Source: Candidatus Poribacteria bacterium (lineage in GTDB: Bacteria > Poribacteria > WGA-4E > WGA-3G). Taken from it: a stretch of DNA of 64,000 nt. The position numbers were made by a program, and so were the translations under genes. The first letter of the stretch is position 1. The number at the start of each line of letters is the position of its first letter. Below are positions 1-64,000 of the stretch, piece after piece. The stretch lies in assembly GCA_963665235.2 (NCBI GenBank), contig CAXXLX010000001.1:160001-224000 (forward strand). Reading direction: 5' to 3'. The notes beneath the pieces are model-generated. The model was not told the origin of the DNA. It did no database searches and worked only from the letters and a program-made list of their open reading frames with translations.

Positions 1-1992
1 TGCTAATGCGATTTTGGCGATTTGCTGAGGAGTTTGTTGAACAACATTCCGGACGAGCACAAGTGGCTGCTGTGGAATCTGTGAGGCAAGGACGCGCGTA
101 TCCCATAAAAGAATGGTTCCACCATAAGCAGTAGCAAAAGTTTTTCCATCTGGTGAATATCCCGGTGTGATGTTTCTTAAATGCTGTTTTAGAATGATTT
201 TGCGTTTTCTCATGTCTGCATCCCAGAAATGTCCTTCGCCAATAGCACTTGCTGTTGCGATTGTATTTCCATCGGGAGAATACACAAGAGAACTATACCT
301 TTTTAGAACATTTTTTTCTTTTCCAGTGTCAGCGTTCCATAAACGTACCTCGCCTTCGCCTGTGCCACTTGCTGTTATGATAGTATTTCCATCGGGAGAG
401 TAGGCAACGAATGTGATATTTTTCGTATGTCCCTTTAAAGTATTTTTATGTTTTTCTGTGTGTGCATCCCATAAATATACTGCGTTCTGACTTGCAGACG
501 CAATAGTATTTCCATCGGGAGAGTAGGCAACGAATGTGATACTTTCCGCATGTTGCAGCTCTCCATCCCTCCAATCGCCATTGGTATTTTGAAGCTTTCC
601 TGTGTCTGTATCCCAAAGAAATACCTCGCTCCCAATTGCGGTAGCGATAGTTTTTCCATCGGGAGAATACGCTACAGAAGATATCCAATTTGTATCTCCT
701 TTTAGAGTAGTTTCGTGTTGTTTTCCTGTGCCTACATCCCAGAAATGTACCTCGCTCCCAATTGCGGTAGCGATAGTTTTTCCATCGGGAGAATATGTAA
801 GCGACTTGACAAAACCAAAGGAATCATAATCTTTAAAAAAATCTTTTTTGCGTGCACCTGTAACTGCATCCCACAAAATTACAATACCATCATATGAATG
901 TCTAGCAAGCGGATTTTCAATTGCGGTAGCGATAGTTTTTCCATCAGGAGAATACACAACTAAATCAGAAATAGGCATATGTTCTTTTAACGTACCAGTG
1001 TGTCTTCCTGTTTCTGCATCCCATAAACGCACCTCGCTCTGGCTTGCGGTAGCGATAGTTTTTCCATCGGGAGAATACGCAATGGAATCGACATAACCCC
1101 ACAATCCATATAAGTGTCCTTCTAACGTGTTTTTGTTTTTTCTTGTGCTGGCGTTATGCAAATGTGCTCTGCTTCCACTTGCAACTGCAAGTGTAGTACC
1201 GTCCGGAGAATACACAATAGAATGAATCCAGTGTGTATACCCTTTTAGAGTAGCTTTGTGTTTTCCGGTGACAGTATCCCATAAACGTCCCTTGCGATCG
1301 GCTCCTCCAGTAGCGAGAGTTTTTCCATCAGGCGAATACGCAACAGAATAGATATCGTCTGTATGCCCTTTTAGAGTAGCTTTGTGTTTTCCGGTGACAG
1401 CATCCCATAAATGCGCCTCTGTCCCACCTGCAGTAGTAATAGTTTTTCCATCTGGTGAATACGCAATGGAATTAATCACGCCGTGATCGTCTTTTAGAGT
1501 GGTTTTGTGTTTTCCGGTGACAGCATCCCATAAATGCGCCTCTGTCCCACCTGCAGTAGTAATAGTTTTTCCATCTGGTGAATACGCAATGGAATTAATC
1601 AGAAAGAAATCATCCTTTGTAGCCGCTATGAGTCTCGTTTTATATTCTCCTGTGTTTGTATTCCATAGATGTACATCTGTCCAATTTGCAGCTGCGAGTG
1701 TCATTCCATCAGGTGAGTACGCAATAGAAATTGCAGACCCCACATCCTCTATAAGCAGATCAAGTTCTTCGCCTGTGTGAGCGTCGTAGATCCAGATACC
1801 AATGGAACTACTTACAGCAAGTCGACTGCCATCTGGAGAGTACGCGATATTACTGGTTATGGTCCCTTTACCGATGCGTGCTGTAGCACCTGCGGGTAAA
1901 CCCAATTGCGTATAATCTGATAGAGATACATTTGGCAAGAACAACATGGAAGCACAAAATAGGGTGATTAGAAACAAACACTTCATTTTCAT
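1..1992 (-). CDS. Secreted WD40-repeat protein, runs off the left window edge (absent from the ORF track)
   Basis: Minus strand from ATG 1992 reads MKMKCLFLITLFCASMLFLPNVSLSDYTQLGLPAGATARIGKG..., then many AYSPDGKTIAT...LWD repeats. Same N-terminal LPxGAxARxGKG motif as the protein at 58137. Confidence 0.9.
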   Translation of the reverse strand, partial: MKMKCLFLITLFCASMLFLPNVSLSDYTQLGLPAGATARIGKGTITSNIAYSPDGSRLAVSSSIGIWIYDAHTGEELDLLIEDVGSAISIAYSPDGMTLAAANWTDVHLWNTNTGEYKTRLIAATKDDFFLINSIAYSPDGKTITTAGGTEAHLWDAVTGKHKTTLKDDHGVINSIAYSPDGKTITTAGGTEAHLWDAVTGKHKATLKGHTDDIYSVAYSPDGKTLATGGADRKGRLWDTVTGKHKATLKGYTHWIHSIVYSPDGTTLAVASGSRAHLHNASTRKNKNTLEGHLYGLWGYVDSIAYSPDGKTIATASQSEVRLWDAETGRHTGTLKEHMPISDLVVYSPDGKTIATAIENPLARHSYDGIVILWDAVTGARKKDFFKDYDSFGFVKSLTYSPDGKTIATAIGSEVHFWDVGTGKQHETTLKGDTNWISSVAYSPDGKTIATAIGSEVFLWDTDTGKLQNTNGDWRDGELQHAESITFVAYSPDGNTIASASQNAVYLWDAHTEKHKNTLKGHTKNITFVAYSPDGNTIITASGTGEGEVRLWNADTGKEKNVLKRYSSLVYSPDGNTIATASAIGEGHFWDADMRKRKIILKQHLRNITPGYSPDGKTFATAYGGTILLWDTRVLASQIPQQPLVLVRNVVQQTPQQIAKIALA
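1381..1601. repeat. Near-exact 120-bp-period duplication of one WD40 blade
   Basis: About 98 bp at 1381-1478 recur at about 1504-1601. Confidence 0.85.
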
Positions 1993-2142
1993 ACAATAAA
2001 ACTCCATCATACAATAAAACTCCATTAGGTTAGTAAGTTCATTGACACGCTGACAACACTTCGTAGATACATGCTAACATATCTCAACACAAAAATCAAA
2101 CCGTTTTTTAGAATTTCTCTGTCTTCTGTCTGTGGAATTCGC

Positions 2143-2171
2143 TTGACACCCTCTGCAAAACATGTTATCAT
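2143..2171 (+). promoter_or_regulatory. sigma70-like promoter
   Basis: TTGACA-N17-TATCAT upstream of the RBS (aggag) and ATG 2242. Confidence 0.6.
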
Positions 2172-2241
2172 GTTGCTAACAAAATATTCAATTTGCGCGA
2201 CAAACTATCTTCGCAACGACAGAGATAAAAAGGAGCATTTT

Positions 2242-4266
2242 ATGAAACACAAAGGCACAATAAACACCACCCCTACCCAGGCCGCTATGCTTGGCGAAGA
2301 TATTGCCGAAAAAGCACTAGCAGCGACGGTGTACCTGGAGATGCAGGATGAAAATGGCGAAACCTTGGGCAGCGGCAGCGGCTTCTTTGTGAAACCCAAC
2401 CTTATTGCTACCAACTATCATGTGATTGAAGGGGCAGCGAAAGGCACCGCAAAGTTGGTAGGTAAGGATGGGACATACAGCATTGAAGGCGTTACAGCAA
2501 CTGACAAAGACAACGACCTTGCACTCCTAAAGGTAACGGCACCCGGTATCAAACCGCTTTCTCTCGGAGATAGCGATACTGTCCGGATTGGTGAGATGGT
2601 TTACGTTGCAGGTAACCCGAAAGGTTTAGAAGGCACGTTCTCAGATGGACTTATTAGTAACCGCAGAGATGAGAACACAAATGAGCGATTGCAGATGACT
2701 GCACCGATTTCTAAGGGCAGCAGTGGCGGCCCTGTGCTAAACCGTAAGGGGGAAGTTATTGGCGTGTCCGTTTCTGTTCACCGCGCTTTGGATGCCCAGA
2801 ATCTCAACTTTGCAATCCCAGCAAAATATCTCAAGGAACTGTTGAAACAGGAGAAGCCAGCAAAACCTTTCCCACAAACTATATCTGCCCAGACCTACTT
2901 TCAGCGGGGAAATCTGAAGTATTTATCAGGAGATTACGTAGGGGCCATTGCAGACTGGACTGAAGCTGTCCGGTTAAAACCTGATTTTGCCGAGGCATAC
3001 TACAATAGGGGATATGTGAAGGCTCAGTTAGGACAACATGTTTCTGCGATTGCGGATTATGACACCGCTATCAGACTAAAACCCGATCATGCTAAAGCAT
3101 ACAACAATAGAGGACTTGCGAAGTGGCGGTTAGGACAACCCTCTGCTGCGATTTCGGATTATGACACCGCCATCCGACTCAAACCAGATGATGCCATTGC
3201 ATACAACAATAGGGGAAATGCGAAGGCTGATGTAGGACAGCACGCTGCTGCGATTTCAGATTTTGACACCGCCATCCGACTCAAACCTGATTATGCCGAG
3301 GCATACAACAATAGGGGAGTTACGAAGTATCAGTTAGGACAACCCCCTGCTGCGATTTCGGATTATGACACCGCCATCCGACTCAAACCTGATTATGCCG
3401 AAGCATACAACAATAGGGGACTTGCGAAGGCTCAGTTAGGACAACCCTCTGCTGCGATTTCAGATTTTGACACCACTATCCGACTCAAACCCGATTTTGC
3501 CGATGCATACTACAACCGGGGAAATGCGAAGTATCAGTTAGGTCAACACTTTTCTGCGATTTCAGATTATGACACCGCTATCCGACTCAACCCGGATGAT
3601 GCCATTGCATACAACAATAGGGGAAATGCGAAGTGGCGGTTAGGTCAACACTTTTCTGCGATTTCAGATTATGACACCGCTATCCAGCTCAAACCTGATT
3701 ACGCCGAAGCATACTATAATCGGGGATTTGCGAAGGCTCAGTTAGGACAACTCCCTGCTGCGATTTCGGATTATGACACCGCCATCCGACTCAAACCTGA
3801 TTATGCCAAAGCATACATGAATAGGGGAATTGCAAAGGGACAGTTGGGACAGTCCTTTTCTGCGATTTCGGATTTTGATAGTGCCATCCAGCTCAAACCT
3901 GATTATGCCGAGGCATACTACAATCGGGGATTTGCAAAGGTTGGTTTAGAACAACCCTCTGCTGCGATTTCGGATTATGACACCGCCATCCGACTCAAAC
4001 CTGATTATGCCGAGGCATACATAAATAGCGGAGCAGCAAAGGTTTTATTAGGACAGCACCTTGCTGCGATTACGGATTATGACATCACTATCAGACTAAA
4101 ACCTGATAATGTTGAAGCATACTTCAATAGGGGAATTGCAAAGGTTTTATTAGGTCGTACGGAGGAAGCAAAGCAGGATATCCGCACGGCTCTGAGACTC
4201 GCTAAGCGAGCTGGGGATAAGAGTTTAGCAGATAAAATTGAAGAGTTCCTTCGTACTCTCAATTAA
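2242..4266 (+). CDS. Trypsin-like (S1) serine protease with about 13 C-terminal TPR repeats
   Basis: GSGFF, TNYHV, DLALL and ISKGSSGGP catalytic motifs; 34-aa TPR units (AYNNRG...AISDYDTAIRLKPD). Start moved to ATG 2242 after aggag. Confidence 0.9.
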   Translation: MKHKGTINTTPTQAAMLGEDIAEKALAATVYLEMQDENGETLGSGSGFFVKPNLIATNYHVIEGAAKGTAKLVGKDGTYSIEGVTATDKDNDLALLKVTAPGIKPLSLGDSDTVRIGEMVYVAGNPKGLEGTFSDGLISNRRDENTNERLQMTAPISKGSSGGPVLNRKGEVIGVSVSVHRALDAQNLNFAIPAKYLKELLKQEKPAKPFPQTISAQTYFQRGNLKYLSGDYVGAIADWTEAVRLKPDFAEAYYNRGYVKAQLGQHVSAIADYDTAIRLKPDHAKAYNNRGLAKWRLGQPSAAISDYDTAIRLKPDDAIAYNNRGNAKADVGQHAAAISDFDTAIRLKPDYAEAYNNRGVTKYQLGQPPAAISDYDTAIRLKPDYAEAYNNRGLAKAQLGQPSAAISDFDTTIRLKPDFADAYYNRGNAKYQLGQHFSAISDYDTAIRLNPDDAIAYNNRGNAKWRLGQHFSAISDYDTAIQLKPDYAEAYYNRGFAKAQLGQLPAAISDYDTAIRLKPDYAKAYMNRGIAKGQLGQSFSAISDFDSAIQLKPDYAEAYYNRGFAKVGLEQPSAAISDYDTAIRLKPDYAEAYINSGAAKVLLGQHLAAITDYDITIRLKPDNVEAYFNRGIAKVLLGRTEEAKQDIRTALRLAKRAGDKSLADKIEEFLRTLN

Positions 4267-4589
4267 CTGTCTGAATATTCGCGCTGTGTGTTATCTAAAC
4301 CAAACCAATAGCGAAAATACTGCCATCCGGATTCAGGCAAAAACGCTATGTCCTTAATCACAAAACCGTGATGAACATATATCTTAAAATCTGCGTCCTC
4401 CGTGATAATCCGCGATTTGCGGCGTACTCGTCCAAATGCGACGTGCATTCTGACAACTTCTGGCACTTCCCCTCTTCCCCCTATCCCTGTACACATCTTC
4501 CTAGAATTTAATAACGTTTGACAGAAACGTGTCTATCTGATACTCTAATAGTAAAACTGATACATTCCTAAATTTTGGGAGATATTTCT

Positions 4590-5627
4590 ATGTATAAAAG
4601 TGCGATGTTAGGGTGCGGCGGTCGTGCCCGTTCACATGCGAGCGCGTACCGGTTTGTCAAAGGCGGCAAAATCGGTGCTATATGCGACATGAACGAAGAC
4701 CTACTTAACCGTTTCGGTGATGACTTCGACATCTCTGCACGGTACACGGACCTAGACGAGATGCTTGAAAAGGAGAAACCAGATCTGCTTCATATTGTCA
4801 CAGCACCGGTGTTACGCGGAACGAACCAACGTATTCGGTATCCGCTGATGAAGCAAGCCTCCGACCACGGTGTGCCTGCAGCGATTGTGGAGAAACCGAT
4901 TGCCGTTGAAAGTGAAGATTGGAAACAGATAGCCGGGCTGGCTGAAGAGACCAATACCAAGTTCATTGTCAACACGCAACTCAACTTTCACCCGAAAAAC
5001 CTTGAACTCAAACGCGATGTAGCGGAGGGTAAAATTGGTGAACTTAAGTTTATCGACGCAAGCGCGCGAAGTACCCCCGTCGACCAGGGGCCACACGTCC
5101 TTCAATTAGTGTCGTCCTACATTGATAACTCACGTCCGACACGGGTATTAGGGCAAATTTCTGGGCGCGAGCATCTCGATTCAGCACAACCCTCTCCGAT
5201 GCATGCTGCTGGGCATGTGCTATATGAAAACGGACTTCACGTCTCTGTTGCATTTGGACAAGGCGTGGGTACGATGGCATCCGATAATCAAGGTATTTAT
5301 TGCCACAAACGTGTTTTTGTTGTCGGTACGAAAGGTTTTGTGCATTGGCGGTTCAGCAGCTGGGAACGCGCAACCCCCGAAGGCGGATACGAGGGCGGTC
5401 CTCTCAACTACGGGGAACAGGATACTGAAGCACAGGGAAATCTGACAGAGGCGGCTTTTGACTGGCTTGACGATGAAAACAACGTGCATCCAACGCATCT
5501 CAAACAATCCCTCGCTGAGTTTAACCTGCTCTTAGGTATGTACTATAGCGGGATAACTAACCAGATTATTGACCTACCCTTTGAACCTCCGGATGGGTTA
5601 ATGGATTCGCTCAGAGAGCAGCTGTAA
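4590..5627 (+). CDS. Gfo/Idh/MocA oxidoreductase, paralog 1
   Basis: GCGGRA Rossmann motif, EKP motif. Confidence 0.85.
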   Translation: MYKSAMLGCGGRARSHASAYRFVKGGKIGAICDMNEDLLNRFGDDFDISARYTDLDEMLEKEKPDLLHIVTAPVLRGTNQRIRYPLMKQASDHGVPAAIVEKPIAVESEDWKQIAGLAEETNTKFIVNTQLNFHPKNLELKRDVAEGKIGELKFIDASARSTPVDQGPHVLQLVSSYIDNSRPTRVLGQISGREHLDSAQPSPMHAAGHVLYENGLHVSVAFGQGVGTMASDNQGIYCHKRVFVVGTKGFVHWRFSSWERATPEGGYEGGPLNYGEQDTEAQGNLTEAAFDWLDDENNVHPTHLKQSLAEFNLLLGMYYSGITNQIIDLPFEPPDGLMDSLREQL

Positions 5628-5643
5628 CACAGCAAAACGGTGC

Positions 5644-5668
5644 GGTGGCGGCCCGATGGGTTGCCACC
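5644..5668 (+). terminator. Intergenic hairpin (terminator- or REP-like)
   Basis: ggtggcggcc-cgatggg-ttgccacc; homologous hairpin at about 6803-6827. Confidence 0.4.
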
Positions 5669-5748
5669 TGCGAATTGGACAGTTCTAAGTTTATGTGTTT
5701 TTGTCGGGTTCATTCAACTCGACCTACAAACTATAAGGAGACATTTCC

Positions 5749-6786
5749 ATGTATAAAAGTGCGATGTTAGGGTGCGGTGGTCGTGCCCGTGCACATGCAA
5801 GTGCATACCGATTTGTCAAAGGCGGCAAAATCGGTGCTATATGCGACATGAACGAAGACCTACTTAACCGCTTCGGTGATGACTTCGACATCTCTGCACG
5901 GTATACAAACCTGGACGAGATGCTCGAAAAAGAGAAACCAGATCTGCTTCATATTGTCACAGCACCAGTGCTGCGTGGGACAAACCAACGTATTCGGTAT
6001 CCGTTGATGAAGCAAGCCTCCGACCACGGCGTGCCTGCGGCGATTGTCGAGAAACCGATTGCGGTTGAAAGTGAAGACTGGAAACAAATTGCCGGGCTGG
6101 CAGAGGAGACAAAGACGAAGTTCATTGTCAACACGCAACTCAACTTTCACCCGCAAAACCTTGAACTCAAACGTGATGTAGCGGAGGGTAAAATCGGCGA
6201 ACTTAAGTTTATCGACGCAAGCGCGCGAAGCACACCGGTCGATCAGGCCCCCCATGTGCTCCAATTGGTGTCATCTTATATTGACAATTCCCGCCCGACG
6301 CGGGTATTAGGCCAAATTGCGGGGAGAGAACAGCTCGATTCGGCACAACCCTCTCCGATGCATGCTGCTGGACATGTGCTATATGAAAACGGGCTCCATG
6401 TCTCCGTTGCGTTTGGCACCGGCATGGGAACGTTGGCATCGGACAGCGGAAGCACGGTTGCACATAAACGTGTTTTTGTTGTTGGTACGAAAGGTTTCGT
6501 GCATTGGCGGTTCAGCAGCTGGGAACGCGCAACCCCTGAAGGCGGATATGAGGGCGGGCCTCTCAACTACGGTGAACAGGATATTGCCGCACAAGGAAAT
6601 CTGACAGAGGCGGCTTTTGACTGGCTTGACGATGAAAACAACGTGCATCCCACACATCTCAAGCAATCCCTCGCCGAATTCAACCTGCTCTTAGGCATTT
6701 ACTATAGCGGGATAACCAACCAGATTATTGACCTACCCTTTGAGCCGCCGGATGGGTTAATGAATTCGCTCAAGGAACATTTGTAA
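5749..6786 (+). CDS. Gfo/Idh/MocA oxidoreductase, paralog 2
   Basis: Near-identical to paralog 1; RBS aaggag. Confidence 0.85.
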   Translation: MYKSAMLGCGGRARAHASAYRFVKGGKIGAICDMNEDLLNRFGDDFDISARYTNLDEMLEKEKPDLLHIVTAPVLRGTNQRIRYPLMKQASDHGVPAAIVEKPIAVESEDWKQIAGLAEETKTKFIVNTQLNFHPQNLELKRDVAEGKIGELKFIDASARSTPVDQAPHVLQLVSSYIDNSRPTRVLGQIAGREQLDSAQPSPMHAAGHVLYENGLHVSVAFGTGMGTLASDSGSTVAHKRVFVVGTKGFVHWRFSSWERATPEGGYEGGPLNYGEQDIAAQGNLTEAAFDWLDDENNVHPTHLKQSLAEFNLLLGIYYSGITNQIIDLPFEPPDGLMNSLKEHL

Positions 6787-6860
6787 AACAGTAGAACAAG
6801 GTGGTGGCGGCCTGACAGGCTGCCACCGTCTGTAGCAGGACGATAAAGGAGACATTTTTT

Positions 6861-7898
6861 ATGTATAAAACAGCGATGTTAGGGTGTGGCGGTCGTGCCC
6901 GTGCGCATGCAGACGCATATCGCTTTGTCGAAGGCGGTAAAATCGCGGCAATCTGTGATATGAACGAGGAATTGCTGAATAGGTTCGGTGACGACTTCAA
7001 TATCTCTTCACGGTACACAGATTTAGATCAGATGCTTGAAAAGGAGAAACCGGATGTGCTCCATATTGTCACAGCACCGGTGTTACGCGGCAGCAATGAG
7101 CGTATTCGGTATCCGCTGATGAAGCAAGCCTCTGACCACGGCGTGCCTGCAGCGATTGTCGAGAAACCGATTGCCGTTGAAAGTGAAGATTGGAAACAGA
7201 TAGCCGGGCTGGCTGAAGAGACGAAAACGAAGTTTGTCGTCAACACACAACTCAACTTTCACCCGCAAAACCTTGAACTGAAACAGGATGTAGCGGAGGG
7301 TAAAATCGGCGAACTTAAGTTCATCGACGCAAGCGCGCGAAGCACACCGGTCGACCAGGGGCCGCACGTGTTACAACTTGTCTCTTCCTATATTGATAAT
7401 TCGCGGCCTGTGCGGGTGCTTGGGCAAATTTCTGGCGGGGGGCATTTAGATTCAGCGCAGCCTTCTCCACAATACGCCGCAGCGCGTGTTCAGTACGAAA
7501 ACGGGCTCCATGTCGCTGTTGCATTCGGCACAGCCATTGCTCCTTCCGCGTCGGATGACCCGACCGTCTTTTTTCACAAGCGCGTTTTTGTCATCGGCAC
7601 AGATGGGTTTGTCCATTGGCGATTTAGCAGCTGGGAACGTTCAACGCGAGACGGCGGCTATGAGGGCGGCCCGCTCAACTATGGGGAGCAAGATGTCATT
7701 GCACAAGGCAATCTCACCAACGCTGTTTTCGATTGGCTTGATGATGAAAACAACGTGCATCCCACACATCTCAAGCAATCCCTCGCGGAATTCAATCTGC
7801 TCTTAGGTATTTACTATAGCGGAATAACCAACGAGGTGATTGAATTGCCTTTTGAACCCCCAGATGGGCTGATGGATATGCTCAGAGAGCGGTTGTAA
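6861..7898 (+). CDS. Gfo/Idh/MocA oxidoreductase, paralog 3
   Basis: Same motifs; RBS aaggag. Confidence 0.85.
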   Translation: MYKTAMLGCGGRARAHADAYRFVEGGKIAAICDMNEELLNRFGDDFNISSRYTDLDQMLEKEKPDVLHIVTAPVLRGSNERIRYPLMKQASDHGVPAAIVEKPIAVESEDWKQIAGLAEETKTKFVVNTQLNFHPQNLELKQDVAEGKIGELKFIDASARSTPVDQGPHVLQLVSSYIDNSRPVRVLGQISGGGHLDSAQPSPQYAAARVQYENGLHVAVAFGTAIAPSASDDPTVFFHKRVFVIGTDGFVHWRFSSWERSTRDGGYEGGPLNYGEQDVIAQGNLTNAVFDWLDDENNVHPTHLKQSLAEFNLLLGIYYSGITNEVIELPFEPPDGLMDMLRERL

Positions 7899-7908
7899 CG
7901 TGTGTGTA

Positions 7909-7942
7909 TCCGTAGTCTCATGTAGCAAATTGAGACTACGGA
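7909..7942 (+). terminator. Hairpin after the oxidoreductase trio
   Basis: tccgtagtctca-N10-tgagactacgga, perfect 12-bp stem. Confidence 0.5.
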
Positions 7943-8015
7943 TATTCCGTTGAAATCGGGGTGTATTGTATGTTATCATTACCTTAAGAAACCCATCTTG
8001 TAGAGGAGAAAAGTT

Positions 8016-10055
8016 ATGCCAGAACTGATCCAAGGTGTTGTGGATACCTATTACAATAGAGATTTTGCCGGCGTGAAAAGAGAAGACGATGCAACAAGAC
8101 ATAACACCCAAGGCATCGCTTACAGTAAAGACGGTGAGCACACACGCGCAATCGAAGCCTTCAATAGCGCGTTAAAACTGGATCCGCATTTTGCTGGGGC
8201 GTATTACAATCGAGGCAATGTTTACGCCAAAAAACGCGATTTTGATAACGCTATCAGCGACTATACAGAAGCAATAAAACGCAAACCCGAGCTTGTCGAG
8301 GCATATAATGAGCGGGGTCTTGCTTACTACAATAAAGGCGATTTTGATAACGCCATAAACGACTTTATCCAAGCGATAGAACTTCAACCTGATTGTGCTG
8401 AGGCGTATAACAATCTTGGTGCTGCTTATGCCAAGAAAAACAACCTTGATAACGCTATAGAAAATTATAACATATCAATAGGGCTAAATAGAAAGTTTGC
8501 CGAGGCATATTATAATCGTGGCACTGCTTACTACAACAAAAGCGATTTTGATAACGCCATAAACGACTATACAAACGCAATAAAACACAAATCTGATAAT
8601 GCCGAGGCGTATTACAATCGGGGGGTTGTTTACGCCAACAAACGCGAACTTGATAACGCCATAAACGACTATACGGAAGTAATAAAACGCAAACCCGATT
8701 TTGCCCTGGCGTATAACAATCGAGGCAGTGTTTATAGCGTAAAAGGTGAGGGTGAGCTTGCGATAGAAGACTATACCAAAGCGATAGAATTGAATTCAGA
8801 GCTTCCCGAGCCTTTTTACAATCGCGGTATAGCATGGATAAGATTAAAAGAATGGGAAAAAGCCAAAGCAGACCTCACGACTGCCAAGAAAATGGGCTTG
8901 GATATTGTTGCCCTATTCCATAACGCGTATAGAAGCGTTGAGAGATTTGAGAAACACTTCGGTTTTAAGTTGCCAGAAGATGTTGCACACCTCTTGATAG
9001 AACGTCGGCGAGATCGCTATCCGAAGACACAAAGTATTTTGGATGCGAACGGTAACCCCCTTGAATACCCAGCTGTGCTGAATTTGCTTTCGCGGCTTCG
9101 GAATGCTGGCATGCCGTTAGGTGAGTACGTCGAAGCAAAACCTGCTTTCGGTATCAACACAACGCCAACCGACATTTTCGTTGTAGATAAAGCGGTGCGA
9201 GATGAACTCGTTGCCTCACACCCTAGCTCCGCAGAAATTTTGAAACCGTTTTTGCATGGCGAGGATATAAGACGTTGGCATCTTGACACCCCGCATCGGT
9301 GGTTAATCTTTGTACACCGGGGCATAGCAATTAACGATTACCCTGCCATCTTGGCGTATTTGGAAAAACATAGAGAACGACTGAGCCAAAGAAAAGGCAA
9401 ACAGGCATGGTATGAGTTGGCAGCGTCTCCTGACGATGCGGAGCGTTTTGCACAACCGAAGCTGGTTTGTCCAAACACCTATAACCATCAGACCTTCGCG
9501 GTTGATACAGCGGGTTATTATTACGGTAAAACCGCCTATCTGATACCGACATCGGAAAAATGGTTATGCGGTCTCCTCAATTCCCGGACTGTGGAGTGGT
9601 TTTATTCGCAAGTGTCAAAGCAGCTAACCATTGATTGGCTTCGGGCGCGAAGTGGTTACATCCAACAAATCCCTGTTCCGGACATCACGTTAACACAGAA
9701 GGCACTGATTGGCAAAATCGTTGATTACCTAATCTATCTTCAGCAGCAACCAACGATAAACAGCAAGGATTTGAAGTACGCCCGTGACCGCGTGATGCTC
9801 GGGTATTTTGAGCGAGTCATTGATGGTTTGGTTTATGAGGCGTATCTGCCTGACGAGCTGCATAAAAGTGATAAGCATTTCCTGCAACCGTTGTTAGATG
9901 AAGAGTTACCACCAATTGAAGATATTGAGGGTGATAAGATGTCTCTGTTCCGAGACATCTTTGAGCTTCTCTATGAAAAAACACATCCCATTCGGCGAAA
10001 CCTTTTCTTTTTAGATAGTGTAAAACCGGTCCGTATCATTGAGGGTAAACTATGA
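8016..10055 (+). CDS. TPR-repeat protein fused to a TaqI_C/Eco57I-like restriction-modification specificity region
   Basis: About 8 TPRs, then LKPFLHGEDIRRW...WLIF...YPAILAYLEKHRERL...WYEL...F.QPKLV...WLCGLLNS, typical of the C-terminal part of type II(G) RM enzymes. No FxGxG or NPPY motif. Confidence 0.75.
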   Translation: MPELIQGVVDTYYNRDFAGVKREDDATRHNTQGIAYSKDGEHTRAIEAFNSALKLDPHFAGAYYNRGNVYAKKRDFDNAISDYTEAIKRKPELVEAYNERGLAYYNKGDFDNAINDFIQAIELQPDCAEAYNNLGAAYAKKNNLDNAIENYNISIGLNRKFAEAYYNRGTAYYNKSDFDNAINDYTNAIKHKSDNAEAYYNRGVVYANKRELDNAINDYTEVIKRKPDFALAYNNRGSVYSVKGEGELAIEDYTKAIELNSELPEPFYNRGIAWIRLKEWEKAKADLTTAKKMGLDIVALFHNAYRSVERFEKHFGFKLPEDVAHLLIERRRDRYPKTQSILDANGNPLEYPAVLNLLSRLRNAGMPLGEYVEAKPAFGINTTPTDIFVVDKAVRDELVASHPSSAEILKPFLHGEDIRRWHLDTPHRWLIFVHRGIAINDYPAILAYLEKHRERLSQRKGKQAWYELAASPDDAERFAQPKLVCPNTYNHQTFAVDTAGYYYGKTAYLIPTSEKWLCGLLNSRTVEWFYSQVSKQLTIDWLRARSGYIQQIPVPDITLTQKALIGKIVDYLIYLQQQPTINSKDLKYARDRVMLGYFERVIDGLVYEAYLPDELHKSDKHFLQPLLDEELPPIEDIEGDKMSLFRDIFELLYEKTHPIRRNLFFLDSVKPVRIIEGKL

Positions 10056-10108
10056 GAATTACCGACATTGAGATTAAAAACTTCAGAGCCTTTCCGAAGA
10101 CGTATAAA
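10052..10108 (+). pseudogene. 5' remnant of an ABC/AAA (RecF/SMC/OLD-like) ATPase gene cut by the IS
   Basis: ATGA overlap with the upstream stop; MRITDIEIKNFRAFPKTYK matches the classic N-terminus of such ATPases. Confidence 0.55.
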
Positions 10109-10125
10109 TTGACATACTCCCCCAG

Positions 10126-11328
10126 CTAAAGCAAGGGGGATTCTTTTGAAAGTGAATCCCATGCTTTCTGGTGCGGATTGTGGGGTATAGACTTCGGGTG
10201 AAGTCTGCGAGGGCTGCTCGCAATAGCAAGGCTGACATCCTCTAATCCAAAGGTTGATGCCCCAACCTTTAAAATATTTATCGCAGCGTTAACGTCACGA
10301 TGATGTTTCTGATGGCAAGTAGAACAACACCATTGACGAACTGACAAATCCAGCTGCTGTTTTCCCTGTCCACAGTTGCTACAAGTCTTAGAAGTCGGTT
10401 CAAAACGGTCAATATAGTGAACCTCTTTACCGTGTTTGACCGCTTGATGGCGCAACTTTTCATGGAAGGCGTAGGGCGCAATATCAGAAACTGGACGCCC
10501 CCACAACCGTTTCATACCCTCAAAAGTCAACGTCTCAAAACAGAGGTGATCCTGTTCATGCACAAAACGCTTCGCGAGTTTCCAATGATGATCCTCACGT
10601 TGTCTTTTGATTTTACGGTGTTTGCGCGCCACATCTAAGCGGGAACGCTCACAGTTGTTGCTACCCTTTACTTTCTTAGCATGCACACGTTGGGCTACAG
10701 ACAGTTCCGCCATAGAGGTTTTATAGAACTCAGGAGACTCATATTCTGTGCCATCGGAACAAGTGAACATCGTTTTGATACCGAAATCATACCCTGCAGC
10801 ACTACCCGTCTTAGGTAGGATTTCAGATACCGTGTCATCTGTTACAACACACATATAGAAGTCACCAACACTATCTGCTTTGATAGTGACTGTCTTAATA
10901 TTACCTACTATCTCGCGGCTTAGATTAAACCGATATTGTTTTTCCATTATACGGACCCTATCACCATAGAAACTATAGCCAGAGGGGGACATTGTGAATG
11001 AATACGGTTTGCGCCATGAACGAAACTTAGGCGGACGCTTCGCAATACACTTAAAAAAACGCTGATACCCGGTGTCTAAACGCCGCAGTATATCACGCGC
11101 CGCCCAAGAGTCTAACTCACGCCAATGCGAAAACACTTCAGGATGTGAGTTCCTAAGGACGGTAAAGGCACGCGACATCTCAGGAAGCGACATATACGCA
11201 AGACCAAGAGAATAGCGCGTCCGCTGCCAACCTAAAAAATAGTTCCAAACATCATGGGCCACCCACGTTAAACGCTTGAGATTACGATTACGCGGGGCAC
11301 GAAAAAGTTTGTATTTTGTGGTATACAT
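10126..11328 (-). CDS. tnpB: RNA-guided endonuclease TnpB
   Basis: RuvC I GYDFGIK, RuvC II CFETL, Zn finger CSNC...CSTC and RuvC III RDVNAAINI are all intact. Confidence 0.92.
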   Translation of the reverse strand: MYTTKYKLFRAPRNRNLKRLTWVAHDVWNYFLGWQRTRYSLGLAYMSLPEMSRAFTVLRNSHPEVFSHWRELDSWAARDILRRLDTGYQRFFKCIAKRPPKFRSWRKPYSFTMSPSGYSFYGDRVRIMEKQYRFNLSREIVGNIKTVTIKADSVGDFYMCVVTDDTVSEILPKTGSAAGYDFGIKTMFTCSDGTEYESPEFYKTSMAELSVAQRVHAKKVKGSNNCERSRLDVARKHRKIKRQREDHHWKLAKRFVHEQDHLCFETLTFEGMKRLWGRPVSDIAPYAFHEKLRHQAVKHGKEVHYIDRFEPTSKTCSNCGQGKQQLDLSVRQWCCSTCHQKHHRDVNAAINILKVGASTFGLEDVSLAIASSPRRLHPKSIPHNPHQKAWDSLSKESPLL

Positions 11329-11415
11329 CTAAGGGTATCCTGCCTTGAAAAGTTGCTACCTGCCTCTAAAAAGGGGCGGAGAAGTCTATAGATTCTCCGC
11401 TAAGGCATTAAATAG

Positions 11416-11444
11416 AGTATACCCCATTTTTCAGGAAAAGTCAA
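11416..11444 (-). promoter_or_regulatory. tnpB promoter
   Basis: TTGACT-N17-TATACT on the minus strand, conserved in copy 2. Confidence 0.65.
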
Positions 11445-11634
11445 ATTAAAATTTCAACTCATGCACCGCTACTACATCCCCCAGCTAAAGCATGGGGGTT
11501 TTGTAGCGGAAGATTTGATAAATAAACTAAGAGCTTTCGCAGACCTCCACACAATTTTTGGACTTGATTTATTATAGGCAGCTGTGCTAAACTATTAACA
11601 ATGTTCCAAGCTAACAGGGAGGAGTTACAAAGAA

Positions 11635-13053
11635 ATGGCGTTCGCAAGCGATTCAGGGTTGAGACTCAACGTCTCGCCAGAGCTGCCTGAAGGCGGGCAT
11701 GCAGAAGCACGTTTAGCAGCACTTCAAACCATGTTTCAAGCGGAAGCGGATGCACCGTTGTCCGAATTAGAGCAACATTTGCGGGCTTGGACGCGCAGCC
11801 ACCTACAAACAGAACAGATTGAGGAGGTGCATACGCTAGCAGTAAAAGCCCGTCAGGACTTTGCTGCCCTTGTTACCATAGGTATAGGCGGCTCCGATTT
11901 GAGTGCGCGCGTCTTTCACGAAACCTTCAATCATCCCTATCATAACCTGCTGTCGGTTGCTGAACGAGGGGGGGCACCTGAGGTCTACTTTACAGGCGAT
12001 ACGTTTGACCCAATTGGGCTCAAAGCCTTATTGGATATGCTGAAATCACGCGGACTTTTACAGAAAACGCTTTTCAATGTGATTAGCAAATCGGGCAAAA
12101 CAGGGGAAACCCTCGCGACGCTCATGATTATTCGGGAGACGCTTCAGCAGGAATTAGGGGACTGGCGACAGCAAGTTGTCGCAACCACCGGATTAACGGA
12201 AAAAAGTCTACTTTTCCAACTGCATCGGGAAACCCCGTTTTACGGCATACTTCCTGTGCCTGAAGGGGTCGGGGGACGTTTCTCCGCTTTTTCACCGGTC
12301 GGTCTGTTTTTCTTAGCAATTACAGCAGGCATCGGGGAGACTCCAGCACAACGGATAGAGGCAGCACAAACTGGTATCCGACACGCTGCACAGTGCTTTA
12401 CACTGTCCTACACACATCCCGATAACAGTGCCTATCGGCTTGCACAATGGCTCGATTATGCCGAGAAACAGCACGGTACAACCAGCCTCGTCCTCTATAA
12501 TTACGCTGACAATAGATGCCTCGGCGAGTGGTTTGTTCAACTTTACACCGAATCCATTCAGGAACGGGGTATCGGTGCCAACGTTATCGCTGCAAAGGGG
12601 CCGACAAGCAATCACTCTATCCTCAACGGTATTATTGCCGGGCCGAGGGATAAGGTCGTTGTTTTTATCCATTGGGAGGCACTCGGGCCCGATTTGACAA
12701 TTCCGCGCAGTAAAGTTAGCGGGTTAGAGGCGTTTGAAGGCCTCGCTATGACCGACATTCAGACTGCCTCCTATCAGGGAACAGCCGAAGATTTTACCGA
12801 TAAGGGCATTCCAAATGCTACCTTAACGCTAGCGAAGCGGGATATCAGCAATATGTTCGCGCTGATGCGGACCTTAATGGATACCGTCGCCGTTAAAGGC
12901 CGACTACAAGACCTCCATCTCGTTGATGGCCGGGTAGCACTTGATAAAGAGCTAACCTATCACCAATCGGCAGTTGAAGGGTATAAGCGGCGTACCGAAG
13001 AAATCGCCCGTAAAATGGAGCGGCCCCACCACAAGGCAGAGACTGAAGACTAA
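11635..13053 (+). CDS. pgi: Glucose-6-phosphate isomerase-like (SIS-fold) protein
   Basis: IGIGGS, ISKSGKTGET, VGGRFS, QLYTES and C-terminal QSAVEGYK motifs. Confidence 0.75.
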   Translation: MAFASDSGLRLNVSPELPEGGHAEARLAALQTMFQAEADAPLSELEQHLRAWTRSHLQTEQIEEVHTLAVKARQDFAALVTIGIGGSDLSARVFHETFNHPYHNLLSVAERGGAPEVYFTGDTFDPIGLKALLDMLKSRGLLQKTLFNVISKSGKTGETLATLMIIRETLQQELGDWRQQVVATTGLTEKSLLFQLHRETPFYGILPVPEGVGGRFSAFSPVGLFFLAITAGIGETPAQRIEAAQTGIRHAAQCFTLSYTHPDNSAYRLAQWLDYAEKQHGTTSLVLYNYADNRCLGEWFVQLYTESIQERGIGANVIAAKGPTSNHSILNGIIAGPRDKVVVFIHWEALGPDLTIPRSKVSGLEAFEGLAMTDIQTASYQGTAEDFTDKGIPNATLTLAKRDISNMFALMRTLMDTVAVKGRLQDLHLVDGRVALDKELTYHQSAVEGYKRRTEEIARKMERPHHKAETED

Positions 13054-13057
13054 AAAA

Positions 13058-15133
13058 ATGCATAGTAAATTGTCCTCGCTTCGGCTTCGAAACAAAATAT
13101 TTTTCGCCTACGGTCTGATTTTTGCGGTCATGTCCATTGTCGTCTTTGCGATTGCTAGTTTTCTGATTAACCGGGCCTTTAAAGCACAGCAGCAGGAAGA
13201 TGTGCGGGGTCTAGAGCATAATATTTCCAATAGGTATGTTCTATTCGTTGAAAGCATTCGGAAAGAGGTTAAAGCGAAAGGAAATGATCGAGATGTGCGA
13301 AATGCTGTACGATGGGGCGACGAAAATAGACGCCGAGATGTGGGGCGTTCAGCAGTGAATTTTGATGTCTTCGAATGCAGGAACACCGATGGCGTGTTAG
13401 TGTTAAGTAAGTGGGAGAATGACCCACACATTGGACAAAAAGATGCGGAGCTAGCGAACGCTAAAACTGAGCCAGCATTCAAAGCGGGGAAAGGCACAAT
13501 CCGCGAGAGAATCATCGGAGATGACGATGAACCGCAGCTTGTCGTTGAAGTAACACAATGGTGGGATTGGGGGTTTGTCACCGGCGGCAGATCTCTTCAA
13601 AAATGGCTAGAGGGTGACCTGCTCAGCCAACCCCGCGAGCATCCAATCTTTCTTGTGAAAAAAAAATACGAGCAGGAGGAATGGATTCCCTTAAACAACA
13701 TAGCACGCAAAGCACGAGACTTACAGGCGGCGTGGACAAAGCAAGCACAAATAAAACAAGCGGCGGGCAAATCGGTCAAAGAATTGGTTATAGCGTTGGA
13801 GGATATCCCGCAGCAACTCGATCCGGACCCAGAAGATGTCGTGCTGCATGAATCGTTTACAGCGGTACGCGCGGATATCCTAAGCTCCCCCTTTTCGGAT
13901 ACGCAGCAATTGCCGGATGTAGAACTGATAATTGCCTATTCACATCAGCATCGGAGTCAGTGGCAACGTCGAACCCTTATAATACTCCTATCGAGCCTCG
14001 GGGCAGGAGGACTTATACTCTACGGCAGCAGTTATCTCATCAGCAGGCGAATCACTCGGCCTATCGCACAGCTTCGGCAAGGTGTAAACGAAATCGGGAC
14101 AGGTAACCTCAATTATCAAATTGCCATCGAATCCAAGGGAGAAGTCGGACAACTTGCTGCTAGCTTCAACAAAATGGCAAGCGAACTCAAGCAGAGTATA
14201 GAGATGCATAAGGCAGCCCAGCGGATAGCAACATGGCAGGGTATCGCACGTCAACTCGCCCATGAAATCAAAAACCCGCTTTTTCCCATCCGGCTCTCTG
14301 TTGAAAACTTGCAATCTGTCAAAGCGCAGCCCGAGGTTTTTGAAAGAATTTTTGACGAATGCACAGATACAATCATTGAGGAGGTCGACCGAATCCGTAA
14401 TTTAGTCGATGAGTTCCACCAATTCGCACGATTACCGGTCCCCGACCTGCGCCCGGTCGATTTGAATGACGTTGTAGCGACTGCTTTGAGATTGTACGCA
14501 GCTCCCCCGGTTGAAGGGATAACCGCGTCGGAAGTACAAAGCACGTCGGAAGTCGGGATTACAGAGAATGTGATAGAGCCAGCTGCGAAAGGGGTAACAG
14601 TTGAAAAACAGTTGAAACCGTTGCCGCCCCTTTCGTTGGACAAAGAACAGATGGAACGCGCTGTCGGAAATCTCGTTAAAAATGCAATTGAGGCGATGCC
14701 GGATGGCGGGACGCTCACTATCCGAACCTACTGTACCCCGCTCACAGAAAACGTTGCAGGGAATGATGCACTTGAAAACAGTGGACATGAAAACGGTAGA
14801 AATATTTCGCTTGAAGTTCAAGATACAGGGCACGGCATGTCCGAAGAAACCAAGCGAAACCTTTTTACGCCAGACTATACGACGAAAGAATATGGAAGTG
14901 GGCTCGGCATGGCAATCGTCCGCCGAATCGTTACCGTCCACGGCGGCGACATCGGCGTGGAGACTGAAGAAAACATCGGCACAACCATACGGATAAACTT
15001 TAACGAACTCTCACACGTGAGTGACCCTACGCCAACGCTAATATCACCTGAAACCGACCTCACTCCTCCTGAAATTGACGTACAAAATAGGGAGACAGAC
15101 AGCGGGGCCGCAGCCCCCACGACAGAGGTATAG
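13058..15133 (+). CDS. Membrane sensor histidine kinase (HAMP-HisKA-HATPase, NtrY-like)
   Basis: Two TM segments, HAMP, LAHEIKNPL H-box, NLVKNA, DTGHG, GSGLG. Confidence 0.88.
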   Translation: MHSKLSSLRLRNKIFFAYGLIFAVMSIVVFAIASFLINRAFKAQQQEDVRGLEHNISNRYVLFVESIRKEVKAKGNDRDVRNAVRWGDENRRRDVGRSAVNFDVFECRNTDGVLVLSKWENDPHIGQKDAELANAKTEPAFKAGKGTIRERIIGDDDEPQLVVEVTQWWDWGFVTGGRSLQKWLEGDLLSQPREHPIFLVKKKYEQEEWIPLNNIARKARDLQAAWTKQAQIKQAAGKSVKELVIALEDIPQQLDPDPEDVVLHESFTAVRADILSSPFSDTQQLPDVELIIAYSHQHRSQWQRRTLIILLSSLGAGGLILYGSSYLISRRITRPIAQLRQGVNEIGTGNLNYQIAIESKGEVGQLAASFNKMASELKQSIEMHKAAQRIATWQGIARQLAHEIKNPLFPIRLSVENLQSVKAQPEVFERIFDECTDTIIEEVDRIRNLVDEFHQFARLPVPDLRPVDLNDVVATALRLYAAPPVEGITASEVQSTSEVGITENVIEPAAKGVTVEKQLKPLPPLSLDKEQMERAVGNLVKNAIEAMPDGGTLTIRTYCTPLTENVAGNDALENSGHENGRNISLEVQDTGHGMSEETKRNLFTPDYTTKEYGSGLGMAIVRRIVTVHGGDIGVETEENIGTTIRINFNELSHVSDPTPTLISPETDLTPPEIDVQNRETDSGAAAPTTEV

Positions 15134-15137
15134 CAAC

Positions 15138-16520
15138 ATGGACACTATTCTTATTGTAGATGACGAAAAAAACATTCTGAAAATGCTTTCACAGGGCCTC
15201 GGTATCCGAGGATATCAAACCTTGACTGCTGCAAGTGGGGAAGAGGCATTGCAAATTTGTGCATCCGAGAACGTCGACCTCGTGCTGTTGGACATTATGA
15301 TGGAAAACGGCATGGATGGTATCCAAACATTGGTAAAAATACTTGAACAGACCCCCGAGCTCAGCATTATTATGATGTCCGCACAGCGAGATATTGAAAC
15401 CGCTGCGAAAACGATGGAACTCGGCGCGAAACGTTACATCACAAAACCGATCAGCATGGATAAAATCCTATCGAATATCGAACCGTTTCTCGAACTTTCG
15501 CGTTTAACCCAAGAAAATAGAATTCTTAAAGCGCAAATTGCTGAAGACGAAATGGTAGGGGAAAGTGCGGCGATTTCCAAACTCCGAGCAGAGATTCATC
15601 AGGTCGCAGGCAGTGAACTCGGTGTACTCATCTCCGGTGAAAACGGGACTGGCAAACAACTTGTTGCTAACGCTATTCATAAACACAGTCAACGGGCTAA
15701 TAATCCCTTTATTCCTGTCAATTGTGCAGCACTGCCAGACGAGCTTGTTGAGAGCGAACTTTTCGGCCATGAACGCGGCGCGTTTACAGGCGCAGAAGGT
15801 CTCAGGCAGGGACGGTTTGAAGTTGCTGATGGGGGCACCCTCTTTCTCGATGAAATCGGTGATATGAGCCTAACTGCCCAAGCAAAAGTCCTCCGCGCCC
15901 TAGAATACGGTGAAGTGGAACGGCTCGGTAGCCAGAGAATTCGAAAGGTTGATGTCAGAATCATCGCAGCAACTAATAAAGACCTTCAGACAGCAATTGA
16001 ACGCGGGGAATTCCGAATCGACCTCTATTATCGGCTCAAGATTGTGCCTATTAAAGTGCCTTCGCTGCGCGAACGATTAGAGGATATCCCCCTATTGGTC
16101 AAATACTTCGCAGAGCGGCTACAACTGAATATGGCATCCGCTCCAAAGGTCATCGACCCCGAGGCATACCCTATTTTTCAATCCTACACCTGGCCCGGCA
16201 ACATCCGCGAACTGAAAAATATTGTCGAACGGCTCCTGATTATGGTGAACCGGAGAATCGTTATGCCAACCGATGTCACAGAAGTGTTACCCAATACAAA
16301 GCCGCACACACCGGTATCAAATAACATCTCGCCGTATCAACCCAATACATCCCTAAGGGAGATGGTTGACGCGGTAGAAGCACAGTGCATTCTGACCGCC
16401 CTAGAAAAAAACGATTGGAACATACGGCAAACCGCCGCAGGGTTAGAGGTCGAGAGAGCCAATCTATACAAAAAAATGGCCAAATACAAGATTGAACGCC
16501 CGGATGCTACCGAAATGTAG
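15138..16520 (+). CDS. sigma54-dependent response regulator (NtrC/NtrX family)
   Basis: Receiver domain (VDDE, LLD), GENGTGK, GAFTGA, FLDEIG, Fis-type HTH. Confidence 0.92.
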   Translation: MDTILIVDDEKNILKMLSQGLGIRGYQTLTAASGEEALQICASENVDLVLLDIMMENGMDGIQTLVKILEQTPELSIIMMSAQRDIETAAKTMELGAKRYITKPISMDKILSNIEPFLELSRLTQENRILKAQIAEDEMVGESAAISKLRAEIHQVAGSELGVLISGENGTGKQLVANAIHKHSQRANNPFIPVNCAALPDELVESELFGHERGAFTGAEGLRQGRFEVADGGTLFLDEIGDMSLTAQAKVLRALEYGEVERLGSQRIRKVDVRIIAATNKDLQTAIERGEFRIDLYYRLKIVPIKVPSLRERLEDIPLLVKYFAERLQLNMASAPKVIDPEAYPIFQSYTWPGNIRELKNIVERLLIMVNRRIVMPTDVTEVLPNTKPHTPVSNNISPYQPNTSLREMVDAVEAQCILTALEKNDWNIRQTAAGLEVERANLYKKMAKYKIERPDATEM

Positions 16521-16535
16521 TAGACACGTTCCGCC

Positions 16536-16970
16536 GTGCCGTTCACAATAATCAACCTAAAAAGACGCATGACTCGCATTCAACTCATTATACTGATTAC
16601 GTTAGTGGTTATCATCGGTGTCCTCTCCTACCCCCCCTGGGCGGAATATCGGAAAGTGGGCCAAGCAGACGTGGATGTTGAAACACTCGCGACCGCTATC
16701 AAGAAGTACTTCAAACATACGCAGACGTACCCGACCCGTTTAGACGAACTGATAACCGATTCGGGTGTGACAGGTTGGCGCGGTAGTTATCTTGAAACCG
16801 TTCCGCAAACCCCCTGGGGCGGTGACTACGTGCTGATACAGGAGACCTATAAAATCGGAATTGCGAAGAATCACCCACGGGTGCCTACAAAATATCGGTT
16901 AGGCGGCATCGCCGAAATCAGTAGGGTTTACCTTATAGATGCCACCCTTGGCGAAAAATATTGGTGGTAA
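16536..16970 (+). CDS. GspG-like pseudopilin (start 16536 or 16569)
   Basis: N-terminal hydrophobic helix; YP..LDELI...GWRGSYL..VP.TPWG is the T2SSG pattern. Confidence 0.7.
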   Translation: MPFTIINLKRRMTRIQLIILITLVVIIGVLSYPPWAEYRKVGQADVDVETLATAIKKYFKHTQTYPTRLDELITDSGVTGWRGSYLETVPQTPWGGDYVLIQETYKIGIAKNHPRVPTKYRLGGIAEISRVYLIDATLGEKYWW

Positions 16971-16973
16971 GTT

Positions 16974-17777
16974 GTGGTTGACATCTACTTACAGGGCCTC
17001 ATTTTCCTTTTGGGACTGTCAGTCGGCAGTTTTCTCAATGTCTGCATCTACCGCATTCCCCAGCCGGACCTTTCGCCGTATTCACCGCGACGTTCCTTCT
17101 GTCCTACCTGTACTCATCCGATAAAAGCGTTGGACAACATCCCACTTTTGAGCTACCTGCTACTGCGCGGAAAGTGTCGGCACTGCAAGGCGCGCATTTC
17201 CGCAGTGTACCCAACGGTTGAACTCGGGACGGCCGTTCTATTCGTAGGCATGTTTTACCGCTTCGGCGTAACGCTCGATTTTCTGCACGCCCTTATCTTT
17301 GTAACACTCCTTATACCCATTGCTGTCATTGATGCACAACACTATATTATCCCGAACGTCATCACCTACCCTGGCCTAATACTCGGGCTGGGAATCGTGA
17401 GTGCGATTGCTTATCAGCAGGGAGATTTTGTTTACCTACAAACACGACTCATTGGGTTTGTAGCAGGCGGAATGGGACTGTGGCTCATCGCCATTATCGG
17501 CAGTAAACTCTTACGCAAAAAAGCGATGGGGGGCGGAGACATAAAATTGATGGCACTCAACGGCCTGTTTTTGGGAGCGTGGCCGGAGCTAGTCCTAGTA
17601 TTAGCACTTTCTGCCCTGAGTGGAGCAATTATCGGCACGCTACTCATTGTCATCGGAAAGAGAGGTCGGGAAAGTCCTATCCCTTACGGCCCCTTTCTTG
17701 CCATTGCCGCAGTGATAGTACTTTTATGGGGCAATCCGCTCTGGGATACATACTTACAATTAGTTGGTTGGAATTAA
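16974..17777 (+). CDS. pilD: Prepilin peptidase (A24)
   Basis: GSFLNVCIYRIP, two CxxC pairs, IDAQH, MGGGDIKL, IPYGPFL. Confidence 0.93.
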   Translation: MVDIYLQGLIFLLGLSVGSFLNVCIYRIPQPDLSPYSPRRSFCPTCTHPIKALDNIPLLSYLLLRGKCRHCKARISAVYPTVELGTAVLFVGMFYRFGVTLDFLHALIFVTLLIPIAVIDAQHYIIPNVITYPGLILGLGIVSAIAYQQGDFVYLQTRLIGFVAGGMGLWLIAIIGSKLLRKKAMGGGDIKLMALNGLFLGAWPELVLVLALSALSGAIIGTLLIVIGKRGRESPIPYGPFLAIAAVIVLLWGNPLWDTYLQLVGWN

Positions 17778-17840
17778 CGTTAAATGTATCGCGTGCACAG
17801 CACGCTCCTACATAGAAAATTACAAATAGTATGTGATGCA

Positions 17841-17869
17841 AAGGCGGAGTCAGCGTCCTGACTCCGCTT
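17841..17869. terminator. Hairpin between convergent genes
   Basis: ggcggagtcag-cgtc-ctgactccgct. Confidence 0.6.
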
Positions 17870-17877
17870 ATGCTGCT

Positions 17878-18420
17878 TTATTTCTGCGAAAATGTAATAT
17901 TGGCCTTATCAGCTGCGACAACAAGTTCCCGAGCAATCTGCATAGTCAAATTAGCTATCTTTCGAGAGAATTCGGCATCACTGAGGCGCCGGTATCGCAT
18001 CGGGTGTAATGTCTCAAGCCGTTCACTGGCAATCGTCAACGCGCTGGTGACAAGCGGCAATGCAACCTCAAGATGCGGTTGCGGTGTCTGCGGGTCAGGC
18101 GTAACTTCTAATTCCGTGTCAGACTGTTCTTCATCTTCTTCATCCACCTCACCTACCAACAACTGTTCTCGGTTCTGCTCGATTGTTTCAAGGATTTGCT
18201 TCGCAGCAGATTGGTGCGCCCCTTTTTTTGTTCCGCGTACAGCATCCGCTGTTTCATAAACGTTGTCACCGTAATGCACCTTAACTTTCCAGCTGGGTGA
18301 GTCCGGGGCACCGTGCTGCGTTTCCGTAAAGCGCGGTTGGCCCAAACCATATTCATGGCAGTGCTGAATCAAACGCCCTTTATAGTCTACAGCAACCCCA
18401 TTAACCTCCTGGGTAGACAT
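17878..18420 (-). CDS. Stand-alone double-stranded RNA-binding motif (DSRM) protein with acidic linker
   Basis: DYKGRLIQHC...P.F...G.PDSPSWKVKV...GTKKGAHQSAAKQIL fits the DSRM pattern. Confidence 0.7.
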   Translation of the reverse strand: MSTQEVNGVAVDYKGRLIQHCHEYGLGQPRFTETQHGAPDSPSWKVKVHYGDNVYETADAVRGTKKGAHQSAAKQILETIEQNREQLLVGEVDEEDEEQSDTELEVTPDPQTPQPHLEVALPLVTSALTIASERLETLHPMRYRRLSDAEFSRKIANLTMQIARELVVAADKANITFSQK

Positions 18421-18441
18421 ATCTTACCTCCTAGCACCGCG

Positions 18442-18666
18442 CTATCTATTACTACTACTGTAGCGTGGGCGGTATTCTGTTGTTCGCGGTCTAACTTTCC
18501 GTTGACGTTTCAGTTCAATTCGGCGCCGTTTTTCGCTCGGCTTTTCGTAAAAACTCCGTTTTTTAATTTCGGTGACGACACCTGCCTTGCCACACAGTTT
18601 TTTAAAACGGGCAAGGGCTCTATCAAACGTTTCACCTGAATCAACAGTGACTTCAACTTGAACCAT
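18442..18666 (-). CDS. rpsU: 30S ribosomal protein S21
   Basis: E.FDRALARFKK...EIKKRSFYEKPSEKRR. Confidence 0.93.
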   Translation of the reverse strand: MVQVEVTVDSGETFDRALARFKKLCGKAGVVTEIKKRSFYEKPSEKRRRIELKRQRKVRPRTTEYRPRYSSSNR

Positions 18667-18699
18667 GTTTTTACACCTCCTATAATATTGATTAAGTAC

Positions 18700-18787
18700 A
18701 GTTTACCACATCTTAGCACAGATGTCAACTTTTTTTTGCAGTACTCATTTCTATTTCGTTGACAAAACCTGAAGAATCAGGTATCAT
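18700..18787. promoter_or_regulatory. Divergent sigma70-like promoters (rpsU and TauE-family gene)
   Basis: Minus strand TTGACA-N17-TAAACT (18728-18700); plus strand TTGACA-N17-TATCAT (18759-18787). Confidence 0.65.
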
Positions 18788-18835
18788 TAAGCCACAACAC
18801 TAGAATCTACGTTTGTATTATCGGGAGGCAACTTT

Positions 18836-19594
18836 ATCTACGAGGTTATCATCTTATGTCTTGGGGCATGGTTAACAGGTGTCAGTAAAGCGGGTTTCGG
18901 TGGGGGGTTAGGCATGATAGTTGTGCCGCTATTCACGGAATTCCGTGCTGCACGTAATGTTCTCGGTTTGATGTTGCCCCTGCTATTCTCAACAGATATT
19001 TTATCACTCGTTCCGTACTGGAAACAGTGGCATCGCGAAAACGTGTGGCGACTTGTACCGGGGGCAATTATCGGTATCATCCTCGGACGGTTTATCCTAG
19101 TAGACATTTCGGATATTCATCTCAAAAAAGTTATCGGCGGTATCGTCTGCGTATTCGCAATATTAGAATTTTTTCGACCGCGCCTCATTCAACTATTGGA
19201 CCCGAACCGTGCGGATGCAGCAGAACCGATTATCCGCTTTAAAGTGTGGCACGGTGTATTAGCAGGTATTTTAACAGGTATCATCTCAACACTTGCACAC
19301 ATGGGCGGCGTTGTTGTCCTCATGTATCTCATTCCGCAACGTTTAGGCACTCGAACCTTCGTTGCAACCACAACTGCGCTCTATTTCCTCATCAATTTGG
19401 TTAAAATCCCGTTCTATTTTCAACTTGGGCTCTTCTCTTACGAAATGTTTATTGAAACCTTAGCACTCCTCCCCTGGCTTGGGATAGGTGTGTTGATGGG
19501 GGTTTGGCTGAACAATCGTTTCCCGGAACGCCTCTTTTCAAGAATTATGCTATTTTTTCTGTTCGGGACAGGCTTACATCTGCTATTCGGTTAG
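18836..19594 (+). CDS. Sulfite exporter TauE/SafE family membrane protein (probable ATC start)
   Basis: Multi-TM protein; conserved GVSKAGFGGGLG lies in frame upstream of ATG 18914; GGAGG sits 7 nt before ATC 18836. Confidence 0.8.
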   Translation: MYEVIILCLGAWLTGVSKAGFGGGLGMIVVPLFTEFRAARNVLGLMLPLLFSTDILSLVPYWKQWHRENVWRLVPGAIIGIILGRFILVDISDIHLKKVIGGIVCVFAILEFFRPRLIQLLDPNRADAAEPIIRFKVWHGVLAGILTGIISTLAHMGGVVVLMYLIPQRLGTRTFVATTTALYFLINLVKIPFYFQLGLFSYEMFIETLALLPWLGIGVLMGVWLNNRFPERLFSRIMLFFLFGTGLHLLFG

Positions 19595-19632
19595 CAGTGT
19601 CCGCAAACACCAAACCGCAAGGGTGGGAGGCG

Positions 19633-19925
19633 GTATGTTATAGAAGCACACAACCCCCCACCTCTTAACCCCATCGGGGTGATATGTTTATAGAATGCGA
19701 TTCAGACAAAAAATGCACAGATATTAGCAACAAACCTCTTTTTCCGCGCCTTCTGTGTCCTCTGTGTCCTCCGCGATTCTGACAATACACACGCGAAATC
19801 CATCCTTCCATCTTTCCATTCTTCCATTCTTCCAGCCTTCCAGCCTTCCATCCATCCTTCCCTCTTTCCAGCCTTCCAGCCTTCCAACCTTCCATCTATC
19901 ATAGTACAAAAACTTTACACACCCA
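19633..19925 (+). repeat. Composite intergenic repeat (9-mer block + TTCCANCC 8-mer tandem + gtacaaaaactttacacaccc end)
   Basis: Same module order at about 52135-52251 (+) and 55416-55640 (-). Confidence 0.8.
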
Positions 19926-20064
19926 ACCTCAAAAAGGGACTTGCCTAATTTTCGCATATTTGATAAACTCTACAAAACAAACATGCTATAGCCATCTGAC
20001 CTTGATATAGAACTTGACCGACTTATAGGCATCGATTGATGAAGAAATTTAGAGAGTATAGAAG

Positions 20065-21045
20065 ATGACATTAAAATGGGGTGTACTCGGTGCGGGGAGC
20101 GTTGCGCAGCGGCGTGCCATGCCCGCTATCCACAAGGCAACTGGGGCAGAGCTCCACGCGCTTTTCTCCCGCGATGCAACGCGTGCGAAACAATTAGCAA
20201 CGGAGCATAACGTTACGACAGCATATAGCAATATTGACGCACTTCTCAACGATTCAGCACTGGATGCAATTTACGTCTCTACCCCGGTGAACCTTCATTG
20301 TGAGCAGGTCATCGCTGCCGCAGAACGGGGCCTGCATGTCCTCTGTGACAAACCGATGGCACTCACACCCGAAGAATGCGAGCAGATGATTGCCGCATGC
20401 AACGCAAACGGCGTGCATCTACAAGTCTGCTTCCTCTTTCGGTTTCACTCCTGCTTTCAACAGATTAAGACGTGGGTGAACACCGGGCGTTTCGGTAAGA
20501 TAGTACACGGTCGGATGCCGTTCCTTAAAAAGTATTTGTTAGATGCAGATGAGTGGCGTGCGGACCCAGAGAAAGGTGGGGGCGGATGCTTGATGGATTT
20601 GGGCGCGCACAGTGTCGACCTGCTCCGTTACCTTATCGGTGAAGTTAAGGAGGTCAGCGCGTTTTGTGACAGCCCAATTCACAAGTATCGGGTTGAAGAA
20701 ACGGGCGGAATCTTGATGCGGTTTGAGAACGGCGCGCAAGCCTTCACAGACCTCAGCTTCTCTGTCGCACAGTGTGACATTGTGCTTGAACTCTACGGAA
20801 CAGAGGGGACCGTGTGGGTTTACAACGATAATGGGTGGCAGATTCAGACGCATTTCGACGGTGAAAAGCAGATAATTCCCTCCCAGTATGAAGACCTCTA
20901 TCAACATCAATTTGAGCATTTCGCCGAATGTGTAGAGACAGGCGAAGCACCGCTTGCCAGCGGTACAGATGGCTTAAGGACAAATGCAATTTTAGCCGCA
21001 GCGTACCGGTCTGCCCGGACAAAACAGGTTGTCCCATGTGCATAA
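20065..21045 (+). CDS. Gfo/Idh/MocA oxidoreductase
   Basis: GVLGAGSVA, CDKPMA, GGGCLMDLGAH. Confidence 0.9.
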   Translation: MTLKWGVLGAGSVAQRRAMPAIHKATGAELHALFSRDATRAKQLATEHNVTTAYSNIDALLNDSALDAIYVSTPVNLHCEQVIAAAERGLHVLCDKPMALTPEECEQMIAACNANGVHLQVCFLFRFHSCFQQIKTWVNTGRFGKIVHGRMPFLKKYLLDADEWRADPEKGGGGCLMDLGAHSVDLLRYLIGEVKEVSAFCDSPIHKYRVEETGGILMRFENGAQAFTDLSFSVAQCDIVLELYGTEGTVWVYNDNGWQIQTHFDGEKQIIPSQYEDLYQHQFEHFAECVETGEAPLASGTDGLRTNAILAAAYRSARTKQVVPCA

Positions 21046-21184
21046 TCGGAGGAAATCCGCGTAGTCGTTATGCAGTGTCAAAATGTCACGATTATAGCGA
21101 CTATTTTGCAAACCGTGTCAAAATGCCCCTGTTTTCACGCGGGCGAAATTCGCCTATTTGCGTTTGTATCGGTATTTCTGTGAT

Positions 21185-21200
21185 TGGCACACATCTTGCT
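21185..21200 (+). promoter_or_regulatory. sigma54 (-24/-12) promoter of groES-groEL
   Basis: TGGCAC-ACATC-TTGCT, perfect consensus and spacing; GTGTCAAAATG repeated at about 21075 and 21115. Confidence 0.75.
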
Positions 21201-21354
21201 ATAGGTTACAGTGTAATATATTCGTTTAGGTTTCGCGATGCAGCGAAACCTGTAATTTCATAAAAATTTGTAGGTGGCATGTCGTTTAGAAATAGTAAAA
21301 AACCGCCTATGAATTTTGCAATTTTGGTATAATCCATAGGAGGAAATGAGAGAT

Positions 21355-21645
21355 ATGGCACTTGTACCCCTTGGTGACCGAATCCTCGTTAAGCGTTCCG
21401 AAGAAGATGAACAGAAAACGAGTGGTGGGATTATCATTCCGGACACCGCCAAAGAAAAGCCCCAGGAGGGTGAGGTCGTTGCAGTTGGCAAAGGCCGCCT
21501 TTTGGAAAATGGTGACCGGCAGCCCGTTGATGTCGCAGTAGGCGATAAAGTGTTGTTTGCCAAATATGGTGGCACTGAAGTAACGTACGAGAGTATTGAA
21601 TATCTCATCTTGCGCGAAGATGACCTCTTAGCCAAGGTTAACTAA
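21355..21645 (+). CDS. groES: Co-chaperonin GroES (start 21346 or 21355)
   Basis: [22 protein letters not shown]. Confidence 0.97.
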
Positions 21646-21653
21646 TTAAGTAA

Positions 21654-23291
<1,638 letters not shown>

Positions 23292-23300
23292 ACCTTGTGA

Positions 23301-23327
23301 TTCGGGCGGATGTTATGTCCGCTCGAA
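23301..23327 (+). terminator. Hairpin after groEL
   Basis: ttcgggcgga-tgttatg-tccgctcgaa. Confidence 0.5.
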
Positions 23328-23332
23328 CTCAT

Positions 23333-23460
23333 AAATTGGCGATTGGCAATTAGCAAATAGCAATTGGCAATTAGCAAGAAGGTTGTGATGCTAACCAGAC
23401 ATCTGAAGTGCATTAGACCCCAAGCCAACAGCCATAAGCCAATGGTTTCCAACAGCCAAT
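23333..23460. repeat. Heptamer-repeat module (TAGCAAT/TGGCGAT ... GGTTGTGATGCTAA)
   Basis: Recurs at about 49690-49810, 51112-51231, 51605-51725, 55735-55765, 57855-57935 and 61134-61190. Confidence 0.75.
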
Positions 23461-24753
23461 TCAGACCGTAAGATATTCCCGTAGGTACCTCAAAGTCTGC
23501 GCCACCGCGCCGAGGTTTTCCACAACCACCTGTTTTCCAATATCTCCAGCCGCTGTCCTTGCGGTTTCGTCCGCCACCCATTCGGTCAGTGCCGCCGCCA
23601 TCTGTTCCGGGGTCTGTACAACTTTCGCCGCATTTCGTTCCTGTAACAGCAACGCTTCAGATGCGTTCCGGATAGTCGGTCCGAAAAGCACAGGTATTCC
23701 CATCGCAGCGGGTTCCATAACATTGTGAACGCTTCCGTGAAAACTGCCTCCAACGAAAGCGATATCCGCTAACCGATACAGCTTCGCAAGAATGCCCACC
23801 GTGTCAACGATAATCACATCTATCTCCGCCAAATCCACATCTGTTTTGAGCCCTGAAAAGCAGCGGTACTCCCAGTTCTGTTGTTCCAACTTAGTGCGAA
23901 TTTCCGTTATCCGTTCCGGTGTCGGTTCATGCGGCACAAGAATCAACTGAGGTGTCAGTTCACGAACCTCCTGGCGAAGGATTTGAAACGTTTTCAGCAG
24001 CACCCGTTCATCCGCTGTGTATGTGCTGCCAGCGATAAGGATAGGATGTTTGAGCGTCTTATGTCCCGGAAAAAATTCAGCGTTCGGGTCAACATCGATA
24101 GCGCGTCTATAAACCTGTTCATAGCGTGGGTCGCCAGTGACAACAACCTGATGAGCTGGCGCGCCGAGGGATTGGAACCGCGTCGCATCCGCGTCCGAAA
24201 CGGCACAGTGCAATGTAATATACGGATGCACGCTTCTAAAAAAGGAGCGCGCGATTCCGCCGAGCCGTTTTGAACCCGCCTGCACCGTGCCTGCAACAAC
24301 AATGACAGGAATATCGTCTTTGGCAGCACACCAAACGAGGTTCGGCCAAATATCGTATCTGGAGAAAATTAGGCAGGTAGGGGCAATCAGATTTATCAAA
24401 CGTTGGACATTTCGCCGCGTATCAAACGGAAGATAAACAGCCGCATCAACGTGTAGATAGGTGTGGACATTCGGTGCAACCGAGGGTGAAAAGAAGGTTA
24501 GAACAATTCGGGTATCCGCGTAGATTGATTCAATTAGCGGTTTGACCTGTTCAAATTCGCCGACTGAGGCGAAATGAAACCACGCTGTTTTCTCAAGTTT
24601 TCGGGCGGCATGGAGTTGGTGTGTCAATTTTTCAAATACCTGTCTCCGTCCGGTAAGTCCCTCCCGAACTTTCTGATTGCAGCACCCTGCAAGGTGAAAA
24701 CCGAGGCGCAGGGCAGGAAGTATGAGCGTGTTATAGATAAGTTGCCAAAACAT
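23461..24753 (-). CDS. waaA: 3-deoxy-D-manno-octulosonic acid (Kdo) transferase
   Basis: WFHFASVGE, YLPFD, AGST, LVPHEP, FVGGSF, HNVMEPA. Confidence 0.9.
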   Translation of the reverse strand: MFWQLIYNTLILPALRLGFHLAGCCNQKVREGLTGRRQVFEKLTHQLHAARKLEKTAWFHFASVGEFEQVKPLIESIYADTRIVLTFFSPSVAPNVHTYLHVDAAVYLPFDTRRNVQRLINLIAPTCLIFSRYDIWPNLVWCAAKDDIPVIVVAGTVQAGSKRLGGIARSFFRSVHPYITLHCAVSDADATRFQSLGAPAHQVVVTGDPRYEQVYRRAIDVDPNAEFFPGHKTLKHPILIAGSTYTADERVLLKTFQILRQEVRELTPQLILVPHEPTPERITEIRTKLEQQNWEYRCFSGLKTDVDLAEIDVIIVDTVGILAKLYRLADIAFVGGSFHGSVHNVMEPAAMGIPVLFGPTIRNASEALLLQERNAAKVVQTPEQMAAALTEWVADETARTAAGDIGKQVVVENLGAVAQTLRYLREYLTV

Positions 24754-24852
24754 GGTGTTTTGTTGTGAAAGGGGATTATAGCGAATGACATGCAGAAGCG
24801 TGCCGAAGCGTAACCGCTCCGGCATTAATGCTTCCACGGCAAGGGATATAGG

Positions 24853-25179
24853 TTAAAGGGTGTCTAAAATTTTCTTTTTCAGTACGTCTTTGGACATCGC
24901 GCCGACAATTTGCCCCGCAACTTTACCATCTTTGAAGACGAGAAGCGTCGGGATACTCCGCACATTATACTGCATCGCAGTTTGACGGTTGTCATCCACG
25001 TTGAGCTTTCCGACCTTGAAAGTGTCTGAATTTTCAGCCGCGAGTTCCTCTAAGATAGGCGCAATCATTTTGCACGGACCGCACCATTCTGCCCAAAAGT
25101 CAACAACGACGGGGGTGTCTGACGTAAGCACCATCCCTTCAAACGTATCGTCGCTAATTTCAAATGTGTTTTCAGTCAT
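24853..25179 (-). CDS. trxA: Thioredoxin
   Basis: DFWAEWCGPCK. Confidence 0.96.
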   Translation of the reverse strand: MTENTFEISDDTFEGMVLTSDTPVVVDFWAEWCGPCKMIAPILEELAAENSDTFKVGKLNVDDNRQTAMQYNVRSIPTLLVFKDGKVAGQIVGAMSKDVLKKKILDTL

Positions 25180-25196
25180 TTTAACTCCTTAATAGT

Positions 25197-25763
25197 GTGA
25201 TAGCACCCAACGCCTAAAGGCGTGGGCTTCGGTTTCGTAGCAACTGCGGTTGACTCAAATTTGAGTGTTGCTGTCTTACTGTCGCTCCACCCGCACGCGA
25301 TTCCCTGTAGGTGAAAAATCCTACAGGCATATCAGGTGTAACACAGTCCTGTCTATCCCCACGTGCCTCGTTCAAAAACAGAATTCGGGCAAGCAGCCCG
25401 CTCTTCCGATGTTTTAAGAAAGTGGCAGCAATACAACGTGCGGACTTTCACCTATTCTAGCTGTGATACAAGCTTTCGCTCAATTACGCGTTAACTGCCA
25501 TTATACTTTTTAAGTGGTCTAACACTAACACTACACACCTTCTCACAGGTGGGGGATAGCACCTGCACTGAGTTTCTATTCAAAAAGGTGAGAATGCTAT
25601 CCAAAAGTGTCATTATAATTATACCACAGTTTTTGGTCAAAGGAGGGATATTTATGACACAAGGTCATCAATATTCCTCAAATTAATTTTCAGGGATTAC
25701 GCCCTTAGCGGGAAACCTATATCCCAAACCTAAAGGATTGGGAAACCTTACACCCGAATGCCC
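25197..25763 (-). mobile_element. Non-autonomous IS200/IS605-type element without tnpB, carrying an omegaRNA-like right end
   Basis: End hairpins cccaacgcctaaaggcgtggg and cccaaacctaaaggattggg; right end reads ...GGTGGAG..GTAAGAC..GAAGCCCACGCCTTTAGGCGTTGGGTGCTATCAC; TTAC precedes the putative left end; internal TTGACC-N17-TATAAT (25640-25612). Confidence 0.65.
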
Positions 25764-25841
25764 GTAAAATCTGCCGCTTGGACGAATCAATGCATTAACA
25801 TGATACCCTATTCTGAAATTAATGTCCATTATTTTTTTCGT

Positions 25842-25870
25842 TTGACAAAAAAAGTGAAACGTGATATATT
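25842..25870 (+). promoter_or_regulatory. sigma70-like promoter of the molybdoenzyme operon
   Basis: TTGACA-N17-TATATT. Confidence 0.55.
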
Positions 25871-25970
25871 ATATTTTGACTATATATGTTTTCCGAGCAC
25901 TATAAGTCTACTGTAGACTCATCACAGCCAGTTAATGGAATATTATAGGAGCAAAGAAAGGAGGGAACAC

Positions 25971-26606
25971 ATGTCAGATAAAGAGAAAAAACAGGGTACG
26001 AATATTTCACGTCGACGTTTCTTAAAAGGCGTAGGCACCGGTACCGTCGCTGCAACTGTCGCCCCTGCTGTTTTAATCGGAACAGAGGAGACAGCTGAAG
26101 CCCAACAAGAAGGGGCTATTACCAGCGCGACAATTCAATTGAATATCAACGAAAAGGTATATCAAGTTGAAGTCGAAACGCGCACCACGTTGTTGACAGT
26201 TTTACGAGACGGTATAGATACAAGCGGAAACAACGTCGATTTGACAGGTGCCAAACTTATCTGTGACAAAGGTGAGTGTGGCGGATGCACCGTCCTAATA
26301 GATGGTAAACCTGTCTATGCATGCATGATGCTTGCAATGGATGCACAAGGGAAGCAGATTACTACGGTGGAAGGTATCGCAAACGGCGACGCGCTGCACC
26401 CGGTGCAAGAAGCGTTCATCCAGCACGACGCAATGATGTGCGGTTTCTGTACCCCCGGTTTCATCGTTTCATCAGTGGCACTCTTGAACGAAAACAGAAA
26501 ACCGACACCGACAGAAATTAAGGAAGGTTTATCGGGCAATACCTGTCGTTGTGGGACGTATCCGTTTATATTTGATGCAGTCGAAACCGCATCACGGAAA
26601 ATGTAA
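25971..26606 (+). CDS. Xanthine dehydrogenase/aldehyde oxidoreductase family 2Fe-2S subunit with Tat signal (PaoA/YagT-like)
   Basis: SRRRFLK; CDKGECGGC; CGFC...CRC. Confidence 0.9.
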   Translation: MSDKEKKQGTNISRRRFLKGVGTGTVAATVAPAVLIGTEETAEAQQEGAITSATIQLNINEKVYQVEVETRTTLLTVLRDGIDTSGNNVDLTGAKLICDKGECGGCTVLIDGKPVYACMMLAMDAQGKQITTVEGIANGDALHPVQEAFIQHDAMMCGFCTPGFIVSSVALLNENRKPTPTEIKEGLSGNTCRCGTYPFIFDAVETASRKM

Positions 26607-26618
26607 GGAGGAAAAGCA

Positions 26619-28739
26619 ATGGCATCATGGGGAGAAGCAAGTCAAGCTCGCCTTATCGGCAAGCGGACCCCCCGTTTGTCGGGTAAGGATAAGGTCACAG
26701 GAAAAGCGAAGTATACCTTTGATATCAATCGACCGGGGATGCTTTATGGCCGCATTTTGCGGTCCGAAGTACCACATGCAACGGTTACAGCTATTGATGT
26801 GAGCCGTGCGGAGCAGCTACCCGGTGTCCAAGCGGTTATTACGCTAATCGCGGTTGGGAATAAGCTGCGCTATCAAGGGCAGGAAATTGCCGCCGTGGCA
26901 GCCGAAACCGATGACATCGCTAAAGATGCACTCCGCTTGATTTCTGTGGACCTGGAAGAATTACCTTTCGTCGCCACAGAGGCGGACGCAATGGCGGAAG
27001 GCGCGCCACAGATTCGGGACGACTGGACAGGAAACCGGAGCAATCCCGGTGTCAACGAACAAGGTGACGTGAAAGCCGGATTCGCTGAAGCCGCCGTTAC
27101 GGTAGAAGCGACCTATCATACCCCCGTTCAGACGCATGTCTGCTTGGAAACACATGGAAATGTCGTTGAATGGACAGACGAGCAGAATTTAACTGTTTGG
27201 GCATCTACGCAAGCCGTTTTTGGGGTGCGCAACGATTTCGCACGCCGCTTTGGACTGCCCGCAAATCAGGTCAGAGTTATAACGGAACATATGGGCGGCG
27301 GTTTTGGAAGTAAATTCGGGCCCGGAGTAGAAGGACATGCAGCAGCTGAATTGGCACGTATCACAGGAAAAGCCGTGAAGTTAATGCTGACCCGGAAGGC
27401 TGAACATCTTGTCGCTGGCAATAGACCTTCCATGACACAACATGTAAAGGCAGGGGCAACGCGAGATGGCCGGCTCATCGCCTATGAGATGCGCGGCTAC
27501 GGCACAGGGGGCATCTCCAGTGGTGCTGGATTCCAAGCACCCTATGTCTACCATGTGCCAAATAGACATACCGAACGTTTTAACGTCGCTGTCAATGCTG
27601 GCAACCAACGCGCAATGCGTGCACCGGGGCATCCGCAAGGGGCTTTCGCAATGGATTCATTGATGGATGAACTCGCGGAGAAATTGGGCATGAATCCGCT
27701 GGAGTTTCGGCGCATTAATGACCCGAGCGAGGTGCGTCAAGCGCAATATACGTTGGGCGCGCAGGAAATCGGGTGGCATCGCCGCAACACCGTTCCCGGT
27801 GCTGGCACAAACGTGAAAAAACGCGGTATGGGCGTTGGCAGTGGTCAATGGGGCGGCGGCGGTGGCGGCGGCACCCAGGCTCGTGTCACTATCAATGCGG
27901 ATGGCACCGTTGAAGCGGTCACAGGGACACAGGACATCGGCACAGGCATTCGCACCGCTATTGCAATTATCGTCGCAGAGGAGCTAGGGCTCGCGCCGCC
28001 CGATATTTCGGTAAAAATTGGAGATAGCGCGCCTGGCTTACCCTCCGGCGGGAGTGGTGGGAGCCAAACAACAGCATCCGTTGCACCGGTTATCAAAACA
28101 GCAACAGCAGCTGCAAAACAGAAATTGTTCGAACATGTCGCCCCCTTATTGCAGGCTCCTGTCGATGACCTGCGCGTCGGGACTGGCACTATCTATGTCG
28201 CCTCCGACCGCACTAAGACAATTACCTGGAAACAGGCAACCGGACAACTCGGTATGGAGAGCATTAGTGAAACCGGGACGTGGGATAGAGACCTCCGACA
28301 AGGCGGAGTCGCCGGCACACAATTCGCCGAAGTTGAGGTTGATACGGAAACCGGACATGTCAAAGTCCTTAAGATTGTCGCCGTTCAAGATTGTGGGCTG
28401 GCGATTAACCGCTTAACAACCGAAAGCCAGATTAATGGCGGGGTTATCATGGGATTAGGGCAAGCCCTCCTAGAGGAACGAATCATGGATGCCCAAACCG
28501 GACGCATGCTTAACGCTAACCTTGAGGATTATAAGGTGCCCGGGACCTTTGAGATGCCTGAAATCAAGTCAATCGTCTTCGATACACACCGCAAGGTTAC
28601 AGGAGTCGGTGAACCCCCATGTATCCCGACGCTCGGGGCTATCGCAAATGCGGTTTACAATGCAATTGGGGTCCGCATCCGAGAACTGCCGATAACGCCG
28701 GATAAAGTGCTCACCGCACTTGCCAAAAAGAAGGCGTAA
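26619..28739 (+). CDS. Molybdopterin-binding large subunit (PaoC/YagR-like)
   Basis: MGGGFGSK, MRAPG, QINGG, GVGEPP. Confidence 0.92.
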   Translation: MASWGEASQARLIGKRTPRLSGKDKVTGKAKYTFDINRPGMLYGRILRSEVPHATVTAIDVSRAEQLPGVQAVITLIAVGNKLRYQGQEIAAVAAETDDIAKDALRLISVDLEELPFVATEADAMAEGAPQIRDDWTGNRSNPGVNEQGDVKAGFAEAAVTVEATYHTPVQTHVCLETHGNVVEWTDEQNLTVWASTQAVFGVRNDFARRFGLPANQVRVITEHMGGGFGSKFGPGVEGHAAAELARITGKAVKLMLTRKAEHLVAGNRPSMTQHVKAGATRDGRLIAYEMRGYGTGGISSGAGFQAPYVYHVPNRHTERFNVAVNAGNQRAMRAPGHPQGAFAMDSLMDELAEKLGMNPLEFRRINDPSEVRQAQYTLGAQEIGWHRRNTVPGAGTNVKKRGMGVGSGQWGGGGGGGTQARVTINADGTVEAVTGTQDIGTGIRTAIAIIVAEELGLAPPDISVKIGDSAPGLPSGGSGGSQTTASVAPVIKTATAAAKQKLFEHVAPLLQAPVDDLRVGTGTIYVASDRTKTITWKQATGQLGMESISETGTWDRDLRQGGVAGTQFAEVEVDTETGHVKVLKIVAVQDCGLAINRLTTESQINGGVIMGLGQALLEERIMDAQTGRMLNANLEDYKVPGTFEMPEIKSIVFDTHRKVTGVGEPPCIPTLGAIANAVYNAIGVRIRELPITPDKVLTALAKKKA

Positions 28740-28751
28740 GGAGGAAGACAA

Positions 28752-29735
28752 ATGGAAAAATTTAGTTACGTCAACGCAACCAGCGTGAAACAGGTCACCT
28801 CCCTATTGCAAGAAAGCGGATGGGGAGAGGTGATGGTGGTAGCAGGCGGTACGGACCTGCTCAGTGAACTCAAAGAGTACATTGAAACCCCCAAGACCTT
28901 GATTAATCTCAAGACACTGCCGGATATGGATAGCATCTCTGTGGCAGCATCCGGGTTAAAAATCGGGGCATTAACCACCGTTGCTGATATCGCCCTGCAC
29001 CCCACAATTCAGGAATATTACACCGTGCTTGCCCAGGCGGCCGCCTCTGTCGCTACACCGCAGATTCGGAACGTCGGCACACTCGGCGGAAATCTCTGCC
29101 AACGGCCCCGGTGCTGGTACTACCGAGATGAGACTATCAACTGTCTCAAGAAGGGTGGAGATATCTGTTATGCTGTTGACGGTTCGAACAAATACCACGC
29201 TATCCTCGGTGGTAATCCGGTTTATATTGTGCATCCTTCGGATATCGCTCCGGCTTTGATTGCGCTGGGCGCGTCGCTCACAATTGTCGGGCCGCAGGGC
29301 AAAAGAACAATTCCGGTTGAGGAATTTTTTACCCTACCGGCGACAAACCCGTTTCGGGAAAATGTGCTTGAACCGAACGAAATCGTGGTTGAAGTCCACG
29401 TGCCGCGCCCCAAACCGAATACGAAGAGCTTTTATCTAAAAGCACGCGAAAAAGGCGCGCCTGACTTCGCATTAGCAAGCGTCGCTGGTGTCTTTGAGAT
29501 GACAGGACAGACGTGTCAAAATGCCAATATCGTCCTCGGCGGCGTGGCACCAGCACCCTGGCGTTCCACAGAAGCGGAAGCCGCACTTACTGGCAAAAGG
29601 ATTGATGAATCGAACAGCAGACAAGCTGGGGCGGACGCTGTTAAAAACGCACAACCCTTGAACGATAACGCATATAAGGTGACCTTAACCCAGAATCTTA
29701 TCAGCCGTGCCGCAATGATGGCAGCAAGCAAATAG
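28752..29735 (+). CDS. FAD-binding subunit (PaoB/YagS-like, with Cys insert)
   Basis: AGGTDL, QIRNVGTLGGNLCQRPRCWYYR. Confidence 0.92.
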   Translation: MEKFSYVNATSVKQVTSLLQESGWGEVMVVAGGTDLLSELKEYIETPKTLINLKTLPDMDSISVAASGLKIGALTTVADIALHPTIQEYYTVLAQAAASVATPQIRNVGTLGGNLCQRPRCWYYRDETINCLKKGGDICYAVDGSNKYHAILGGNPVYIVHPSDIAPALIALGASLTIVGPQGKRTIPVEEFFTLPATNPFRENVLEPNEIVVEVHVPRPKPNTKSFYLKAREKGAPDFALASVAGVFEMTGQTCQNANIVLGGVAPAPWRSTEAEAALTGKRIDESNSRQAGADAVKNAQPLNDNAYKVTLTQNLISRAAMMAASK

Positions 29736-29746
29736 GAGGCAGAATA

Positions 29747-29986
29747 ATGTTAGCGGAAAAAACACTTCCAATTTTTAACCGCCCAATATGCCAAGACCTC
29801 CGGACGAAGGCAATTTATATCCCCGGAGGCAACTTGCAGAACCTTGTCGAAAACAATCCAGGAACACATTACTGGTGCAATTGCACGATGCAAGTTGTCG
29901 GGCCGGACGACCAATTTGTGTCACCGGATGCTTGTAAGCAAGCACGTTCCTGTTTTAGTCCTATTGGCGGAAAGCCGGTGGTATAA
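29747..29986 (+). CDS. Small Cys-rich hypothetical protein, co-operonic
   Basis: RBS aggagg, 11 nt after the upstream stop; CxxLRTK, YWCNCT, C-x5-CF. Confidence 0.65.
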   Translation: MLAEKTLPIFNRPICQDLRTKAIYIPGGNLQNLVENNPGTHYWCNCTMQVVGPDDQFVSPDACKQARSCFSPIGGKPVV

Positions 29987-30071
29987 AAAATCACGCGAAG
30001 GAAAACGATGGCAGGGCACAGTCCTATATAGTGCTGTCCCTGCCATGTTTCCCGCCTTTGGAATTGTGCCA

Positions 30072-30527
30072 ATGTTTCTCAAACCCTTGATGCAATGGCT
30101 GCATATCGGTTCCGTTGTCCTAATAATAGGCGGTTTTTTTTTCTTTCGCGTTGTGCTCATCCCGCTTGCGAACCGTTTTCCCGATGCCGATACCCTGATA
30201 TCGTCTGCGCTAAAACGTTTCAGCGGCGTTGTGTGGTGTACGTTATTAACCGTGCTGATATCGGGATTGTACAACGTTATCACCTTCTTTCGTGCAGCCC
30301 GTGCATCTGTGGCGGCACCTATCGTATCGGATTATTCGCTGTATATCCTGATTTTAGGCATTAAATTTTTTATCGTCTTTCTAATATTTACCCTAGCCAT
30401 TATCCTCACGCTTCCCTATCCCGTTTTCGACGTGTTTCAAAAAAAACCTTCCCGGTGGTTGAACATCATCGTAGTTTTAGGGTTAATAGTTATCTTTCTA
30501 TCCGCTTTTTTACGGCGGATGGGGTAA
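30072..30527 (+). CDS. CopD-like 4-TM membrane protein
   Basis: WLHIGS...GG, RFS, SGLYN, LGIKF pattern. Confidence 0.6.
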   Translation: MFLKPLMQWLHIGSVVLIIGGFFFFRVVLIPLANRFPDADTLISSALKRFSGVVWCTLLTVLISGLYNVITFFRAARASVAAPIVSDYSLYILILGIKFFIVFLIFTLAIILTLPYPVFDVFQKKPSRWLNIIVVLGLIVIFLSAFLRRMG

Positions 30528-30643
30528 ATTCTTGCTTGACAAAAAACACTTCTGCTGCTAAAATAATTTTAGATATTGAAGGCCGCGCTCACGTTTTAGC
30601 ACGCGTAAGCGATAGGGACACCTGATACGAAAGGGAGAAAATC

Positions 30644-31576
30644 ATGAATACTATTGACGATTTCACGCTCAAAAAAAGGAAGTATATGCCAACCTTTCCA
30701 AGAGCTATAGGAAAACCAACCGTCTATATAGATGGCTACCCTTATGAGGACGATGAACCCATGCCCGCTGGTGAACATCAAGGATTACAAGTCAACATAC
30801 TCTTCGATTCACTTAATAGATATTACGAAGATGAGCCTGATGTCCATCCCGGTGTGGACTGCTTCGTATACCATAGAGACGAGAATGGAGTGGAGCGGTG
30901 CTTATCTCCCGACATCTTCATTGCTTTCGGTGTTAAGAAAATGCCGCCCCGCTATAGTTTTTATACCTGGGCGGAGGGCGCGTCCCCTACCGTTGTGTTT
31001 GAGTTCCTCTCAGCCTCAACAGCAGACCGGGACCGTCAGGAGAAACGAGACATCTATTTGAAGACGATGGGCGTTCAAGAATACTTTATACATCAACCAG
31101 ATCCGACCAAACCTGCGGAGTTTCGCGGGTGGAGACGCACGGGTTCAGGCGGAATAGAGGAACTTCCGCCGGGCGCGAACGGTGGGTTGTTCAGTGAGGC
31201 TCTCAATCTGCTATTCCGGTGGGAGGAACGTTCTGATGGTCTCAGACTGTTACGCGCCTATTTGCCGGATGGAACTCCGCTAACGACTTCAGCGGAGGAG
31301 GCACGTCTCAGGAAGCAAGCGGAGGTGATAGCTACGGAGAATGCCGAAATGGCAGCCGAAGAGGCACAACGCAGACGAATTTCCGAAGCAATGGCAGCGG
31401 AGGCAACCGCAGCAGCAGCAACGGAAGCACAACGCAGACAGGAAGCCGAAGCAAACGCAGCAGCAGAAGCACAACGCAGACAGGAAGCCGAAGCAAACGC
31501 AGCAGCAGAAGCACAACGCAGACAGGAACTAGAGACTGAACTAGAAAGACTCCGCTCACAAATAGATGACGCGTAA
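30644..31576 (+). CDS. Uma2-family PD-(D/E)xK putative endonuclease with coiled-coil tail
   Basis: SPDIF, VFEFLS.ST...D..EK..IY..MGVQEYF; 42-bp tandem repeats (EAQRRQEAEANAAA); promoter TTGACA-N17-TAAAAT at 30536-30564. Confidence 0.85.
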   Translation: MNTIDDFTLKKRKYMPTFPRAIGKPTVYIDGYPYEDDEPMPAGEHQGLQVNILFDSLNRYYEDEPDVHPGVDCFVYHRDENGVERCLSPDIFIAFGVKKMPPRYSFYTWAEGASPTVVFEFLSASTADRDRQEKRDIYLKTMGVQEYFIHQPDPTKPAEFRGWRRTGSGGIEELPPGANGGLFSEALNLLFRWEERSDGLRLLRAYLPDGTPLTTSAEEARLRKQAEVIATENAEMAAEEAQRRRISEAMAAEATAAAATEAQRRQEAEANAAAEAQRRQEAEANAAAEAQRRQELETELERLRSQIDDA

Positions 31577-31765
31577 AACCGCCGCATAGTTCCACACCCT
31601 TGGGTGTCACTTCGTTCAACCTATGCGCGCGGGATTTTCCCGCCCGCTTTGATAGATAACCCTGCACTGCTATCTATTAGCAAGCAGTGTTGCAAACTAT
31701 GCAGTTACAGACGAAAATGATAGTTTTGTCTACGAATGTATAGGTTAAATTTATTGAGAAAAAAG

Positions 31766-32584
31766 ATGAAAGTTTTGAGTAAGGAAGACCTCGCTTTTTG
31801 GAAAGAGCACGGTTACGTTGTAATTCGCGATGCTGCACCACCGCCGTTAATCGAGAACGCTGCCCAGGCGGTCTGGGATTTCCTGGAGATGGATGCGGAT
31901 GTATCAGAGAGCTGGTACCCTGACCCGCCACGCGGAAGCATTATGGTGGAAATCTATCAGCATCCGGCGTTATGGGCAACCCGTCAATCCCCGCGGGTCC
32001 ATCAAGCCTTTGCCGAGATTTGGGGCACGGAGAAGCTGTGGGTCAGTTTCGACCGTGCAAGCATGAGCCCGCCCAATGTCCCCGGAAAATTTGAACGCAC
32101 AAACTTAGGGCTCCACTGGGATACATCTATCGATACTCCTATCCGCTTCCACGTTCAGGGGGTGCTTTATTTAACGGACACCGCTGCGAACCAAGGGGCG
32201 TTTACCTGCGTGCCCGGATTTCACAATCGGATTGAGGAGTGGATAAAAAGTCTGCCCCCGGATTCCAATCCACGGGCACAAGATTTAGAGGCGTTAGGCA
32301 CAACTCCTGTCCCCGGAAAAGCAGGCGATTTGATAATTTGGCACAGTGCGTTGCCACATAGTGCTGGCATCAACACTGCGGACGTACCGCGCGTTGCACA
32401 ATACATCACTATGACCCCAACAGGTGAAGCAAGTCAGGAAGCACGCGAACGTCGTATCAACGCATGGGAAAACCGTATGGCTGGGTTTAGCGGCGAACGG
32501 GCAGAAAAGGAGCATCAATCGGGGAAAACCGCCGAATTGACCGAACTTGGGAAAAAGTTGCTGGGACTTGAGGTATGGGGATAG
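31766..32584 (+). CDS. Phytanoyl-CoA dioxygenase (PhyH) family protein
   Basis: HWD...GDLIIWH..LPH...R. Confidence 0.85.
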   Translation: MKVLSKEDLAFWKEHGYVVIRDAAPPPLIENAAQAVWDFLEMDADVSESWYPDPPRGSIMVEIYQHPALWATRQSPRVHQAFAEIWGTEKLWVSFDRASMSPPNVPGKFERTNLGLHWDTSIDTPIRFHVQGVLYLTDTAANQGAFTCVPGFHNRIEEWIKSLPPDSNPRAQDLEALGTTPVPGKAGDLIIWHSALPHSAGINTADVPRVAQYITMTPTGEASQEARERRINAWENRMAGFSGERAEKEHQSGKTAELTELGKKLLGLEVWG

Positions 32585-32609
32585 ATATCCCGCCCCACCG
32601 AACGTCCTC

Positions 32610-33341
32610 TTAAGCCATCCGAATGCCGCCATTGACATCAAGTGTTGCGCCGGTAATGTACTGCCCCTCTTCCGAAGCGAGAAAGAGGATAGCACTTGCA
32701 ATTTCCGAAGCATCCGCGACGCGTCCTAACGGAATCTGATCGGTCATGTCCGGATGGTTTTTCGCCATCTCCGTTGCTGCAATGCCCGGGGCGATAGAGT
32801 TCACCGTGATGCCGTGCTCGCCTAACACACGCGCCAGCGATTTCGTCAGGCACATCACCCCAGCTTTAGAGGCGGAATACGGGGCAGAGGCAACTAAACC
32901 GCCGACCTGTCCCGCTAACGAACCGAGATTGATGATCCGTCCAAATCGCTGCGCCTTCATCGTCTCCATAACAGCTTGTGAGCAGAGGAATGGGCCTTTG
33001 AGATTTACAGCCATCATTCTATCCCACTCCGCTTCACTGCACGTCTCTATACGGGTGTAGCTAAAAATGCCAGCGTTGTTGACTAAAATATCAATACGTC
33101 CAAATTCGTCAAGGGTTCTGTTTACCATGGCTCGTACGGATTCACCATCAGCGACATCCGTTTCAATGACGCAGCATTTTCTGCCGAGGGCAGTTATCTC
33201 TTTTGAGACCGCCTCAGCATTCGTCATATTGACTTCAGGGATAACAATATCCGCGCCTTCTCTAGCGAACGCAAGACATGTCGCTTTACCAATGCCGCCA
33301 CCCCCGCCTGTCACAATCGCAACGCGTCCATCTAATCGCAT
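32610..33341 (-). CDS. SDR family oxidoreductase (FabG-like)
   Basis: TGGGGGIG, NNAG, YSASK. Confidence 0.9.
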   Translation of the reverse strand: MRLDGRVAIVTGGGGGIGKATCLAFAREGADIVIPEVNMTNAEAVSKEITALGRKCCVIETDVADGESVRAMVNRTLDEFGRIDILVNNAGIFSYTRIETCSEAEWDRMMAVNLKGPFLCSQAVMETMKAQRFGRIINLGSLAGQVGGLVASAPYSASKAGVMCLTKSLARVLGEHGITVNSIAPGIAATEMAKNHPDMTDQIPLGRVADASEIASAILFLASEEGQYITGATLDVNGGIRMA

Positions 33342-33546
33342 TTCTGACCCTCCTTTGGTGCATTTTATGTGAGTAAGTGGACAAATATTAAAATTGTCCC
33401 TACGTTTTTTCTTGAAAACATTCTGTTTATATGGTAAAATATAGTATAGTATCACACGAATTCTGGAAAAAGTCAATAGGGTAGGTTTAAGGCAGCATAC
33501 CCGCTGTTCTAACGATTAGTCCTATTGGCACAAGGAGAACTGAAGA

Positions 33547-36500
33547 ATGACAACGACCACATTTTCGCGCTGGATAATACCAATTTTGGTGTTGGGTTCT
33601 GTTTTTGTCGCTGCTTTTACGGCAACGGCACAGAATTATTATCCCGCCGATATCGGCAATAAATGGGTTTTAGAAAATACTAGAAGTGAGCAACAGCTCA
33701 CCTATACGCTTGAGACACCCAAAAATGCTGACGAGCAGGAATATATCCTCCTCAAAATTGAGACCGTAAAACAGAGCATAGGTGAGCCGGACAAGGTGGT
33801 AGACCTCGACCAGTATTTTTTGAGCGATGCACCCGACGCGGTTAAACTCCACAAGACTATCCTACAGCAAGACCCTTACGGCATTATAACTGCGAACTTT
33901 CCAACACCTGTTACCTTTTTTCCTAAAGTTTTAGAACTAGGTGATAAATGGCAGATAACAGCAGACACGAAAATCCTCACTATTCCTGTAAAAACTATCT
34001 CCAATTTAGAGGTCGTTGCATTTGAGGACGTTGTAACACCCGCCGGAACATTTCAGAACTGCGCCAAAGTTGAGTTGAAATTGGAAATTAGGGGAGCCAT
34101 AAGCGGTAATTTCGATCCAACCTATCAATGGTTAGCCCCTGATGTTGGTCCTGTTAAATATAAAAACACTACTGGACTTGTCTTTAGATTGGTAAGCTCT
34201 AATCTCTTAACACCCGGGGTTGCATTAGCCGGCGTAGGTGCGTTGGCGAAACAAACCACAAACGCAAGCACGGGAGTCAACTATACGCTCCGGGTGACAA
34301 ACACAGGCAGCACAAACGATACGTTTAGATTATCAACGTCAGGCGATGTGAGTGCTACACTTAGTAGGTCCACTGTCTCGCTTGCCCCTAAGGCTTCCAT
34401 CCAAGTAACGGCGAGGGTCGATGACCCCGCACTAGCCGCCCCAGGGAGCTATGCTGTCAAGGTTACAGCAACTTCGCAAAAAGATACAACACAAACCGCT
34501 GATATTACAACCACAACCACTATCCTTCCTGTTTATGCGGTTACGTTAGCAGGCGTAGGCGAGTTGGCAAAACAGACTACAGACGCAAGCACGGGAGTCA
34601 ACTATACTCTCAATATCACAAACACAGGAAACACAAACGATACGTTTAGATTATCAACGTCAGGCGATGCGAATGCTACACTCAGTCAGTACACTGTCCC
34701 GCTTGCCCCTAAGGCTTCCACCCAAGTGACGGTCAAGGTCGCCGGTGCTGCGCTATCGGCTGCAGGAAGTTATGCCATCAAGGTCACAGCAACATCACAA
34801 AACGATAGCACACAAACCGCTGATATTACAACCACAACCACTGTTCCACCGGTTTACAGGGTCACGTTAGCAGGCGTAGGCGAGTTGACAAAACAGACTA
34901 CAGACGCAAGCACTGGGGTCAACTATACACTCAATATCACAAACACAGGAAACACAAACGATACGTTCAACTTAGCAACCTCAGGCGATGTGACTGCCAC
35001 ACTCAGCCAGACCGCTATCTCACTCAGTCGAGGGGCTTCAGCAGAGGTGACAGTGACAATAGCTGACCCCGCACTAGCCAACGCAGGGACTTATGCCGTA
35101 AAGGTTATAGCAACTTCGCAGGAGAATAACACGCAAACCGCTGAAGCGACAACCACAACCACTATCCTTCCTATTTACGGCATCACCTTAGCTGGCGTAG
35201 GCGAGTTGACAAAACAGACTACAGACGCAAGCACGGGGGTCAACTATACTCTCAATATCACAAACACAGGAAACACAAACGATACGTTCAACTTAGCAAC
35301 CTCAGGCGATGTGACTGCTACACTCAGCCAGACCGCTATCTCACTCAGTCGAGGGGCTTCAGCAGAGGTGACAGTGACAATAGCTGACCCCGCACTAGCC
35401 AACGCAGGGACTTATGCCGTAAAGGTTATAGCAACTTCGCAGGGGAATAACACGCAAACCGCTGAAGCGACAACCACAACCACTATCCTTCCTATTTACG
35501 GCATCACCTTAGCTGGCGTAGGCGAGTTGACAAAACAGACTACAGACGCAAGCACTGGGGTCAACTATACTCTCAATATCACAAACACAGGAAACACAAA
35601 CGATACGTTCAACTTAGCAACCTCAGGCGATGTGACTGCTACACTCAGCCAGACCGCTATCTCACTCAGTCGAGGGGCTTCAGCAGAGGTGACAGTGACA
35701 ATAGCTGACCCCGCACTAGCCAACGCAGGGACTTATGCCATCAAGGTTACAGCAACTTCGCAGGGGGATAACACACAAACCGCTGAAGCGACAACTACAA
35801 CCACTATCCTTCCTATTTACGGCATCACCTTAGCTGGCGTAGGCGAGTTGACAAAACAGACTACAGACGCAAGCACTGGGGTCAACTATACTCTCAATAT
35901 CACAAACACAGGAAACACAAACGATACGTTCAACTTAGCAACCTCAGGTGATGTGACTGCTACACTCAGTCAGTCCACTGTCTCGCTATCCGCCGGGGCT
36001 TCAGCAGAGGTAACAGTGACAATAGCTGACCCCGCACTAGCCAACGCAGGGACTTATGCCGTAAACTTATGCCATCAAGGTTATAGCAACTTCGCAGGGG
36101 AATAACACACAAACCGCTGAAGCAACAATCACAACCACTATCCTTCCTGTTTATGCGGTTACGTTAGCTGGCGTAGGCGAGTTGACAAAACAGATAGCGA
36201 CAGCAGGTGAACCGGTCAACTATACACTCAATATCACAAATACCGGCAACACAGCGGACGTGATAGATATCACAACGACAGGCGATGTGGCTGCTACATT
36301 AAGTCAGTCCACTGTCTCGCTATCCGCCGGGGCTTCAGCAGAAGTGACGATGACAGTGGATACAGCTGCGCTGTCGACTGCCGGCGATTATGCAGTCATG
36401 GTTACAGCCACTTCCCAGGGGGATACTACACAAACCGCTGAAGCGACAACCACAACGACTCTTCTGCCGGTTACACCAGCTTACGGTGTGAAGTTTGAAG

Positions 36501-37039
36501 GGGATAGTGAACGCGCTGGGTCAACCGTGGATGTGCTATCGGGTGTCAGTTATACGGTCACAGTCACGAACACTGGGAATATGGATGACACGATAGTGCT
36601 TAGCTCTTCAGCAGAGATTGGCATTGAGGGGAGTGTGCGCGGGACTTTCACTGCCGCAGGTTCGCAAGGAGAGCCGAGTGGTCAGCTAGAAGTTGTGCTA
36701 GCCCCGGGCACGTCTGCCGAGGTGCTCTTCACAGCAGCGGGGGATGCCTTCACAAAACCGGGCGAATACACGATTGAAGTTACAGCAACTTCGCAAAACG
36801 ATCGCACAAAAACCGCCATGCTCACCATTACAACGACGATAACCCCAGTACCCTCAGATGTAAATGCTGATGGGATGGTAAATATTTTGGATTTAGTGAA
36901 GGTCGCTAATCAATTCGGTGAAGTTGGCGATAGTCTCGTTTCGGATGTGACTATGGATGGTGTGGTAAATATTTTGGATTTAGTGAAGGTCGCTAATCAA
37001 TTCGGTAAGACACAAGTGGAGATTGTGACGGAGAACTAG
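33547..37039 (+). pseudogene. Large secreted protein: DUF3108-like domain + about 8 Ig-like 107-aa repeats + dockerin-like end; frameshifted at 36061-36073
   Basis: ORFs 33547-36105 and 36182-37039 continue the same 321-bp repeat; extra 13 bp gtaaacttatgcc; DVNADGMVNILDLV twice. Confidence 0.8.
34220..36470 (+). repeat. 321-bp intragenic tandem repeats
   Basis: Seven similar units, the central ones near-identical. Confidence 0.9.
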
Positions 37040-37119
37040 CACTTTTTCACCGTTTGTAGGCGTGCCTAGTCGGTGGAATTAAGTTAATTTGGTATTAGGC
37101 CCGTTTGGAAAAAGTCAAT

Positions 37120-37320
37120 ATGGTAAATTGGAAAGTGGCATTGATTGCTATTGTCATCGCTATTCTGCTTATAGTAGCCGGGATGTGGTTTGGGTATCGC
37201 TACGTATCGGAACAGGACGATATACCGGTGGGCTGGCAGCGGTCTCCCGATATAATAGTCTTGTGCAGCGATACTCCGTTGCGTTTTTGTGCGCCCTATT
37301 TGCCAACACCGTCCGGCTAA
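37120..37320 (+). CDS. Small single-TM hypothetical protein, possibly a remnant
   Basis: Hydrophobic N-terminus; no clear RBS. Confidence 0.35.
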   Translation: MVNWKVALIAIVIAILLIVAGMWFGYRYVSEQDDIPVGWQRSPDIIVLCSDTPLRFCAPYLPTPSG

Positions 37321-37474
37321 GGCAGTACTGTTCCACTACCTTTCGAAGACAAGATGAGGGATATAGCTATCCCCTCACGCAAAACGCTTATTTTTTCCTT
37401 GATACTTTCTGGAACTTGTGATATTATTTTAGCAACGAATGTTTGTATATTTACAGAAAAAGGAGCTCAAAATT

Positions 37475-39337
37475 TTGAAATTTACTATATTTACGCGTTG
37501 CCTGCAACCGATTCTAATACTAAGCCTTGTATGTGGTTTTGCACTGACAGCAACCGCACAAGATTACTATCCAACAACTATTGGAAATACATGGGGTCTC
37601 CTCAGTACCGATGAGGCTGAACGGCTCACCTATTCAATTGAAGAGATCGAAAACGGTACGGTGGAAGGGGTTTTTCTCCTGAAAATCGTTACAGAGACAC
37701 TCGGCACTGAAACCGTTGATATTGACAAGTACTATATTTCTGATGAAAATGGCAATCTTTTACTACACGCGACAGCGACAGATGAAGGCACGTTCGGTAT
37801 TGCAGAATCTACGCTTGACCCACCCGCCACTTTCTTCCCCGCAGAATTGCCACTCGGCCGGACCTGGCAAGTTGTAACCGTAGCAGAACTTAACCTCGTA
37901 GGCACTTCAACAACTACAAGTACTATAAAAGTTGTCTCCATCGAGGATGTCGTAACGCCTGCTGGCACATTTGCCGACTGCGTTAAGATTGAAATAAATA
38001 GGCAATCTGTCACTGCCCTTTTAACAGTTCGCTCAACCTATTACCAATGGTTGGCACCGGATGTCGGGCCTATCAAATATGAAAACGACCAGGGAATTGT
38101 GTTTGAATTGGAAAGCTACAACCTCGTTGACGCAACTGATGATAGCACAACAGACGCGGACACAGATGACTCTTCCGTGACTGATGACACTACGGATGAC
38201 GACACCACAACAAGCGAACCCACGGATGATGGCACTACCGATGACGACACCACAACAGGCGAACCCACGGATGATGGCACTACCGATGACGACACCACAA
38301 CAGGTGAACCCACGGATGATGGCACTACCGATGACGACGATACCACAACAGATGAACCTACGTCCGACGATGGAACAGACGATACTGGTACAACTGAGGA
38401 TGACATGCCCGAGGATACGCCGACGGAACCAACTGAATACAGCTTTGACATTACCCTTGCCCCGGGATTGAACATGATATCTATTCCGCTAATGCCAGCG
38501 GAACCTTACACAGCGAAAGCCCTCGCTGAAATGTTAGGTTCAACGATTGTCATTAAACTTGACGCATCGACACAGCGTTTCGTTGGTTACACCATCGCGG
38601 AGGATGATGACGGTTTTGCTATTGATGGCGGTAGCGGCTATATCATCAACAGCTCCGCCGGGCGAGTTGTCCCGTTTACAGGCAAGGCATGGACTGATGC
38701 ATCTGCTGCACCGAAAATCAGCACGGCGAAAAGCGCGTGGGCATTTGTCATCACAACCGATTTACAACGGAAACAGACCGGGGTAGCTTATACCGTGATT
38801 GCTAAAAACCTTCGCACAGGAGCTGTCACAACGCAAAACGTTACGCCTGAAGATGCACGCGTCTCCGCTGTTTGGGCAAATCTGAATTACAAGAGCGTCG
38901 CTAAAGCCGGGGATACGATTGAGATTAAACTCCTCGACGAACGCGGCACCCTTGTCTCCGGACCGTTCCAACGTACAATTCAAACCTCTGACATTCACAA
39001 CGCCTATATGAGTGTGCAAATGCAAGTCGGGAACGTGCTTCCTCAAAAAACGATTCTGGGACAGAACTTCCCGAATCCGTTCAACCCTGAAACCTGGATA
39101 CCTTATCAACTCAAACAAAACACCGATGTAACACTCCGCATCTTTGATGTTTCGGGACGTTTGATTCGCACGTTAGACTTGGGGCATAAGTCAACAGGGT
39201 TATATGTGACAATCTCAACGGCGGCATATTGGGATGGTAAAAATGACGCGGGTGAAACTGTTTCAAGCGGAATCTATTTCTACACGCTCCAAACAGAGAA
39301 TTTCTCCGCTACCCGCCGAATGGTTATCCTCAAATAG
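37475..39337 (+). CDS. Secreted protein: DUF3108-like domain, D/T-rich repeat linker, C-terminal FlgD-Ig/T9SS-CTD-like domain
   Basis: Signal peptide, QDYYP..YQWLAPDVGP, PTDDGTTDDD repeats, QNFPNPFNPETWIPY...WDGKN..GE.VSSGIYFY. Confidence 0.85.
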   Translation: MKFTIFTRCLQPILILSLVCGFALTATAQDYYPTTIGNTWGLLSTDEAERLTYSIEEIENGTVEGVFLLKIVTETLGTETVDIDKYYISDENGNLLLHATATDEGTFGIAESTLDPPATFFPAELPLGRTWQVVTVAELNLVGTSTTTSTIKVVSIEDVVTPAGTFADCVKIEINRQSVTALLTVRSTYYQWLAPDVGPIKYENDQGIVFELESYNLVDATDDSTTDADTDDSSVTDDTTDDDTTTSEPTDDGTTDDDTTTGEPTDDGTTDDDTTTGEPTDDGTTDDDDTTTDEPTSDDGTDDTGTTEDDMPEDTPTEPTEYSFDITLAPGLNMISIPLMPAEPYTAKALAEMLGSTIVIKLDASTQRFVGYTIAEDDDGFAIDGGSGYIINSSAGRVVPFTGKAWTDASAAPKISTAKSAWAFVITTDLQRKQTGVAYTVIAKNLRTGAVTTQNVTPEDARVSAVWANLNYKSVAKAGDTIEIKLLDERGTLVSGPFQRTIQTSDIHNAYMSVQMQVGNVLPQKTILGQNFPNPFNPETWIPYQLKQNTDVTLRIFDVSGRLIRTLDLGHKSTGLYVTISTAAYWDGKNDAGETVSSGIYFYTLQTENFSATRRMVILK

Positions 39338-39465
39338 ATAACGGTGCCAAAATTGTTTAAAAAAACGCCTTGAGGTTAAAATCAACCCACAGCGGGATGG
39401 TTACATCGAGGCGTTTTCTTTTAATGACAGCACACGGCGTGTGCCTATTACCTTAGGGGGATTAG

Positions 39466-40284
39466 ATGCTCGGAAAACAGACATTTGGAATTTTTTTAGT
39501 AATAACCCTTGCTGCTTGTGTCGCGCTACGCGCAGCTGCACAAAATTATTACCCGACAACTCTCGGCAATATATGGGTCATGGAAACTGAAGATGGAACG
39601 GAACGGCTCACCTACACTGTCGAAGCGTCCGATGAAGTCATTAACGGTAAAAAGCTGGGACTCATCAAACTCACAACAGAAACCCTAGGAGCGGACTTTG
39701 CCACGACAGAGAAGTTCTTTGTGGATTTTGAAGAGGACAGCATTAAACTCTATAAGGTTGAAGTAGACCTCGGCCCGATATTTGGCGTAGCAACCGCGCT
39801 GGTATACCCGCCCGTGCTCCTTTACCCACTCTCACCAGCACTCGGAGATTCATGGACGGTTACCCTTAATTCAGAGATAACCTTGGCGGGCCCTATAACG
39901 TTGACTAGCGTGAACGAAGTTGTCGCAATAGAGGATGTTGTAACACCAATAGGCAGATTTGAGGATTGCATAAAAATTAGACTACGGACAAAAGCTACCA
40001 CTAAGACAAGTATAATGCGTGGTACAACCTACCAATGGCTTGCACCAGATTTAGGTCCCGTCAAATTCGAGAATACCCAGGATATCGTTTATGAATTGGT
40101 CAGCTTTACCGTCCTCGCGGATGTCTCACCGTATGATGTAACGGGTGATGGTGTGGTCAATATTTTGGATCTTGTCTTTGTAGCATCTCGGTTCGGTCAA
40201 GCGGATGCGGAAGCTGATGTGAACAATGATGGCATCGTAAATATTCTGGATTTGACTCTCATCGCAGGAAAATTCGGAACGTAA
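39466..40284 (+). CDS. Secreted DUF3108-like domain + dockerin-like protein
   Basis: QNYYP..YQWLAPDLGP; DVTGDGVVNILDL and DVNNDGIVNILDL. Confidence 0.85.
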   Translation: MLGKQTFGIFLVITLAACVALRAAAQNYYPTTLGNIWVMETEDGTERLTYTVEASDEVINGKKLGLIKLTTETLGADFATTEKFFVDFEEDSIKLYKVEVDLGPIFGVATALVYPPVLLYPLSPALGDSWTVTLNSEITLAGPITLTSVNEVVAIEDVVTPIGRFEDCIKIRLRTKATTKTSIMRGTTYQWLAPDLGPVKFENTQDIVYELVSFTVLADVSPYDVTGDGVVNILDLVFVASRFGQADAEADVNNDGIVNILDLTLIAGKFGT

Positions 40285-40291
40285 TGCATTC

Positions 40292-41890
40292 TTACAGAAT
40301 CCGCTTTTGAACCGAATTTGGCGCGAGGGTCTCCTCATGCCATAAAGTTGTTTCAGCCTCGCGTTGTCCCTGCTCTTTAATATCCTTTTGAAGCTGCCAC
40401 GAAAATGTGAGGGGTGAATCGCCGCTATTGTAGAACACTACCTCCGCGGTGTTAGTTGCGCCAACAATCGGGCGTACCAACGAAAGAAGCGTTGATGGCA
40501 TTTTCGCTGCCCCCGCCGAATTTCTGACAGTTATCAGCGGCACCACTTCTCCCAAAATCTCGCGTGTACCCAGAAGTAGCGGCCCGTAGCATGCGGTGAC
40601 TGCGCCTTGTCCCCAATTGCGTCCATGCCCTGCGGCAACCGAGCAGACCGCGCCTCCCATATCCGCGTGTTCTCTGCCACCCCGCAACACACGGCGAGCG
40701 ATAGCCAGACGCGCCGCAGCATTTCGCAATGCCCTAACAGCGTAGCTAATCTCACCTGTGAGCTGATAGGCGAGTGTTAGCGTGGCTGTTGATGGTTCGC
40801 GAATCGGTTTTACCGAACCGTCATCTGACCATTCTCCCCAGTACGCCATATCTGAACGTCTGCCGACACCCAATTCCCTGCGCCGAATCTCCTGCGGAAA
40901 AACGAGCGCGAGCAATTCCGGGGCGGTCCCGGGAAGTTGCTGTAAACCCTCCGTAATCGCAGTGTCAAACCCCGTATCGTTGAATGTCCAACGATAATAA
41001 CTAAGCGCAGCCGCAGCGGGGTCGTTATACGGGTCGCTAAGCGATGTAACAAGCGGTTCAACAATACGTCGCGCTGCCGATTTGAAGATGGACTCCCTAG
41101 ACAGCAGATATAGGTCACCTAAGGCGTAGATAGCTCCAGAAGCGAGTAGGTTTTCAACGCCTGCCAACGGGTCACCGGGAATGTGATGCGAACTTGCGAC
41201 AAGTCGATGCAAATTTTTTGCATCAACCTCCGCCTCGCTGAGCCCCTGTGCTTCCAAATCCCAGAGCAGCGGCATCGGTTCCGATGCAGCGACGATACGC
41301 TCAGCACGTTTACGGCCATATCGCAATGCCCACGTCACATATCGCGCCTCGCCTGTGACGCGATACGCTGCAAGGGCGATGTGAATAAAACGGAAATGCT
41401 CCGCGAGTTCATACGCGTTCTTTTCATCGTTCTCCACAAATTGGGTACCGATATTGTAACCGATAAAGGTATCCCGGGTGTAATCATACCAAGCTGGTAT
41501 TTCTGGCACCCAATTGCCGATATGTTCCGCAGCATCGGTTAAAGCAGAAATAGCCGAAGTGTCCTCCGGTTGTAATCCGATATAGCGGGGTAGGAAAAGC
41601 AGAAACGGTTCCGTACCGTGATGTGCTTCCGCCTTCGGCTCATAGCCGTGGACACAATCACGTTCTATCCAACCGAGCAGTGCCGTTTTGAGAGCGTCGA
41701 AGTGTGCTAAAACTGCTGATTCTCCGGTGATGAGATAGTGTGGAAACCAAGCGAGGGCGTAGTTCGCCTCATCTTCGCCGCCATCGTTCGGCCCGGGCGG
41801 GTCGAGATGCATGCTCTGTTTAAGCCAACGGCCCATCTCTGTTCTAAGACTACTATAAGCTTTGTAGCAATCGCGCATTAGCATTTTCAT
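40292..41890 (-). CDS. Hypothetical protein, possibly an (alpha/alpha)6 glycosidase/epimerase-like fold
   Basis: 532-aa ORF, ATGA-coupled to the upstream epimerase; AYRVTGEARY and AYQLTGEISY helical repeats. Confidence 0.55.
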   Translation of the reverse strand: MKMLMRDCYKAYSSLRTEMGRWLKQSMHLDPPGPNDGGEDEANYALAWFPHYLITGESAVLAHFDALKTALLGWIERDCVHGYEPKAEAHHGTEPFLLFLPRYIGLQPEDTSAISALTDAAEHIGNWVPEIPAWYDYTRDTFIGYNIGTQFVENDEKNAYELAEHFRFIHIALAAYRVTGEARYVTWALRYGRKRAERIVAASEPMPLLWDLEAQGLSEAEVDAKNLHRLVASSHHIPGDPLAGVENLLASGAIYALGDLYLLSRESIFKSAARRIVEPLVTSLSDPYNDPAAAALSYYRWTFNDTGFDTAITEGLQQLPGTAPELLALVFPQEIRRRELGVGRRSDMAYWGEWSDDGSVKPIREPSTATLTLAYQLTGEISYAVRALRNAAARLAIARRVLRGGREHADMGGAVCSVAAGHGRNWGQGAVTACYGPLLLGTREILGEVVPLITVRNSAGAAKMPSTLLSLVRPIVGATNTAEVVFYNSGDSPLTFSWQLQKDIKEQGQREAETTLWHEETLAPNSVQKRIL

Positions 41891-42696
41891 AACAAAGTTC
41901 TCAAAAATTCAATACTCCGTTTCGCAATCGTCTTCGGATCCGGTTTGAAATCGAACACCTCTGTTGACACATAACCCTGATAATCGATGGCTTTTAAAGC
42001 TTCAATGATTGGCGGATAATCTACACTACCAGAGCCGGGGAGATAACCGTTGTCATCGTTGGAGTGAAAATGTGCAACGTGTTCGGCACAGTTGCGAATC
42101 TGTGTCGGCATGTCTAACCCCTCTTTTGCGGTGCTACAGACATCCAAAATCATCTGGAAGTTCGGGTGATTCACAGCGTTGACCATCTCAACCGCTTTAT
42201 CCGGGTTTGTGATAAAATTCGTCTGATCGCTGGATAACGGCTCCATACACAACATAACTCCTCTTTCGCCAGCGAGTTCCGCGCCCTCCGCGAAGGTTGC
42301 TTGTGCATATCCCCATGCCTCTTCAAAGGTAAGCGGTTCCAGAACGTTCCGTTGCTGTGGCGACCCGATTACCATCACACGTCCATCTAGGTCGGCACAC
42401 AGTTCAATCAGGGCGAGGAAATAGTCTCGTGTTTCCACACGAATCTCTGCGTCGGGGTGATTGATATAGAGCCCCGGGGGTGAGACGAGTAGCCAGTGTA
42501 ACCCTGCGACCTCTATTTTTGCGGTTTGAGCGGCTTTGCGGATTCGTGCTCGTTCCGTTTCACTAATGTCCAAAACTGAGTCTGCCAATGTGAACGGTGC
42601 GATTTCAACTGCCTCGTATCCAAGTTCTGCGGCATAGGTGAACACATCCTCGATTTTCCAATTTTCAAACATTTCGTTGCATATCGCGAGTTTCAT
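41887..42696 (-). CDS. Sugar phosphate isomerase/epimerase (xylose isomerase-like TIM barrel)
   Basis: GYEAVEIAP, CMEPL, LDV, HFHSND, PGSG, GYVSTE. Confidence 0.88.
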   Translation of the reverse strand: MKLAICNEMFENWKIEDVFTYAAELGYEAVEIAPFTLADSVLDISETERARIRKAAQTAKIEVAGLHWLLVSPPGLYINHPDAEIRVETRDYFLALIELCADLDGRVMVIGSPQQRNVLEPLTFEEAWGYAQATFAEGAELAGERGVMLCMEPLSSDQTNFITNPDKAVEMVNAVNHPNFQMILDVCSTAKEGLDMPTQIRNCAEHVAHFHSNDDNGYLPGSGSVDYPPIIEALKAIDYQGYVSTEVFDFKPDPKTIAKRSIEFLRTLL

Positions 42697-42855
42697 GTTT
42701 ATCTCCATTACATATTTTTCCCGAATTCTAAACGGTTTTTGTGTTTTTGTCAAGCGGTTTTGATTTCTCGGGTGTTTAAATATTTTGTCCTTATGTGTGA
42801 ATGGACTATGTAGCTCTCCGCCGTTTTTAGGGACACAACCGTATTTAGGGCCAGA

Positions 42856-43205
42856 ACTTATACCATTTCTAATTGAAAATGTCTCTTTATTGTCCCATAA
42901 ACTTCCAGTTTGTGTGCCTTATTGTAGCATAAACTTCCAGTTTGTGTGCCTTATTGTAGCATAAACTTCCAGTTTGTGTGCCTTATTGTAGCATAAACTT
43001 CCAGTTTGTGTGCCTTATTGTAGCATAAACTTCCAGTTTGTGTGCCTTATTGTAGCATAAACTTCCAGTTTGTGTGCCTTATTGTAGCATAAACTTCCAG
43101 TTTGTGCACTTTATCGTCCCATAAACTTCCAGTTTGGGTCTTCCGTTCTCCGTTTCATTGCTAACAACCGGTAATGATAGAATAATTAATAAAAATGGTA
43201 TAAGT
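42856..43205. mobile_element. MITE-like unit with 13-bp inverted ends enclosing a 32-bp tandem array
   Basis: acttataccattt (42856-42868) and aaatggtataagt (43193-43205). Confidence 0.55.
42896..43136 (+). repeat. 32-bp-period tandem array of a GTAG-tagged REP-like palindrome, 8 cores
   Basis: GTAG-CATAAACT-TCC-AGTTTGTG with invariant linkers. Confidence 0.9.
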
Positions 43206-43349
43206 AGCAACTTGGGTTATTATAGAGCAAATCCCATGGATATGAAAGGAATTTATTACCTAACGATTTGTGCTAAATAACTATTTGTCCAATATTATTT
43301 CACAATTATATAACGGCTTGTTAGTTTTTATCATTGGTTGATTTCTTCT

Positions 43350-43771
43350 TTAGTCCCAGTATTCGGGCAAACAGTTTCCCGCTCCTCAAGGACGATATCT
43401 TTATAGAAAGTCGTTTCCGCCCCGACCTCTTAGTCCCAGTATTCGGGCAAGCAGCCCGCTCCTCAAGGACGATATCTTTATATGAATGTCAAATATCTGT
43501 GAAAACAACAAAAACAATTCGTTAACTGGCACAAGTCGTTACCTAGCAACTTGGGTTAATATATTTTATATTATGATTTTTGGCAATTTTTCGTAATATA
43601 GAATTTTATATTGCGATTTTTGGCAATTTTTCGTAATATAGAATTTTTATGAGGGGAGGTCTCCTCACCCTATAAACAAGGTTTCAATCGGGCGGGGGAA
43701 CCCCATCCTTAAGGAGCGGGAAACCGTTTGCCCGAATACTGAGGAGATTGCCTAAATTTGCGTAAGTCCTG
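43350..43771. repeat. Cluster of repeat modules (agtattcgggcaa..ccgctcctcaaggac x3, a ~44-bp tandem, ctaaatttgcgtaagtcctg)
   Basis: The main module also occurs at about 25383, 48392, 51841 and 52055. Confidence 0.75.
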
Positions 43772-44608
43772 CTAACGCATTAAGGCACCGCCTGCTACGT
43801 TGATAGATACGCCGGTCAGATACGCGGCTTCATCTGAGGCGAGGAAGGCGGCCATTTTTGCTACATCCGAGCCTTCGGCGAGCCGCCCTAATGGGACCAA
43901 TTCTGTCGCTTGCTGGGCAAATGCCTCACGTTGTTCGTTAGGCGGCATATCTGCGGGCATTAGGGCAGCGGCTAAATGCCCAACACGCTCCGTGTCTACA
44001 AGGCTCGGACAGATAGCGTTGACGTTAATTTGATAGGGGGCAAGCTCATGTGCTAAGGATTCTGTTAAACCGATTACGGCAAATTTAGAGGCACAGTAAG
44101 CGGCGTAACGTGCCGCGCCACGTTTTCCGGCTACGGAGGAGATATTGATGATTTTACCGCCTGTGCCTTGCACGATGAGATGCCGGGCTACGGCTTGACA
44201 GCAGAGAAATACACCTTTTACATTGACGCACTGCACTCTATCCCAATCCGCCTCGGCGAGGTCAACGACAGGGACGCGGTCTTTTCCGGCTTTTGTTCCG
44301 GCATTGCTAACGAGAATATCGAGCTTGCCGAAATGTGCAATGGTTTTGTCTACCATGTCGGCGACCTGTTTTGCGTCTGATACATCTGCGATGATACTGA
44401 TAGCACGTTGGTTCATCGTCTCAATTTCGCGGACGACATCTGGTAATCCCCGCCAGGTGGAGGTGTCTGCTGCGTAGGGGTGTTCGGCTATATCATTGAC
44501 AGCGACATCAGCTCCCTCTTTCGCCAGACGGGTGGCGATGGCGCGGCCGATGCCGTTTTCGCCGCCCGCGCCTGTCACTAAAGCGACTTTGCCGTTTAGA
44601 TTATACAT
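43772..44608 (-). CDS. SDR family oxidoreductase
   Basis: TGAGGENGIG, SNAG, YCASK. Confidence 0.9.
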   Translation of the reverse strand: MYNLNGKVALVTGAGGENGIGRAIATRLAKEGADVAVNDIAEHPYAADTSTWRGLPDVVREIETMNQRAISIIADVSDAKQVADMVDKTIAHFGKLDILVSNAGTKAGKDRVPVVDLAEADWDRVQCVNVKGVFLCCQAVARHLIVQGTGGKIINISSVAGKRGAARYAAYCASKFAVIGLTESLAHELAPYQINVNAICPSLVDTERVGHLAAALMPADMPPNEQREAFAQQATELVPLGRLAEGSDVAKMAAFLASDEAAYLTGVSINVAGGALMR

Positions 44609-44628
44609 GTGGGGATCGGGTGTTTTCC

Positions 44629-45408
44629 TTAACGTTTAAGAGCTCCCCACGTTAATGCAAGTTTGCCTGCTGGGGCGACATCCAAAAATTCGGAGTCAAA
44701 GGTGAGGTCGCCAAAGGCGAGTGCGTCCCAGGCACCTCCGGCTATCCACCCGATTTGGTGTTCACGGGTGCCGTTTTCACAATCGTTCATGTGAAAGCTG
44801 AATCCGATGGTGAGTCCGTTTTTTGCTTTAAAGTTTGCGCCTCTACCGGGGTTCGCAAATTGAGGATTGCCGCGCGGTGCAGTCGGATCGATGGCGACTT
44901 CGTAGATGTAATCGTTGCCTTTTTTGACAACTATCCACTCGGTATTATCAGCGGAGGCTGCAGCGGAGAGGTCTTTGCCGTTGGCTCCAAGTGTCCACTG
45001 CACAAGTCCATCTCGTACCATCTCGTTATCAAAATCGAACATAAATTCGACGCTGTCGTCTTCCCACCATTTACTATCGGGGGGGTTAATGTCTTGAAGT
45101 TTATCATCGGTGATTTCGACAGCGAAGTAGATGCGGGTTGGGTCAGCTGCGCTCCACGCGATGCGGCCTTTTCCGGTAAAGTCGTTGGCGTTAGGGAGGC
45201 CTGGGCCTACATCTTTTAACTGATCGAAGGCAACACTTTCTGCACGCTGCCATTCACCGAGATTGCCGTCTACCTTGAAGTTGGAAATCTGTTTGGCAAT
45301 GTACTGCTTATCACGTTCGACGGCGAAAGTTAAGTCGGTTGCACAGATTATCAGAAGGAGTCCTACGATAATCGGTGCTACATTTTTAAACTTGATATGT
45401 TTCTTCAT
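44629..45408 (-). CDS. Secreted CBM9/DOMON-like sugar-binding protein with TWG tail
   Basis: Signal peptide; VDGNLGEW, IYFAVEITDD, WEDDSVEF; ends VAPAGKLALTWGALKR. Confidence 0.75.
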   Translation of the reverse strand: MKKHIKFKNVAPIIVGLLLIICATDLTFAVERDKQYIAKQISNFKVDGNLGEWQRAESVAFDQLKDVGPGLPNANDFTGKGRIAWSAADPTRIYFAVEITDDKLQDINPPDSKWWEDDSVEFMFDFDNEMVRDGLVQWTLGANGKDLSAAASADNTEWIVVKKGNDYIYEVAIDPTAPRGNPQFANPGRGANFKAKNGLTIGFSFHMNDCENGTREHQIGWIAGGAWDALAFGDLTFDSEFLDVAPAGKLALTWGALKR

Positions 45409-45443
45409 AGCAATAGCTCCTTTAGTCAAAAAGCAGATTGGTT

Positions 45444-45701
45444 CTACGATAAAGCAACGGATATTGCGACCGCAAGGGCAACAATCGCAATGCCGGTGGG
45501 TACCCAATTTAGAGCAGACTGCCATCCGGCTTTACGGCCCTTGATTTCAGCAACATCTAGCTCAACCTTCCGTAGTCGACTATCAAGTGTCTCAAGCTGC
45601 TTTGTGAATCGTGCGTCCATGTCAGCTATCTGCTTTGTGAACCGTGAATCCATGTCAGCTATCTGCTTTGACAACAAATCGTATAATTCTTGTGTAGTCA
45701 T
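45444..45701 (-). CDS. Small coiled-coil protein with C-terminal TM helix
   Basis: KQIADMDxRFT tandem (33 bp), hydrophobic tail, RBS ggag. Confidence 0.6.
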   Translation of the reverse strand: MTTQELYDLLSKQIADMDSRFTKQIADMDARFTKQLETLDSRLRKVELDVAEIKGRKAGWQSALNWVPTGIAIVALAVAISVALS

Positions 45702-45712
45702 CAAAAATCTCC

Positions 45713-45901
45713 CTAGCCCTTTAGTATCTGTCTGAGGATGAGGAACGCGCCACCAATGACGATAACGCATAGGGCGATACTCGTGATGACTGCAAGAAAG
45801 AAGACAAAGATGCCGAAAATCCATTTAAGGATTTCTATGAGAATCCAAGCAATCGCAAGAAAAGCGATAATGCCCAAAACGATGCTTAAAATTGTGCCCA
45901 T
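45713..45901 (-). CDS. Small 2-TM hypothetical protein
   Basis: 62 aa, almost entirely hydrophobic. Confidence 0.55.
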   Translation of the reverse strand: MGTILSIVLGIIAFLAIAWILIEILKWIFGIFVFFLAVITSIALCVIVIGGAFLILRQILKG

Positions 45902-45972
45902 GAGTTATTTTTAGGGCGGATGTTGCATCCGCCCATCCTATAAGTGTTAATGTGTAGATTGACAATTAGGTT

Positions 45973-46728
45973 CTATTTTTTGAGGCTTCCCCACGTAACA
46001 GCAAGTTTTGCTTTGGGGTCGACAGCTGTAAGATTTGTTTCGAGACCGTTATTCATCACATTTTGAACGTCGCTTTCAGGTAAAGCGGTGTTGAAGATGA
46101 TGAATTCGTCGATTAACCCTTGCCATTGCCGCTGTCCGTTCCAGTCGCCAATTCTTCCGGGGTCAAGGACACCGGGGTTGCCGCCCCAGTTGTGTTCAGC
46201 GTCAAGTTCACCATTGATGTAAAAGCGAATCTTCTTTTCTGTAGCACTGTAAGCGGTTGCGACGTGAACCCATTTATCCAATTGGTCTGTTGTAAACGCA
46301 AAATTTGCGAACGAGTCGTTGCCGCCGGGGTTCCCGTTAATAGAAAATTCTACTCGATTGTTTGGGTGCAGCTGATAATGAATATCGCCACCTTTCCACC
46401 CAGTGTTGTTGAAAAAGGTTCGCCATCCACCTACACGGCCAGTGGCTTTGACCCAGTGCGTGAACGTAATTTCCTCAAACTCGCCGATGCGTTTGGGTAC
46501 GTTAACCCATTCGTTTGTGCCGTTCAACTGTATAGCTTGACCGATTTTGCCATCAACGAAACTGCCGCCTTGTAGTTCGCCATCAAATCCGTTTCCTGAA
46601 AAATCTTCGGCATTACCGTCAAATAGCCATGCAGCGGCAACCATATCTGACGAGACCTGCGCGGAGCTGGGCAAGCTGATGAGCGACAGGACAAGTAAAC
46701 TTAGGACAATTGTAGTTATTCTTAACAA
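45973..46728 (-). CDS. Secreted LamG/ConA-like domain protein with TWG tail
   Basis: AAWLFDGNAEDFSGNG, WVHVA, FYING, GLIDEF; ends AVDPKAKLAVTWGSLKK. Confidence 0.85.
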   Translation of the reverse strand: MLRITTIVLSLLVLSLISLPSSAQVSSDMVAAAWLFDGNAEDFSGNGFDGELQGGSFVDGKIGQAIQLNGTNEWVNVPKRIGEFEEITFTHWVKATGRVGGWRTFFNNTGWKGGDIHYQLHPNNRVEFSINGNPGGNDSFANFAFTTDQLDKWVHVATAYSATEKKIRFYINGELDAEHNWGGNPGVLDPGRIGDWNGQRQWQGLIDEFIIFNTALPESDVQNVMNNGLETNLTAVDPKAKLAVTWGSLKK

Positions 46729-46767
46729 AATGAACCTCCTCTAGCGTGTCATAAGACAAGTGTTCGT

Positions 46768-47520
46768 CTATTTTTTGAGGCTACCCCAGGTGATAGCCAA
46801 TTTCTGCTTCGGATCAACGGCGAGTCCGCCTTCTATACCGTCATTCATGACAGACTTAATGTCTGCCTCACTTAAGACGGTGTTGAAGATAACGAATTCA
46901 TCGAAGAGGCCCTGCCAATGCCGTTGACCATCCCATGAACCAATTTTGCCGGGGTCAAGTACCCCGGGGTTGCCGCCCCAGTTGTGTTCGGCATCAAGTT
47001 CGCCGTTGATGTAAAAACGAATCTTTTTTTCTGTAGCACTGTAAGCGGTGGTGATATGAATCCACTTATTCATTTCACCGCCAGCTACTGCGAAGTTGGC
47101 AAACGTGTCGTTGCCGCCGGGGTTACCTCTAATAGAAAACTCCACTTTATTGTTTGGGTGCAGTTGATAATGAATATCGCCATCTTTCCAACCGGCGTTG
47201 TTGAAAAAGGTTCGCCAATCGTTTTCTCGTCCAGTGGATTTGACCCAGTGGGCCAAGGTGACTTCCTCAAACGAGCCCATCGCTTTGCCAATGGTAATCC
47301 ATTCGCTTGACCCGTTCAATTCAATTGCTTTTCCGATTTTGCCATCAACAAATTTTCCGCCTTGAAGTTCACCGTCGAATCCGTTACCGGAAATGTCTTT
47401 GGCATCGCCATCAAATATCCATGCTGCGACAATCATCTCCTCGGTGATTTCTGCCGAAACGGACATGCTGAAGCTCACGATGAGCAGCAGGCTTAGGGCA
47501 ACTATTGTAGCTTTCAACAC
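46768..47520 (-). CDS. Secreted LamG/ConA-like domain protein, paralog, with TWG tail
   Basis: GTG start after aggagg; ends AVDPKQKLAITWGSLKK. Confidence 0.85.
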   Translation of the reverse strand: MLKATIVALSLLLIVSFSMSVSAEITEEMIVAAWIFDGDAKDISGNGFDGELQGGKFVDGKIGKAIELNGSSEWITIGKAMGSFEEVTLAHWVKSTGRENDWRTFFNNAGWKDGDIHYQLHPNNKVEFSIRGNPGGNDTFANFAVAGGEMNKWIHITTAYSATEKKIRFYINGELDAEHNWGGNPGVLDPGKIGSWDGQRHWQGLFDEFVIFNTVLSEADIKSVMNDGIEGGLAVDPKQKLAITWGSLKK

Positions 47521-47619
47521 AATAAACCTCCTATATCTTACTAAACTTTGGACAATTTTAGGAGTTTGTCTATAGGGTGAACAGAACACGGTAGAAAGAC
47601 ATCGGACATCTCGATTACA

Positions 47620-47740
47620 CATTTCGCCCCGCTGGGGCTTAGTCTGGCCGGCTGCCGCGTTTTCTATAAACAGACCGCCCCGAGGGGCTAGTTTGTGGTG
47701 TGTTTGTGTTTTCTATAAACAGACCGCCCCGAGGGGGCTG
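47620..47740. repeat. ttctataaaca..cgccccg..ggggct module, tandem copies
   Basis: Also at about 19633-19695, 49595-49675, 51725-51840, 55868-55950 and 57820-57850. Confidence 0.75.
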
Positions 47741-47832
47741 CGCTTTGGAAAACCCATCGGTGTTTATTTTTCTCCTATTTGTCCATGTCTGATGAGCGTT
47801 GCAGGATGCGGATTTCGTGCCGCGCCTGCTCA

Positions 47833-48150
47833 GATTTTCTCTCCGTTATCGCGCTTAATGGATATGCGCGCGCGAAATGAGAGCGAAGCATTGTAAATGT
47901 CCACAATGCAAACAAAAACCCGCACTTGAGACACTCCATAAAAAAGTGAAGTGTGCACGTGCGGGCGTGAAGGTATCGCAGCTTGTAAATCCTACGACAC
48001 TGTCTTGTGATATAAACTTAACAAATGTAAAACTTATTAAGGGGGGGGGTAAACTGTTAGTTATAATGCATCCGATAGGGACAGGCCCAAAATATCCTTG
48101 AACGAACGACAGATACCGGATATGTTCATTTCTGAAAAGTGATGTGTTTC
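47833..48150 (-). promoter_or_regulatory. Conserved ~320-bp leader, copy A (candidate cis-regulatory RNA)
   Basis: Collinear homology to 56015-56331; lies downstream of TTGCAT-N17-TACACT (48292-48264). Confidence 0.55.
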
Positions 48151-48361
48151 TCACTGCTGGGGTCCCCCATGAAATTTAAAGTCGATTCAAAAATTTCGCG
48201 CCATCAGTCAAGAAAATAGTTTTCTAGGAAGGCACAAATTGAAATGGACTGTCTGTTCGATATAGTGTATCAAAAAACCGTTTTTAATGCAACTCTTAAA
48301 AATCCAGGGAGTGTGTAAAGTGTTTGTAACCAGGACAGACGCAGCGCGTTGATAAACCCTT

Positions 48362-48592
48362 CAGGACTTACGCAAATTTAGAACATAAGCTCAGTATTCG
48401 GGCAAACGGTTTCCCGCTCCTCTAGGGCTGGGTCCCCCAGCCCGCTAAGTCAACCTCTAAATCCCATTATCTATGGACTTTAGCAACGTGCTGCGTAAGC
48501 CCTTATAATAATGGGAGCATAGGGGGAGAAATAGCGGGCGAGGGCACCTCGCTTAATCCTACGAAGCTGTCCGCTAAATTTGCGTCCATCCT
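48362..48592. mobile_element. MITE-like unit with AGGACTTACGCA-type ends
   Basis: caggacttacgcaaatttag at 48362; tgcgtaagccct at about 48492 and ctaaatttgcgtccatcct at about 48574; same end at 43751-43771. Confidence 0.5.
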
Positions 48593-48598
48593 ATTGTG

Positions 48599-49480
48599 CT
48601 AAATAGAACGATGTCCGGCGAAGCCGCGCGGGTTTTCAAATGCGTCTGTCCACAGATGACACCACTCCGCATGGTCTGTTAGGACAGTTTCAGGATTTTT
48701 TCGGCTGCGCACGATGAAGTCTGGATGTGCTGTTCTCCCGGTGTGATGGCCTGTCGTCTGAAAACGGAGGTCTAATGACCATCGGCATCGGTCGGAGCTG
48801 TTCGGTTGCGACCGGTGTGGCGTGAACCGGCTGAGTAAGATGATATCGCCGCGGTAACATTCCAACATCATCGGTTCAACGTCGGGCATGAGCTCTGGTA
48901 TAATCATGGTGCCGCCCGCTTTCTGATGTGTGAGGTATCCGATATCTTCAGTAATACCTGGCAGTGCTTCGAGGCATCCCATTTCAATAGTGCTATCGCC
49001 TAAGGGAAGCCAACAGGTGACGATATTTGATGCTTCTGCTTCTTCCATCATAACGCCAGCGTCTTGGTGCCAGGGTACGCCGCCAGCCCAGCTTGCGTTT
49101 CCATCAACGACGGGTGGTTTTGCGCGGACATGCTGAATGGGGTTGCAGGTAATTTCGGGCCCGACAATTCCTTCAATAACATCGAGCAGGTTGTCGTTCC
49201 GCATGAATTCAAAGATGGCTTTGCCGCGATAGTGCATAATGTCCATTCCACTGTTGATTTCACCGGACTGGGCGAGGAGTTTTCCAAACCGCCTGTCGAA
49301 GGGTTCTGCTTCATAGAGATTTTCAATCTTTCCTTGCTGCTGTAGGGCGGTGGCACGTTCTGAAATCCAGTCCTCAATTTCGTCAATGACGGGTTGGACA
49401 TCTGCATCTGTGAGTGCGTTTTTGACTATCAGGACACCTTGTGTACGGTAGGTGTCTTTCTGTTCTTGGGTGAGTTTCAT
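48599..49480 (-). CDS. Phytanoyl-CoA dioxygenase (PhyH) family protein
   Basis: PWHQD, TCWLPL, TPHRSQPN.S..CRWSLDLRF. Confidence 0.88.
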   Translation of the reverse strand: MKLTQEQKDTYRTQGVLIVKNALTDADVQPVIDEIEDWISERATALQQQGKIENLYEAEPFDRRFGKLLAQSGEINSGMDIMHYRGKAIFEFMRNDNLLDVIEGIVGPEITCNPIQHVRAKPPVVDGNASWAGGVPWHQDAGVMMEEAEASNIVTCWLPLGDSTIEMGCLEALPGITEDIGYLTHQKAGGTMIIPELMPDVEPMMLECYRGDIILLSRFTPHRSQPNSSDRCRWSLDLRFQTTGHHTGRTAHPDFIVRSRKNPETVLTDHAEWCHLWTDAFENPRGFAGHRSI

Positions 49481-49560
49481 AACCTCTCCTTTTAATGCGC
49501 TATGTTTTATCATTAATAATAGCATGAAAGCGAACAGTAAACAAGAAAAAATGGCCAATG

Positions 49561-50513
49561 GGGTGTGTAAAGTTTTTGTACAAGTTGTTCAGTCTTAGCC
49601 CAGTATGGGCGTTATGTTTATAGCGTGACACACCCCCCCCTTCTTAGCCCAGTATGGGCGTTATGTTTATAGAATGTTGGTTTATGGCAGAATTGGCTCA
49701 TAGCAGTTGGCAAAGAAGCGGTTGGCAAGAGCTTGTGATTATAGTCCGCGTTCTGACGCGCGTCACATCCCGCTTCCTCTTGCTAATCGCCGATGAGCGA
49801 ATTGCCAATACTATTTTTTCTGAAGAAAAATCAAACAGTTCGCAACTAATATAACAGAAAACCAAAACATTTTTCGGAGAAAAGCGGCACGGTTTGCAAC
49901 GAAGCTGAGCGGACACCGATAGCGTGTGTCAAAAGTGTAACATTTCCACCGGAACCACCTCAAAAAGTAGGAGGCAGAACGGTAAGAAAACTCCGCAGAA
50001 CAGATACCCGAAATCGACGGTTAAAATGACACAACGCGTTTTTTTGTGTTGCGAAATTTCGTTTTTTATGTGTTGGGAAAAAATGGGTCGAAACCGAATA
50101 GAGGGCAAAACGGCTTATAAAGCTATGCGTGGCGTGCGTTCAGACACATTCAGAACCGAGAACCAAATGTTACACTTTGTGTCAAAAGTGTAACATTTCC
50201 ACCGGTTTTGTACAAAAACTTTACACACCCCTTTGCTATGGGTGTGTAAAATTTTTGTACACCCGTTTGTAGTAGGGCGATTCATCGCCCGGCCGGTTGT
50301 AATAGAAGCCGTTTGTAGTAGGGCGATTCATCGCCCGGCGTGTCGTCCAGGGTTGTGATGTGCGATGGGTTTTGCTCCTAGGATCAGGGCTGCGACGGGC
50401 AATAAATGGTTTCCCTACTACGAGCACCGCTCTGATGGACAATGAGTCGCATTGTAGGAATAGGCGGTTTTAAACATCAATGGATTAACTTGTATAGAAA
50501 CTTTACACACTCC
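49561..50513. repeat. Gene-free mosaic of repeat modules, including GTAG-REP-like copies
   Basis: gtacaaaaactttacacaccc-type ends at 49561, 50210, 50240 and 50493; gtagtagggcgattcatcgcccg twice plus an inverted copy (50263-50421). Confidence 0.75.
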
Positions 50514-50676
50514 ATAAGTCTTGGAAGATATATCGATAAGTAGATGATTCAAACATGGGAACCTCCATTTTTTGTCAGGATCGCGGATTATCGGGGATTA
50601 CGTGGATTACGCGGGTTTTAAGCTATCGTCTGATACCTATAACCCGCGCGAAATCCATTGGTGGGGCTGCCCGGTG

Positions 50677-51525
50677 CTATTTTCCGTTTTCAGTCAATTT
50701 TTGCCTGAATGCCTCGAGGGTGTCTACCTGTGCGGCTGTTCGGACGAGTGCGTCAAGCCGTTGGGGGTCTTCTATCCCCTCAAGGGATAACTGTAATTCC
50801 TCATTTGTGCCGATTCCGAATCGAGCGTCAAGGACACTCAAGATGTTTTTGACAGCAGTTTCTCGTTGTCCTTCTTGTTGTCCTTGTTCGAAGATATATC
50901 GATAAGTAGATGATTCAAACATGGGAACCTCCATAAGATGTTTGATTTCTTCGGGGTCAACGATTAACCCACTCAAAATCCATTGCCATAGTAGTAAGTT
51001 GTTTTGAACATCAGGGTCAAGGTCCAGCGTGCGTACCTGTTCGTGGCACCGTTCGACCCATTCCACCGCGGATACATCGTCCGGTCGCTTCATTAGGGGC
51101 GTGAATGCCAATTTAGCGATTAGCAATTGGCGATTAGCAATTGGCAAAGAAGAAGAGGACTCTGACGCGCGTTAGAGTTCTTATTAGAATCAGAAAATCT
51201 TGCCATAAGCCAATAGCCAATAGCCATTAGCCAGTTTCCGTTTCACTATTTCTGTTTCGGACTGGTTGCTGACTTGAAACTCTATATGCACTAAAACCTC
51301 TTTTCCATTAATTCGCACCTTCGCGAGGATATCCATGCGTCGTATTTCGACGGTGGGTAGTTCTGTATCGAGGTGTTCAATGAACTCGAGGTCTCGGATG
51401 TTTGTAAAATGTCGCAACAATGCTTCGGCGAACACGGCGAATATGCCTTTGCTTACAATATCGTAGCGTTGATGCGGTAATGCTTCGAGTAGTTGTCTAA
51501 AAAAATCTTTTGTCTTATCTTTCAT
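50677..51525 (-). pseudogene. Rpn-family (PD-(D/E)xK recombination-promoting nuclease/putative transposase) gene split by a repeat module
   Basis: N part YDIVSK..LDTELP..RRMDIL..HIEFQ; C part LAFTPLM..ESSTY..EQGQQEG..L.ARFG; heptamer module at 51112-51231. Confidence 0.75.
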
Positions 51526-52315
51526 AGCGGGATGTTATCCTTCAAAACTGGGATAATTAGAAATGCATGTTAATATTATACACTGACTTGTAACGTTTGT
51601 CAATCGTTATTAGCGATTGGCAAATTGGCGATTGGAAACCAGAGGTTGTGATTCTAAGCAGGTTTTTGGCGCGCGTCTAAAATCTCTTTCTCTTGCCAAT
51701 AGTCAACGGTTTCCAATAACCAACATTCTATAAATATATCGCCCCGCTGGGGCTAGTTTGTGTGTTGTTTGTGTTTTCTATAAATATATCGTCCCTACGG
51801 GACTAACAGAGGGGATGGCATCTGCTGCTATAAACATACCGTCCTTGAGGAGCGGGCTGCTTGCCCGAATACTGGGATTAAAAGCAGGGGAGTTCTCTGC
51901 TGACTCTTCTGTAGGTGCGAGCTTCGCTCGCGATTTTTTGCCCTCGTTTATAGTGATGGGCCTCATGCGATCAGAAAATCGGTTTAATATATCAAAACAT
52001 ATCTCGATTGTACGGAGAACCAAGTGATATAATCTATCACAAGCACATCTCACTCTTGAGGAGCGGCCTGTTTTGCCAGTATTCAGACAAGCAGCCTGCT
52101 CCTCACACTAGAAAATCGGCATACACATATCTTTAAAATCCGCGTCATCCGTGTCCTCCGCGATAATTCGCGATTCAGATAACACACGCGAAATCCACCC
52201 TTCCACCCTTCCACCCTTCCATTTATCATAGTACAAAAACTTTACACACCCCCCATTTTTGGACGATCTTTTCAAAAAAACGAAAAATATGATATACTTA
52301 ATCAAATCGGAGAAT

Positions 52316-53749
52316 TTGACATACTCCCCCAGCTAAAGCAAGGGGGATTCTTTTGAAAGTGAATCCCATGCTCTCTGGTGCGGATTGTGGGGTATAGACT
52401 TCGGGTGAAGTCTGCGAGGGCTGCTCGCAATAGCAAGGCTGACATCCTCTAATCCAAAGGTTGACGCCCCAACCTTTAAAATATTTATCGCAGCGTTAAC
52501 GTCACGATGGTGTTTCTGCGCGCAAGTAGAACAACACTATTGACGAACAGACAAGTCCAGCTGCTGTTTTCGCTGTCCACAGTGGCTACAAGTCTTAGAA
52601 GTCGGTTCAAAACGGTCAATATAGTGAACCTCTTTACCGTGTTTGACCGCTTGATGGCGCAACTTTTGATGAAACGAGTAGGGCGCAATATCAGAAACTT
52701 GACGACCCCAGATGCGTTTCATACCCTCAAAAGTCAACGTCTCAAAACAGAGGTCATCGTGTTCATGCACAAAACGCTTCGCGAGTTTCCAATGATGATC
52801 CTCACGTTGTCTCTTGATTTTACGGTGTTTGCGTGCCACATCTAAGCGGGAACGCTCACAGTTGTTGCTACCCTTTACTTTCTTAGCATGGGCACGTTGT
52901 GCCACAGACAAATCCGCCATAGAGGTTTTATAGAACTCAGGAGACGCATAGGCTGTGCCATCGGAACAGGTGAACATCGTTTTGATACCGAAATCATACC
53001 CTGCAGCACTACCCGTCTTAGGTAGGATTTCAGATACGGTGTCATCTGTTACAACACACATATAGAAGTCACCAACACTATCTGCTTTGATAGTGACTGT
53101 CTTAATATTACCTACTATCTCGCGGCTTAGATTAAACCGATATTGTTTTTCCATTATACGGACCCTATCACCATAGAAACTATAGCCAGAGGGGGACATT
53201 GTGAATGAATACGGTTTGCGCCATGAACGAAACTTAGGCGGACGCTTCGCAATACACTTAAAAAAACGCTGATACCCGGTGTCTAAACGCCGCAGTATAT
53301 CACGCGCCGCCCAAGAGTCTAACTCACGCCAATGCGAAAACACTTCAGGATGTGAGTTCCTAAGGACGGTAAAGGCACGCGACATCTCAGGAAGCGACAT
53401 ATACGCAAGACCAAGAGAATAGCGCGTCCGCTGCCAACCTAAAAAATAGTTACAAACATCATGGGCCACCCACGTTAAACGCTTGAGATTACGATTACGC
53501 GGGGCACGAAAAAGTTTGTATTTTGTGGTATACATCTAAGGGTATCCTGCCTTGAAAAGTTGCTACCTGCCTCTAAAAAGGGGCGGAGAAGTCTATAGTA
53601 CAAAAACTTTACATTTTTGGACGATTCTCCGCTAAGGCATTAAATAGAGTATACCCCATTTTTCAGGAAAAGTCAAATTAAAATTTCAACTCATGCACCG
53701 CTACTACATCCCCCAGCTAAAGCATGGGGGTTTTGTAGCGGAAGATTTG
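52316..53749 (-). mobile_element. IS200/IS605-family tnpB-only element, copy 2
   Basis: Same ends and TTTAT target as copy 1; 25 bp longer. Confidence 0.9.
52333..53535 (-). pseudogene. tnpB: tnpB with premature TAG at 52537-52539, losing half of the Zn finger and RuvC III
   Basis: TGG in copy 1 is TAG here; the downstream frame is otherwise intact. Confidence 0.88.
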
Positions 53750-53771
53750 ATAAACGTGGAAGGAATCTCAC

Positions 53772-55412
53772 ATGGTGAACAAACCCGGTCCTGTTTTCAC
53801 AAGTGTTGCCTTATTGAGCATCCTATTTGTCTGGTACGGATACGCGTACGGAGACCAGTACGGATACGCGGCAGACATTCAGTTTGTAGATGTTACGGAA
53901 GCAGCGGGTATCCGTTTTGAACATGTGGGGGGTATAGCGCATCGCGTAGTGCCCGCGCTTGTGGGTTCAGGGGCTGCATGGCGAGATTATGATGAAAACG
54001 GCACCCTGGATCTGTATATTGTTAACAGCGCGGCGGTGAGACCTGAACCGGGGACAATTCTTCCCAAAAACGCGCTTTACCGAAATAATGGCGATGGCAC
54101 TTTTACAGACGTGACGGATACCGCAGGCGTTGGGGACACGGGATGGGGCATGGGATGCGCCTTCGCTGATTATGATAACGATGGTGATGCTGACCTTTAT
54201 GTGACAAACTATAAAGCGAACGTCTTCTATTTGAACAAGGGGGATGGTACATTCAAACGTTTCACATCGGGTGCTGGCGGGATTGGCCATACAGGTTTTG
54301 GGGCAGGTATTGTGTGGGCGGATTACGATGCGGATGGGTTTGTTGAACTTTACTTCGGCAACTATATCGAGTATAGCAAAGTTCCACAGGGAGATGAGGT
54401 TTTCTTTCCTTACGATTTTTTCGGACAGGCGAATGTTCTTTATTTGAACAGAGGTGATGGCGGGTTCGTTGATGTTACCGATGCTGCGAAGGTTAATGGC
54501 GGGTTTCACTTAACGCTGGGGGTGGCCGCTGCAGATTATGATAACGATGGGGACCTAGATATATACCTCGCTAATGATACCGATCAGAATATTCTCTACC
54601 GAAACGATGACGATATGACGTTTATGAATACGAATCATCCGGACGCGAGAAGCGGTACGGGGGATATTCGCAGCGGAATGGGTGTCGCCTGGGGCGATTA
54701 TGATAACGATGGGAGGCTGGATCTGTTCGTTACAAATTGGCTCGATGAGAACAATGTGCTTTACCGAAATAGAGGGGATGGCACGTTTATTGATGTTTCG
54801 GCACAGAGCGGTGTTTTTGAGTCTGGACTCGGGAAGACCTGTTGGGGCACGGTATTTTTCGATGTAGATAACGACATGGACCTAGATCTGTTTTTCTCGG
54901 CTGGACATATTGACCCTGCCTCGTGGGAGAAGCATGGGCAGCCGGATGTGCTGCTCCGTAATAATGGCGATGGGACGTTCACCGATATATCTGAACGGGT
55001 GGGCCTTCGGCAGTTGAATTCACCGGGGGTTGGCAGAGGTGTTGCTGCTGGCGACTACGATGCAGATGGGGATGTGGATTTGGTGATTGTGAATAGCGGT
55101 GAAAAGCTGAGATTGCTCCGCAACGATAGCAGGAATAGACACAATTGGCTTCATATCCGCACTATCGGTGTGAAGAGCAATCGTGATGGGATTGGGGCGC
55201 GAGTCAAAGTTATCACAGGCGATATCCATCAAATTCGTGAGGTTGCTGCAGGGAGCAGTTATCTATCTCAGCACAGTCCGACGGTGGAATTTGGACTTAG
55301 CACTTATAACAAAGTTGATAGGGTTATTATTCAATGGCCGAGCGGTATCGTTCAGACGTTGAACGATATTGCGGTGAATCAGAGGTTGGTTGTGACGGAA
55401 AAGGTGGAGTGA
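53772..55412 (+). CDS. CRTAC1-family protein (FG-GAP/VCBS repeats + ASPIC/UnbV)
   Basis: DYDNDGDxD repeats, SNRDGIGARV, SYLSQH..VEFGL, IQWPSG. Confidence 0.9.
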   Translation: MVNKPGPVFTSVALLSILFVWYGYAYGDQYGYAADIQFVDVTEAAGIRFEHVGGIAHRVVPALVGSGAAWRDYDENGTLDLYIVNSAAVRPEPGTILPKNALYRNNGDGTFTDVTDTAGVGDTGWGMGCAFADYDNDGDADLYVTNYKANVFYLNKGDGTFKRFTSGAGGIGHTGFGAGIVWADYDADGFVELYFGNYIEYSKVPQGDEVFFPYDFFGQANVLYLNRGDGGFVDVTDAAKVNGGFHLTLGVAAADYDNDGDLDIYLANDTDQNILYRNDDDMTFMNTNHPDARSGTGDIRSGMGVAWGDYDNDGRLDLFVTNWLDENNVLYRNRGDGTFIDVSAQSGVFESGLGKTCWGTVFFDVDNDMDLDLFFSAGHIDPASWEKHGQPDVLLRNNGDGTFTDISERVGLRQLNSPGVGRGVAAGDYDADGDVDLVIVNSGEKLRLLRNDSRNRHNWLHIRTIGVKSNRDGIGARVKVITGDIHQIREVAAGSSYLSQHSPTVEFGLSTYNKVDRVIIQWPSGIVQTLNDIAVNQRLVVTEKVE

Positions 55413-55699
55413 GCGGGGATGTGTAAAGTTTTGGTACAAAGGATAGGTGAAGGGTGGAAGAGGAGAAGAATGGAAGAATGGAAGAGGGGAAGGATGGAAG
55501 GGTGGATTTCGCGGGTGTTGTCTGAATCGCGGAAGGCGCGGAGAACACGGAAGGCGCGGAAAAAAGAGGTTTGTTGCTAACATCTAACCATTTTTGTCTG
55601 AATCGCAGAGAACACGGAGAACACGGAAGGCGCAGATTGTCCGATGGGTAACAATCAAAGGTTTGTGATTAATACGCCCCCAATTTTTTAAAAATTTGA

Positions 55700-55728
55700 T
55701 TGACATTAATCGGAAATTTCGGTATAAT
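55700..55728 (+). promoter_or_regulatory. Consensus sigma70 promoter
   Basis: TTGACA-N17-TATAAT, about 650 bp upstream of the next CDS. Confidence 0.7.
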
Positions 55729-56014
55729 TATAGAATTAGCAATTGGCTCATTGGCAATTGGCAAGAAATATAAGAGAAGAGAAGAAATATAAGAAAGAGA
55801 AGATTCTCTTTCTCTTTGTTCTCTTCCTCTTGCTATAGGTTTCCAACGGTTTCCATAAGCCAGCGAAGCTATAAACATATCACCCCGCCGGGGCTAAGAG
55901 TTGTGGGGTTGCATATTTCTATAGACATACCGCCCATACTGGGCTAAGACATCAGAACGCTTTTCAAACTAACGTTAGCTATCAATTTTTTTTTCACACG
56001 GGGACTTGACGATG

Positions 56015-56331
56015 CAAAACGAATTGCTATTCAGAAATGAACGGAGCCGATATCTGTCATTTTTTCGGGAGTGTCTTATTGCGGTCCCCAAGGGGCATGA
56101 CTTAACGATTAGGAATTACCCCCCCCTTCATATTTTACAATCGTTAATTTTGTTTTACAAGGCAGCGCAGCAGGATTTACAAGCTGCAATACCTTCGCGC
56201 CTGTACGCGCCCTTCATTTTTATGGGGTGCTGCAGGCTTTTTTTGTTGCATTGTGGGTATCTACAGTGCATGTCTCTCTTATTGCGTTGCGCGTGTATAT
56301 AGAAATTGTGCGCGATACCGAAGAGAAAATT
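56015..56331 (+). promoter_or_regulatory. Conserved ~320-bp leader, copy B
   Basis: Homologous to the reverse complement of 47833-48150. Confidence 0.55.
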
Positions 56332-56380
56332 TAATTGTTGTAGTAGGCACGTTTCGCCGTGCCGTAACAGGAGGAAACTG

Positions 56381-57028
56381 ATGCTACGAAGATTATTACT
56401 GATACTTCTATGTGCCGTTTTTGTAGCGGGTCTTGTTCATGATGGTATACCTGCTAAAGAGATTCGGGTTCGAGGCGGTCACGTGGCTGATTTTAAGGAT
56501 TCTAAGGGCCGTATCTGGTATGGCGGTCAAAATACTGACCAAGAGTGGGGCGGCTGGATTGAGAAATTGCCGCTTACAGCCGAGGTCGCAAACCTGACAG
56601 CTAATGCTAAAAATCTGGCAAAGCAGGAAGGTTACGATGAACCGCTCTTCCATGCTGTGAGTTGGGCAGCCTTTCCGGATGTCGTCAAGGTTGATTTGAA
56701 AACCGGGAGAGGTGTCTTCGACGTAACCTATCTGGTCGGTGAACATTGGTCCCCAAATAATCGCGGTTTTGATATTTTCATCGAAGATGAGAATGTTGAA
56801 CCGCTCTATGTCACACCCGGTAGAGACGAGATCGATATTAAGCGGTACGAAGGCATTGAGGTTAAGGATAGCGTGATGAGTTTCGTATTTGCTGGCAACA
56901 ATGCAACAGGCAAAGGCGATCTGAATGCTATGTTCAGTGGGATAGAGGTTATTCCTACGTTGGCTGTTGAGCCGGAGCGGAAACTGACGACAACGTGGGG
57001 CATCCTCAAAAGTGAACGACAAAACTAA
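56381..57028 (+). CDS. Secreted malectin-like domain protein with TWG tail
   Basis: Signal peptide; FKDSKGRIW, G.FDVT..VGEHW...RGFDI, AMFSGIEV; ends AVEPERKLTTTWGILKS. Confidence 0.7.
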   Translation: MLRRLLLILLCAVFVAGLVHDGIPAKEIRVRGGHVADFKDSKGRIWYGGQNTDQEWGGWIEKLPLTAEVANLTANAKNLAKQEGYDEPLFHAVSWAAFPDVVKVDLKTGRGVFDVTYLVGEHWSPNNRGFDIFIEDENVEPLYVTPGRDEIDIKRYEGIEVKDSVMSFVFAGNNATGKGDLNAMFSGIEVIPTLAVEPERKLTTTWGILKSERQN

Positions 57029-57045
57029 GATAATGGAGGTACATT

Positions 57046-57693
57046 ATGAGATTATTGTGCATTTTAACAGTAGCGATTTTTCTTGTAGGGGCCATCGGGC
57101 CGGCTGTGGTGTTGGCAGAGGAATACCGTGTCCGAGGCGGGCATGCGGGTGATTTTACCGATTCAAAGGGCCGTGTCTGGTATGGCGCGCAACAGGCTGA
57201 CCAAGATTGGGGCGGCTGGATTGAAAAAGCACCGCTCACCGCTGAAGTCGCTACATTGACAGATGATGCGAAAGCACTAGCGCAAGAAGCGGGTTACGAT
57301 GAGGCACTCTTCCACGCTGTGAGCTGGGCAGCATTCCCTGATACGGTTAAATATCAGTTCAAAACGGGCAACGGTGTTTTTGATGTAACCTATATGGTCG
57401 GTGAGCATTGGTCGCCTAACAATCGCGGCTTTGATATTATTATCGAAGAGGAGATTGTTGAAGCACTGTATGTCACACCCGGTAGAGATGAGATTGATAT
57501 TAAGCGGTATGAAGCGATTGAGGTGACAGATGGTACGCTCGATTTTAACTTTGCTGGCAACGGTGAAACAGGCGCAGGTGATCTGAATGCTATGTTCAGT
57601 GCGTTGGAGGCTGTGACATCGGCTGTTACTGCTGTAGATGCGAAGGCGAAGTTGACAACGACCTGGGGTGCGCTGAAAAGTAATCGCCAATAA
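57046..57693 (+). CDS. Secreted malectin-like domain protein, paralog, with TWG tail
   Basis: Paralog of the previous gene; ends AVDAKAKLTTTWGALKS. Confidence 0.7.
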   Translation: MRLLCILTVAIFLVGAIGPAVVLAEEYRVRGGHAGDFTDSKGRVWYGAQQADQDWGGWIEKAPLTAEVATLTDDAKALAQEAGYDEALFHAVSWAAFPDTVKYQFKTGNGVFDVTYMVGEHWSPNNRGFDIIIEEEIVEALYVTPGRDEIDIKRYEAIEVTDGTLDFNFAGNGETGAGDLNAMFSALEAVTSAVTAVDAKAKLTTTWGALKSNRQ

Positions 57694-57712
57694 ACGTTTA
57701 CCCGATAATAGA

Positions 57713-57755
57713 GAAAAGCCCGCAGCATTTTAGATGTCGTGGGCTTTTCTTTTTT
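57713..57755 (+). terminator. Rho-independent terminator
   Basis: gaaaagccc...gggcttttc followed by a T run. Confidence 0.65.
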
Positions 57756-58036
57756 GCGATGGAAAGACATCGTGTGCACAGCACGCTCCTACATACGCCG
57801 ATGGGTTTTCCAAAGCGCAGTTACCCCAGCGGGGCGGAATATTTATAGAATGTTGGAAACCATTGGTTTATGGTTATTAGCAGTTAGCAAGAGGGTTGTG
57901 ATGCTAAGCCTATCTCTGCCGCGCGTCAAAACCCGCTTCCCCGCTTCCACCCTTCCATGCTTCCACCCTTCCACCTATCCCTTTGACAAGAACGTTGTGC
58001 CTCCCTAAAATTGTCCAAAGTTCAGTAATTTTTAAT

Positions 58037-58065
58037 TTGACAATTTAAATTTTTTTGGGTATAAT
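58037..58065 (+). promoter_or_regulatory. Consensus sigma70 promoter
   Basis: TTGACA-N17-TATAAT. Confidence 0.7.
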
Positions 58066-58136
58066 TAATTTTAGGAATGTAGCTTTTCCACATATTAATC
58101 TAGCCTGCAAATTTCTACAAAAACCGAAGGAAACGC

Positions 58137-61100
58137 ATGAAAACAGGATTTATTTTCGCTGTATGTTTCGTTATTATTTTTGCAATAGGAGCATCCATCG
58201 GTTTTACTCACACTCCAGAAAATATAGACAATCCACAATGGCACTTACCTGAGGGGGCAATAGCTCGTCTGGGTAAAGGCACAGTAAATGGTCTCACATA
58301 TTCGCCGGATGGTGCCCAGCTCGTTGTTGCAAGCAGCATCGGGATATGGGTTTATGATGCACAGACCCTGGCCCCGCTTTCATTGTCTACTGGACATACG
58401 GATATTGTCTCAAGTGTTGCATATTCCCCGAATGGGAGGACGTTTGCAAGTGGCAGCTGGGATAATACGGTGCGTTTATGGAACGCTGGCACAGGACAAT
58501 CGAAGACAGTACTTTCGGGACACGGCGACCGGATTGTCTCTGTTGGGTATTCCCCGGATGGGAGGACGTTTGTAAGTGGCAGCTGGGATAATACGGTGCG
58601 TTTATGGGATACTCACACGGGACAACTGAAAACAATACTTTCGGGGCATACACACCGTGTTAATAATGTTGCCTTTTCTCCGCAGGGTAACATGGTTGCC
58701 AGCAGTGCTGTTGAAGAAGACACGGTGCGTTTGTGGGATGTTGCGACTGGAGAAACGGTTAGCGTACTGACGGTTAGCACGAAAGGTTTAACTGCCCTTG
58801 CGTATTCACCGGATGGCACCGTTCTTGCTGTTGGCGAGCAGGGTGGTGGCGTTCAGTTGTGGGACGTTTCGGCAGGGGAGGCACTTGCTACGTTCACGGG
58901 TCACACGAAGCCTGTGACCTCGCTTGCGTATTCTCCGGATGGTAGCATGCTTGTCAGTGGCAGTGAAGGGGGGACGATTCGTTTGTGGGATGTTACAAGC
59001 GGTCGGTCGGTTGCGACGCTCACAAAACACAGCGGTAATGTCCATTCGGTTGCGTATTCTCCGGATGGGGGTACGCTTGTGAGCGGGAGTGATGATGGGG
59101 CAATCTACTTTTGGGATGTTGCGACAAGAGAAATCGGTGCGATGCTTTCAGGTCATGCGGCTCCTGGGGATTCGGTTACATATTCCCCTGATGGCAATAT
59201 AATTGCTGCTGGCAGTGAGAATGGCACGTTGCGTTTGTGGGATGTTGAGACTCGGCAGCCAGTTGCGACACTTATAGGACATACCGCTCGGATTCGGGGT
59301 GTTGCGTTTTCGCCGGATGGCAGCCGCCTTGGGAGTGTAGGTGGGCTAGATCGTACGGCGCGTTTGTGGGATGTCGCGACTGGGGAACCTATATCGGTCC
59401 TGACGGGCCATGTTGGCGGTGTTCTTTACATTGCGTTTTCTCCTGATGGTAAAACACTTGCGACTGCAGGCGGTTACCGGGACAATACTATCCGTTTATG
59501 GGATGTTGCAAGCGGTGAAACCACAGCTGTTCTCATTGGACATACCTCCTGGGTACGTTCTATTGCGTTTTCTCCTGATGGTAAAACACTTGCAAGTGTT
59601 GGCGGTTTTGGCGACAATAGTGTACGTTTATGGGATGTTGGGAGCGGACAAACTAAAGCGATATTGACTGGACATACCTCCTGGGTTCATACCGTCGCGT
59701 ATTCACCGGATGGTAGCACGATTGCTAGCGCGGGGAATGATACGACTGTGCGGTTGTGGGATGTTGCAAGCGGTCAAATGAAAGCTATCCTTACTGGACA
59801 TACTTACGAGGTTTTTTCGGTTGCGTTTTCGCCGGATGGTAGTATGCTTGCTAGTGCGGGGCCTCGGACTGTGCGGTTGTGGCATCCTACTACGGGGCAT
59901 GCTATTGCAACACTGACAGGAACCGTGTACGGTACGCGTTCGGTTGCGTTTTCGCCGGATAGTAGTACACTTGCTAGCACGGGAGCAGATGGTACAGTGT
60001 TTTTATGGGATTTATCGCTATTGCTGTCGGAAGTAAAAGAGATCCAAACAGCTGTTTCACAAATTCAACAACAAGATAGCGAAGGGCCTCGCGTGCGTCT
60101 CGCTTACTTCTATCCAAAAGACCAGGTACCTCGGAGCGGTATAGTGGCCCAGGTGGACAGGATTATGAAAGACGTGCAGGTGTTCTACGCTCGGGAGATG
60201 AAACGGCACGGATATGATATAAAGACTTTCAGGTTTGAAGCGGATCCGTCAGGGCATGCTCTTGTTCATCATATAGAGGGTGAGTTCGAGCAGGTTTATT
60301 ATGAAGATAATCCTTATGGGAAAGTTTTTACGGAAATTCATGAATATTTTGACAGACCGCAGGACATTTTTATGGTATTTTTAGAGGTGAGTGGTGAATT
60401 TTTTGGGCGCGACATCTGTGGTCTGGGTGGTATCCATGGAGGTGGTGGTGGGACAGCGATGTTTCCTGCTTTAGGGAATTGTTTTAGTTTTCGGATTGTT
60501 GCGCATGAGCTGGGTCATGCTTTAGGGCTGTATCACGATCACCGCGAACCGAACCTGATGTCTGGGAGTACTGGGTATCTGAGTCGGCTGACTAGATGCA
60601 CTGCACATTTTTTAGCGGTTCACCCGATTTTTAATTTCGAGCAGGTTTCCTCGAACACACTTCCGAAGATTCATAGATTGTCCCCTATCGGTTCACTGTC
60701 AACAAGCATCCGTATCCGTTTCAGTGTAACACACGAGGAGGAGCTTCACCAAGTCCAATTGTTTGCTGAGGCACTGCCTATAGACCCGCTTCCGGGCACC
60801 AAATTGCTTGCATGCCAAGACTTAAAGGGTAAAACGGCTGCGTTTGCATTTCCTATCACGGAATTAACTGCGACTCCTGCCGAGCCTATATCCCTTCAGC
60901 TTACGGATATCCATGGCAGGACATCATGGACGTGGTTTCCTAACCCATTAGATGGTACTGTGCAATTAGATCTGAACGGGGATGGCGTTTTAGACTTTTC
61001 GGATTTAGCGGTGATTGGCACTAACTTCGGCAGCACTAGTGAATTCAATAAGGCAGATGTCAACGGGGATGGGACTGTTAATATACTGGATATTGTGTTA

Positions 61101-61139
61101 GTTACGTCTTTCTTGGAGGCATTGGCATCTGGTAATTAG
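58137..61139 (+). CDS. Secreted WD40 (about 14 repeats) + zinc metallopeptidase + dockerin-like protein
   Basis: WD40 repeats, HELGHALGLYH..LM metzincin motif, DLNGDG and DVNGDGTVNILD. Confidence 0.88.
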   Translation: MKTGFIFAVCFVIIFAIGASIGFTHTPENIDNPQWHLPEGAIARLGKGTVNGLTYSPDGAQLVVASSIGIWVYDAQTLAPLSLSTGHTDIVSSVAYSPNGRTFASGSWDNTVRLWNAGTGQSKTVLSGHGDRIVSVGYSPDGRTFVSGSWDNTVRLWDTHTGQLKTILSGHTHRVNNVAFSPQGNMVASSAVEEDTVRLWDVATGETVSVLTVSTKGLTALAYSPDGTVLAVGEQGGGVQLWDVSAGEALATFTGHTKPVTSLAYSPDGSMLVSGSEGGTIRLWDVTSGRSVATLTKHSGNVHSVAYSPDGGTLVSGSDDGAIYFWDVATREIGAMLSGHAAPGDSVTYSPDGNIIAAGSENGTLRLWDVETRQPVATLIGHTARIRGVAFSPDGSRLGSVGGLDRTARLWDVATGEPISVLTGHVGGVLYIAFSPDGKTLATAGGYRDNTIRLWDVASGETTAVLIGHTSWVRSIAFSPDGKTLASVGGFGDNSVRLWDVGSGQTKAILTGHTSWVHTVAYSPDGSTIASAGNDTTVRLWDVASGQMKAILTGHTYEVFSVAFSPDGSMLASAGPRTVRLWHPTTGHAIATLTGTVYGTRSVAFSPDSSTLASTGADGTVFLWDLSLLLSEVKEIQTAVSQIQQQDSEGPRVRLAYFYPKDQVPRSGIVAQVDRIMKDVQVFYAREMKRHGYDIKTFRFEADPSGHALVHHIEGEFEQVYYEDNPYGKVFTEIHEYFDRPQDIFMVFLEVSGEFFGRDICGLGGIHGGGGGTAMFPALGNCFSFRIVAHELGHALGLYHDHREPNLMSGSTGYLSRLTRCTAHFLAVHPIFNFEQVSSNTLPKIHRLSPIGSLSTSIRIRFSVTHEEELHQVQLFAEALPIDPLPGTKLLACQDLKGKTAAFAFPITELTATPAEPISLQLTDIHGRTSWTWFPNPLDGTVQLDLNGDGVLDFSDLAVIGTNFGSTSEFNKADVNGDGTVNILDIVLVTSFLEALASGN

Positions 61140-61430
61140 CTGTTGGCGATTGGCAATTGGCGATTGGCGATTAGCAAGAGGAAGAGGGTTTTGAGGGTGT
61201 GTAAAGTTTTTGTACAACTGTCTGAATGCACGTCGCATTTGGGCGAGTACGCCGCAAATCGCGGATTACACAGAGGACACAGAGAACACGGAAAAAGAGC
61301 GGTTTTGATAACATCTACGCATTACGGAAAATACCTGTTTTGTGTGAGAAAAATCAGCAATGCTTTGCAAATCGGGCATCAGGCTCACAGAAATTGTCCA
61401 AAGTATAGTTAAAGTTAGGAGAATATTTTT

Positions 61431-62705
61431 ATGACATCAAAAAATGAAACTGTCCGAATCGCTGTTGTGGGCATGGGTATTGGGAGACCGAACGGTGCGG
61501 CTCTGTCCGCAAACGCACGAGGGCATGTCGTCGCGCTCTGCGATTTGGTTGAAGACCGGATGAAAGACTTCGCCAAGAATTTACCCGGTGAGGTCAAACT
61601 GTACACAGATTACAAGCAGATGTGCAAAGCGTCAGACATTGATGCGGTGTTTGTCGGCACTCCGAATCAGTGGCATGTGCCTATAGCATTAGAGGCGGTA
61701 CGTAACGGTAAGCACGTTATGGTCACAAAACCGCTGGCAGATTCGGAGGCGGCGGCGGAAAAATTGGTTAAAGCGGCCGAGGCGGCTGGGGTTGTTAATA
61801 TGATGTCGCTCTCGACGCGTTTTGGGAACGATTGCCAATATCTGGGTACCCTTGCCCGAGATGACTATTTTGGCGAGCTGTACTACGCGCGTGCGCGGAG
61901 TGTGCGTCGGAGCGGTATTCCTGCCTGGAACCTCGGTTTTATTCAGAAGGGTGGCGGGGCATTTCGCGATATGGGTGTCCATGTGCTTGACTCGGCGTGG
62001 TGGATACTGGGATTACCGAAGCCAATTGCCGTACTGGGTGCTGCTGGCGCGAAGTTCGGGCCTCGAGGGCTCGGCTACTGGAATCAGAGTAAACCGCCGA
62101 AAGAGACTTACGAGAAATATGATTCGGATGACTACGCTGGTGGGTTTATTACTTTTGAAGGTGGCATCGGTTTACAGGTGGAAAGTTTCTGGGCATCGCA
62201 TCAACCTGGCGAATTTCAGATAGAACTTTTTGGTACGGAGGCCGGTGCGACGTTGTCCCCGTTGAAACTCTACCGAACTAACGAAGCCGGTGAGTTTGAG
62301 GACCTAGATGGGAAACCGCCAAAAAGTAAGTATGGAAATTCATGGGATGCGATAGCTGACCATTTCATTGAATGTATTGTTGATGGCGTACCTTGTAAGG
62401 CACCGCTTCGACACGGCTTGATTGTGCAGCAGATGATGGAAGGATTGCTCACAAGTGCGGAGACAGGGCGCGAGGTCCACATTGAAGCACCTGATACCGC
62501 TTCTCATGATTTGGGTAACAATACTGGCACAGTTGTGGAGATGGTATTGCAATATCTGAAAAGGGCAGGCGAGTCAGAAACAATTGATGTCCTAAACGCG
62601 TTGCCTGATGCTAATCCAGGAACTGTCACAACTACTCTGAATCGTTTATCCAGGGAAGGACGGATCCGAAAGATAAGCACAGGACGTTACACATCCCTTG
62701 GGTGA
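61431..62705 (+). CDS. Gfo/Idh/MocA oxidoreductase with C-terminal winged-HTH-like extension
   Basis: VVGMG, TKPLA, GGGAFRDMGVH; tail TVTTTLNRLSREGRIRKISTGRY. Confidence 0.85.
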   Translation: MTSKNETVRIAVVGMGIGRPNGAALSANARGHVVALCDLVEDRMKDFAKNLPGEVKLYTDYKQMCKASDIDAVFVGTPNQWHVPIALEAVRNGKHVMVTKPLADSEAAAEKLVKAAEAAGVVNMMSLSTRFGNDCQYLGTLARDDYFGELYYARARSVRRSGIPAWNLGFIQKGGGAFRDMGVHVLDSAWWILGLPKPIAVLGAAGAKFGPRGLGYWNQSKPPKETYEKYDSDDYAGGFITFEGGIGLQVESFWASHQPGEFQIELFGTEAGATLSPLKLYRTNEAGEFEDLDGKPPKSKYGNSWDAIADHFIECIVDGVPCKAPLRHGLIVQQMMEGLLTSAETGREVHIEAPDTASHDLGNNTGTVVEMVLQYLKRAGESETIDVLNALPDANPGTVTTTLNRLSREGRIRKISTGRYTSLG

Positions 62706-62718
62706 AGAGGTTTGAAAA

Positions 62719-63423
62719 ATGACGTTTGATATGAAGACGGTTTGCAGCGATTTTGAGGAGATAGGCTTCGCCATTGTTCCGAACCTTTTTTCAAGAAGTG
62801 AGGTGCAGCGATTAAAGTTAGAATGTATTGACATTTTAGAAGCTGTCAAGGCGGAGACAGGCGCGGTCCCGGGGCACGGCGTTTATGTCGGCTTAGCTGC
62901 GCGGAGCCCTGTCTTCCAGGAGGCGGTGGGTGATACGCGGCTGCTCGATATTTTAGAAGGAATTCTTGCCCCAGATATTGAATTTCTGAGCGACAAAGTG
63001 GTTTTCAAGAGCGAAACAATGACCTTTGCTAGCCCCTGGCACCAGGATTGGCACTATTGGCACGGTGCACACAAATTCTCTATTTGGGTTGCTTTGGATG
63101 ATGTGTCTGTGGAAAATGGGTGTCTCAAACTGTTTCCGGGGTCACACAAATCGGCTATTGTGCACGATGGAGATGCAAACGATGGACACGGGTTCGGTAA
63201 TCGTCTGCGTCCGGGGGCAGTTGACGAAAGTCTGGCTGTCACAGCGGAGATTGAGGCAGGGGGTGCTGTCTTTTTTCACGACTTAACGCTTCATGCAAGT
63301 CATCCGAATCGCTCCGGTGAAGAACGTTGGGTGTGGATTCCGACATATCGTGATGCGAAGGCGGAAGATAACGACTATCCGTGGGCGGTCGCTGCAAAGG
63401 TCTTACGGGGTGAAGGTCGATAA
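62719..63423 (+). CDS. Phytanoyl-CoA dioxygenase (PhyH) family protein
   Basis: PWHQD, WVALDD..ENGCL..PGSH, LHASHPN.S..R. Confidence 0.9.
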   Translation: MTFDMKTVCSDFEEIGFAIVPNLFSRSEVQRLKLECIDILEAVKAETGAVPGHGVYVGLAARSPVFQEAVGDTRLLDILEGILAPDIEFLSDKVVFKSETMTFASPWHQDWHYWHGAHKFSIWVALDDVSVENGCLKLFPGSHKSAIVHDGDANDGHGFGNRLRPGAVDESLAVTAEIEAGGAVFFHDLTLHASHPNRSGEERWVWIPTYRDAKAEDNDYPWAVAAKVLRGEGR

Positions 63424-63451
63424 TCTACAGAACGAAGGAGTATGAGAAAAT

Positions 63452-64000
63452 ATGTTTAGAAATTTAAGCCCCGGTGCCATCGGCATTCGGGCAAATATGA
63501 AGGAAGGTTTAGCCTTAGCAAAAGATGCGGGTTTTGAAGGACTGGATCTTAATATCGGTGAAGCGGCGCAACTTGCACAAGAGCACTCTATCCAATACGT
63601 TAAGGATTTGTGGGCGGACGCTGGTATTGCGATGGGCGGTTGGGGATTTGGTGTCAATTGGCGCGGTTCGGATGCTGACTATTATGCGGGGTTATCCCAG
63701 CTGCCGGCGCGTGCGGAACTCGCGGCGGAACTGGGCTGCTATCGCACAACGACGGTTGTCGGTCCTGCGTCAAACGATATGACTTACCAGCAGAATTGGG
63801 ATTTTTCTGTCAAACGGCTCCGGTCTGTTGCGGAGATTTTGAAAGCACACGGACACGCCCTCGGACTTGAATTTATCGGTCCGGCGACGAGTCGAAAATC
63901 GGCTAAGCATCTCTTCGCTTATTCGATGGATGCAATGCTCGGGCTGGCCGCGGCAGTCGGCACCGGGAACGTCGGTTTGCTGTTTGATACCTGGCACTGG
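63452..64000 (+). CDS. Sugar phosphate isomerase/epimerase (TIM barrel), partial at the right edge
   Basis: MFRNLSPGAIGI...AGFEGLDL...LGLEFIGP...NVGLLFDTWHW. Confidence 0.8.
   Translation, partial: MFRNLSPGAIGIRANMKEGLALAKDAGFEGLDLNIGEAAQLAQEHSIQYVKDLWADAGIAMGGWGFGVNWRGSDADYYAGLSQLPARAELAAELGCYRTTTVVGPASNDMTYQQNWDFSVKRLRSVAEILKAHGHALGLEFIGPATSRKSAKHLFAYSMDAMLGLAAAVGTGNVGLLFDTWHW

Follow-up and report, generated by a model that had tools for sequence, protein, structure and literature searches.

A conserved C-terminal TWG tail of exported Candidatus Poribacteria proteins, probably a hitherto undescribed cell-envelope address label

Known C-terminal signals and the TWG tail

In the species studied, the C-terminal domain (CTD) of type IX secretion system (T9SS) cargo is cut off at a linker and the new C-terminus is then attached to the cell surface; PorU, together with PorV, PorQ and PorZ, removes the CTD and attaches the cargo. 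Tripartite sorting signals form another class (LPXTG/sortase, PEP-CTERM/exosortase, GlyGly-CTERM/rhombosortase and MYXO-CTERM), and to our knowledge all characterized C-terminal sorting signals consist either of a membrane helix for a sortase-type enzyme or of a folded domain. In Prevotella, cargo is cut within a flexible linker that precedes the folded CTD, and a cleavage-site motif marks these positions (PMC11969387). Cleavage by P. gingivalis PorU is reported to be sequence-independent (PMC4804311).

Here we describe a short C-terminal peptide, the TWG tail, originally noticed on five proteins encoded in a 64,000-nucleotide stretch of DNA (the window) from a Candidatus Poribacteria genome (92.6% complete, approx. 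4,500 crude gene calls). Members of this phylum are dominant symbionts of sponges and have not been cultured.

The tail resembles the type A CTD of the T9SS (PF18962 / TIGR04183) in that it is C-terminal on Sec-exported, otherwise unrelated proteins, occurs in a genome encoding PorV/PorQ-family barrels and C25 PorU-like peptidases, and lies adjacent to this domain in fusions. In contrast to the CTD (a β-sandwich of approx. 75–90 residues), it comprises 17–21 residues, is predicted to be unstructured and lacks motifs B, D and E; moreover, it is placed N-terminally to the CTD and would therefore remain on the mature protein instead of leaving with the signal. With the tripartite signals the tail shares its portability, its presence on many unrelated exported proteins of a single lineage and a basic end, but it is hydrophilic and has no transmembrane helix, and a search for exosortase turned up no cognate sortase-type gene. 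The dockerin–cohesin pair (PF00404 / PF00963, encoded in the same genome) offers a further parallel, a C-terminal module by which many bodies share one partner, although the dockerin folds into a domain of approx. 60 residues that binds calcium, and dockerin type I (PF00404) was absent from all 25 tail proteins scanned. Finally, the PT/GI cleavage-site motif of Prevotella intermedia (PMC11969387) is likewise short, conserved, linear and located in the passenger–CTD linker. The poribacterial tail differs in having another sequence and a much greater length, in preceding only a minority of the CTD cargo, and in occurring on >100 proteins per genome without a CTD, an arrangement not known to be described for any T9SS motif.

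Sequence, carriers and distribution of the tail

The five proteins were said to share their C-terminal tail, and the open reading frames (ORFs) and tails were indeed found (Table 1). All five tails fit V-x-P-x-x-K-L-x-T-T-W-G-x-[LI]-K followed by 1–5 residues; DVAPAGKLALTWGALKR has 1 residue beyond the invariant Lys, and AVEPERKLTTTWGILKSERQN and AVDAKAKLTTTWGALKSNRQ extend 4 and 3 residues, respectively, beyond the ends quoted in the earlier note. The start of the CBM9-like protein is an ATG preceding the hydrophobic leader MKKHIKFKNVAPIIVGLLLIIC. The longest ORF of the second LamG protein has 284 aa, with a likely start (TTG at 47517) located before the leader, which would give 249 aa. The ORF of the first malectin-like protein opens at 56306, upstream of the candidate ATG.

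Table 1. Coordinates of the T9SS cargo protein, the tail proteins and their TWG tails within the window
Feature	Coordinates	Strand	Evidence or remark
T9SS cargo, DUF3108-like body, acidic linker, Por_Secre_tail CTD	37439..39337	+	PF18962 30.6 bits
CBM9-like exported protein, 259 aa, tail-only	44629..45408	-	PF06452 CBM9_1 56.7 bits
ORF around CBM9-like protein	44629-45525	-	ends in DVAPAGKLALTWGALKR
TWG tail DVAPAGKLALTWGALKR of CBM9-like protein	44632..44682	-	HMM 28.3 bits
First LamG exported protein, 251 aa, tail-only	45973..46728	-	PF13385 (Laminin_G_3) 72.6 bits
TWG tail AVDPKAKLAVTWGSLKK of first LamG protein	45976..46026	-	HMM 32.1 bits
Second LamG exported protein, tail-only	46768..47622	-	PF13385 (Laminin_G_3) 69.1 bits
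TWG tail AVDPKQKLAITWGSLKK of second LamG protein	46771..46821	-	HMM 34.1 bits
First malectin-like exported protein, 215 aa from ATG 56381, tail-only	56381..57028	+	fold via orthologue
TWG tail AVEPERKLTTTWGILKSERQN of first malectin-like protein	56963..57025	+	HMM 34.3 bits
Second malectin-like exported protein, 215 aa	57046..57693	+	69% identical paralogue of 56381..57028
TWG tail AVDAKAKLTTTWGALKSNRQ of second malectin-like protein	57631..57690	+	ORF and tail HMM

The bodies of these proteins belong to three unrelated types, as proposed: CBM9_1 and Laminin_G_3 were assigned by Pfam, and the malectin-like fold by the structure of an orthologue. Neither malectin-like protein has a Pfam match; a 78%-identical orthologue matched Malectin structure clusters (TM 0.62–0.68) in alignments covering residues 20 to approx. 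198, and in 9 of 10 rows the aligned fold does not include the tail. The second malectin-like protein has 510 relatives, the best 120 of which are 70–94% identical, and residues K202, T206, W207, L210 and K211 of its tail are invariant in 27 orthologues.

The overall consensus is L-[AP]-V-[EDS]-P-x-[GD]-K-L-[AT]-T-T-W-G-x-[LI]-K (a motif of approx. 17–21 residues) followed by 1–10 mostly basic or polar residues. Those beyond the Lys are variable (mostly R, A, Q, S and K), position −2 is predominantly β-branched (T in 80, V in 13 and I in 10 of 106 tails), and the modal end of tail-only proteins is the Lys plus 3 residues (44/106). The only hydrophobic residues between the Pro and the Lys are L, W and L/I, in agreement with the statement that the tail has no membrane helix. 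Third-position identity at shared four-fold codons is 0.297 (27,018 comparisons); the codons are thus scrambled, and selection therefore acts at the peptide level.

AlphaFold2 modeling of a body–tail–CTD segment gave a confident CTD (pLDDT 83–91) and a body of approx. 70–80, while residues 108–139, which hold the tail, were modeled as coil with pLDDT <50. The tail was also coil (pLDDT <50) in a further model, which was poor overall (pLDDT 58.9). The tail is therefore predicted to be an intrinsically unstructured linear motif.

A strict regular expression matched 39 of 43,390 six-frame ORFs of this genome, all 39 of them 1–10 residues from the stop codon. The tail HMM detected 106 terminal and 5 non-terminal ORFs, and a looser rule yielded 133 tail ORFs. 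In nearly all tail ORFs the tail lies within 12 residues of the stop, and the N-terminus resembles a signal peptide. Tail genes thus make up about 2–3% of genes (106–133 of approx. 4,500 crude calls). At the DNA level, the core motif had 72 matches in the genome versus 0 for the reversed pattern. A hydrophobic N-terminal stretch was present in 124 of 130 tail ORFs versus 207 of 599 size-matched control ORFs, by a crude heuristic in which the best start was picked for both sets. Two of the checks suggested in the earlier note, terminal position and co-occurrence with signal peptides, therefore gave positive results: the TWG tail sits at the C-terminus, and only exported proteins carry it. It is also portable. 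Worldwide there were 567 representative hits, and among the best 150 of these the tail was within 12 residues of the protein end in 145.

The core motif was present in all 151 sampled Poribacteria genomes (approx. 11,600 matches in total), compared with 0–2 matches per strand for the reversed pattern; the five genomes poorest in pattern matches (1–13) nevertheless yielded 12–83 HMM matches. CTDs were also found in 151/151 genomes, so the co-occurrence of tails and CTDs carries no discriminating weight.

The bodies of the tail proteins form 27 BLAST clusters and represent at least 8 Pfam families above cut-off (Laminin_G_3, CBM9_1, PD40, RhaB_D2, CBM_4_9, NPCBM, LTD and Ldl_recept_b), with no Pfam match (E≤0.01) for 9 of 20 cluster representatives. 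The cargo extends beyond the glycan-binding modules named in the earlier note, as the tail is also carried by PD40 and YWTD propellers and by a lamin-tail-domain protein.

No Pfam or NCBIfam model matched the tail, so that in these searches it did not coincide with a characterized sorting domain. Neither PF18962 nor TIGR04183 matched the five proteins, whether searched whole or as the terminal 29–30 residues alone, even at E≤10. The OMP β-signal, an aromatic residue at the extreme C-terminus of a barrel protein, was considered and rejected: the residues following the Lys are mostly R, A, Q, S and K, and the bodies have soluble folds of the lectin or propeller type. The window had been described as lacking dedicated machinery, and none was found encoded there or adjoining tail genes, beside which no reader gene was enriched and no candidate receptor was detected.

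Coupling of the tail to the T9SS CTD

The pattern W-[GA]-x-[LIVMF]-K-(1-11 aa)-PNPFNP, in which the tail directly precedes a CTD, was present in 87 of 151 genomes and absent from 64, with 0 matches for the reversed pattern. All 30 fetched fusion loci encode a full CTD downstream of the tail, and 26 of them the canonical V-x-[PA]-x-x-K upstream. The spacing between the Lys and [YF]PNPF is nearly fixed (7 residues in 28 loci, 6 in 2). With the last 4 spacer residues ([LVI][FLY][QP]N) the CTD unit usually begins, as seen for 34 of the 40 CTDs encoded here; the tail unit therefore ends at the Lys plus 3 residues, as do tail-only proteins at their modal end. Since the tail occupies the linker before the CTD, tail-only proteins would end approximately where tail+CTD proteins would be cut.

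The fusions are a minority. Only 1–6 CTD proteins per genome carry a tail by the strict pattern, and in this genome there was one degenerate fusion among 40 CTD matches. Most come from a small number of FG-GAP/ASPIC and WD40 families, which indicates few independent fusion events. In this fused minority, the tail has the features of a linker motif, being directly N-terminal to the folded CTD with pLDDT <50; ordinary CTD linkers of this genome mostly have no Lys, one occurring within 8 residues before the LLxN start in 9 of 40 cases. The view that the tail is distinct from the T9SS CTD is borne out as regards length and the lack of a model match, but the two are physically coupled, at a fixed distance, in the 87 genomes.

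Analysis of T9SS components in this genome revealed, besides at least 40 CTDs, three PorV/PorQ-family barrels (NF033709, 183–230 bits; cut-off 90), three Peptidase_C25 proteins (278–304 bits), each with a propeptide and a CTD, and an SprA-like protein scoring below curated cut-offs. The PorV and PorU equivalog models also scored below cut-off, and searches of the genome (92.6% complete) detected neither GldL nor GldM. The T9SS cargo protein of the window has its CTD at residues 544–630, with no TWG peptide preceding it. A GspD secretin (403.8 bits; cut-off 351) is encoded as well, and the genome holds 53 dockerin and 17 cohesin matches. Within the window, a single body type bears either a dockerin or a CTD.

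Possible functions and significance

The TWG tail is probably a hitherto undescribed cell-envelope address label. As to how it acts, we tentatively favor a linear motif that serves for addressing or attachment and is tied to type IX sorting. The tail would mark Sec-exported poribacterial proteins for a common envelope step. Linker cleavage presumably occurs in Poribacteria too, and a tail+CTD protein, once cut there, would end in the peptide that natively ends approx. 100–130 tail-only proteins per genome. The exposed peptide would be read by a shared envelope partner, probably as an added β-strand; this partner may be a receptor, or else a member of the trio of PorU-like C25 peptidases, with the invariant Lys as its site of action. 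Mostly non-catalytic binding modules would thereby be retained at the cell surface. Tail-only proteins would also have to cross the outer membrane, for which the GspD secretin is one possible route; against the coupled reading, the only export signal known for the T9SS is absent from them. The small number of independent fusions, the below-cut-off SprA-like protein, the failure to detect GldL and GldM, the lack of an enriched reader gene beside tail genes, the scarcity of Lys in ordinary CTD linkers and the reported sequence independence of PorU cleavage in P. gingivalis also count against it.

The tail may instead be a docking strand unrelated to the T9SS, bound by a common receptor or scaffold through donor-strand complementation or β-augmentation, in the periplasm or at the surface, with tail-only proteins exported through Sec and, where required, also through the type II secretin. 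This is a possibility that we consider rather unlikely. It accords with a portable, terminal, predicted disordered tail whose β-branched residues at position −2 suit a strand, with the presence of GspD and of a dockerin/cohesin docking system in the genome, and with the PD40 propellers, which are typically periplasmic. The few tail+CTD proteins would be members that also use the T9SS; however, a spacing to the CTD that stays the same in 28 of 30 loci from distant lineages is unexpected for an unrelated module, and the surroundings of tail genes yielded no candidate receptor.

We regard as unlikely a CTD-independent type IX branch with the tail as its recognition element, in which one of the three PorU-like C25 peptidases would cut after the Lys and couple the cargo covalently to a surface glycolipid, the leaving group being either the 1–10 residues or the entire CTD. 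Such a branch would correspond to LPXTG in Gram-negative cells, but with no membrane anchor, and, if true, a single 17-residue motif would serve to display >100 lectin-like modules per cell covalently.

That the tail alone is recognized by the PorV/SprA translocon, replacing the CTD for small cargo, seems improbable. T9SS-type parts are present, the open frames of tail-only proteins are much shorter than those of CTD proteins (medians of 280 and 904 aa), and shortened CTDs exist in Prevotella, but the shortest characterized ones keep a three-stranded sheet (both PMC11969387), whereas the tail is a motif of approx. 17 residues without motifs B, D or E and without a PF18962 match. It would, moreover, be redundant in cis with a full CTD, and 5 of 133 tail proteins exceed 600 aa, two of them having 3255 and 3275 aa.

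It is very doubtful that the tail is a processing or quality-control signal for a tail-specific or PDZ protease (in maturation, turnover or envelope-stress sensing). Its proximity to the free C-terminus and the variable, basic-rich, trimmable residues after the Lys would fit such a role, but PDZ-type readers contact the carboxylate and the few residues next to it, whereas this motif is followed by 1–10 variable residues; the motif also occurs internally, before the CTD, and a degron carried by >100 conserved proteins in each genome would come at a high cost.

A purely structural role, as the last β-strand of passenger domains that are all β-rich, is highly improbable: the tail is found on sandwiches and propellers alike, across at least eight Pfam families, is coil in both AlphaFold2 models, lies outside the Malectin alignment and is found between body and CTD in fusions, and so does not appear to be the integral part of the passenger fold that the earlier note had considered. 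A degenerate PEP-CTERM-type signal can practically be discounted, the likeness (V-[ED]-P, reminiscent of P-E-P, approx. 12 residues, then Lys/Arg) being superficial, the hydrophobic helix absent, PEP-CTERM models without a match on tail proteins, and exosortase (PF09721) undetected at E≤0.01 in a genome that is 92.6% complete.

If the TWG tail is an address label coupled to type IX sorting, a hydrophilic, unstructured 17-residue tag would be a different solution to sorting. Its fixed position before the CTD links it to CTD removal and surface attachment, and it could reveal how T9SS cargo is retained outside Bacteroidota. A curated tail HMM would annotate thousands of proteins now called hypothetical (the approx. 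11,600 core-motif matches in 151 genomes). Since 2–3% of genes encode small exported modules with this tail, it probably organizes much of what the poribacterial cell shows to its host and its food.

The tail and its terminal position

The earlier note on this DNA had claimed that five exported proteins encoded in the window (ORFs at 44629, 45973, 46768, 56381 and 57046) share a C-terminal tail, V-x-P-x-x-K-L-x-x-T-W-G-x-L-K. All five ORFs were found, and all end in V-x-P-x-x-K-L-x-T-T-W-G-x-[LI]-K plus a few residues; the ends quoted for the last two proteins fall 4 and 3 residues short (…LKSERQN and …LKSNRQ).

Six-frame translation of the whole 5.3-Mb source genome, that of a Candidatus Poribacteria bacterium, gave 43,390 ORFs of 50 aa or longer. 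The regular expression K[LIVM]..[TS]WG..K matched 39 of these, and in all 39 the motif sits 1–10 residues ahead of the stop. A terminal position was borne out by an HMM made from the 39 strict tails, which placed the tail within 12 residues of the stop in 106 of 111 matching ORFs. A less strict regular expression, together with BLAST searches using the bodies, added more degenerate tails, two of which belong to proteins 3255 and 3275 aa long, and brought the union of all methods to 133 tail ORFs. By a crude test, a hydrophobic leader is present in 124/130 tail ORFs, compared with 207/599 size-matched controls.

The logo of 106 tails reads L-[AP]-V(100)-[EDS]-P(80)-x-[GD]-K(100)-L(88)-[AT]-T(80)-T(67)-W-G(82)-x-[LI](102)-K(104). 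The final Lys is followed by 1–10 Arg-rich residues, most often three (44/106). Position −2 is T, V or I in 103/106 tails, a beta-branched preference that would suit binding of the tail as an added strand. In 27,018 comparisons of shared four-fold codons, third-position identity is 0.297; because synonymous codons are thus scrambled, selection acts on the peptide, which rules out a DNA-level repeat or an RNA element. In its behaviour the tail matches a short linear motif that lies exposed close to or at a C-terminus.

The core motif, in its DNA form, was detected in all 151 sampled Poribacteria genomes, typically 40–140 times in each (reversed-pattern control, 0–2 matches per strand). No tail-less genome for a within-phylum contrast was found among them, and the HMM finds 12–83 tails in each of the five genomes poorest in DNA-pattern matches. 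Two of the sampled genomes, G008 (one such match) and G013 (three), were ruled out as tail-poor contrasts by their 68 and 83 HMM tails. A library of 1.84 billion representatives yielded 567 matching proteins at E≤0.001, and in 145 of the best 150 of these the motif lies no more than 12 residues from the protein end. A pattern scan of a genome collection gave, among the matches listed, 73/80 loci titled Poribacteria and 7 titled "uncultured bacterium", a result that carries no information on other phyla.

Bodies carrying the tail

The bodies of 106 tail proteins form 27 BLAST clusters (of 46, 11, 7, 6 and 3 members, eleven pairs and eleven singletons). In a Pfam scan of the window proteins together with 20 representatives of the clusters, eight families passed the cut-off (Laminin_G_3, CBM9_1, PD40, RhaB_D2, CBM_4_9, NPCBM, LTD and Ldl_recept_b); F5/8-type-C matches stayed below it, and nine of the 20 representatives had no match at E≤0.01. 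Within the window, Pfam assigned the first protein to CBM9_1 and the second and third to Laminin_G_3, in agreement with the CBM9-like and LamG bodies named earlier, and gave no match for the last two. The label "malectin-like" for these two is reasonable, since the Atlas model of P0011, an orthologue with 78% identity that stood in for the window protein in the structure comparison, matches Malectin clusters (TM 0.62–0.68). This alignment spans residues 20 to approx. 198 and leaves the tail outside in 9/10 rows. AlphaFold2 modelled the malectin-like protein poorly (pLDDT 58.9). The idea that the tail displays glycan-binding modules stands only in part: such bodies are present, but propellers and a lamin-tail-domain protein bear the tail too.

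Approximately eight PD40 ORFs of the source genome run 25–45 residues beyond the tail, with a common extension (…WGxLK-S-L-L-P-x-Y-R-x-x-F…), which may represent a further module where the T9SS C-terminal domain (CTD) would otherwise sit, or may reflect read-through to conserved sequence downstream. The window also contains a transposase-like gene of the IS605 OrfB/TnpB type (OrfB_IS605, 75 bits; Cas12f1-like TNB domain), located between the two groups of tail genes.

Features of the source genome mentioned in the text (C1, contig; outside the window unless given as window positions)
Position (strand)	Feature
C1:378631-385101(-)	PorU-like protein: C25 propeptide, full Peptidase_C25, CTD
C1:444835-451179(-)	PorU-like protein: same domains
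C1:2707432-2712627(+)	PorU-like protein: same domains
C1:3672972-3675265	locus of a PorV/PorQ-family barrel gene next to a Wza-like gene (L028)
C1:1951168-1952376(-)	PD40 tail ORF with extension, 402 aa
C1:2668423-2669388(-), 2667299-2668441(-)	12-member family gene, then PD40 tail gene
C1:3658359-3659255(+), 3659256-3660368(+)	12-member family gene, then PD40 tail gene
window 36182-37039(+)	dockerin/cohesin locus
window 37439-39337(+)	DUF3108-like, T9SS CTD
window 39466-40284(+)	DUF3108-like, type I dockerin; dockerin/cohesin locus
window 52537-53535(-)	transposase-like gene
window 53772-55412(+)	FG-GAP/UnbV_ASPIC protein
window 58137-61139(+)	WD40 protein, 1000 aa, dockerin at end (C1:220969-221115); dockerin/cohesin locus

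Fusion to type IX domains and the secretion machinery

The source genome yields at least 40 Por_Secre_tail matches, and 34 of 40 CTDs start in the usual way, …LL[AQP]N-YPNPFNPETWIPYQL. One of the 40 CTD proteins, a 775-aa WD40/PD40 protein, reads AVEPKGKQLVTLGQIKRAQ-LLQN-FPNPF…, so that a tail of degenerate form is joined to a CTD. Of the 151 genomes, 87 (in 7/23 genera) contain the pattern W-[GA]-x-[LIVMF]-K-(1-11 aa)-PNPFNP (reversed pattern, 0). A complete CTD lies downstream of the tail in all 30 fetched fusion loci, 26 of which carry the canonical V-x-[PA]-x-x-K upstream, and the spacing from the Lys to [YF]PNPF is fixed, at 7 residues in 28 loci and 6 in the other two. The last four spacer residues already belong to the start of the CTD, which leaves …W-G-x-I-K plus three residues as the tail unit, and this is precisely the point at which tail-only proteins most commonly stop.

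AlphaFold2 modelling of a body-tail-CTD segment (29-row alignment) gave a pLDDT of approx. 70–80 for the UnbV/ASPIC body and 83–91 for the CTD; residues 108–139, including the tail, were predicted as coil (pLDDT <50). In a study of Prevotella intermedia (PMC11969387), the CTD cleavage sites mapped by experiment fall within such a flexible linker, with a short cleavage-site motif, and even the shortest CTDs form a three-stranded sheet. A search for orthologues alternating between the tail-only and fused forms returned only paralogues (26–72% identity) and was not decisive. CTDs are present in 151/151 genomes; as both they and the tail are universal in the sample, their co-occurrence is uninformative. 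The FG-GAP/UnbV_ASPIC protein of the window terminates just past its UnbV domain, without tail or CTD; relatives of this body in other Poribacteria bear both.

Three PorV/PorQ-family barrels exceed the NF033709 cut-off; two of them are PorQ-like, and a PorZ-like protein is encoded upstream of one of these two. One of the three barrel genes (locus L028) lies directly 3′ of a gene for Wza-like polysaccharide export (Poly_export and SLBB). A SprA-like protein (2152 aa) scores under the cut-offs, a GspD secretin is encoded, and neither GldL nor GldM was matched in this 92.6%-complete genome, in which no exosortase was found either. Studied Bacteroidota have one PorU of approx. 1,100–1,200 aa; the source genome encodes three PorU-like proteins of 1731–2156 aa. 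Their number and size, together with the missing GldL and GldM matches, suggest that the T9SS of Poribacteria is reduced or divergent. Kamke et al. 2014 (PMC3909097) describe TIGR04183 domains on poribacterial proteins and report no Por structural genes. A complex prediction that paired the 32 C-terminal residues of the 57046 protein with the PorV-like barrel (residues 24–375, 20-row alignment) gave no verdict (score 0.00, without controls) and speaks neither for nor against an interaction.

The source genome also holds 53 dockerin and 17 cohesin matches, and on its contig C2 many large CTD cargo proteins have a dockerin approx. 200–350 bases upstream of the CTD. Two adjacent DUF3108-like paralogues in the window end in a CTD and a dockerin, respectively, so the same body is available with a choice of address.

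Nature of the tail

Neither Pfam nor NCBIfam contains a model that matches the tail, and a scan of the 29–30 C-terminal residues alone at E≤10 gave none either, which places the tail outside known sorting models, as the earlier note had proposed. No published description was found in the literature searched (subscription journals lay outside its coverage), and with no curated model either, the tail appears undescribed. It would belong in kind with C-terminal address tags, but lacks all the defining features of the known families.

We tentatively read the tail as an address or attachment signal coupled to type IX sorting, a possibility falling slightly short of probable. Weak points of this reading are the tail-only proteins, which have no known passage through the T9SS, and the minority status of the fused form, borne by few body families. 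Neither was a general reader, a partner recognizing the tail, found next to tail genes by neighbourhood enrichment (133 tail genes among 4,509 crude genes). The sole enriched family (12 members, nine of which have a tail gene no more than four genes away, p ~1e-5) is specific to the PD40 subfamily, which rules it out in this role. Its members are secreted, unannotated proteins of approx. 290 aa (…RTDEPYYSVxWYVNDV…YxIKAVA…), whose genes lie directly upstream of PD40-propeller tail genes, in the same orientation and frequently with an overlap; the pair looks like a two-gene cassette.

The exposed end with the tail is either directly encoded or would be made by removal of the CTD. If the tail is an address coupled to type IX sorting, its reader would be a receptor or one of the PorU-like C25 enzymes, the latter with the invariant Lys as its site of action.
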